From an uncultured bacterium (lineage in GTDB: Bacteria > Lernaellota > Lernaellaia > Lernaellales > Lernaellaceae): a stretch of 36,091 nt of DNA. The stretch lies in the NCBI GenBank assembly GCA_964534375.1, contig CAZHPN010000045.1:1-36091 (forward strand). Reading direction: 5' to 3'. The notes under the pieces are model-generated. The model saw only the letters and a list, made by a program, of their open reading frames with translations. It had not been told where the DNA came from and did not search any database. Made by a program: the position numbers and the translations under genes. Positions 1-36,091 of this stretch are shown piece by piece (the first letter of the stretch is position 1; the number at the start of each line of letters is the position of its first letter).

Positions 1-153
1 GGCCGGGCGACTGGGGCTGGCGGATTGCAATTGATGATGACGATGACTCTTATTGATCGGCGGGAAGGAACGGGGCGGCACTTGACTAGGCGCTCCGCCT
101 CGCGCGGCGCGCGGTCGTCGTTCAGCGGGCCGCGACGGACAAAGGAGGAAGCC

Positions 154-1227
154 GTGCGTGTTATTGCCTTAATGTTCACATCCTTATTGGCGTTGGTTTC
201 CTTGGCAATCCTTGGGTGTGCGGCAAGCCGCGGAACAGTGGCCGACGATGACGCGACTGCCGATGACGACGACAACGATGACAATAACGACGACAACGAC
301 GATGATTTCGCATGGTCGCAAATGGGCGGTGATTGTCCGGCACTGGTTTCCGTTTGGGGAACTTCGCACGATGATGTCTTCGCTGTCGGGTGGAACTGGC
401 CCGCCAACGCGGCGGCCGTTCTTCACTTCGACGGGGCGTCATGGTCGCACATGACAAGCGGCGAAGGCAAATTTACCCTGTGGTCGGTATCGGGAACATC
501 GCCATCGGACGTATTCGCCGTGGGCGAAGGCGGCGAGGAAACCGTGATCCTGCGTTACGACGGCGACTCGTGGTCAGTCATGCCAGCGCCCCTCGACCTC
601 GGATTCGCCCTTCGAGGGGTCTGGGCAGGATCTGTCTCTAACGTTTACGCCGTGGGCTTCGACGCGAAAAACGACGGGGTGGTTGGGCATTTCGACGGCG
701 CAACTTGGTCCTTGGTTAATGGCGGTTTTCCGTCGCACCTGCAGTGCGCTTGGGGAACATCGCCTTCCGATGTGTATGTCTCCGGCAACGGAACGTCGCA
801 TTTCGATGGAGCGACATGGTCGCCGGCGCCGGGGGTGATTGCCAACGCGGGTATTTCGTCTTTCTGGGAGTTGTCGCCGTCCGACATTTTCGCGGTTGGC
901 GGCGTCACTTCCGCCTGCGTCGTTTTTTACTATGACGGCTCGACTTGGTCGGTCATGTACGAGGAACCGTCCGCGGTGTGTGCTTTTGGCGTTTGGGGCG
1001 CGTCGCCTGACGACGTTTTTGCGGTCGGCGGCTATGAAGACCAAGAAAACGCGGACCATGACACCATCCTGCATTACGATGGATTGTCCTGGTCGATTAT
1101 GGACAACGGAACCTATCCTTTTATGCTCTTCAGTGCCTGGGGCTCCGGTCCTTCCGACGTGTTCGCTGTGGGTTCTGATTACAGTTATCAAGCCGGCGTA
1201 ATCCTGCACTATGGCCCGCTGCAATAA
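154..1227 (+). CDS. Secreted lipoprotein with Asp/Asn-rich linker and 7-repeat beta-propeller (WGxSxxDVFAVG / HFDGxxWS repeats)
   Basis: In-frame GTG at 154 after AGGAGG (143-148). Hydrophobic signal with lipobox ILGC, then a DDDDNDDNNDDNDDD linker. Seven ~45-aa repeats: SVWGTSHDDVFAVG, SVSGTSPSDVFAVG, GVWAGSVSNVYAVG, CAWGTSPSDVYVSG, SFWELSPSDIFAVG, GVWGASPDDVFAVG, SAWGSGPSDVFAVG. The ORF-track start at 25 is probably too far upstream. Confidence 0.8.
   Translation: MRVIALMFTSLLALVSLAILGCAASRGTVADDDATADDDDNDDNNDDNDDDFAWSQMGGDCPALVSVWGTSHDDVFAVGWNWPANAAAVLHFDGASWSHMTSGEGKFTLWSVSGTSPSDVFAVGEGGEETVILRYDGDSWSVMPAPLDLGFALRGVWAGSVSNVYAVGFDAKNDGVVGHFDGATWSLVNGGFPSHLQCAWGTSPSDVYVSGNGTSHFDGATWSPAPGVIANAGISSFWELSPSDIFAVGGVTSACVVFYYDGSTWSVMYEEPSAVCAFGVWGASPDDVFAVGGYEDQENADHDTILHYDGLSWSIMDNGTYPFMLFSAWGSGPSDVFAVGSDYSYQAGVILHYGPLQ
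244..306 (+). repeat. Low-complexity GAC/GAT/AAC trinucleotide tract encoding poly-Asp/Asn linker
   Basis: gacgatgacgcgactgccgatgacgacgacaacgatgacaataacgacgacaacgacgatgat read directly. Confidence 0.85.
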
Positions 1228-1435
1228 CGGCGACGCGGGCGGCATGAGAGAGCGAACGATGCGTGAGCGGCGCGTTTTGTCGGCGATTTTGTTGGCGACG
1301 GCGCGGAATGGAGGTTCAGGGTGAAAGACCCGTTCCAGGCGGGGTTTATCCTGGGGCTTGCGGCCCTTTTAGTCGGTCCTTCCGGGTATAAACGTGGGCG
1401 CCTCCTGCAATTTGGATGATGGGCGGCGGCGCCCG

Positions 1436-3547
1436 TCACGTTGACGGCTGCGTCACCGTCGACGTCTGCCCGGGAGGGCCAACGAATACGATGTAATCGA
1501 GGCCGGTCCCCATCGACAGCGTCAACTCGGCGTTTCCGTTTCCGCTGTACAACATGTTGAACGACGAATCAAAAACGACCCAGCCGCCGGCGGTGGTCAG
1601 GTTCAAGGGAACGGACGCCGTGTCAACGGCCACCGAACGCCACTCGTTGTAGCCGTCGGGACCGATGACGACCGTTTGCGTTGTCGCGGGCGGAATCGCC
1701 TGCACCGCGGTGATCGGCTCATAAAGATAGCTCCCCCGCCTGATCAATTCCGCGCCGTTCTGCGAAAGGATGTCGAGGTCAAATAGATCCCGTCCCATTA
1801 ATTGCGGGATCACCAGCATCATTGTCGCCAGATCATCGCTGGAAGACGGGTCGACGACGGTCATTTCCTGATCTTGCTGAACAGCGATGATTCCGTTGAG
1901 CTCCGGGATCGTGCACAAGCGCATCCGCGGATCCGGGACCGGCCACAGGGGCACATTCAGCCAGGCATTTACCGCGAGCCACAAGGTGTTCACCCTGCCT
2001 GTCCACGCGGCGGAGAGATCGCTCGTGCCTTGCACCTTTTCCGCGTAAACGCTTTCGTCCAAATAGTGCCCGTAGCCTCCCGGGGATTGAAACACGAGGT
2101 ACTGCCTGCCGTTCGCCGTGATGACCTTCACGGTCGAGAGGGGCTTCTGATCGCTGGAAAACCAACCGTCGCCCCGGTGCTTCCAGGGTTGCGAACTAGG
2201 CGCCCAGTTGTCCCCTGTCCACGACATGTACAGCACGCTGTCGTCGGGCTGCGCCACGAGTTGAAAGACCGAGCTGCTGTTGGCGTAGACGCCTTCCATA
2301 GTCGCGAGCATGCCGTCGGGAACCGCCACGACAGGCGGGACCGCGGCAGGAATCGGCGACGGGAACTCCGGGATCAAATTGTTTTCCGACAGGGCGCGAA
2401 GCAGCACGCGCTCCGTGATCGCTGCCGCGACGGTCGAGCTAAAACCGACGGCCCCCAGGACCACGACGCCCAATTGTGCTTTCGGCGAGACGAGGAGCGC
2501 GCTGTGGTATTGCGCGCAGTCGCCGCCCTTCTCCCACCCGTCAAAACCGACGGCCGTCATCCCCGGTTCCGCCACCGAGTCCCATCCCAGACCGTAGATC
2601 ATTTCGTTGTTGACCACGGGGTCGAATGTGCCGGCGGTCTGATCGACCGCCATCTCCGCGATCGACGCGGCGGAGAGGATGCGCGTCCCGCCCGCCTGCC
2701 CGTCGCCGAGGAACATCATCGCGAGGCGGGCCATGTCGCTCGCGGTGGAGTAGACGCCGCCGGAGGCCAGCGCGTTGAGGAACTCTTGCGGGAGGACTTC
2801 TCCGTTGCTGTAGCCTTTGACATACGAACCATCGGCGAAGGGGGCCGTCGCGTAAGTGGTGTGCGCCATGCCGAGGGGCGTCAATATTTCGTCTTTGACG
2901 AACTGTGCATACGTCTTGCCCGTCACGGCCTTGACGAGAAGTTCGATCATGGTGAACCCGTCGTTGCAATATACGTTCATATAGCCCGGGGCGGTTTTGA
3001 GCCGCGACTCGGAAAGCGTCTGGAGCACCTGCGCGGCGTACCCGGGGTACGCGGAGTTGGTGTCCGCGTTGCGGTAGTCCGTCCCCGGGAAACCGGAGGA
3101 GTGGTTGACGAGCATGCGGACGGTCACCTTCGTGTAATCCGCGGACGCCATCTGGAAATCCGGAACGTAATCGGTAACCGGGTTGTCCAGGGCCACCAAG
3201 CCCATTTCCACGAGTTTCATCGTGGCCACGGTTGCAAACATCTTGCTGACCGAGCCGATGCCGAACATCGTGGTCTCGGCGGGCGGCACGCCGGCGTCTC
3301 GATCGGCCAGGCCGAAGGTCTGGCTCCAAATGACCCGGTTGCCGTCGGTAAGCGCGATCCCGAGCGCGGTGGTTGTGCCCGCTCTGATCACGTCATTGGC
3401 GGCCGACTGCCCCTCCTGAATCGCGGCGTCATAGTTGGGCTGGGCGGGCCGAGCCGGTGTCTTGCTCGCGCAGGAAACGAGTGCGAGAGCCGATGCGATG
3501 CCAATTGCAATAGCCGTAAGGATGTCGCGTCTCGAATTCATGGGCAT
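1436..3547 (-). CDS. Beta-lactamase-related (class C/AmpC-like) serine hydrolase lipoprotein with long C-terminal extension
   Basis: Lipobox LVSC. SxxK motif (IGSVSKMF), LVNHSSG, YxN motif (YCNDGF), SGGVYSTASDMAR, YGLGW, WEKGG. The start could be ATG 3547 or 3541. Confidence 0.85.
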   Translation of the reverse strand: MPMNSRRDILTAIAIGIASALALVSCASKTPARPAQPNYDAAIQEGQSAANDVIRAGTTTALGIALTDGNRVIWSQTFGLADRDAGVPPAETTMFGIGSVSKMFATVATMKLVEMGLVALDNPVTDYVPDFQMASADYTKVTVRMLVNHSSGFPGTDYRNADTNSAYPGYAAQVLQTLSESRLKTAPGYMNVYCNDGFTMIELLVKAVTGKTYAQFVKDEILTPLGMAHTTYATAPFADGSYVKGYSNGEVLPQEFLNALASGGVYSTASDMARLAMMFLGDGQAGGTRILSAASIAEMAVDQTAGTFDPVVNNEMIYGLGWDSVAEPGMTAVGFDGWEKGGDCAQYHSALLVSPKAQLGVVVLGAVGFSSTVAAAITERVLLRALSENNLIPEFPSPIPAAVPPVVAVPDGMLATMEGVYANSSSVFQLVAQPDDSVLYMSWTGDNWAPSSQPWKHRGDGWFSSDQKPLSTVKVITANGRQYLVFQSPGGYGHYLDESVYAEKVQGTSDLSAAWTGRVNTLWLAVNAWLNVPLWPVPDPRMRLCTIPELNGIIAVQQDQEMTVVDPSSSDDLATMMLVIPQLMGRDLFDLDILSQNGAELIRRGSYLYEPITAVQAIPPATTQTVVIGPDGYNEWRSVAVDTASVPLNLTTAGGWVVFDSSFNMLYSGNGNAELTLSMGTGLDYIVFVGPPGQTSTVTQPST

Positions 3548-4003
3548 ACCTCGACAACAGGTTCGGTCAGTTTCTTGGGCATATTAACCGACATTCCCCA
3601 TATCGACCGGTGACGTGGGTTCATTCGGCTTTCACTCCTCGGAAGACCGCCTTCGATCCGCTGCATTGAACGCAACTCTACGATTAGACGGCTGATTCTG
3701 GTCCGTCCGCCTTCGGAACGCAAGCTTTTTTTCCGCAAAACCGACCCCAGGGCCCCCGCGTCCGTCTATGTCCAAAAAAGAGGTCGCCATTACGCGGCAC
3801 AAGATCGTCATCGGACAAATGTTGGATGTCGAATGGAGCCATGAATTTCGATATCCAAAATGCCGTCAAAACTGACCGTGGTTCGTCGGACGTCTGATCC
3901 CGGCTGTTCGGCGTGGGCCGTCCAGGGTTGGACCGGCGCTTTCGCCGGCGCGCCGCGATTCGGGCCGCCGACGCCGGATTCGGTCGGAAAATCCGCCGAA
4001 GTT

Positions 4004-4075
4004 CACGCGGACGCGGAGGTCGCCGAGGGAGGCGAGGCGGCCACGTGTCGACTCCGCGGCCTCCGCGTCTTCGCG
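4004..4075. repeat. Imperfect inverted repeat built from CGCGGAGGN-type 9-mers
   Basis: gacgcggaggtcgccgag (4010-4027) vs the reverse complement of 4052-4069 (gacgcggaggccgcggag): 16/18 identity. Confidence 0.6.
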
Positions 4076-4145
4076 GGACGCTTTGGCCGGGAAAAAGACC
4101 TCCGTGCCTTTGGCTGTGGCCGACGGCCGCGCTCGGAATGCGCGC

Positions 4146-4174
4146 TTGACAAGCCGCATTCGGGTCAGTAAATA
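4146..4174 (+). promoter_or_regulatory. Putative sigma70-type promoter of tRNA-Leu
   Basis: Perfect TTGACA at 4146-4151, 17-nt spacer, imperfect -10 TAAATA at 4169-4174, 30 nt upstream of the tRNA. Confidence 0.5.
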
Positions 4175-4204
4175 GAGCACTCGCTGAGGCTCTTTAAAAG
4201 ATGT

Positions 4205-4288
4205 GCGGAAGTGGTGGAATTGGTAGACGCGCTGGGTTCAGGGTCCAGTGGCCTTACGGTCGTGGGGGTTCAAGTCCCCCCTTCCGCA
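4205..4288 (+). tRNA. tRNA-Leu(CAG), CCA not encoded
   Basis: Acceptor stem GCGGAAG/CTTCCGC plus discriminator A. D-arm TGGTGGAATTGGTAGAC. Anticodon stem CTGGG/TCCAG with loop TT-CAG-GG (anticodon 4239-4241). Long variable arm. T-arm GGGGG-TTCAAGT-CCCCC. Followed by TCG, not CCA. Confidence 0.95.
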
Positions 4289-4295
4289 TCGAGCG

Positions 4296-4336
4296 AAAAA
4301 CGGGGAAACCGCTGTGGCGGCTTTCCCGTTTTTTTT
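4296..4336 (+). terminator. Intrinsic terminator after tRNA-Leu (possibly bidirectional)
   Basis: aaaaacggggaaaccgc-tgtg-gcggctttcccg followed by T8, with an A-run on the 5' side. Confidence 0.8.
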
Positions 4337-4579
4337 CGGCCGGTTGGCCACGCCCGTGCCGAAGCGGGAAATCAGGCGGCGCCGAGGCCGCCGGGCGATC
4401 GGGTTCGCCTTTCGAATTCCGGGCCGCCCGCGTTGCAGGCCGTTGTTTTTGTTTGACTAACCTAACTTTGCAGCGCGCGGCGCACGGCGCGAAAAGGTCG
4501 CGGAAAACGCCAAAAGGTGTCCTTTTTAGGCGCTCAACTGGCATCTAACGCGGCCGACCTCCCCGAAAATCGAAATAAG

Positions 4580-4608
4580 TTGTGCAAAAGCGGCGAGATG
4601 GTTATGGT
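4580..4608 (+). promoter_or_regulatory. Possible promoter for lon
   Basis: TTGTGC-N17-TATGGT upstream of RBS AAGGAGAGG and ATG 4638. Confidence 0.3.
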
Positions 4609-4637
4609 AGTAACAGCCAACGAAGGAGAGGTGGCAC

Positions 4638-6974
4638 ATGATGTTTTCTCCCGACGAATCAAAGCCCAGCAGCTTGCCCGTGCTGGCTTTACGTAATGCG
4701 ACGTTGTTCCCCGGCACGATCGCGCCGATGGCCGTCGGACGGCCGTTCTCGTTGCGCGCGCTCGAAGCCGCGGAGTCCGAGCGCTCCATGATCGGCGTGT
4801 TCACTCAGTTCGACCCCGAGGTCGAAGAGCCGACCGGAGCCGACATTCACCACATGGGCGTCGCGGCGAAAATTTTGAAGATGGCCGACGATCGCCGCGG
4901 CGGCAAAACCGTTCTTCTTCAAGGATTGTTTCGCATTCGTATTTTGCGTTTTCTCGATTTGAGCCCGATCATGCGGGTCGAGGTCGAGTATCCGCAGGAT
5001 CTCGACGAAGACGATCCGGAGACGACGGCGCTGTTCGCCAAAATCAAGGAAATGGCGCTGGACGTCATCCAAAAGAACCCGGGCCTGCCGCAGGAAGCGA
5101 AACATTTCGTCGAAGAGATGGAACGCCCGGGCATGTTGTGCGATCTGGTGGCTTCGCACCTTTCGGCGCCGATCGAGGAAAAGATCACCATCCTGGAGAC
5201 GCTCGACGTCAAGCAACGTTCCCGGCGCGTCGCGCAGATGCTGTCCACCGAGTTGAATATGCTCGAAACGAAGCGGCGCATCGACCAGCAGGTGCGCGGC
5301 GAGATGGACAAGAACCAGCGCGACTATTACCTCCGCAAGCAGATGGAGGCGATTCGCCGCGAATTGGGCGACGAAGATTCGGCCGAGGACGAACTCGACG
5401 AACTGCGCAAGAAGATCAAAGAGGCCAATCTGCCCGAGGAAGCGCTGAAAACCGCCGAAAAGGAACTCAAGCGGCTGGCGAAGATTCCCTCGTCGTCGCC
5501 GGAGTACACGGTTTCGAAGACCTATCTCGACACCATCCTCGAGTTGCCGTGGAGCAAGTTCTCCGAGGACCATCTCGACATCAAAGAGGCTGAGAAAATC
5601 CTCGACGAGGACCACTACGGACTGGAGAAGGTGAAGAAGCGCATCTTGGAATACCTTGCCGTCCGCAAGTTGAAGCCGGACGTCAAAGGCCCGATCCTGT
5701 GCTTGATCGGCCCGCCGGGCGTCGGCAAAACGAGCCTCGGGCGGTCCGTGGCGCGCGCCATGAATCGTGAGTTCGTGCGAATGAGCCTCGGCGGCATCCA
5801 CGACGAGGCGGAAATCCGCGGCCACCGGCGGACCTACATCGGCGCGCTGCCGGGCCGCATCATTCAGAGCATCAAGAAAGCCGGCGTGGCCAACCCGGTG
5901 CTCATGCTCGACGAGTTGGACAAGGTAGGCAAGGATTTCCGCGGCGATCCGTCGTCGGCGCTGCTGGAAGTGCTCGACCCCGAGCAGAACGACACCTTCG
6001 TCGACAATTACCTGAGCATCCCCTACGACCTGTCGCGCGTGCTGTTCATCGGCACCGCGAACGTGCATGACACGATTCCCGGGCCGCTGCGCGATCGCAT
6101 GGAAGTGATCGACATTCCGGGTTACACGCAGGAAGAGAAGAAGCTGATCGCCAAGAGCCATCTCATCAGCGAAGAGATGGAAAACCACGGCCTCAGTCCG
6201 GACACCTTCAAAATCACCGACGCCGCCTTGGATGTGGTCATCGACAAGTACACGCGCGAGGCCGGCGTGCGCAACCTGAAGCGCAACATTGCCGCTCTGT
6301 GCCGCGGCGCCGCCCGGCGCATCGCCGGCGACGATATGAAAAAGGTGACGATCGACAAGCGCCAAGTGCCCATTTATCTCGGGCCGGAGCGCTTCTTCCC
6401 CGAAGTCGCCGAAGCGACCAAGTCGCCCGGCGTCGCGACCGGCATGGCCTGGACGCCGTCCGGCGGCGACATTCTGTTCATCGAGACGACCCTGATGAAG
6501 GGGAAGGGCCAGTTGATCCTCACCGGACAGCTCGGCGAGGTGATGCAGGAATCGGCGAAGGCCGCGATGTCGTACCTGCGCTCGCGCGCGAAGGAGTTCG
6601 ACATCGACCCGATGCGCTTCGAAGAAACCGACGTGCACATTCACATTCCGGCCGGCGCGATCCCGAAAGACGGTCCGTCGGCGGGCATCACGCTGCTGGC
6701 CGCGCTGGCCAGCCTCTTCACCGGCAAACCGGTCCACAACGACCTGGCGATGACCGGCGAGGTGACGCTGCGCGGCCAGATTCTGCCGGTCGGCGGCATC
6801 AAGGAGAAAGTGCTGGCCGCCCGGCGCGCCGGCATCAAAGACGTGATGCTGCCCGAGAAGAATCGGCGCGACCTCGAGGAAATCCCCGAGGAAATCCGCA
6901 AGGGCCTGACGTTGCATTTCGTCGGCAACGTCGACGACGCGCTGAAGTTCGCCCTGTCGCCGAACCTGAATTAG
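4638..6974 (+). CDS. lon: ATP-dependent protease La (Lon)
   Basis: N-terminal LPVLALRNATLFPG, DHYGLEKVKKRILEYLA, Walker A GPPGVGKT, RRTYIGALPG, Walker B LMLDELDK, catalytic Ser PKDGPSAG and Lys GGIKEK. Confidence 0.97.
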   Translation: MMFSPDESKPSSLPVLALRNATLFPGTIAPMAVGRPFSLRALEAAESERSMIGVFTQFDPEVEEPTGADIHHMGVAAKILKMADDRRGGKTVLLQGLFRIRILRFLDLSPIMRVEVEYPQDLDEDDPETTALFAKIKEMALDVIQKNPGLPQEAKHFVEEMERPGMLCDLVASHLSAPIEEKITILETLDVKQRSRRVAQMLSTELNMLETKRRIDQQVRGEMDKNQRDYYLRKQMEAIRRELGDEDSAEDELDELRKKIKEANLPEEALKTAEKELKRLAKIPSSSPEYTVSKTYLDTILELPWSKFSEDHLDIKEAEKILDEDHYGLEKVKKRILEYLAVRKLKPDVKGPILCLIGPPGVGKTSLGRSVARAMNREFVRMSLGGIHDEAEIRGHRRTYIGALPGRIIQSIKKAGVANPVLMLDELDKVGKDFRGDPSSALLEVLDPEQNDTFVDNYLSIPYDLSRVLFIGTANVHDTIPGPLRDRMEVIDIPGYTQEEKKLIAKSHLISEEMENHGLSPDTFKITDAALDVVIDKYTREAGVRNLKRNIAALCRGAARRIAGDDMKKVTIDKRQVPIYLGPERFFPEVAEATKSPGVATGMAWTPSGGDILFIETTLMKGKGQLILTGQLGEVMQESAKAAMSYLRSRAKEFDIDPMRFEETDVHIHIPAGAIPKDGPSAGITLLAALASLFTGKPVHNDLAMTGEVTLRGQILPVGGIKEKVLAARRAGIKDVMLPEKNRRDLEEIPEEIRKGLTLHFVGNVDDALKFALSPNLN

Positions 6975-6984
6975 GTTATCGCTT

Positions 6985-7042
6985 CGGCGCGGACGCCGCT
7001 TTCGCCTGAGAAGTCACAACTTTGACGGCGGCGTCCGCGCCG
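6985..7042. repeat. Perfect 15-bp inverted repeat (28-nt loop) just after the lon stop
   Basis: cggcgcggacgccgc (6985-6999) / gcggcgtccgcgccg (7028-7042), followed by ttctt; possible terminator or mRNA-stabilising hairpin. Confidence 0.7.
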
Positions 7043-7054
7043 TTCTTCGATGCC

Positions 7055-7304
7055 GACAGGATCAACAAGATCAATTGGATGGATTTCTTGAGGATCAATA
7101 GGGTTAATTGGGCGTTTTTTTGACAGGATCAACAGGATCAACAGGATCACTTGTGATATGTGCACCTTTTTGTTCGAGCCGGCGGACCGTGATCGCGCAC
7201 ACCAAGGCATGGCGCTGAAGAAATTTGGTTGATCTTCGCGATCCCGTCAAAAAAACACTATCCCGAAGTGATCCGGTTGATCCTGTTGATCCTGTCAAAA
7301 AAAC
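7055..7304. repeat. Nested inverted repeat of tandem (A/G)ACAGGATC 9-mers (38-bp arms, 1 mismatch), MITE/REP-like
   Basis: T7-gacaggatc-aacaggatc-aacaggatc-actt (7115-7152) pairs with 7266-7303; degenerate extra arms at 7055-7080, 7091-7108 and 7228-7255. Confidence 0.9.
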
Positions 7305-7326
7305 CATCCCCATTGGTTCAATCTCG

Positions 7327-7372
7327 TCCTCTGTGCCCTCCGTGTCTTCCTCTGTGCCCTCTGTGTTTAAGA
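7327..7372. repeat. CTCTGTG(CC) tandem array (CACAGAG family), single arm
   Basis: tcctctgtgccctc(c/t)gtgt occurs twice (7327-7345, 7348-7366); 7350-7372 is identical to 26375-26397. Confidence 0.85.
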
Positions 7373-7376
7373 TTCC

Positions 7377-8540
7377 TCATTTCTTCCCGCGCGCTTCCTC
7401 GAAAACTCGCAACGCCTCCGCCATCGGCAGGCCCGATTTGAGCAGATCGCCGTATTCCGGCTTGGAATGCACGAGCTTGCCCTGGTAGTACGCGTGTTTG
7501 AGGCGCACGGGGCCGTAGGCGGTGTCGATCGTCTCGAAGCGCCGTTCGCAGGCCGCGCGTTCGGCGGAGCGATAGCGCAGGCCGAGCGTCGTCGAGTGAG
7601 TGAACACGGCCTCGATGACGCTTTGCAGCGCGCTTTCGGCGCAGACGACCAGCAGCAGCACGCCGGGCCGGCCGCGCTTCATGATGCAGGGGATCAGCGT
7701 GACGTCGAGCGCGCCGGCCTCTTCCAGCTTTTTCGCCAGCGGCTCGTAGTGCTCGGGGTTCATGTCGTCGATGTTGGCTTCGATAGTGTAGGTCTTTTCC
7801 GCGGTCTCGGGCATATTCTGATCGTCGCCGAGCAGCGCGCGTACGACGTTCGGCGGGCCGTTCGCGTCGTTGCGCGCGCCGGCGCCGTACCCGACGCGCC
7901 GCAGAATCATCGCCGGCGGCGGGCCGTAGCCGTCGGCCACGGTGGAGATCAGCGTGGCGCCGGTGGGCGTGACGGTTTCCACCGGCAGGGCATAGCCGTA
8001 CACCGGCGCGTCGGCGAGCAGCGCGACCGTCGCCGGCGCGGGCAGCGGCAGCAAGCCGTGAATGCTTCGGATCTGACCGTGGCCGAGCGGCAGCGGGCTG
8101 CACACCACGCGGTCGATGGCGAGGCTGTGCAGACCCTGGCAAAAGCCGACGATGTCGATGATCGAGTCGACGGCGCCAACCTCGTGGAAATGCACGTGTT
8201 CGAGAGACTCGCCGTGGATCTTCGCCTCGGCGTCGCCGAGACGGCGAAAGGCGCAACGGGCGCGGCCCTTGACCGGCTCGGGCAGCCGGGCGTCGGCGAT
8301 GAGCTGGTCGATCTCGACCCAGCGCCGGTGCGGCTGGTCGTGGGGAAAATCGATGTGCAGCAGCGGGGCGGCGAGGGCGCCGCGGCGCATGCGTTCCACC
8401 GAAATGCGGACGTCGGGCAGCCCGAGGGCCGCCGGCAGCGCGGCGAGTTCCGCTTCCGCGAAGCCGAGGTCGAGCAGCGCGCTCACCAGCATGTCGCCGG
8501 CCGCGCCGGCAAAACAATCGAGGTACAGCAGCCGTCCCAT
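7377..8540 (-). CDS. larC: Nickel pincer cofactor biosynthesis protein LarC (Ni insertase)
   Basis: YLDCFAGAAGDML, HFHEVGAVDSIIDIVG, LPLPAPAT, VTPTGA, GYGAG, IEANIDDMNPE, MKRGRPG, TTLGLR, KPEYGD. Confidence 0.93.
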   Translation of the reverse strand: MGRLLYLDCFAGAAGDMLVSALLDLGFAEAELAALPAALGLPDVRISVERMRRGALAAPLLHIDFPHDQPHRRWVEIDQLIADARLPEPVKGRARCAFRRLGDAEAKIHGESLEHVHFHEVGAVDSIIDIVGFCQGLHSLAIDRVVCSPLPLGHGQIRSIHGLLPLPAPATVALLADAPVYGYALPVETVTPTGATLISTVADGYGPPPAMILRRVGYGAGARNDANGPPNVVRALLGDDQNMPETAEKTYTIEANIDDMNPEHYEPLAKKLEEAGALDVTLIPCIMKRGRPGVLLLVVCAESALQSVIEAVFTHSTTLGLRYRSAERAACERRFETIDTAYGPVRLKHAYYQGKLVHSKPEYGDLLKSGLPMAEALRVFEEARGKK

Positions 8541-8542
8541 GG

Positions 8543-9307
<765 letters not shown>

Positions 9308-9365
9308 ACGTTTTCCTTAGCGCCTCTCCCCGCGGGGGAGATCGAGGGCGCAAACGTTAGAGTAA

Positions 9366-9447
9366 GAATTTGAACCACAGAGACACAGAGGACACGGAGA
9401 TTCTTTGGTTTTTCTCTGTGATCTCCGTGCCTCTGTGGTGCAAATTC
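9366..9447. repeat. 35-bp imperfect inverted repeat of CACAGAG-family 8/9-mers, 12-nt loop
   Basis: gaatttgaaccacagagacacagaggacacggaga (9366-9400) vs tctctgtgatctccgtgcctctgtggtgcaaattc (9413-9447), 29/35 complementary. Confidence 0.9.
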
Positions 9448-9449
9448 AA

Positions 9450-10412
9450 TCATACCGTCTTCCCGTGTTCGTAACCGCGCCGCGGCGGCTCATACGGTTT
9501 GCCGCGGCGCGTCGCCGCGACGCCGGCGCCGGCGCGCATCAGCCCGATGACCGTCGCGTCCGGCAGGGCGCGGCGCAGTTCCGGCAAATCGTGCGGGTCG
9601 ACGGTCGCCAGAAGCTGATAATCGTCGCCGGCGCCCGCGGCCGCATCGACTGCGTCGAGGCCGAGCCGCGCGGCGGTCTCGCGCGTGGCGTCGTCGAGCG
9701 GAACCCGGTCGAGATCGACGTCGGCGCCGACGCCGCCCGCTTCGCACAGGTGGCCGAGATCCTGCAGCAGACCGTCGGAAACGTCGATCATCGCCGTCGC
9801 CAACGGCGCGAGCGCCGCGCCGTCGGCCAGCCGCGCCCGCGGCCGGCGGTACGCCTCGCCGCAACGCCGCGCCGCCTCGCCGTCCAACCCGGCGCGCAAG
9901 GCCGCCAGGCCGATCGCCGCCGCGCCGAACGGGCCGGTGACGACGACCGCCTCGCCGGCGCGGGCCCCGCGGCGCAAGACCGGCCGCGCGGTCGCGCCGA
10001 CGACGGTGACCGTCAGCGCCAGCGGCCCGGGGGTGGAGACGGTATCGCCGCCGACAATCGCGCAGCCGTGCGCGAGCGCGCAATCGCGCACGCCGATCGC
10101 CAGTTCGTCGAGCGCCGCATCGGGCAAGTCATCCGGCCATTGCAGGCTGAGCAGCGCGCTGATCGGCCGGCGCGGATCGGCGCCGCAAGCCGCGAGATCG
10201 GACAGCGCCACGGCCAGCGCGCGCCAGCCCATGTCGGCGGGGCTCATCACGCGGCGATCGAGGTGGACGCCCTCGACGACCGTGTCGATGCTGATCAGCG
10301 TCGGCCCGGCGCCATCGAGCACGGCGCAGTCGTCGCCGATGCCCACGGGCACGCCCGGATGCCGCGCGCCGAACAGTTCGCCGGCTTTGCCAATCCAGGC
10401 GAATTCACGCAT
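9450..10412 (-). CDS. thiL: Thiamine-monophosphate kinase
   Basis: ATG 10412 after GAGAGGG. Motifs MREFAWI, GIGDDCAV, DTVVEGVH, LSDLAACGA, IVGGDT, RRGARAG, MIDVSDGLLQDLGH, GDDYQLL, GYEH. Confidence 0.93.
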   Translation of the reverse strand: MREFAWIGKAGELFGARHPGVPVGIGDDCAVLDGAGPTLISIDTVVEGVHLDRRVMSPADMGWRALAVALSDLAACGADPRRPISALLSLQWPDDLPDAALDELAIGVRDCALAHGCAIVGGDTVSTPGPLALTVTVVGATARPVLRRGARAGEAVVVTGPFGAAAIGLAALRAGLDGEAARRCGEAYRRPRARLADGAALAPLATAMIDVSDGLLQDLGHLCEAGGVGADVDLDRVPLDDATRETAARLGLDAVDAAAGAGDDYQLLATVDPHDLPELRRALPDATVIGLMRAGAGVAATRRGKPYEPPRRGYEHGKTV

Positions 10413-10501
10413 CTGCCGCCCTCTCACGACCAAGGTTCAACGACACATAACATAGTAATTCGGCCGCGCCGCTGAAAGGCTGAGTGGCCAAGGGGGTTCG
10501 C

Positions 10502-10530
10502 TATCGGTCCTATAGGACTTATGGGTCCTA
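10502..10530. repeat. Three degenerate 9-mers of the TATAGG(T/A)CC family
   Basis: tatcggtcc-tataggact-tatgggtcc-ta; same family as 23541-23576. Confidence 0.75.
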
Positions 10531-10577
10531 GGGCGCTGGTTGGGAAAAACGGCACGGCATATGCGGCTCGTTGCCTA

Positions 10578-10614
10578 CCCAATCCCCAGTCCCCAGTCCC
10601 CAATCCCCAGCCCC
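10578..10614. repeat. Five tandem CCCCA(A/G)T heptamers (STRR-like)
   Basis: cccaat-ccccagt-ccccagt-ccccaat-ccccagc-ccc, directly abutting the carboxylesterase TAG (10615-10617). Confidence 0.9.
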
Positions 10615-12453
10615 CTAAAGATCCGCCCGCGCATGATACGGAAACGGCTTGCACTCGGGCACGGCGGCGTAATCTTCCTTCGTGAAGCCCCAGCCGATAT
10701 AGACCCGCGATTGCAGCATTTCGCATTGGCCTGCGACGCCGAGCGCTTTGTCGGCCAACATCGCCGCGATTACGGCCTTGTCGTCGAGGTCGCTCTTTTC
10801 CAGCCGCCAGCCGCCGCCCTTCGGCGCGGCGAACACCATATGATTTCTGGCGGAACCGAAGGGCGCCCATTCGGGCAGGTTTCCCGAAGTTCCGCGGCCG
10901 GGTTTGCCGGTGCGCGCGAATTCGCCCCAGTACCCCATCACGGCGTCGGACAGCGCCAGCCGGCCCGCGCGGTTGTCCGCGGTGAAGATCATGTTGGCCA
11001 TCTTGCCGCCGAGGTCGAAGTGTCCGAACACGAAGGGGACTTCCATCCCATGCGCGGCGCCGAACATTTTCGAGAGATCGGCGCCGTACAGTGTCGGCTC
11101 TTCATCCCAGTCGAAGCGGTAGACGAAGGCGTCCTGCTGCTGCGCCTGAATTGCCGCGGCCGGCAGATCGGCGCCGGCGACCTTCATCATTTTCGAGATG
11201 AAGGCGGTCGTGCGCAGGTAAAGGTCCTCGTGGACGAACTGAGGAATGAGCCCGTCCGTCCGAATGAAGCGTTCGTCGCGGAACAGGAACAGGCGCGCTT
11301 CGTCGCGGGTCGTCCCGAGGATGACCGGCATCTTGTTCCAGCCGTCGGGCCGCTGGAAGTTGCGCGCGCAGCCCGAGGAAATCACGACGCCGTCGTCGAA
11401 CAATTGCGGATAAATCGCAATGGTTTTCTTCGTCGGCGTCGCCGCGATGATTTGTTTTGCCGACTTCGAGCGCAAATAGGCGGCCACCGCGGCCGGGCTC
11501 ATGCCCCCCAGCTTCCGCTTCGCCGCGGCGCGATCGAGATTGAATTCGTCTTGCAGCAGGGCCAGCACGACCTCGCCCGAACTTTTCGTGCTGCCCGGCT
11601 CCGGCGCGTCCGCGAAGTTCTCCGCCTCGGCCGCCGAGGAGCAATAAACGCCGCCGCTTTCGGCGATCGCGCGATGAAAAAGGCCCTTGGCGAGCGGCGA
11701 AATCAGCAGCGAGTAAGTGTTCTTGGCGCCGGCGGATTCGCCGAAGACGGTCACGTTGTCCGGGCTCCCGCCGAACGCCGCGATGTTGTCGTGCACCCAG
11801 CGCAGCGCCAGCAGGATGTCGAGCAGACCGTAATTCCCCGACCGCTCCGTGTCGGTCTTGGCCGAGTCGCGCAGCGCCGCGAGGCGGAACCAGCCGAGCG
11901 GGCCGAGGCGATATTGCACGGTCACGACGATGGCCTTTTGCGTCGTCGCGAGATGGCCGCCCTCGTACCGTGCGGCGGCGCCAACCGAATTGCCGCCGCC
12001 GTGAATCCACAGCATGACGGGCAGGCGGGCGTCGCCCTTGGGCACGGCGTCGGCCGCGATGGGCGGGGAAAAGACATTCAACGACAGGCAATCTTCGTCG
12101 CCCCCGACCGTGCCCCTGGGCCCGGAGACGCCGGCGATCATGCTCGTGTACTGCGGGCAGGCGGCGCCGAACGACAAGGCCTCGTGCACGCCGGCCCACG
12201 GCTTCGCCGGCTGCGGGTCGCGCCAGCGAAGGTCGCCGACCGGCGGTTCGGCGTAGGGAATGCCCAGCCAGGCATAGGCGCCGTAACGGCCGTCGCCGCC
12301 GACGATTTCGCCGACCGGCAACGTGCGTTTGGTTTGCGGGTTGGCTTTTTCGATGGCGTAGATTTTGGAACTCTGTTCGCAGGCGACGCACCACAGCGCC
12401 GTCACGACGACCAGACAACAAACGATTCGTGGCCACAGGCTGCGAAACTTCAT
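10615..12453 (-). CDS. Type-B carboxylesterase/lipase family lipoprotein
   Basis: ATG 12453 after GGGAG; lipobox CVAC. Motifs GIPYAEPPVGDLRW, EDCLSLNV, WIHGGG, QYRLG, GNYGLLD, nucleophile GESAG, catalytic His AAHGMEV. The upstream part of the ORF-track call overlaps dinG and is excluded. Confidence 0.9.
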   Translation of the reverse strand: MKFRSLWPRIVCCLVVVTALWCVACEQSSKIYAIEKANPQTKRTLPVGEIVGGDGRYGAYAWLGIPYAEPPVGDLRWRDPQPAKPWAGVHEALSFGAACPQYTSMIAGVSGPRGTVGGDEDCLSLNVFSPPIAADAVPKGDARLPVMLWIHGGGNSVGAAARYEGGHLATTQKAIVVTVQYRLGPLGWFRLAALRDSAKTDTERSGNYGLLDILLALRWVHDNIAAFGGSPDNVTVFGESAGAKNTYSLLISPLAKGLFHRAIAESGGVYCSSAAEAENFADAPEPGSTKSSGEVVLALLQDEFNLDRAAAKRKLGGMSPAAVAAYLRSKSAKQIIAATPTKKTIAIYPQLFDDGVVISSGCARNFQRPDGWNKMPVILGTTRDEARLFLFRDERFIRTDGLIPQFVHEDLYLRTTAFISKMMKVAGADLPAAAIQAQQQDAFVYRFDWDEEPTLYGADLSKMFGAAHGMEVPFVFGHFDLGGKMANMIFTADNRAGRLALSDAVMGYWGEFARTGKPGRGTSGNLPEWAPFGSARNHMVFAAPKGGGWRLEKSDLDDKAVIAAMLADKALGVAGQCEMLQSRVYIGWGFTKEDYAAVPECKPFPYHARADL

Positions 12454-12581
12454 TTTTTTCTCCCGCGTGTGACGCGCCGTGGCGAGGGCGTGCCGCCCGT
12501 TTGGTTTTCGCGCGTCGACCGTTGCGGCGGTTATTATGGCCGACGCGTTGCGCCGGCGCAATTCTGTATTCGCGGGGTCGA

Positions 12582-14570
12582 TCACTCCGAACGGCGGTTT
12601 TCCCAATATTTCAAGACATCGCCCAGTTCGGACGTTTGCGCGAACGGCGGCAAGCTGCGGATGATGCGCTTGCCGTAGCTCTTGAGGCGCAGGCGGCTGT
12701 CGAGGAGCGCGAGGACGCCGCGGTCGTCGGAGGTGCGGATCAGCCGGCCGAGGCCCTGCTTGAGCATGATGATCGCGGCGGGAAGCTGGTATTCGTTGAA
12801 CGGCTCGCCGCCATCGGCTTCGATTTTCTCCATGCGCGCGGCGACCAGCGGATCGCTGGGGCTGGCGAACGGCAGCTTGTCGATGACCACGCAACGCAGC
12901 GCTTCGCCGGGCACGTCGACGCCTTCCCAGAAGCTGGCCGTGGCGAAGAGCACGGTTTCCGGTTCGCGCCGTTTGCGTTCGAGCAGCAGGTGTTTCGGGG
13001 CCTGGCCCTGGAGCATGCAGGGAAACGGCAGGCGGTCTTTGAGCGCGTGATACACGGCTTCCATGTTGCGGATCGAGGTGAACAGACAGAGGCTCCGGCC
13101 GCCGGCCGTGCGGACCAGCGAGGCGATTTGCTCGATCAGCGTCGCGAGAAAATCGTCGTCGCGCGGGTCCGGCAGATGCCCGGGCAGGTAGAGCAAACCC
13201 TGGCGCGCGTAATCGAAGCACGTGGGCAGGATTTCTTCGACCGTGTCGAACGTAATGCCCAAGCGGCTCTTGATGTAGCGGAAATCGCCCTGCGTGGAAA
13301 GCGTCGCGCTGGTGAAAACCACGGCCGTCGTGTACGCAAACAAGCTGTCCTGCATCGGCCCGGCGAGGTCGATCGGGTCCTTGTGCAGCACGAGCGTCCG
13401 TTGGCGCTGCTCGCGCCAATAGACGAAATTCCGATCGTCGGCGGCGCAGACCTCGTCGGCCGTACGCGCCAATTCGGCGATGCGGCGGGCCAGCAACGGA
13501 AATTCCGCGACGGCCTCGGGCGCTTTCCCCGGGCCGCGGCCAAGCGTCTCCAGTTTCGCGGCGAGGGCGTCGGCGGTCTCGCGCAACGCCATCAACGCTT
13601 CCTCAGCCTCCGGCGGGAAGTTCTCCGGCCGCAAGCGGTCGTTGTCGAGCCGCATCGCCCGGCAGGCCGTGAACAGCGTGTCGCGCGCGCCGTGCAGGTC
13701 GATGAGCAGTTTTTCCAACGCGCCGGCGGGAACCTTCGCGGCGCCGAGCGCACGGTCGAGATTGCGCTCCCAGTCGTCGAAGGCCCACGAACTGGTCGTT
13801 TTGCCGAAGAAGCTGACGGCCGCGTCTTCGATCTGATGCGCCTCGTCGCAAATCACGGCGTCGTATTCCGGCAACGCCTGGCCTTCGCCGCCGCTGGCCA
13901 TCCGCACCGCGAGATCGGCGAACAGCAGGTGATGATTGACGACGACCAGGTCGGCCTTCGCGGCGCGGGCGCGCACCCGGCCGATGAAGCACGCGCGATT
14001 CGTCGGGCAGCGTCCGCCGAGGCAGGTCTCGGGCGCGGCGCAGATGTCGCGCCACAGCGCGCTGTCGTCGGGCAAATCGGCGATTTCGGCGCGGTCGCCC
14101 GTCGGCGTTCGTTCGGCCCATTTCTGGATGGCCGTGAAGCGTTTGATGTCGGCGCGGGCGGCGAAGGTCGGCTCGCGTTCGAACTCGGCGAACCGGCGGC
14201 GGCAGAGATAATTGCGCCGGCCTTTGATGACTACCGCGTCGATGGCGCGGCCCAGCGCGCGCGCCGCCAGCGGGATATCCTTCGCGACGATCTGCTCCTG
14301 CAGAGCTTTGGTGCCCGTGGACACGACGACGTGGCGGCCCGAGAGCACGGCGGGAATCAGATACGCGATCGTCTTGCCCGTGCCGGTCGGGGCCTCGATC
14401 AGCGCCACGCCGTCGTCGGCGAGCGTCGCGAGCACCCGCTCGGCCATGCGGGCCTGACCGGGGCGATGTTCGTACTTGTCGAAGGCCGCGGCGAGGGCGC
14501 CGTCGGGGCCGAACAATGCATCCAATTTCGTTGCCGCCTTATCCTGGCCGGGCCTGGCGCGGCCGGCCAA
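12582..14570 (-). CDS. dinG: DinG/YoaA-family Fe-S ATP-dependent DNA helicase
   Basis: Q motif RPGQ, Walker A EAPTGTGKT, KGRRNYLC, Fe-S cysteines (CLGGRCPTNRAC), VVNHHLL, DEAH, TSATL, SFWEGVDVPG, QGLGRLIR. Confidence 0.92.
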   Translation of the reverse strand: MAGRARPGQDKAATKLDALFGPDGALAAAFDKYEHRPGQARMAERVLATLADDGVALIEAPTGTGKTIAYLIPAVLSGRHVVVSTGTKALQEQIVAKDIPLAARALGRAIDAVVIKGRRNYLCRRRFAEFEREPTFAARADIKRFTAIQKWAERTPTGDRAEIADLPDDSALWRDICAAPETCLGGRCPTNRACFIGRVRARAAKADLVVVNHHLLFADLAVRMASGGEGQALPEYDAVICDEAHQIEDAAVSFFGKTTSSWAFDDWERNLDRALGAAKVPAGALEKLLIDLHGARDTLFTACRAMRLDNDRLRPENFPPEAEEALMALRETADALAAKLETLGRGPGKAPEAVAEFPLLARRIAELARTADEVCAADDRNFVYWREQRQRTLVLHKDPIDLAGPMQDSLFAYTTAVVFTSATLSTQGDFRYIKSRLGITFDTVEEILPTCFDYARQGLLYLPGHLPDPRDDDFLATLIEQIASLVRTAGGRSLCLFTSIRNMEAVYHALKDRLPFPCMLQGQAPKHLLLERKRREPETVLFATASFWEGVDVPGEALRCVVIDKLPFASPSDPLVAARMEKIEADGGEPFNEYQLPAAIIMLKQGLGRLIRTSDDRGVLALLDSRLRLKSYGKRIIRSLPPFAQTSELGDVLKYWENRRSE

Positions 14571-14577
14571 ACTCGTT

Positions 14578-16509
14578 TCAGTAAATTTCCTCGATTTGCG
14601 AGGCGCCGACGCGCAACAGGAAGAGCCGGCGCTCGGCGTCGCGGTTTTCGCCGATCGTGATGTCGCCGGTCACGCCGGGGAAATCGCGCACGCGCAGCAA
14701 CTCGCGGATGACCGCCGCGCGGTCGAGTTCGCCCGGGCGGCCGACGATCTTGGCCATGATGCGCGCCGTGTCGTAGCCGGCCGCGGCGAGAATGTTCGGC
14801 GGATGATGAAACGCCTCTTCGTAGCGCTGCACGAACGGCTCGATTTCCGCATTGGCCTTGCTGCGCGGGAAGAACGCGTCGACGAAAACCGCCTTGGTCA
14901 AATACCGGCCGGCCCGTTTCGCCAGGTCGTCGTCGTTCCACGAATTGACGCCCAGCAGCAGCACGTCGCGCACGCCGTAATAAACGAGCTGCGGCGCGAG
15001 CAGGGCGATCTGCCGCGAGCCGTCCGGCAGGAAAAGGGCGTCGAACTGGCCGTGCGCCTGCAATTGGGCGATGGCGCGTTTGTAGTCGGTTTCGTTCGGC
15101 GAATAGGCGACGGCCGCGACGAGCCGATAGTGCTGCGGGTCGAGGAATTGCGTGAACAAGTCGCGGTACGTCCGCCCTTGCGCGCTGTCGGGGTAGAGGA
15201 TCGCGAACCGGAACGCGCCCTGATGACCCGTGGCGTATTGAATCAACGCTTTGACCTCGGCGGAGGGCGTCAGGAAATTGCGGAACGTCCATTGGCCGGG
15301 GCCGAGGATGTTTTCGCGCGCGGTCAGGGCGATCAGCGGCACGCCGCGCAATTCGGCCTCGGCGACGGCCTTCTCGGCGCATTTGCCGAGCAGCGGGCCG
15401 ATAATGGCGAACACGGTCGGATCGTCGGCCAATTCGTCGACGAATTTCGCCGCAATATCCGGGTCGCCCGCGTCGTCGCGCACTACCGCCTGGAACCGGC
15501 CGGCCCCGCCCGGTCCGAACAATTCGACGCCTTGCATGATCCCCTGCAACACCTGCTGACCGAACGAAGCTTCCGGCCCGGACAGCGTCAAGATGACGCC
15601 GACCGAGCGGCGCGGCGTTTCCGTTGGCGTCGCGGGCGCGAGCGGCGCGGCGGCGACCGGCGCCGGCGCGAGCGACGGCGCGGCGCGGGTCGGCTCGGCG
15701 GCGGCGCGCGGGGCCTGCGCCTCGGCGACGTCGAGCAACTTTTCGGCCTTTTCGTAAAACGTGTAGGGTTTCTTGGTGTAGTTAATCGCGCGCAGCAACG
15801 TGGCCGCTTCCGGCCGGCGGCCGTGCTCGACGAGCCATTCGGCGACGCGGAAGCGTGTGAAATCGGCGATCGGGCCTTCGGGCAGACGCGGAATCACCGT
15901 CAGCCAATGCGCCGGCGTCAGTTCCTCGTCGACGATCCGCCGCGCCTTTTTGAGCGTCTCGACCTGGGTGTCGCGCTCGGAGTGCACCGCAGCGGCGGCG
16001 TACGTGAGCAACGCGTCGTCAAATTTTTTCACATGTTCGTAACTGTCGCCCAGCAGCAGCCGCGCCTCATCGGGATTTTTCACGCCGGCGACGCTGATGT
16101 AGTAGCTCAAGGCGGCGATCGCTTCTTCGTGTTGGCCGAGTTGCCGCCGGCAGACGCCGATTTGCCGATGGGCCTCGACCGCCAGCGGGTTGTCCGGATG
16201 CCGGGCGACCAGCATTTCATAATAATTCAACGCCTTTTCCGGCAGGTTCGCTTTCTGATAAATCGCGCCGACGCGGGACATCGACGCCGCGCCGGGCTGG
16301 CTGGACGGCCAACGCTCGATCACGGCCAGAAAGGTCTCCATGGCCTTGGCCAGGAAGTTGTTCCGGTAGTAAGCCTCCGCCTTCTCGTACATGTCCGCGG
16401 CCTCGGCGCTTACGGGTGCGGCGGGTTTGACCGCGGCGGCGCCCGACGCGCACGCGGCGGACAGCAACAGCAAGACGATGATAAAGCTCAGGCGTCGGGA
16501 TCGGCGCAT
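14578..16509 (-). CDS. Lipoprotein with N-terminal TPR (BamD-like) repeats and C-terminal type-1 periplasmic-binding fold (LpoA/LppC-like PBP activator)
   Basis: ATG 16509 after AAAGGA; lipobox SAAC; TPR helices; Ala/Pro linker; VGVILTLSG, IIGPLL, FDALFLPD, LAPQLVYY, GYD, FPGVTGDI. Confidence 0.8.
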   Translation of the reverse strand: MRRSRRLSFIIVLLLLSAACASGAAAVKPAAPVSAEAADMYEKAEAYYRNNFLAKAMETFLAVIERWPSSQPGAASMSRVGAIYQKANLPEKALNYYEMLVARHPDNPLAVEAHRQIGVCRRQLGQHEEAIAALSYYISVAGVKNPDEARLLLGDSYEHVKKFDDALLTYAAAAVHSERDTQVETLKKARRIVDEELTPAHWLTVIPRLPEGPIADFTRFRVAEWLVEHGRRPEAATLLRAINYTKKPYTFYEKAEKLLDVAEAQAPRAAAEPTRAAPSLAPAPVAAAPLAPATPTETPRRSVGVILTLSGPEASFGQQVLQGIMQGVELFGPGGAGRFQAVVRDDAGDPDIAAKFVDELADDPTVFAIIGPLLGKCAEKAVAEAELRGVPLIALTARENILGPGQWTFRNFLTPSAEVKALIQYATGHQGAFRFAILYPDSAQGRTYRDLFTQFLDPQHYRLVAAVAYSPNETDYKRAIAQLQAHGQFDALFLPDGSRQIALLAPQLVYYGVRDVLLLGVNSWNDDDLAKRAGRYLTKAVFVDAFFPRSKANAEIEPFVQRYEEAFHHPPNILAAAGYDTARIMAKIVGRPGELDRAAVIRELLRVRDFPGVTGDITIGENRDAERRLFLLRVGASQIEEIY

Positions 16510-17609
16510 ATCGTTCCTTTGGATTCGGCGACGAGGCGGGCGGCCAATTCCGCTGCCGTTTTCGGGTCGCCGTTGCGCGCGGCGTGCAGCCATGTCATGG
16601 CCGCGCGGCGGGCCGGCGCGTCCAGATTTTCCGGCAGGAAAACTTCCAGCGCCAGCACCAGGTCACCCTTTTTCTTCCGGGACTCGGCATAAAAGCCCAG
16701 GTCCGAAACGCGAATTTCGCGATCCGGGTACGAGCCCGGTGGAATGCTCACTTCCACCGCGTCGCCCGTCGGCAGTGCGACGGCCACTTTGCCGCCCTTC
16801 ATCGCCGTGCAAAACGGAATGGGCTTTTCGAGCACCAGGTCGTCGTCCCGCCGCGAGAAATGCAGCGAACCTTCGACGCGGACCTCGACGAGCAGGTCGC
16901 CGTCGCGGCCATTGGCGAGGCCGGCGTCGCCTTTGTCCTTGGCGCGCAAGACGGCGCCGTTCGCGATCCCCGCCGGCAGACGGAGCGTGACCGCGGCGTC
17001 CTCCGCTACGCGGCCCTTGCCGCGGCACGGTCGGCAGCGGCCTTCGCCGACGACGCCGAAGCCGCCGCACTTCGGGCACCGTTTCTTCAGCAGGCCGACG
17101 GCGGGGAAGAGCAACTGTCCTTTGCCGCCGCAAAGCGGGCACTCTTCCGTATGCGGCCGGCCCGCGCCGTTGCACGCCGTGCAGCGCGCGAGACGGCGGT
17201 ATTCGACCCGCAGATCGCCGCCTTTGTAGCTGTCGACGAACGAAACGGATGCTCGGCGCACGATGTCGCCGCCGTGGAGTTGCGCGCCGGCGCCAGCGGC
17301 AAAAATGGCGCGCGCGTTGCGCATGAGGTAGCCGGCGACCCGCGCTCGGCCGCTCGGTTCCTGGATCAAATCGGCGAGGCGGCGCAACGGCGGCATCATG
17401 ACGAAGAGGCGCGTGGCGTCGTAACGGCGGCGGCGCTGCGGATCGGACAACACGCGGTAGGCTTCGGTGATCGCGGCGAAACGGGCGGAATCCACCGGCT
17501 GGCCGCTCGCGTCCGGATGATGCTGGCGGAGCTGACGGCGGTACGCGGCGCGAATCGTGTCGTCGCTGTCCTTCGGCCCGACGCCGAGAATCGCGTAATG
17601 GTCGCGCAT
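16488..17609 (-). CDS. dnaJ: DnaJ-class co-chaperone (J domain, Zn finger, C-terminal domain)
   Basis: DHYAILGV, HPD motif, EAYRVLSDPQRRRRYD; four CxxCxGxG repeats (CTACNGAG, CPLCGGKG, CPKCGGFG, CRPCRGKG); GDLLVEV; follows dnaK. Confidence 0.88.
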   Translation of the reverse strand: MRDHYAILGVGPKDSDDTIRAAYRRQLRQHHPDASGQPVDSARFAAITEAYRVLSDPQRRRRYDATRLFVMMPPLRRLADLIQEPSGRARVAGYLMRNARAIFAAGAGAQLHGGDIVRRASVSFVDSYKGGDLRVEYRRLARCTACNGAGRPHTEECPLCGGKGQLLFPAVGLLKKRCPKCGGFGVVGEGRCRPCRGKGRVAEDAAVTLRLPAGIANGAVLRAKDKGDAGLANGRDGDLLVEVRVEGSLHFSRRDDDLVLEKPIPFCTAMKGGKVAVALPTGDAVEVSIPPGSYPDREIRVSDLGFYAESRKKKGDLVLALEVFLPENLDAPARRAAMTWLHAARNGDPKTAAELAARLVAESKGTICADPDA

Positions 17610-17624
17610 GCCCCCTCAACCACG

Positions 17625-17659
17625 AAAAAAGGGGGCGCCCGCCATCGGCCGCGCCCCCT
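17625..17659 (-). terminator. Intrinsic terminator/attenuator between dnaK and dnaJ
   Basis: Minus strand: gggggcgc-ggccgatggcgg-gcgccccc followed by T6, 15 nt before the dnaJ ATG. Confidence 0.75.
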
Positions 17660-17679
17660 GGGTTCGGTCGCCTAACGGG

Positions 17680-19566
<1,887 letters not shown>

Positions 19567-19611
19567 ATCCCCTTACCTCCTCACAGCCAAGACGTTTGCT
19601 CGCAGTTCAAA

Positions 19612-20523
19612 TTACGAATTGTCATTGCCGGCCTTTGCCGGCGGCGGCGAATCTGTTTCCGCAGCCTTCGCCGGCGGCGGCGCGGTTGCTTCGGCGGCGT
19701 TGGCCGGCGCCGCGGGGGCTGCCGGCGCATGGTTGTTTGCCCGTTGGCTGACGACCACGCGCGCCGGGCGAAGCAACCGATCGAACAATTTGTAGCCTTT
19801 CAAATACTCGCTGATGACGACGTTGGGGCCGACCTCGTCCGTTTCCACCGTCGCCAACGCCTCGTGGAAATTCGGGTCGAAAACCTGCCCCTTGGCTTCG
19901 ATCGGCGTCAACCCGGCCGCGACGAGCGCGGCGCCCAGTTGCTTATGCACGAGGCGCACGCCTTGCACCATCGCAGCTTTCTCTTCCGTCGAATCAGCGT
20001 GCTCGATTGCACGTTCGAGGTTATCCAAAATCGGCAAGAGTTTCAACAGCAGGTTTTCGTTGCCGAACCGCTTGACCGATTCGGCTTCTTTCGTCACCCG
20101 GCTGCGAAACTTTTCGGTTTCTTCCTGGATGGAATTCACGCGTTTCGTGAGTTCCTCGATTTGCTGCTCTTTCTCTTTCAAGGCAGCATCGTCGACCTTC
20201 GTCTCGGGCGCGCTCGCCGCCTTGCCCGCGGCGGATTTGAAAGCTCCGGCGTCTTTCTCGACGCTGATTTCTTTCTCCAAAATCCGGGAGAGAGTCGCCA
20301 ATTCGGCTTCCAGATCGGGCGTGCGCTCGACCTTTTCGCGCGGGGCGGGCGTGGCGGCAGGCGCGGCGACGGCAGGCGCGACGACGGGCGTCGGCGGCGC
20401 GGCTTTGGCTGCGGCGCGCGCTTCGGAGCGGATTTTTTCGACGGCGAGCAACGCTTCTTCAAACGCCGAACTTGGGATGCCGGCGTCGACCGTGTTCTCG
20501 TCCTCTTTGGGGTCGGTTTTCAA
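19612..20523 (-). CDS. grpE: Nucleotide exchange factor GrpE with long Ala/Pro-rich N- and C-terminal extensions
   Basis: LLPILDNLERA, FDPNFHEA, KGYKLFDRLLRPARVVV; directly upstream of dnaK; TTG start uncertain. Confidence 0.92.
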   Translation of the reverse strand: MKTDPKEDENTVDAGIPSSAFEEALLAVEKIRSEARAAAKAAPPTPVVAPAVAAPAATPAPREKVERTPDLEAELATLSRILEKEISVEKDAGAFKSAAGKAASAPETKVDDAALKEKEQQIEELTKRVNSIQEETEKFRSRVTKEAESVKRFGNENLLLKLLPILDNLERAIEHADSTEEKAAMVQGVRLVHKQLGAALVAAGLTPIEAKGQVFDPNFHEALATVETDEVGPNVVISEYLKGYKLFDRLLRPARVVVSQRANNHAPAAPAAPANAAEATAPPPAKAAETDSPPPAKAGNDNS

Positions 20524-20602
20524 GCCCGCACGTGCTCCGTGATAGAACTCTCATAGGGAGGCATTTGCGTCTGGTCCAGCGTCGATGGATCGCCCCCGTG
20601 TC

Positions 20603-20632
20603 TATATAGGGCAAGAATCGAAACGATGTCAA
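20603..20632 (-). promoter_or_regulatory. Putative sigma70-type promoter of grpE-dnaK operon
   Basis: Minus strand TTGACA (20632-20627), 18-nt spacer, TATATA (20608-20603). Confidence 0.55.
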
Positions 20633-20865
20633 GTTGTTGCCCATTTAAATTGCGCACGGCGGCCGCGGAGTCGCCCGCCGCGACGCCGTGCGCCCGACCT
20701 TCCTCCCGGAAACTTCGGCCTGCCGCATCTTTCTTCTTGAATTTGCCTCGGCGCGAAGCTAAAAAACAAGGGTTCGCCCGGGGATTCGCGAACGGGGCGC
20801 ACTTCATATCGAACAAGAAATCGTGAAGCTTCCGGCGATCCGGCCGCGAGCGCAGAAAGGTCGTT

Positions 20866-23487
20866 ATGAGGCGGAAAAAGCGGTGGGTGGTGATCAAGTT
20901 CGGCGGCGCGAGCGTCGCCACGGTCGGCAATTGGCGGAACATCGCCGCGATCGTTCGGTCGCGCCTGGCCGAGGGGCTGCGGCCATGGGTGGTCTGCTCG
21001 GCGCTCGCCGGCGTTTCGAACGATCTGGAAGCGCTATTGGCCAAGCCGGCGGGCGAAGGCGCCCGCGGCCTGCTCGACCGGGTCCGCGACAAGCACCTCA
21101 AACTTGCCACGGACATGGGCGTGGACGGCGCGGCGCTGCTGGGCGAGTCCTTTGCGGAGCTGCAGCGCCTGACGCAGGGCGCGGCGCTGGTCGGCGAGGT
21201 CAGCCCGCGGCTGCACGCGAAGGTGATGGCCTTCGGCGAGTTGATGTCCACCAAACTCGGCGCGGCGTTCCTGCAGGCCGAGGGCATTCGCACGACCTGG
21301 AAGGACGCGCGCGAGATTCTCGTCTCCGAAGACAACGAACGGTTCGGGCTGCGCCAGAAATACCTCTCGGCGATGTGCTGCAGCGCCTCCGACCGCCATT
21401 TGCAGGAAGCGCTGGCGGCCGAGCCGGCGCAGGCGATCGTTACCCAGGGCTTCATCGCCCGCAACCCGGCCGGCGACACGGTGCTGCTCGGCCGCGGCGG
21501 CTCGGACACGTCGGCGGCGTACTTCGCGGCTTTGCTCGATGCGGCCCGCTGCGAAATCTGGACCGACGTGCCCGGCATTTTCTCGGGCAACCCCAAGCAG
21601 GTGCCGAACGCGCGCCTGCTGATGAAACTCGATTACGAAGAGGCGCAGGAAATCGCCTCGATGGGCGCCAAGGTGCTGCACCCGCGGTCGATTGCCCCGC
21701 TGCGCGAGAGCAACATCCCCATTTACATCCTCAGCACGTTCCGGCCCGAGATCGAAGGCACGGTCATCGCCGCGGACGCGCCGGCCACCGGCGGACAGGT
21801 CAAGGCGATTTGCTCCAAACGCAACATCACCGTCGTGTCGATGGAAACGCTCGGCATGTGGCAGCAAGTCGGCTTCCTGGCCGACGTGTTCGCCTGCTTC
21901 AAGGCGCACGGCCTCTCGATCGACCTGGTCTGCACGTCCGAAACGAACGTCACGGTGACGCTCGACGCCGCCGCCAACGCCCTCGCGCCGGACAGCTTCG
22001 AGCCGCTGCTCGCCGACCTGGCGAAAATCTGCACGCCGCGGCGCATCGGGCCGTGCGCGTCGGTCAGCCTCGTCGGGCGGCACATCCGGACGATCCTGCA
22101 CCAGCTCGGCCCGGCGCTCGAGATTTTCGGCGAGTCGAAGATTCATCTGGTTTCGCAGGCGGCCAACGATCTGAATCTGACGTTCATCGTGGATGAAGAC
22201 CAGGTCGATCGGCTCGTCGATCAACTGCACTCGCTGCTTTTCGAACATCATCGCAGCGAGGCGCTGTTGGGCCCGATGTGGAGCGACATTTTCGCGGAAA
22301 AGACGATCGCCAAGGCCGCGCCGGCCGCCGCGTGGTGGCGCGATCGCCGGGCCGATCTGCTCGCCCTCGCCGCGAAGGAGACGCCGCTGTACGTCTACGA
22401 CGAGGCGACGCTGGCCGACGCCGCGGGGCAGTTGCGCGGGCTCGATGCCGTGAGCCGCGTCTTCTATTCGGTCAAGGCCAACTCCTTTCCGCCGATTCTC
22501 CGGCTCTTTTACGAGCAGGGGCTCGGCTTCGAGTGCGTGTCGCCCGGCGAAGTCGCGCACGTGCTGCAGTTGTTCCCCGACCTCGATCGGCGGCGCGTGT
22601 TGTTCACGCCGAATTTCGCGCCGCGCAAGGAATACGAAGACGCGTTGGCGGCCGGCGTGATCGTCACGCTGGACAACGTCTTTCCGCTCGCGAAGTGGCC
22701 CGAGTTGTTCGCCGGCCGCGAGATTTTCGTGCGCGTCGACCCGGGGCAGGGGCGCGGCCATCACAGCCACGTCATGACCGCGGGCAGCCAGTCGAAATTC
22801 GGCGTGACGCGCGAGCAGTTCGACAAACTGGTCGAGTTGGCGCGCGCGAATCGGGTGCGCATTCGCGGCCTGCACGCCCACACCGGCAGCGGCATCCTGA
22901 TGCACGAAAATTGGAAGGAGACCGCGACGTTCCTTGCCTCGCTCGCCGACAGCCTGCCGGAGGTCGAGGTGCTCGACGTCGGCGGCGGCCTGGGCGTCGT
23001 TGAAAAGCCGGGCCAGCTCGCCCTCGACCTGCCGAAGATGGACGCCGGCCTGAAAGAAGTGAAGGCGGCGTATCCGCGGCTCGAGTTGTGGCTGGAGCCG
23101 GGCCGTTTCCTGGTCGCGCACGCGGGCGCGTTGCTGGCGACCGTCACGCAGACCAAGCAGAAAAACGGCGCACAGTACGTCGGCGTCAACGCGGGCATGA
23201 ACACGCTGATCCGGCCGGCGCTCTACGGCGCGTATCACGAAATCGTCAACCTTACGGCGCTCGACGAAGAAGACCGCATTCAGGCCAACATCGTCGGGCC
23301 GATCTGCGAATCGGGCGACGTGCTCGGCCACGATCGCAGCATCGCGCCGGTCGATGAAGGCCACGTCCTGCTGATCGCGACCGTCGGCGCCTACGGGTAC
23401 GTGATGAGTTCGCATTACAATATGCGCGCGCCGGCGACGCAGGTGTTCCTGCCGAAGCGGCAGGGAACAGCGAACAGTGAACAGTGA
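20866..23487 (+). CDS. lysAC: Bifunctional aspartate kinase / diaminopimelate decarboxylase
   Basis: AK domain: KFGGASV, GELMST, TQGFIA, LGRGGSDTSAA, WTDVPG, GAKVLHP, ACT domains. DAP decarboxylase domain: YSVKAN, SKFG, HAHTGSG, DVGGG, EPGRFL, GPICESGD, GAYG. Confidence 0.95.
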   Translation: MRRKKRWVVIKFGGASVATVGNWRNIAAIVRSRLAEGLRPWVVCSALAGVSNDLEALLAKPAGEGARGLLDRVRDKHLKLATDMGVDGAALLGESFAELQRLTQGAALVGEVSPRLHAKVMAFGELMSTKLGAAFLQAEGIRTTWKDAREILVSEDNERFGLRQKYLSAMCCSASDRHLQEALAAEPAQAIVTQGFIARNPAGDTVLLGRGGSDTSAAYFAALLDAARCEIWTDVPGIFSGNPKQVPNARLLMKLDYEEAQEIASMGAKVLHPRSIAPLRESNIPIYILSTFRPEIEGTVIAADAPATGGQVKAICSKRNITVVSMETLGMWQQVGFLADVFACFKAHGLSIDLVCTSETNVTVTLDAAANALAPDSFEPLLADLAKICTPRRIGPCASVSLVGRHIRTILHQLGPALEIFGESKIHLVSQAANDLNLTFIVDEDQVDRLVDQLHSLLFEHHRSEALLGPMWSDIFAEKTIAKAAPAAAWWRDRRADLLALAAKETPLYVYDEATLADAAGQLRGLDAVSRVFYSVKANSFPPILRLFYEQGLGFECVSPGEVAHVLQLFPDLDRRRVLFTPNFAPRKEYEDALAAGVIVTLDNVFPLAKWPELFAGREIFVRVDPGQGRGHHSHVMTAGSQSKFGVTREQFDKLVELARANRVRIRGLHAHTGSGILMHENWKETATFLASLADSLPEVEVLDVGGGLGVVEKPGQLALDLPKMDAGLKEVKAAYPRLELWLEPGRFLVAHAGALLATVTQTKQKNGAQYVGVNAGMNTLIRPALYGAYHEIVNLTALDEEDRIQANIVGPICESGDVLGHDRSIAPVDEGHVLLIATVGAYGYVMSSHYNMRAPATQVFLPKRQGTANSEQ

Positions 23488-23499
23488 ACAGTGAACAAT
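23465..23499 (+). repeat. Five tandem GAACAGT heptamers overlapping the lysAC stop
   Basis: gaacagc-gaacagt-gaacagt-gaacagt-gaacaat. Confidence 0.9.
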
Positions 23500-23540
23500 G
23501 GGCGATCACGTAGGTGCAAGGTAGTCGCTGTAGGCGGGCG

Positions 23541-23576
23541 ATAGGTCCTATAGGTCCTATAGGTCCCATAGGTCCT
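23541..23576. repeat. Four tandem ATAGGTCC(T/C) 9-mers
   Basis: ataggtcct-ataggtcct-ataggtccc-ataggtcct. Confidence 0.9.
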
Positions 23577-23647
23577 TTCCCGGGCCGTCGCGGTAGTGCG
23601 CGCCGGCGCGGGCGAACATCGCGTAGAAAAGAAAGGTAGGGCGTCTC

Positions 23648-25087
23648 ATGCCAGAATCGCACAATCTGCCGGCAAAGCCGGCCGGCGCGGCGATGACTCG
23701 CCGCGAAAAGGCGGAACTGGAAGCGCGGTTCGGCCGCCATATCAACGAGGGGCAGGTCAAATATCTCAAGGCCGGCCACCTCGATGTCATCGAGACGCAA
23801 CGCAGCGGCATTCGTTTCGTCGATCCCGTGCAGAACCGGCCGTTTATCGATTGCTTCGGCTCGGCCGGCTGCTTCAATGTCGGCCGCCGCAATCCGGAAG
23901 TCATGGCCACGCTGGTTGCGGCGCTCGACGAATACGACATGGGCTCGTTCCACATGGTCTCGGCGCCGAAGGCGAGGCTGGCGAAAAAGCTCGTCGAACT
24001 CGCGCCGGCCGGCGTCGATCGCGTGCTGTTCGCGGCGGGCGGCGGCGACGCCGTCGATGCGGCGATCAAGCTCGCGCGCGGCGCCACGGGCCGGTCGGAA
24101 ATCATTTCGACCGTCAAGGGCTATCACGGCCACACCGGCTTCGCGCTCGGCGCCAACGGCAAAGCCCATTATCGCGAATACTGCGAGCCGCTGATCCCCG
24201 ACTTCCGTTTCGCGCCGTTCAACGACCTCAAGGCGATGGAGGCGATGGCCTCGCCGCGGACCGCAGCGATTATCATCGAACCGGTGCAGGGCGAGGCCGG
24301 CATTTTCGTCGGCGACGACGATTACCTTCGCGGCCTGCGCGCGCTCTGCGATCGCTGCGGCGCGCTGCTGATCTTCGACGAAATCCAAACGGGCTTCGGC
24401 CGCACCGGGCGCTTCTTCGCCTGCGAGCATTCCGGCGTCTCGCCCGACATTATGACGATCGCCAAGTCGCTCGGCGGCGGGCTGTACCCGAACGCGGCGG
24501 TGCTCTATCGCGGAAGCAAAACGCTGGCCGGGTACGTCGACAAGAATCCGGATTTTCACCCGAGCCCCGCGGGCGGCGCCGACCTGGCCTGCCTCGTCTC
24601 GCTCAAGGCGATCGAACTGATCGAGAAGAACCGCCTCTGCGCCAACGCCGAGGCGATGGGCGCGCGGTTGAAAGGGGCGTTGCGCGAACTGCTCGAGCAG
24701 AACCCGAAGATCATCAAAGAAGTGCGCGGGCGCGGCCTGATGATCGGCATCGAATATATCCATGAATTCATGGGGCCGATGATGTCCGACGCGCTGGCGA
24801 AAAATGGGATGTTCGCGGCGTACTCGGGCAACGCCCCGCAGGTGATGCGCTTCATGCTGCCGCTGACCGTGACCGACGAGGAAATGGACACGGTCATCGC
24901 CGCCATTCGCGGGGCCGTCGCGTCGATGAAGATGCTGCTGCCGTTCGCCCTGCCGGCCGCGAAGATTCCGGCCGTGCTGCGCGCGCTCAACAACGAGAAG
25001 GCGCAGATCGTTCTGTTCGGTTTCCTGCGGCGCGTTGAGGATGCGGTCGGCGTCGTCGGCCGCGCGTTCAAAGGAGGTCGCTCATGA
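23648..25087 (+). CDS. Class-III PLP aminotransferase (putrescine/acetylornithine-AT-like), catalytic Lys intact
   Basis: [73 protein letters not shown]. Confidence 0.9.
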
Positions 25088-26316
25088 GCCCGAAACGGAC
25101 AGCGGTCGCGGATCCGTTTGACGACTTCGCCGCCTTCGTCGGGCCCGGCGCCGTGGCGCGGCTGCGCGGCCTCGGCCACGATTTCCTCGAAACGCGGCGC
25201 GCGGGCCCGTGCGTCTGGGACGCCGCGGGCAAACGCTATTTCGATTGCTTCGCCGGCGCGGGGACGTTCAACCTCGGCCGCCGGCCGCCGCGGATCGTCG
25301 CCGCGCTCCAGCGCGCGCTGACCCTGACCGACCAGGGCAACTTCGCGATGATCTCGATCGAGAAAGCGCGCCTGGCGGCGACGCTCGCCGACTTCACGCC
25401 CGGCGGGCTCGACTGCGCGGTGTTCAGCGTGGTGCGCGGCGAGACCGTCGAGTTCGCCTGCAAACTCGCGCGCGGCTTCACCGGCCGGCCGGAACTGATT
25501 GCCTTCGCCGGCGGCTGGCACGGCGAGACCGGCTTCGCGCTCAGCCTCTCGACGCGGCCCGATCAGCCGCATTTCGCGCCCCTGACGCCGCGCACGCGCC
25601 TCATTCCGTTCGGCGACATCGACGCGGCCCGCCAAGCGATCACCGGCCAGACCGCCGCGGTCTTTTTCGAACCGGTGCAGGCCGAGAACCACGGCCGCGC
25701 CTTCGCCGGCGATTTCCTGCGCGACCTCGAACGGCATTGCCGCGCGGTCGGCGCCCTGCTCGTCGCCGACGAAACGCAGACCGGCTTCGGCCGCACGGGC
25801 AAACGTTTCGCCGTCGAGCGCGCGGGCGTCGATCCGGACATGCTGATCGTCGGCGAGGCGCTCGGCGCGGGCATCTTTCCGATCGCGGCGACGATCTACC
25901 AGCAGCGGCTCAACGCGTTCATGAACGATCATCCGCTGATTCATCTTTCGACCTTCGGCGGCTCGGACCTCGGTTGCCTCGTCGCGCTCGAAGCGCTCGC
26001 GGTCTACGAAGAAACGCGCCCGTGGGAGAACGCCGAGAAGCTCGGCGTGCGGTTGCGGGAAGGCCTGGAAAAGATCGCGGCCGCGCGGCCGCGCGTCATC
26101 GAATCCGTCGCCGGCGTCGGCTTGCTGCTGTCGCTGCAATTGGCGACGCCGGCCAAGGCGCGCGATTTTTGCAAGGCGCTGGCGAAAGAGGGCGTGCTGG
26201 CCATGCCGGGCGCGGTCGAGAAACGCGCCGTGGTTTTGCGGCCGTGCCTGACGATCACCGCCGCCGACGCCGACGAGATCGTCGCGGCCGTTGGCCGCGC
26301 CGCGAAAGGCAAATGA
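25084..26316 (+). CDS. Class-III aminotransferase paralog with the PLP-lysine replaced by Glu
   Basis: [61 protein letters not shown] overlap with the upstream gene. Confidence 0.88.
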   Translation: MSPKRTAVADPFDDFAAFVGPGAVARLRGLGHDFLETRRAGPCVWDAAGKRYFDCFAGAGTFNLGRRPPRIVAALQRALTLTDQGNFAMISIEKARLAATLADFTPGGLDCAVFSVVRGETVEFACKLARGFTGRPELIAFAGGWHGETGFALSLSTRPDQPHFAPLTPRTRLIPFGDIDAARQAITGQTAAVFFEPVQAENHGRAFAGDFLRDLERHCRAVGALLVADETQTGFGRTGKRFAVERAGVDPDMLIVGEALGAGIFPIAATIYQQRLNAFMNDHPLIHLSTFGGSDLGCLVALEALAVYEETRPWENAEKLGVRLREGLEKIAAARPRVIESVAGVGLLLSLQLATPAKARDFCKALAKEGVLAMPGAVEKRAVVLRPCLTITAADADEIVAAVGRAAKGK

Positions 26317-26353
26317 CGGTTTTATCGGCGACCGTCTTGCCATATTCGCGTTA

Positions 26354-26397
26354 TCTTTGTGTTCTCCGGGCGTTCTCTGTGCCCTCTGTGTTTAAGA
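26354..26397. repeat. Degenerate CTCTGTG tandem array (CACAGAG family), single arm
   Basis: tctttgtgttctccgggcgttctctgtgccctctgtgtttaaga; the last 23 bp are identical to 7350-7372. Confidence 0.8.
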
Positions 26398-26417
26398 CGG
26401 AATGATGGAGACTCCCC

Positions 26418-27620
26418 ATGAAAGCGCTCTATTTCGACAACAACCTGCCGAAAATCCTCGCGCTCAAGGCGCTGTCGGTCGTCGACAAATACGCGGCGTT
26501 CGGGCGGTTCTCGCCGGTGCGCTACGCCGACGTCCCGGAGCCGAAGCTGCCGAATCCGCGGTGGTTGAAGGTCCGCAACCTGGCCTGCGGGCTGTGCGGC
26601 ACGGACATCCATTTTCTCTTCATGGACATGGACCCGCAGTGCTTTTCCGCCGCGACGCCCGGCATCGCGCGCAAATTCCTCGGGCACGAATTGGTCGGCG
26701 AAATCGTCGAGGTCGGCGCCGAGGCCGACGGCTGGCGGGTTGGCGAACGCGTGGCGCTGCGCATCGAGTGGCCCTCGTGTTTTCAACTGGAAATCGACCC
26801 GCCGTGCCGCCAATGCCGCGCCGGCAATTACATGCTTTGCGAGAACCTCGGCAAGAAGCAGTTGCCGCTGCGCGACCTTGGCGGCGGCTTTTCGCCTCAT
26901 ATGGTCATGCACCGCACGCAGCCGTATCGCCTCCCGAAAAACCTGTCGCTCGATCGCGCGCTGCTGCTGGAGCCGACGGCCAGCGCGCTGCACGGCGTGC
27001 GCAAGGGCGCGCCGCGGGCGGGCGAGCGGGCGCTGGTGATCGGCGCGGGCACAATCGGCCTGCTGTGCGTGGCGATCGCGCGCGCGCTGTCGCCGAAGAC
27101 GACGATCGATTGCGTGGCGCGGCATCCGTTTCAGGCGGACGCGGCGCGGCGTCTGGGCGCGGACGAGGTCGTCAGCGGCGGCAAGCTGTACGAGCGGCTG
27201 GCCGCGCGCACGGGCGCCCGTTATTTCCGCGGCTATTTCGGCAACGAGATTCTGCTCGGCGGCTATGATGTGGTTTATGACACGGTAGGCAACGACCGCA
27301 GCATCAACGACGCCCTGCGGTGGGCGCGCGGCGGCGGCCGCGCCGTGATTCTCGGCATCAATTTTCATCCGGGGAAAATCGACTACTCGGCGATCTGGAC
27401 GCAGGAACTGCAAGTCACCGGCATCAATTGCCATGCGATGGAGACCGCAAGCGAAAGTTCGTTCGACCTCGCCGCCAAACTGCTCGCCGATCCGAAATTC
27501 CCGGTCGACGAACTGATCACGCACCGGTTTCCGCTGGATCGTTATCAAGAGGCGGTAAAGACGTTTCTCGATAAGGAACACGGTCACGCCATCAAGATTG
27601 TGCTCGAACACGGGAGGTAG
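26418..27620 (+). CDS. Zinc-dependent medium-chain dehydrogenase (MDR/threonine-DH-like)
   Basis: CGLCGTDIH, LGHE, structural Zn cysteines (SC...CRQC...LC), LEP, Rossmann GAGTIG, ITHRFPL; RBS GGAG. Confidence 0.9.
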   Translation: MKALYFDNNLPKILALKALSVVDKYAAFGRFSPVRYADVPEPKLPNPRWLKVRNLACGLCGTDIHFLFMDMDPQCFSAATPGIARKFLGHELVGEIVEVGAEADGWRVGERVALRIEWPSCFQLEIDPPCRQCRAGNYMLCENLGKKQLPLRDLGGGFSPHMVMHRTQPYRLPKNLSLDRALLLEPTASALHGVRKGAPRAGERALVIGAGTIGLLCVAIARALSPKTTIDCVARHPFQADAARRLGADEVVSGGKLYERLAARTGARYFRGYFGNEILLGGYDVVYDTVGNDRSINDALRWARGGGRAVILGINFHPGKIDYSAIWTQELQVTGINCHAMETASESSFDLAAKLLADPKFPVDELITHRFPLDRYQEAVKTFLDKEHGHAIKIVLEHGR

Positions 27621-27622
27621 AG

Positions 27623-27751
27623 AAGGAAAAAGTAAAAAGGAAAAAGGAAAAAGTTAGAAAAGGCGCCGCCTCGGGGTTGGGTGAGAGCCGGTCGTTGCGG
27701 GGCCCGTTGTTGGGTCGGATTTTTTTCCTTTTTCCTTTTTCCTTTTTCCTT
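27623..27751. repeat. Inverted repeat of AAGGAAA heptamer arrays (30-bp arms, 1 mismatch, 69-nt spacer)
   Basis: aaggaaaaagtaaaaaggaaaaaggaaaaa (27623-27652) vs tttttcctttttcctttttcctttttcctt (27722-27751). Confidence 0.9.
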
Positions 27752-27824
27752 CCTTGACCGACGGTGTTCGCTTCTCTACGATTGCCCCCGGCGTGTTGAC
27801 TATTGCAGTTGAGAGGGGTGTCGT

Positions 27825-28844
27825 TTGGAGACGGACGGCGGCAAGAAAAAAACTCGCGCGATCGCGCTGCTGTCGGGCGGGCTCGACAGCACGTTGACGA
27901 TCAAAATGTTGCTCGACCAAGGCATCGACGTCATCGCGCTGAATTTCACGAGCGTTTTTTGCACATGCACGCCGAAAACCGCGAGTTGCCACATCGCAAC
28001 TTCCGTGGCCCGCGAACTCGGCGTCGAACTCAAGACGCTGGTAAAGGGCCTCGACTACCTCAAGATCGTCGAAAATCCGCGGCACGGCCGCGGGCGCGGC
28101 ATGAACCCCTGCATCGACTGTCGCATTTACATGCTGCGGCGCTCGGCCGAGGTGATGCGCGAGACCGGCGCGGCGTTCGTCGCGACGGGCGAAGTGCTCG
28201 GCCAGCGGCCGATGTCGCAGCATCTGGCGGCGATCAAGCTGATCGAAAAGGAAAGCGGCCTCGCCGGGTTGATCGTCCGCCCGCTGAGCGCGGCATTGCT
28301 GGCGCCGTCAAAGCCGGAACTGGACGGCCTCGTGGATCGCAGCCGGCTGCTCGCGATCCAGGGCCGAACTCGGCGTGTGCAACTTGAAATGGCGCGCACG
28401 ATGGGCGTCGAGACATTTTCGTGCGCCGCGGGCGGCTGTCTGCTGACCGACCCGGCGATCGGCCGTCGCGTAGCGGATATGTTCCACCATTGCCCCGGCT
28501 ACGACATGCCCGAGGTCCGGCTGCTGACGGTCGGCCGGCATTATCGGCTGCGGCCCGCCCTGAAGGCGATCGTGAGCCGCGCCGACGCCGAAGGCCAGCG
28601 CATGGAAGCGCTTGCCGGTCCCCGGTTGCGCATGGAACTGGCCGACATGCCCGGTCCGACGCTCGTGGCCTGCGGCGACGTGACCGACGACGACCTGCCG
28701 GCGCTCGCCCGCCTGCTGGCGCATCACCAAAAGAAGCTTGCAGACGATGGTTTTACGGTGAAGATCGTGCGCGATGCCGCCACGACGCGACTCGCCGCCG
28801 CCGGCCGGCTCGCGCCCGCCGAGATCGAGAGTTGGCGCATCTGA
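27825..28844 (+). CDS. Cys-rich PP-loop ATPase, ThiI/MnmA-like (tRNA) sulfurtransferase family lacking a THUMP domain
   Basis: LSGGLDS PP-loop, FCTC...SC, NPCIDC, TGEVLGQRPMSQ, GGCLLTDP, GRHYRL; TTG start after GAGAGGGG. Confidence 0.8.
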   Translation: METDGGKKKTRAIALLSGGLDSTLTIKMLLDQGIDVIALNFTSVFCTCTPKTASCHIATSVARELGVELKTLVKGLDYLKIVENPRHGRGRGMNPCIDCRIYMLRRSAEVMRETGAAFVATGEVLGQRPMSQHLAAIKLIEKESGLAGLIVRPLSAALLAPSKPELDGLVDRSRLLAIQGRTRRVQLEMARTMGVETFSCAAGGCLLTDPAIGRRVADMFHHCPGYDMPEVRLLTVGRHYRLRPALKAIVSRADAEGQRMEALAGPRLRMELADMPGPTLVACGDVTDDDLPALARLLAHHQKKLADDGFTVKIVRDAATTRLAAAGRLAPAEIESWRI

Positions 28845-29015
28845 GCGCGGCCCGCGGCCCGATGCCGGCGTCTCTATCGCGGAAAGGAAACGGCGATTCG
28901 ACGTGACGCTTCGCGAAGCGATCGTCCGGGGCGGTTCTCGCCAAGATACAGGTTTTTTCTTGCCAAACTGAGCAAGTCGCTGGCCGCCCTCGGCGTATCG
29001 ACCGTCGTCGCGGCG

Positions 29016-30071
29016 TTGGTCGGCGAACTTGTCGTGCGCTTTTTCGAAATCGGGCCGCGCGTCTACCCGATTCACGTCACCGCCGCGGACAATCCCTACA
29101 TGGTCTCGGACGATCCGTTGCTGCGGTACGTCCCTCGCCCCAATTTCCGCGCAAAGAGCGCCAAACGCACGGTCGACGCCGTGGACCGCATCAACGCCTG
29201 GGGCTTTCGCGACATCGAACGAACGCGGCAAAAGCCGCCCGGGGCGCGGCGAATCCTGCTCGTCGGCGATTCGGTGGTGATGGGCGTCGGCGTGGACGAT
29301 GTCAACGACACGATTTCGCGGCGATTGGAGCGGAAACTCCAGGCCCAAAACGTGGAAATCCTGAATTTCGGCGTTTCCGGGTACAACACCGTCGCCGAGG
29401 CCGAATTGGTGCGCGTCAAGGGCCTGGCCTTCTCGCCCGATCTGGCGATCGTCGTCTTCTTGTGCTGCGATTTTGGGGCCTTTATCGGACAAAATCACCA
29501 TTTTTCGACCGAACGGCCGGAATGGGCCGACGAGTTGTTCGTCGGGTCCCGATTGTTTCGCACCGCGGCGATGAGGCTGAATCTTTTCGGTTTTCGTCTT
29601 CAATACGACCGTCGCACTCGGGACCAGCGGCCGAGCCCCGTGCCGATGGACGACAATGTGGGGCGCGGCATCGCCATGTTCCGGGAGATGTCGGCGGAGC
29701 ACGCTTTTCGGGCCGTATTCATGCTTTGGCCGAGTTTTACGGATGCGGCGATCGTGAGCGCGCGGACGGGGATCGCCGGCTGCCATGTCGATTACGATAT
29801 GGCGACGGCGGCGCAAAACGCGGGCCTCGCCGCGTTCGATTTGGCGCCGTATTTCCAAGAGGACTTCGACGACGTCAAGAAACGGTTTCCGCACGCGGCG
29901 CCGCGAACGACGTACACCTTCGACGGCGTCCACCCGCTTCCATACGGCGTGGATACGACGGTGCGCATTCTGGAACGGCTGCTCGGCGATCTAGGATACG
30001 GACCGCGTGCGCCGGACGGCGGCGGGGAGGCGGCCGGCGGCGAGGATCGCCGCGGCGCGGATCCGTCCTGA
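29016..30071 (+). CDS. Membrane-anchored SGNH/GDSL hydrolase (true start probably upstream of 29016)
   Basis: INAWGFRD, block I LLVGDSVVMG, block II NFGVSGYN, block V DGVHP; hydrophobic in-frame segment LAALGVSTVVAALVGELVVR extends upstream of 29016. Confidence 0.8.
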   Translation: MVGELVVRFFEIGPRVYPIHVTAADNPYMVSDDPLLRYVPRPNFRAKSAKRTVDAVDRINAWGFRDIERTRQKPPGARRILLVGDSVVMGVGVDDVNDTISRRLERKLQAQNVEILNFGVSGYNTVAEAELVRVKGLAFSPDLAIVVFLCCDFGAFIGQNHHFSTERPEWADELFVGSRLFRTAAMRLNLFGFRLQYDRRTRDQRPSPVPMDDNVGRGIAMFREMSAEHAFRAVFMLWPSFTDAAIVSARTGIAGCHVDYDMATAAQNAGLAAFDLAPYFQEDFDDVKKRFPHAAPRTTYTFDGVHPLPYGVDTTVRILERLLGDLGYGPRAPDGGGEAAGGEDRRGADPS

Positions 30072-30089
30072 CGAATCGGCGGCGGACCG

Positions 30090-30098
30090 TGTTATAAT
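30090..30098 (+). promoter_or_regulatory. Extended -10 element (TGnTATAAT) upstream of the beta-galactosidase-like gene
   Basis: TGTTATAAT at 30090-30098, between short inverted arms ggcggac/gtccgcc. Confidence 0.5.
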
Positions 30099-30142
30099 TC
30101 GTCCGCCGGCGCGATTCCGCCGGCCTGCCGCACGATGGGGAC

Positions 30143-32185
30143 TTGGTGAGCATCGCGTTCGACGAACAAGGTTTGTCGCTGGACGGCCAGGCCGTGCCCT
30201 GGCTTTCGGGCGAAATCCATTACTGGCGCCACTCGCCGAAAGATTGGCCCGCGCTGCTCGAACGCATCCAGGCGCTGGGCCTGCGGATGATTTGCACGTA
30301 TATCCCGTGGGGCGTGCACGAAGGCGCGCCGGGGACGTACGACTTCGGCAACCTCGACCCGGCGAAAGCGCTCGGGCGTTTTCTCGATCTGGCGGGCCAA
30401 TACGGCTTCCACGTGCTCGTTCGGCCGGGGCCGCACATCAATTCCGAGCTGACCTACTTCGGCTATCCGCAACGGCTGTTCGACAACCCGGCGATGCTGG
30501 CGCGCAACGCCCGCGGCGGCTTCGTGCTGCTGCCCGTGTTCCCGCGCGTGTTTCCGGTCATTTCCTACGCGTCGGAGCCGTTCTGGCAGGAGGTCGCGGG
30601 CTGGTTCGACGCGCTGGCGCCGATCCTCAAGCCGCGCCTGCACCCGGCCGGACCGATCGTCGGCGTGCAACTCGACAACGAATTATCCTATTTCTTCCGC
30701 ACCTCGGCCTACGACCAGGATTATCACCCGGACGCCCGCGCAAAATGGCTCAACTTCCTTCGCGCCAAATACGGCGACCTGACCGGGGCCTCGTTGGCGC
30801 ACGGCGGCCCGGCGCCCGGCGACCGCCCGCTGCCCGACGAATTCCTGGCGCGGACGCCCGCCGAAACGCCGTTTTATCTCGATTGGCTCGAATTCAAGGA
30901 GCGGCTGCTCGGCGATTCGTTGGCGCGTTTGCGCCGGATGTGGGAGGAGCGCGGCGTGGCGGACGCCGTGTTCTTCCACAACTTCCCGGCGACCGAGGTC
31001 CGCACGCCGCTGAACCTGCCGCTGGCCGAACAACACACGCACTTTTGCGGCGTCGATTTCTACATGCGCAAAACGGAATTCGCGTCGCTCAAGCGGCGGC
31101 TGCTGTTCCTGACCGCGCAGTCGCGTTTTCCGGTCAGCCCGGAGTTCGGCAGCGGCGTCTGGCACACGTGGCCGCCGATCGACCTGGCCGATCAGGAATT
31201 CACGACGCGCGTCGCCTGGATGTACGGGCTGCGCGGCGTCAATTTCTACATGATCGTCGATCGCGACCGCTGGTACGGCGCGCCGATCACGCGCACGGGC
31301 GGGGTCCGGCGCGAGGCGTGGAATTTTTACGAAAAGCACATCGCGTTGCTGCGGCGGCTCCAGCCGTGGCGGCTGCGCCGGCGCGCGCCGATTTGCCTGT
31401 TGTCGCCGCGCGACTACGAACGGCTGGAGGCGGCGGCGAACGTCACGGCGCCGCTTTCGCCGCTGCTGCTCGAGAACTTTGCGTTGCCCGAAGACCTTTG
31501 CCTCGAGACGAACATCGGTTTCGCCAAGCCGATCCAGCGCCTCTACGCGAAGATCCTGCGCGGTTGGGAGAGCGCGTTGACGAAAATGGGCGTGCCGTAC
31601 GCGATCGGCTCGACCGACCTGGATGAAGCCGCGCTCGCCTGCTACGAGGCGGTCGTCTGCCCGACCTTCGAGTTTCTCGGCCGGCGCGCGCAGGAGACGC
31701 TGGCGAATTACGCGGCCGGCGGCGGCTGCCTGATCTGCGGTCCGGAGGCGCCGGCGCTCGACGAGGCGATGCGCGAATTTTCCGGCCTCGACCACTACAC
31801 GGGCCGGCCGATCGAACGGCTCGACGGCGCGGTCGATATCGTGCTCTGCGAGGCCGGCCGCGGCAAACTCGTGCTCGTCGCCGAGGCGCCGGCGACGCCC
31901 GAAGCGGCGGCGCCCATCGTCGAAACCGTCTGCCGCCGGCTCGCGCTCGCCCCGATCTACCCGGCCTCGCCGCCGTGCGAGACGAGCCTGCTGGAAGACC
32001 GCGCCGCAGGCCGCCGCGTGCTCTTTGTCGCCAACCCCACCGCGGCGCCGCAACGGCCGCGGATCGCGACGCCGACCCCCGCCGAATATTTCGTCGACCT
32101 CGAAACCGGCGACCGTTTTTTCGGCGACGGCGCGATCCAGGTCGACATGGCGCCGTACCGCGTCCGCATCCTCGACGTGTTGTAA
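30143..32185 (+). CDS. Beta-galactosidase-like glycoside hydrolase (GH35-like N-terminus, GH42-like trimerisation domain)
   Basis: SGEIHYWR, TYIPWGVHE, GTYDF, RPGPHINSE, acid/base QLDNE, nucleophile region SPEFGSG, GVNFYM; no signal peptide. Confidence 0.82.
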   Translation: MVSIAFDEQGLSLDGQAVPWLSGEIHYWRHSPKDWPALLERIQALGLRMICTYIPWGVHEGAPGTYDFGNLDPAKALGRFLDLAGQYGFHVLVRPGPHINSELTYFGYPQRLFDNPAMLARNARGGFVLLPVFPRVFPVISYASEPFWQEVAGWFDALAPILKPRLHPAGPIVGVQLDNELSYFFRTSAYDQDYHPDARAKWLNFLRAKYGDLTGASLAHGGPAPGDRPLPDEFLARTPAETPFYLDWLEFKERLLGDSLARLRRMWEERGVADAVFFHNFPATEVRTPLNLPLAEQHTHFCGVDFYMRKTEFASLKRRLLFLTAQSRFPVSPEFGSGVWHTWPPIDLADQEFTTRVAWMYGLRGVNFYMIVDRDRWYGAPITRTGGVRREAWNFYEKHIALLRRLQPWRLRRRAPICLLSPRDYERLEAAANVTAPLSPLLLENFALPEDLCLETNIGFAKPIQRLYAKILRGWESALTKMGVPYAIGSTDLDEAALACYEAVVCPTFEFLGRRAQETLANYAAGGGCLICGPEAPALDEAMREFSGLDHYTGRPIERLDGAVDIVLCEAGRGKLVLVAEAPATPEAAAPIVETVCRRLALAPIYPASPPCETSLLEDRAAGRRVLFVANPTAAPQRPRIATPTPAEYFVDLETGDRFFGDGAIQVDMAPYRVRILDVL

Positions 32186-32212
32186 ATGCGTGCGATCGAC
32201 CGACGAGCGTCG

Positions 32213-32240
32213 TTGACAATCACGACCCAAGTGCGATGAT
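32213..32240 (+). promoter_or_regulatory. Putative promoter of the PspA-like/flotillin operon
   Basis: TTGACA (32213-32218), 16-nt spacer, TG-c-GATGAT (32232-32240). Confidence 0.45.
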
Positions 32241-32342
32241 GTCCGCACAAAACGCCGGCGACAGGTCAGCCGGCATCCACAACGCAGCAGAAGTTAAAGA
32301 CAAGAGAGCGCAGGAGCTTCGCCAAGCAAGGGGAGAAAGCCC

Positions 32343-33053
32343 GTGGCCTCCAAGAAAAGCCGGCTCATTTCGTGGCTCGGCGCCTTTTGGGAGCGGCTCA
32401 GAAATTTTGTCACGGACGGCGACACCGAGGCCGAGAAACAAGGCGCGGCCGACTACGATCTGGACGACATAACGAAGGGACTCGATGCCCTGGCGGAAAC
32501 GACCGCCTATGCCATGGCCCTGGCCGAGGAAAAACAAGACGAGTTGCGCGAGGCGATCAAAGAGCACGACGCGTTCGACGCAGAGATTCGCGAATTCTTG
32601 AAGCAGAACCAGAGAGCGGAAGCGGAGAAAAAGGCGCCGCTTCGTCTCGGCTGCCAAAAAAAAGTCGCGGCGTTGGAAGCGGACTATCGCTTGCTGGCGG
32701 AGCAGGCGGCGAAATTGCTCGCTTCGTATCGGGAGAAAAAATCCGCCGCCACCCAAATCGCGCAGGCCGCGGATGAGTTGGTCCGGCGGCACGTCATGGC
32801 GACGATTTCCGCAGCCGATCGGAGTCTGACGGCGGCCGATCTGGAGCAGATTCGCGATCGTCTGCGTTTCGAAGCGTTGAAGCTGGAGTATCTGGCCGAG
32901 TTGGAAGCCGCCGATCGCGGCGACAGCGTTGTCGAGGCGACAGCGAGGGACGACGCCGCAATTACGGATCCGCACGATCCGATTGCGACCGCTCGACGAC
33001 TTGCGTCGGCGCCGTCGGTCAAGCGCGGCGCTGGAAACATCAGAGAGGAATGA
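32343..33053 (+). CDS. Coiled-coil protein, divergent PspA/IM30 (ESCRT-III-like) candidate
   Basis: GTG after AGGGGAG; N-terminal amphipathic helix (RLISWLGAFWERLRNF); long helical hairpin, ~235 aa; upstream of YqiJ-like and flotillin genes. Confidence 0.6.
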   Translation: MASKKSRLISWLGAFWERLRNFVTDGDTEAEKQGAADYDLDDITKGLDALAETTAYAMALAEEKQDELREAIKEHDAFDAEIREFLKQNQRAEAEKKAPLRLGCQKKVAALEADYRLLAEQAAKLLASYREKKSAATQIAQAADELVRRHVMATISAADRSLTAADLEQIRDRLRFEALKLEYLAELEAADRGDSVVEATARDDAAITDPHDPIATARRLASAPSVKRGAGNIREE

Positions 33054-33850
33054 ACAGGAGGCAGGACGGCATGGGCTTCAAGGAGTTGTTTTTCGAGTGG
33101 CAGAACTTGATATTTGTTCTGCCGTTCATCGGCGCGCTTTTCTACCTGATGCTGCAGGCCGCGGGCGCATTCGGCGGGCACGACGTGGGCGCGGCGGACG
33201 CCGGCGTCGATCACGACATCGACGCCGATCACGACCTGTCGATCGACCACGGCGTCGGCGGCGAACAGGATGTCGGCGACGCCGGCGGCGACGCCGATCA
33301 CGATGTGGGCGAAGCGAGCAGCGACGCCGCTCACGACGCCGGCGTCGACGGCGGGCACGCCGAGGCCGCGTTCAGCGTGTTGAATTTATTGGGCGTCGGC
33401 AAAGTGCCGTTGTCGATCATTGTGATGACGCTCTTCTTCATTTGGGGATTCACCGGCTGGGCCGGCAACCTGATCTTCGGCAAACTTTTGCGGTTTCCGA
33501 TCGCCTATGTCTGGCCGTCGTTGGCGCTGGCCGCCGTTTGCTCGGTGTTCTTGACCCGGGCGATCGCCGGCCTCATTTCCCGCGTGCTGCCGTCGACCGA
33601 AACCTACCTGACCGGCCCGAAGGACTTCATCGGCAAGACGTGCAAGTCGCGCTACGCCATCAAAGAGGGAAGCGGCGCTTGCGTCTTATATGACAAATAC
33701 AACCAATTTCAGGAAATTCAGTGCCGAGTGAAAAGCGGCGCGCCGGAAATTCCTCCGGACGCCGACGCGATTATCGTCGGATACCGGGCGGCGGGCAAGT
33801 ATTACCTCGTCCGTCCAAACCCACTCACCACCCCGAGCAGAGGAGAGTAA
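33050..33850 (+). CDS. YqiJ/NfeD-like membrane protein with Asp/His-rich loop and C-terminal OB fold
   Basis: TM1, then DHDIDADHD...DADHD...HDAGVDGGH, LNLLGVGKVPLSI, two more TMs, FIGKTCK...YYLVRP; alternative ATG at 33071. Confidence 0.82.
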   Translation: MNRRQDGMGFKELFFEWQNLIFVLPFIGALFYLMLQAAGAFGGHDVGAADAGVDHDIDADHDLSIDHGVGGEQDVGDAGGDADHDVGEASSDAAHDAGVDGGHAEAAFSVLNLLGVGKVPLSIIVMTLFFIWGFTGWAGNLIFGKLLRFPIAYVWPSLALAAVCSVFLTRAIAGLISRVLPSTETYLTGPKDFIGKTCKSRYAIKEGSGACVLYDKYNQFQEIQCRVKSGAPEIPPDADAIIVGYRAAGKYYLVRPNPLTTPSRGE

Positions 33851-33853
33851 GAA

Positions 33854-35911
33854 ATGGCCACAACTCATCACGAAGACGACAAGCCGGAACGCAGTTATGG
33901 CGATGCGCCGACCCCCAGTTCCGGCGCGGGCATGGGCATAGCCGCGATTGTTTTTGCCTTGATGTTCATCGTCGGCCCGCTGGCCGCCCTTTCCATTGGC
34001 GTCGCGATTCCGACGCTGGCCACGATCATCCTCGTCGGCTTCGGCGTCCTGTTATTGCTCATTGGGATGATCGTGGTGGTCATCACCAAATTGTACGTGA
34101 AGACCGGCGCCGACGAGGCGATCGTCCGCACCGGCATGGGCGGCCAGAAGACGATCATCAACGGCGGCATCATGTTCATTCCCGTCGTGCACAAGATCAT
34201 CAAGGTCTCGTTGCGCACGATGCGCATCGACGTCGCCCGCACCGGCAAAGACGCGCTGATCACCGGCGACAACCTGCGCGCCGACGTCGTCGCCGAATTC
34301 TTCATGCGGGTCGCCAAGGACAAAGACGCGGTGGTGTCCGCCGCGACCTCGCTCGGCGAGCGGTCGACCCATCCGGACAACATCCGGACTTTGCTCGAAC
34401 AAAAATTGGTCAACGCCCTGCGCACGGTCGCCGCGACGCAGAACCTGGAAGACCTGAATCGCAATCGCAGCAGCTTTGTCGAAGAGATCCAGAAAAATGT
34501 GACGACCGACCTGGCGCACAACGGTCTGACCCTGGAATCGGTGACGATCTCGTCGCTCGACCAGACCGAAACGAAGGACCTGCGCGACAACAACATCTTC
34601 GACGCCAAGGGCTTGCGCACCATCGCGGAGATCACGAACAAACAGTTGGTCGAAAAGAACCAGATCGAGGCCGACGCCAAAAAGCGGATCGCCTCGCAAA
34701 ATCTCGAACGCGATCGATTTTTGCTGGATCAGGCGCAGTCGCTAGCCACCGCCAAGGCCGCGCAGGAAACGGAAATCGCCAAAGCCCAGGCGCAGCGGAA
34801 GCAGGAGGCCGAGTCGTACACCGCCGATCAGACGCGGCAGGCCGAAACCGCCAAGGTCGTTTCCGCGCAAGCCATCCGCAAGGCCGAGATCGAACGCGAG
34901 CAGGCGTTGGCGGTGGCCGCGGCGGCGAAAGTGCGGGCCGAGACCGTCGCGCAGGTCGAAGCGCAACAGGCGCAGCAGATCGCGGCGGTCAAGAAGGAGC
35001 GGGAGGTCCAACTGGCCGAGCGCGAGAAGGGCGTTGCCGTCGCCGCCGCCGAGCAGAAGCGCCTGGTGGCGGACGTCGAGGCGAAACAGGCGCAGTTGGT
35101 GGCGCAGGTCAATTCCGAGCAGGCGCAGCAGGTCGCGGATCGCCGCAAGCAGATCGCCGTGGCCCAGGCCGAGAAGGAACGCGCGGTGGCCGAGGCCCTG
35201 AAACTGGCCGCCGAAGCCGAAGCGGAAACGAATCGGCAGGCGGTCGCCACCGTCGAGACCGTCAAGACGGCCGAACGCGAGAAGGAAAAGAAGGTCATTG
35301 AGCAGCAGGCCGCCGCCGCGCAAAAACAGATCGAAATGCAGGTCAAAGCCGACGCCGAGGCCTACGCCCGCATCAAGACGGCCGAGGGCCAGAAGTCCGC
35401 CGCTGCGGCCGAGGCGCAGGCGATCACGACCAAAGCCAACGCCGAACGCGACGCCGCCAAAGCCCACGCGGAAGGCGCCAGAGCCGAGCAAATGGTGGCG
35501 GTCGACGTCGCCAACGCGGAAGTCACCGTCGCCGCCGCCCGCGTCGAGGTCAAGCGCACGGACATGCGCATCCAAACCGAAAACGCCGACGCGGCCATCA
35601 GCAAGGAGCTGCTGCTCGCGCAAATCGCCGCGGCGCGCGACATCGAAATCGCGAAAGCCAACGCGATGGGGCAGGCGTTGGCCAAGGCCAACATCCAGGT
35701 CTGGGGCGACCCGTCGGCCGTTTCCAAGATGACCGAAGGTTTCTTCGCCGGCCAGGGCTTTGCGCAAAACATCGGCGGCTTTATGAACGCGCTGCCCGAC
35801 GGACTGAAATCGAAACTTGCGGACCTCGGCCAGGTCGTCATGGACCGGGTCGCGTCCGACAATTCACACGGGGCTGCGGCCGAACCCGCGGCTGAACCGG
35901 AAGCCGAGTAA
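33854..35911 (+). CDS. Flotillin/SPFH-family protein (YqiK-like)
   Basis: N-terminal TMs, AIVRTGMGGQK, IPVVHK, LITGDNLRADVVAEFFMRV, ALRTVAA, NGLTLESVTISSLDQT, NNIFDAKG; long Ala/Glu coiled-coil flotillin repeats. Confidence 0.92.
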   Translation: MATTHHEDDKPERSYGDAPTPSSGAGMGIAAIVFALMFIVGPLAALSIGVAIPTLATIILVGFGVLLLLIGMIVVVITKLYVKTGADEAIVRTGMGGQKTIINGGIMFIPVVHKIIKVSLRTMRIDVARTGKDALITGDNLRADVVAEFFMRVAKDKDAVVSAATSLGERSTHPDNIRTLLEQKLVNALRTVAATQNLEDLNRNRSSFVEEIQKNVTTDLAHNGLTLESVTISSLDQTETKDLRDNNIFDAKGLRTIAEITNKQLVEKNQIEADAKKRIASQNLERDRFLLDQAQSLATAKAAQETEIAKAQAQRKQEAESYTADQTRQAETAKVVSAQAIRKAEIEREQALAVAAAAKVRAETVAQVEAQQAQQIAAVKKEREVQLAEREKGVAVAAAEQKRLVADVEAKQAQLVAQVNSEQAQQVADRRKQIAVAQAEKERAVAEALKLAAEAEAETNRQAVATVETVKTAEREKEKKVIEQQAAAAQKQIEMQVKADAEAYARIKTAEGQKSAAAAEAQAITTKANAERDAAKAHAEGARAEQMVAVDVANAEVTVAAARVEVKRTDMRIQTENADAAISKELLLAQIAAARDIEIAKANAMGQALAKANIQVWGDPSAVSKMTEGFFAGQGFAQNIGGFMNALPDGLKSKLADLGQVVMDRVASDNSHGAAAEPAAEPEAE

Positions 35912-35932
35912 GTTTACCAGTCACGTAATCGA

Positions 35933-35967
35933 AGAGCCCGGCGCCGCAGGGCGCCGGGCTCTCTTGT
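35933..35967 (+). terminator. Hairpin/terminator after flotillin
   Basis: Perfect 13-bp stem agagcccggcgcc-gcag-ggcgccgggctct followed by cttgt (weak U-tract). Confidence 0.65.
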
Positions 35968-36091
35968 GTCCGACTGGTATGGGGGGGGGCAAGCGCTCCA
36001 CCGGCCCCGCAAGGGGTCGCCGCAAGGAATTACCTTGCTAGCCCAACTTCGCCAGTTAGGAAAAAAATGAGGGCTGATTTCGCCTGCGGCG

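Follow-up and report, generated by a model that had tools for sequence, protein, structure and literature searches.

Do two adjacent aminotransferase genes, each lacking a part of the active site that the other retains, encode two damaged enzymes, two proteins with separate occupations, or the two halves of a single enzyme? Class-III aminotransferases, among them the ornithine, GABA, putrescine and omega-transaminases, are much used in biocatalysis and are classically regarded as symmetric homodimers. The question is raised by a pair of overlapping genes in a 36,091-nucleotide stretch of DNA from an uncultured bacterium (the whole of which is termed here the 'window'). A first-pass annotation had proposed that the upstream product (A) keeps the Schiff-base lysine and has lost a threonine that is normally contributed across the dimer interface, that the downstream product (B) displays the reciprocal losses, and that the two might form an obligate heterodimer. 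Its open reading frame coordinates, along with the AAG codon at 24464, the GAG codon at 25855 and the ATGA overlap at 25084-25087, proved exact when checked again on the sequence (Table 1). The analysis described below points to the conclusion that A and B probably pair obligately, as a class-III (fold-type I) aminotransferase heterodimer with one functional PLP site.

Table 1. Features of the A-B locus (window coordinates) and equivalent active-site residues in YgjG, A and B.
Feature	Position	Strand	Details
Gene A, class-III aminotransferase, proposed catalytic subunit	23648..25087	+	479 aa; ORF list, PF00202
Gene B, class-III aminotransferase fold, proposed lysine-less partner subunit, conserved pseudo-enzyme	25084..26316	+	410 aa
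Putative translational-coupling junction	25070..25087	+	Shine-Dalgarno-like run AAAGGAGG (25070-25077, within the 3' end of A), then ATGA (25084-25087; start of B and stop of A, 4-nt overlap)
Zn-dependent medium-chain dehydrogenase, threonine-dehydrogenase-like	26418..27620	+	Pfam ADH_N, ADH_zinc_N
A K273 codon AAG	24464..24466	+	Schiff-base lysine
A P307 codon	24566..24568	+	position of cross-subunit phosphate-binding Thr
B R118 codon	25435..25437	+	Arg for phosphate-loop Gly
B E258 codon GAG	25855..25857	+	Glu at Schiff-base Lys position
B T290 codon	25951..25953	+	trans Thr kept in HLSTFGG loop
YgjG Lys300 = A K273 = B E258			HMMER alignment
YgjG Thr332 = A P307 = B T290			HMMER alignment
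YgjG Gly150/Thr151 = A G132/G133 = B R118/G119			HMMER alignment
YgjG Asp271 = A D244 = B D229			HMMER alignment
YgjG Gln274 = A Q247 = B Q232			HMMER alignment
YgjG Glu243 = A E216 = B E201			HMMER alignment
YgjG Arg426 = A R401 = B V384			HMMER alignment

Both proteins belong to the class-III fold, with scores against the PF00202 Pfam profile of 294.9 bits for A and 231.8 bits for B (cutoff 30.5), and they are 38% identical to one another. The reading frame of B is intact, and A carries a family-specific C-terminal extension of approximately 50 residues. The best solved match for each is the E. coli putrescine aminotransferase YgjG/PatA (PDB 4uox; E values of 1.5e-78 for A and 5.8e-60 for B), which has the same fold together with an N-terminal helix touching the partner subunit, and residue-level HMMER alignments to that structure supplied the equivalences listed in Table 1. 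In the structure paper on YgjG, the Schiff base is formed by Lys300, and PLP is held by that lysine, by Asp271, by Gly150 and Thr151, and by Thr332* of the other subunit, the last three of which hydrogen bond to the PLP phosphate (PMC4244111). Thus, the premise on which the first-pass annotation depended, that a threonine is given in trans to the PLP phosphate, holds in the closest solved relative. YgjG is a homodimer with two complete sites, unlike the present system, in which one paralogue carries the cis half of the site and the other the trans half.

That split is apparent residue by residue. The catalytic lysine is present in A and absent from B, which is not filed here as an active aminotransferase for that reason, and the carboxylate-binding arginine of A is replaced by valine in B. 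The 'Gly-(Thr/Ser/Ala)' signature of the phosphate loop is found in A (where G132 is invariant and position 133 is Gly or Ala) and is broken in B by the R118-G119 pair, whereas the trans Thr/Ser of the (S/T)T(F/Y)GG loop is lost from A (P307) and kept in B (T290). The aspartate that pairs with the pyridine nitrogen, together with the neighbouring glutamine and glutamate, is kept in both proteins and is invariant among the orthologues of each.

The same pattern extends throughout the family. In B, E258, R118, G119, E120 and T290 are invariant in all 120 of the homologues listed (50-100% identity), and E258, R118 and T290 in all 79 genomic loci; homologues with glutamate at the lysine position reach down to 45% identity among the listed homologues and loci, and glutamate is also found in all nine B-type cluster representatives (among 151 representatives). 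B orthologues therefore do not retain lysine, as most of them would have done had the substitution been peculiar to one strain. Over 46 B orthologues, 56 columns are invariant. In A, no variation is seen at K273, D244, Q247, E216, R401 or G132 across 46 aligned orthologues and 74 loci; the lysine is kept in 74/74 A orthologues from these loci, with Thr/Ser at the trans position in just 13. That column is occupied by Tyr (20), His (19), Ser (11), Ile (9), Phe (3), Pro (2), Thr (2) and others, and a Ser or Thr immediately precedes the lost threonine (A position 306) in 69 of the 74. Among Lys-bearing relatives, Thr/Ser is kept at the trans position in 135 of 137 (one row is gapped, and the sole substitution belongs to a member of the A family), and Gly at the first phosphate-loop position in 129 of 137; both the lysine and HLSTFGG persist in the canonical proteins closest to A. 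Hence the co-occurrence proposed at the outset, of lysine-to-glutamate replacement in B with loss of the trans threonine in A, is borne out.

Conservation in the two subunits is, in effect, a mirror image: residues of the cis site are constant in A and variable in B, and the trans loop shows the reverse. The positions fixed in A and free in B are H160, H162, G218, R401, the 393-402 motif and F70/S72/A73/F76, while those fixed in B and free in A are H283, L288, T290, F291 and F87. The reciprocal residue pattern is a conserved family trait, and is neither error nor decay. In the Protein Atlas, only generic class-III aminotransferase clusters were found.

The two genes travel together. Of 80 loci, 77 have an A-type gene immediately 5' of B (the remaining three are cut by the end of a contig); the loci span about eight phyla: Myxococcota, Thermodesulfobacteriota, Spirochaetota, Nitrospirota, Hydrogenedentota, Actinomycetota, Bdellovibrionota and Synergistota. 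Across 17 genomes of the window's own phylum, A and B are both present and adjacent in the same eight, and neither is present in the other nine. In a sample of 301 genomes of Thermodesulfobacteriota (by locus label), a true A (at least 755 bits) and a true B (at least 589 bits) are adjacent in the same four genomes; five to six candidates were scored per genome in these searches. Five natural A-B fusion proteins, all in A-then-B order and one of them 851 residues long, each bear the lysine in the first half and the glutamate plus HLSTFGG in the second. In a phylogenetic tree, A forms one clade (support 100) and B another (support 99), with similar internal topologies, and the pairwise distances of A and B are correlated (r = 0.81 over 1035 pairs). 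B is the faster evolving of the two (mean p-distance 0.50 vs 0.42, with B exceeding A in 97.8% of pairs).

The junction between the genes is correspondingly tight. At the 76 loci with separate genes, a 4-nt overlap is found at 35 and other overlaps at five, while a gap of 1-4 nt is found at 19 and one of more than 26 nt at four; an overlap or a gap of at most 4 nt thus occurs at 59 of 76 junctions, in a count that took the B start nearest to the A stop and is biased towards tight spacing. No RNA element was found near A or B in an Rfam scan, and promoter- and terminator-like sites were no more numerous than in shuffled sequence.

Prediction of the A/B complex, which the first-pass annotation had suggested as a check, gave for the AB pair a score of 0.96 (a mark reached in calibration by 116 of 157 solved complexes and by 2 of 215 mismatched pairs), compared with 0.00 for the best of three controls; this score may arise from likeness to the many solved class-III homodimers, and does not discriminate AB from AA or BB. 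The runs agreed in at least 94% of contacts, with a pLDDT of at least 93 for the partner and of 94 for B. The predicted interface comprises residues 130-134, 272-273 and 297-309 of A, and residues 116-118, 120, 258 and 279-292 of B. An AlphaFold2 model of one natural fusion, built from a five-row alignment of fusions, was of moderate quality (mean pLDDT 71.2, pTM 0.71), and an unpaired alignment was set aside because MAFFT had placed B-only rows on the A half (at 30-37% identity); as modelled, the fusion appears to add little for or against a heterodimer.

The residue pattern and its conservation, the gene linkage, the fusions and the co-occurrence are direct observations, whereas binding of A to B, a single PLP per dimer, the need of A for B and the class of substrate are inferred. 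The checks carried out among those proposed in the first-pass annotation (on residue conservation in B, on the loss of threonine from A and on the predicted complex) all favour a heterodimer. In such an enzyme, A would supply the cis part of the working site: K273 (forming the Schiff base and acting as catalytic base), D244 (facing the pyridine nitrogen), Q247 and E216, Y159 for stacking, G132 of the phosphate loop, and R401. The missing trans contribution would come from the invariant HLSTFGG loop of B, the T290 of which would contact the PLP phosphate. The other pocket of the dimer, related to the first by symmetry and formed by the cis residues of B and the degenerate loop of A, would be dead for transamination, having glutamate in place of lysine, arginine in place of the phosphate-loop glycine, and neither the arginine at the carboxylate position nor the trans threonine. 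Translational coupling would be expected to yield A and B in roughly 1:1 amounts.

The closest mechanistic parallel compared is serine palmitoyltransferase, for which a single active site per heterodimer is the published working hypothesis, and in which homologous fold-type-I subunits (LCB1/LCB2, or SPTLC1/2) carry the PLP lysine on one subunit only (PMC3794620). Unlike A and B, those subunits are alpha-oxoamine synthases (eukaryotic, membrane-bound and accompanied by small activating subunits) with no transaminase among them, whereas A and B are bacterial, apparently soluble, class-III proteins encoded by overlapping genes; the likeness is one of mechanism and not of family membership. The PigE-type aminotransferase of prodigiosin biosynthesis (4ppm), which ranks second among the NCBIfam and PDB matches to both proteins, differs in being a single chain that bears the lysine and has an additional N-terminal domain, and its NCBIfam cutoff of 850 bits lies far above the scores of A (318) and B (232). 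A full-text literature search, in which most subscription journals were not covered, found no class-III aminotransferase described as heterodimeric or heteromeric with one subunit devoid of the lysine.

The alternative that survives best, improbable as it appears, is that A and B form two separate homodimers that serve one pathway: A2 would be a working aminotransferase that tolerates the missing trans threonine, and B2 a lysine-independent protein with its own job, whether as a binding or sensor protein or as an enzyme with non-covalently held PMP or PLP. The Lys-less PMP-dependent sugar dehydratases provide a precedent for such lysine-independent use of a non-covalent cofactor. Within B2 the invariant T290, the conservation of which fits a B homodimer equally well, would serve each B pocket in trans; B also retains D229, Q232 and E201, with R118, E258, N202 and C204 invariant. 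The Ser/Thr at A position 306, taken with the 13 orthologues that bear Ser or Thr at the trans position itself, means that an A homodimer might partly hold PLP, and gene linkage by itself fits any common pathway. This explanation must nevertheless contend with the five natural fusions, with a trans loop that is free in A and fixed in B, with the arginine in the phosphate loop of B and the missing carboxylate-binding arginine, and with the tight translational coupling of the genes; moreover, the near-universal retention of Thr/Ser in Lys-bearing relatives indicates that a homodimeric A would need such a residue.

A second alternative, which seems very doubtful, accepts a heterodimer (or an A2B2 tetramer) and assigns to the B pocket a function of its own, as an allosteric or ligand site or as a place where a second substrate or carrier docks. 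Were function simply lost, its residues should drift, as those of the trans loop of A do; instead, R118, E258, N202, C204 (114 of the 120 listed homologues), D229 and Q232 are invariant or nearly so. However, stability by itself would be enough to conserve an arginine-glutamate pair that fills the vacant cofactor pocket, none of the analyses points to a ligand, and B evolves faster than A overall. Taken by itself, the B pocket retains D229, Q232 and E201, is still aromatic at the stacking position, and has R118, E258, N202 and C204 fixed; judged from the sequences, it gives more the impression of being maintained than of being simply dead. A bolder conjecture, regarded here as unlikely, is that these proteins constitute the first natural family of 'half-site transaminases', in which the B pocket of an obligate A/B heterodimer has been rebuilt as a ligand-binding or regulatory site that controls or feeds the single catalytic site. 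Candidate residues for such a rebuilt pocket would be the invariant Arg118 and Glu258, the near-invariant Asn202 and Cys204, and the retained Asp229 and Gln232.

The remaining possibility, that B is a decaying pseudogene or that the GAG codon of E258 is a misread lysine codon (an A-to-G error, GAG being one base from AAG), is refuted by the family-wide glutamate, by the intact frame and 56 invariant columns of B, and by the same glutamate in the fusions.

What the proposed A/B heterodimer might act upon is suggested by its neighbours and by what it fails to match. The scores of A and B fall below the cutoffs of both putrescine aminotransferase models (324.1 and 234.7 bits against 612 for NF008570; 266 and 215.5 bits against 658.65 for TIGR03372), and the substrate therefore need not be putrescine. 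The conserved neighbours of the pair are a Zn-dehydrogenase or an alanine dehydrogenase. The Zn-dehydrogenase of the window, which scores below every NCBIfam equivalog cutoff, comes third in a conserved 'A-B-ADH' module and is found directly 3' of B in 26 of 80 loci and in all six relatives from the window's phylum. The A/B enzyme would most likely be a transaminase that couples an amine/carbonyl pair to either alanine/pyruvate or glutamate/2-oxoglutarate, and might feed, or be fed by, the adjacent Zn-dehydrogenase. The gene upstream of A in the window is an aspartokinase/DAP-decarboxylase fusion. A conserved tie to lysine biosynthesis was considered and rejected: such a gene is adjacent in none of the six relatives from the phylum, and within the 80 loci weak decarboxylase-like matches (25-29% identity) occur in only five, four of them on the opposite strand.

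A conserved and phylogenetically wide A/B family of this kind would serve as a natural experiment in the sharing of active sites, and would illustrate the origin of a pseudo-enzyme by duplication and reciprocal loss. It also calls for a correction of annotation, since hundreds of genes of the B type carry the name aminotransferase although they lack the catalytic lysine, and those of the A type probably have no activity without their partner B. That need of A for B would be relevant both to metabolic reconstruction and to the cloning of transaminases as single genes.

Comparative evidence supports the interpretation, put forward in the first-pass annotation, that gene A (a lysine-bearing class-III aminotransferase) and gene B (its lysine-less partner) would encode an obligate heterodimer with one active site. 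Both products are class-III aminotransferases by their matches to PF00202 (294.9 bits for A, 231.8 for B) and are members of the class-III fold, sharing 38% identity. Both stay below every NCBIfam equivalog cutoff; the top models for both are putrescine aminotransferase (324 bits for A and 235 for B, cutoff 612) and then PigE. The window's own genome carries a single A and a single B.

The closest solved relative of each protein is the E. coli putrescine aminotransferase YgjG (4uox, whose chain numbering is that of the YgjG paper; equivalences were taken from printed alignments). According to that paper (PMC4244111), PLP forms a Schiff base with Lys300, its phosphate is hydrogen-bonded by Thr151, Gly150 and the other subunit’s Thr332* (the ‘trans’ threonine), and its pyridine nitrogen is bound by Asp271. 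Lys300 corresponds to K273 in A and E258 in B, Thr332 to P307 and T290, Gly150/Thr151 to G132/G133 and R118/G119, Asp271 to D244 and D229, Gln274 to Q247 and Q232, Glu243 to E216 and E201, Phe180 to Y159 and W145, and Arg426 to R401 and V384 (with an invariant arginine of B, R386, two residues further on). Because of this mapping and these residue roles, two elements of the earlier reading stand, namely the reciprocal loss of active-site residues and the premise that the phosphate-binding threonine comes from the partner subunit; its positions for the two codons and the ATGA overlap also agree with the window sequence. Measured against a standard homodimeric class-III enzyme, B falls short on the defining catalytic features and A on the trans-threonine feature, so that neither is such an enzyme.

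Features of the window, with strand where assigned
Feature	Coordinates	Strand	Remarks
Gene A	23648-25087	+	ORF, 479 aa
A K273 codon AAG	24464	+	window sequence
C-terminal extension of A	24929-25087		residues about 428-479
AAAGGAGG before ATGA, inside A's end	25070-25077	+	window sequence
ATGA overlap of A and B	25084-25087	+	window sequence
Gene B	25084-26316	+	ORF, 410 aa
B E258 codon GAG	25855	+	window sequence
Bifunctional aspartate kinase/diaminopimelate decarboxylase fusion	20866-23487	+	NF006515 1250.6 bits, cutoff 802
ThiI-like PP-loop domain fused to NFACT-R_2 RNA-binding domain	27825-28844	+	under all NCBIfam cutoffs; probably an uncharacterised tRNA-thiolation-type enzyme
Four long ORFs (356, 712, 743, 738 aa)	9405-16692	+	no Pfam match; opposite strand also has long ORFs; candidate coding only
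LarC-like nickel insertion protein and AIR-carboxylase/LarB-like gene	7377-9307	-	ordinary neighbours
dnaJ-dnaK-grpE	16488-20523	-	ordinary neighbours
Lon protease	4638-6974		ordinary neighbour
tRNA (one)	4205-4288	+	ordinary neighbour

The replacement of lysine by glutamate in B is, judged across its relatives, a family trait and no accident. The first-pass annotation had asked whether orthologues of B mostly retain the lysine; glutamate is found instead in all 79 orthologous loci (as is the trans threonine), and E258, R118, G119, E120 and T290 are present in 120 of 120 proteins (50-100% identity) when the best 120 of 780 matches from a word-index search (E <= 1e-30) are examined. When 50%-identity cluster representatives were searched exhaustively (150 proteins listed plus the window’s own, hence 151 rows), the Schiff-base position holds lysine in 137, glutamate in 9, arginine in 2 and histidine in 1, with 2 fragments or gaps; the nine glutamate rows also carry the V-x-R-G-E loop. 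The B type stops at about 45% identity to the window’s B, below which the relatives carry lysine.

The expected co-occurrence of this substitution with loss of the threonine in A is borne out: threonine or serine occupies the trans-threonine column in only 13 of 74 orthologues of A (short pieces L003, L034 and L039 left out), versus 135 of 137 lysine-bearing relatives (T 121, S 14, A 1, gap 1). The sole alanine among the latter belongs to P0131, itself a member of the A family. The 74 orthologues all keep the lysine, and their trans column is varied (Y20, H19, S11, I9, F3, P2, T2, others). The canonical relatives nearest to A keep both lysine and HLSTFGG, and score about 600 bits against the A profile versus more than 850 for true A. 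A merged alignment displays a mirror-image constraint: H160, H162, G218, R401, the 393-402 motif and F70/S72/A73/F76, which are cis active-site elements of the fold, are constrained in A and free in B, while the trans loop (H283, L288, T290, F291) and F87 are constrained in B and free in A; G132/R118 and K273/E258 are fixed in both, yet differ between them. A-type subunits also end in a conserved, helical extension some 50 aa long (P441, Q453, F457, R461 and E464 nearly invariant), which is missing from B and from canonical relatives (roughly 426 aa).

The two genes travel together. Among 80 loci with a relative of B (one genome scanned per species), 76 have an A-type gene (46-71% identity to A) as a distinct ORF immediately upstream of B in the same orientation; L069 instead has A and B combined in one ORF, and in the remaining three (L022, L025, L042) a contig end lies no more than about 200 nt from the start of B. 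Record titles place the loci in Myxococcota, Thermodesulfobacteriota, Spirochaetota (including Leptospira-like genomes), Nitrospirota, Hydrogenedentota, Actinomycetota (Thermoleophilia), Bdellovibrionota and Synergistota. The 76 junctions comprise 35 overlaps of 4 nt, 5 other overlaps, 19 gaps of 1-4 nt, 13 of 10-26 nt and 4 longer, the choice of the B start nearest A’s stop biasing these values toward tight spacing. Within the window’s phylum, A and B occur at adjacent coordinates in the same 8 of 17 genomes, and neither occurs in the other 9. In 301 genomes from the phylum of L020’s genome (Thermodesulfobacteriota by locus label), B-profile matches of at least 589 bits occur in four genomes and A-profile matches of at least 755 bits in the same four, adjacently, although misses are possible since scoring was limited to 5-6 candidates in each genome; a fifth genome has one canonical gene with lysine and HLSTFGG (436 and 532 bits).

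Two side observations arose in these scans. One A-type gene (G300:C1:1515752-1517122) contains one in-frame TAG inside the match; the copy may be broken, carry a sequencing error or be translated by read-through. Four genomes of the 301 (L091, L093, L094, L095) carry canonical A relatives as tandem pairs with lysine in both genes, which may be another kind of paired aminotransferase; the second gene has IINSFGG in place of HLSTFGG in L091 and L094, and the equivalent stretch falls past the locus end in L093 and L095.

Nature has also joined the subunits covalently. The L069 product (938 aa) is an in-frame A-B fusion with a Gly/Ser/Thr/Glu/Pro-rich repeat as linker, and a search among longer proteins gave four further fusions of 851-906 aa, two of them from clusters seen on 3 contigs each. 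In every fusion the first half is A-type (scoring 887-914 bits against the A profile; the lysine within AKS(L/F); trans loop HVTYSGG, HETYSGG or HPTSTGG) and the second B-type (550-622 bits against the B profile; GEALG; HLSTFGG). An AlphaFold2 model of a natural fusion from a 5-row alignment (mean pLDDT 71.2, pTM 0.71; linker 432-498 disordered) is compatible, though weakly, with the A/B heterodimer model.

Prediction of that complex from A and B with custom 46-row alignments gave a score of 0.96 in three runs (best of three controls 0.00), with contact agreement between runs of at least 94% and partner pLDDT of at least 93. In the tool’s calibration, 116 of the 157 solved complexes and 2 of the 215 mismatched pairs passed the score mark, counts that apply only roughly to custom alignments. 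The confident predicted interface (A 130-134, 272-273, 297-309; B 116-118, 120, 258, 279-292) is the classical class-III dimer interface, and likeness to solved homodimers may explain the pass, so the prediction does not favour AB over AA or BB. A’s C-terminal extension lies outside it.

In an 85-row FastTree phylogeny, A and B form one clade apiece (support 100 for A, 99 for B), and the groupings inside the two clades are similar; the clades are not sisters in this tree. The rows nearest A bear both lysine and threonine, and the row nearest B, P0127, has the arginine loop (VGRGEA) with lysine still present, making it a possible evolutionary intermediate. Pairwise distances of A and B across the same 46 genomes are correlated (r = 0.81), B evolving faster (mean p-distance 0.50 versus 0.42 for A; larger in 97.8% of 1035 pairs). 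In a separate clade (support 100) of lysine-less class-III relatives (P0145, P0163, P0174), arginine or histidine replaces the lysine and the DExQ motif is degenerate; these proteins may represent a second pseudo-subunit family, independent of the first.

In working logic the pair resembles serine palmitoyltransferase LCB1/LCB2, to whose family A and B do not belong; there (PMC3794620), two homologous PLP-fold subunits make up a heterodimer in which only one has the lysine, and a single active site is assumed. No heterodimeric class-III aminotransferase is described in the full-text literature searched, whose coverage excludes most subscription journals.

The aspartokinase/decarboxylase fusion 160 nt upstream of A is not kept next to A-B in the 80 loci or in six relatives of the window’s phylum. 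Two other contexts recur. A threonine-dehydrogenase-like Zn-dehydrogenase follows A-B in 26 of the 80 loci and in the window (by our own ORF calls it abuts or overlaps B’s end in many), and the same order holds in 6 of 6 relatives examined from the window’s phylum. In about 20 loci, alanine dehydrogenase (TIGR00518, 505.6 bits, cutoff 391.85), in some cases accompanied by an Amidohydro_3 protein, precedes A-B and a TetR regulator follows. Coupling of alanine dehydrogenase with a transaminase is known from amine:pyruvate transaminase operons. By analogy, the adjoining alanine dehydrogenase suggests that pyruvate/alanine may be the co-substrate pair. The adjoining Zn-dehydrogenase suggests an alcohol-carbonyl-amine sequence.
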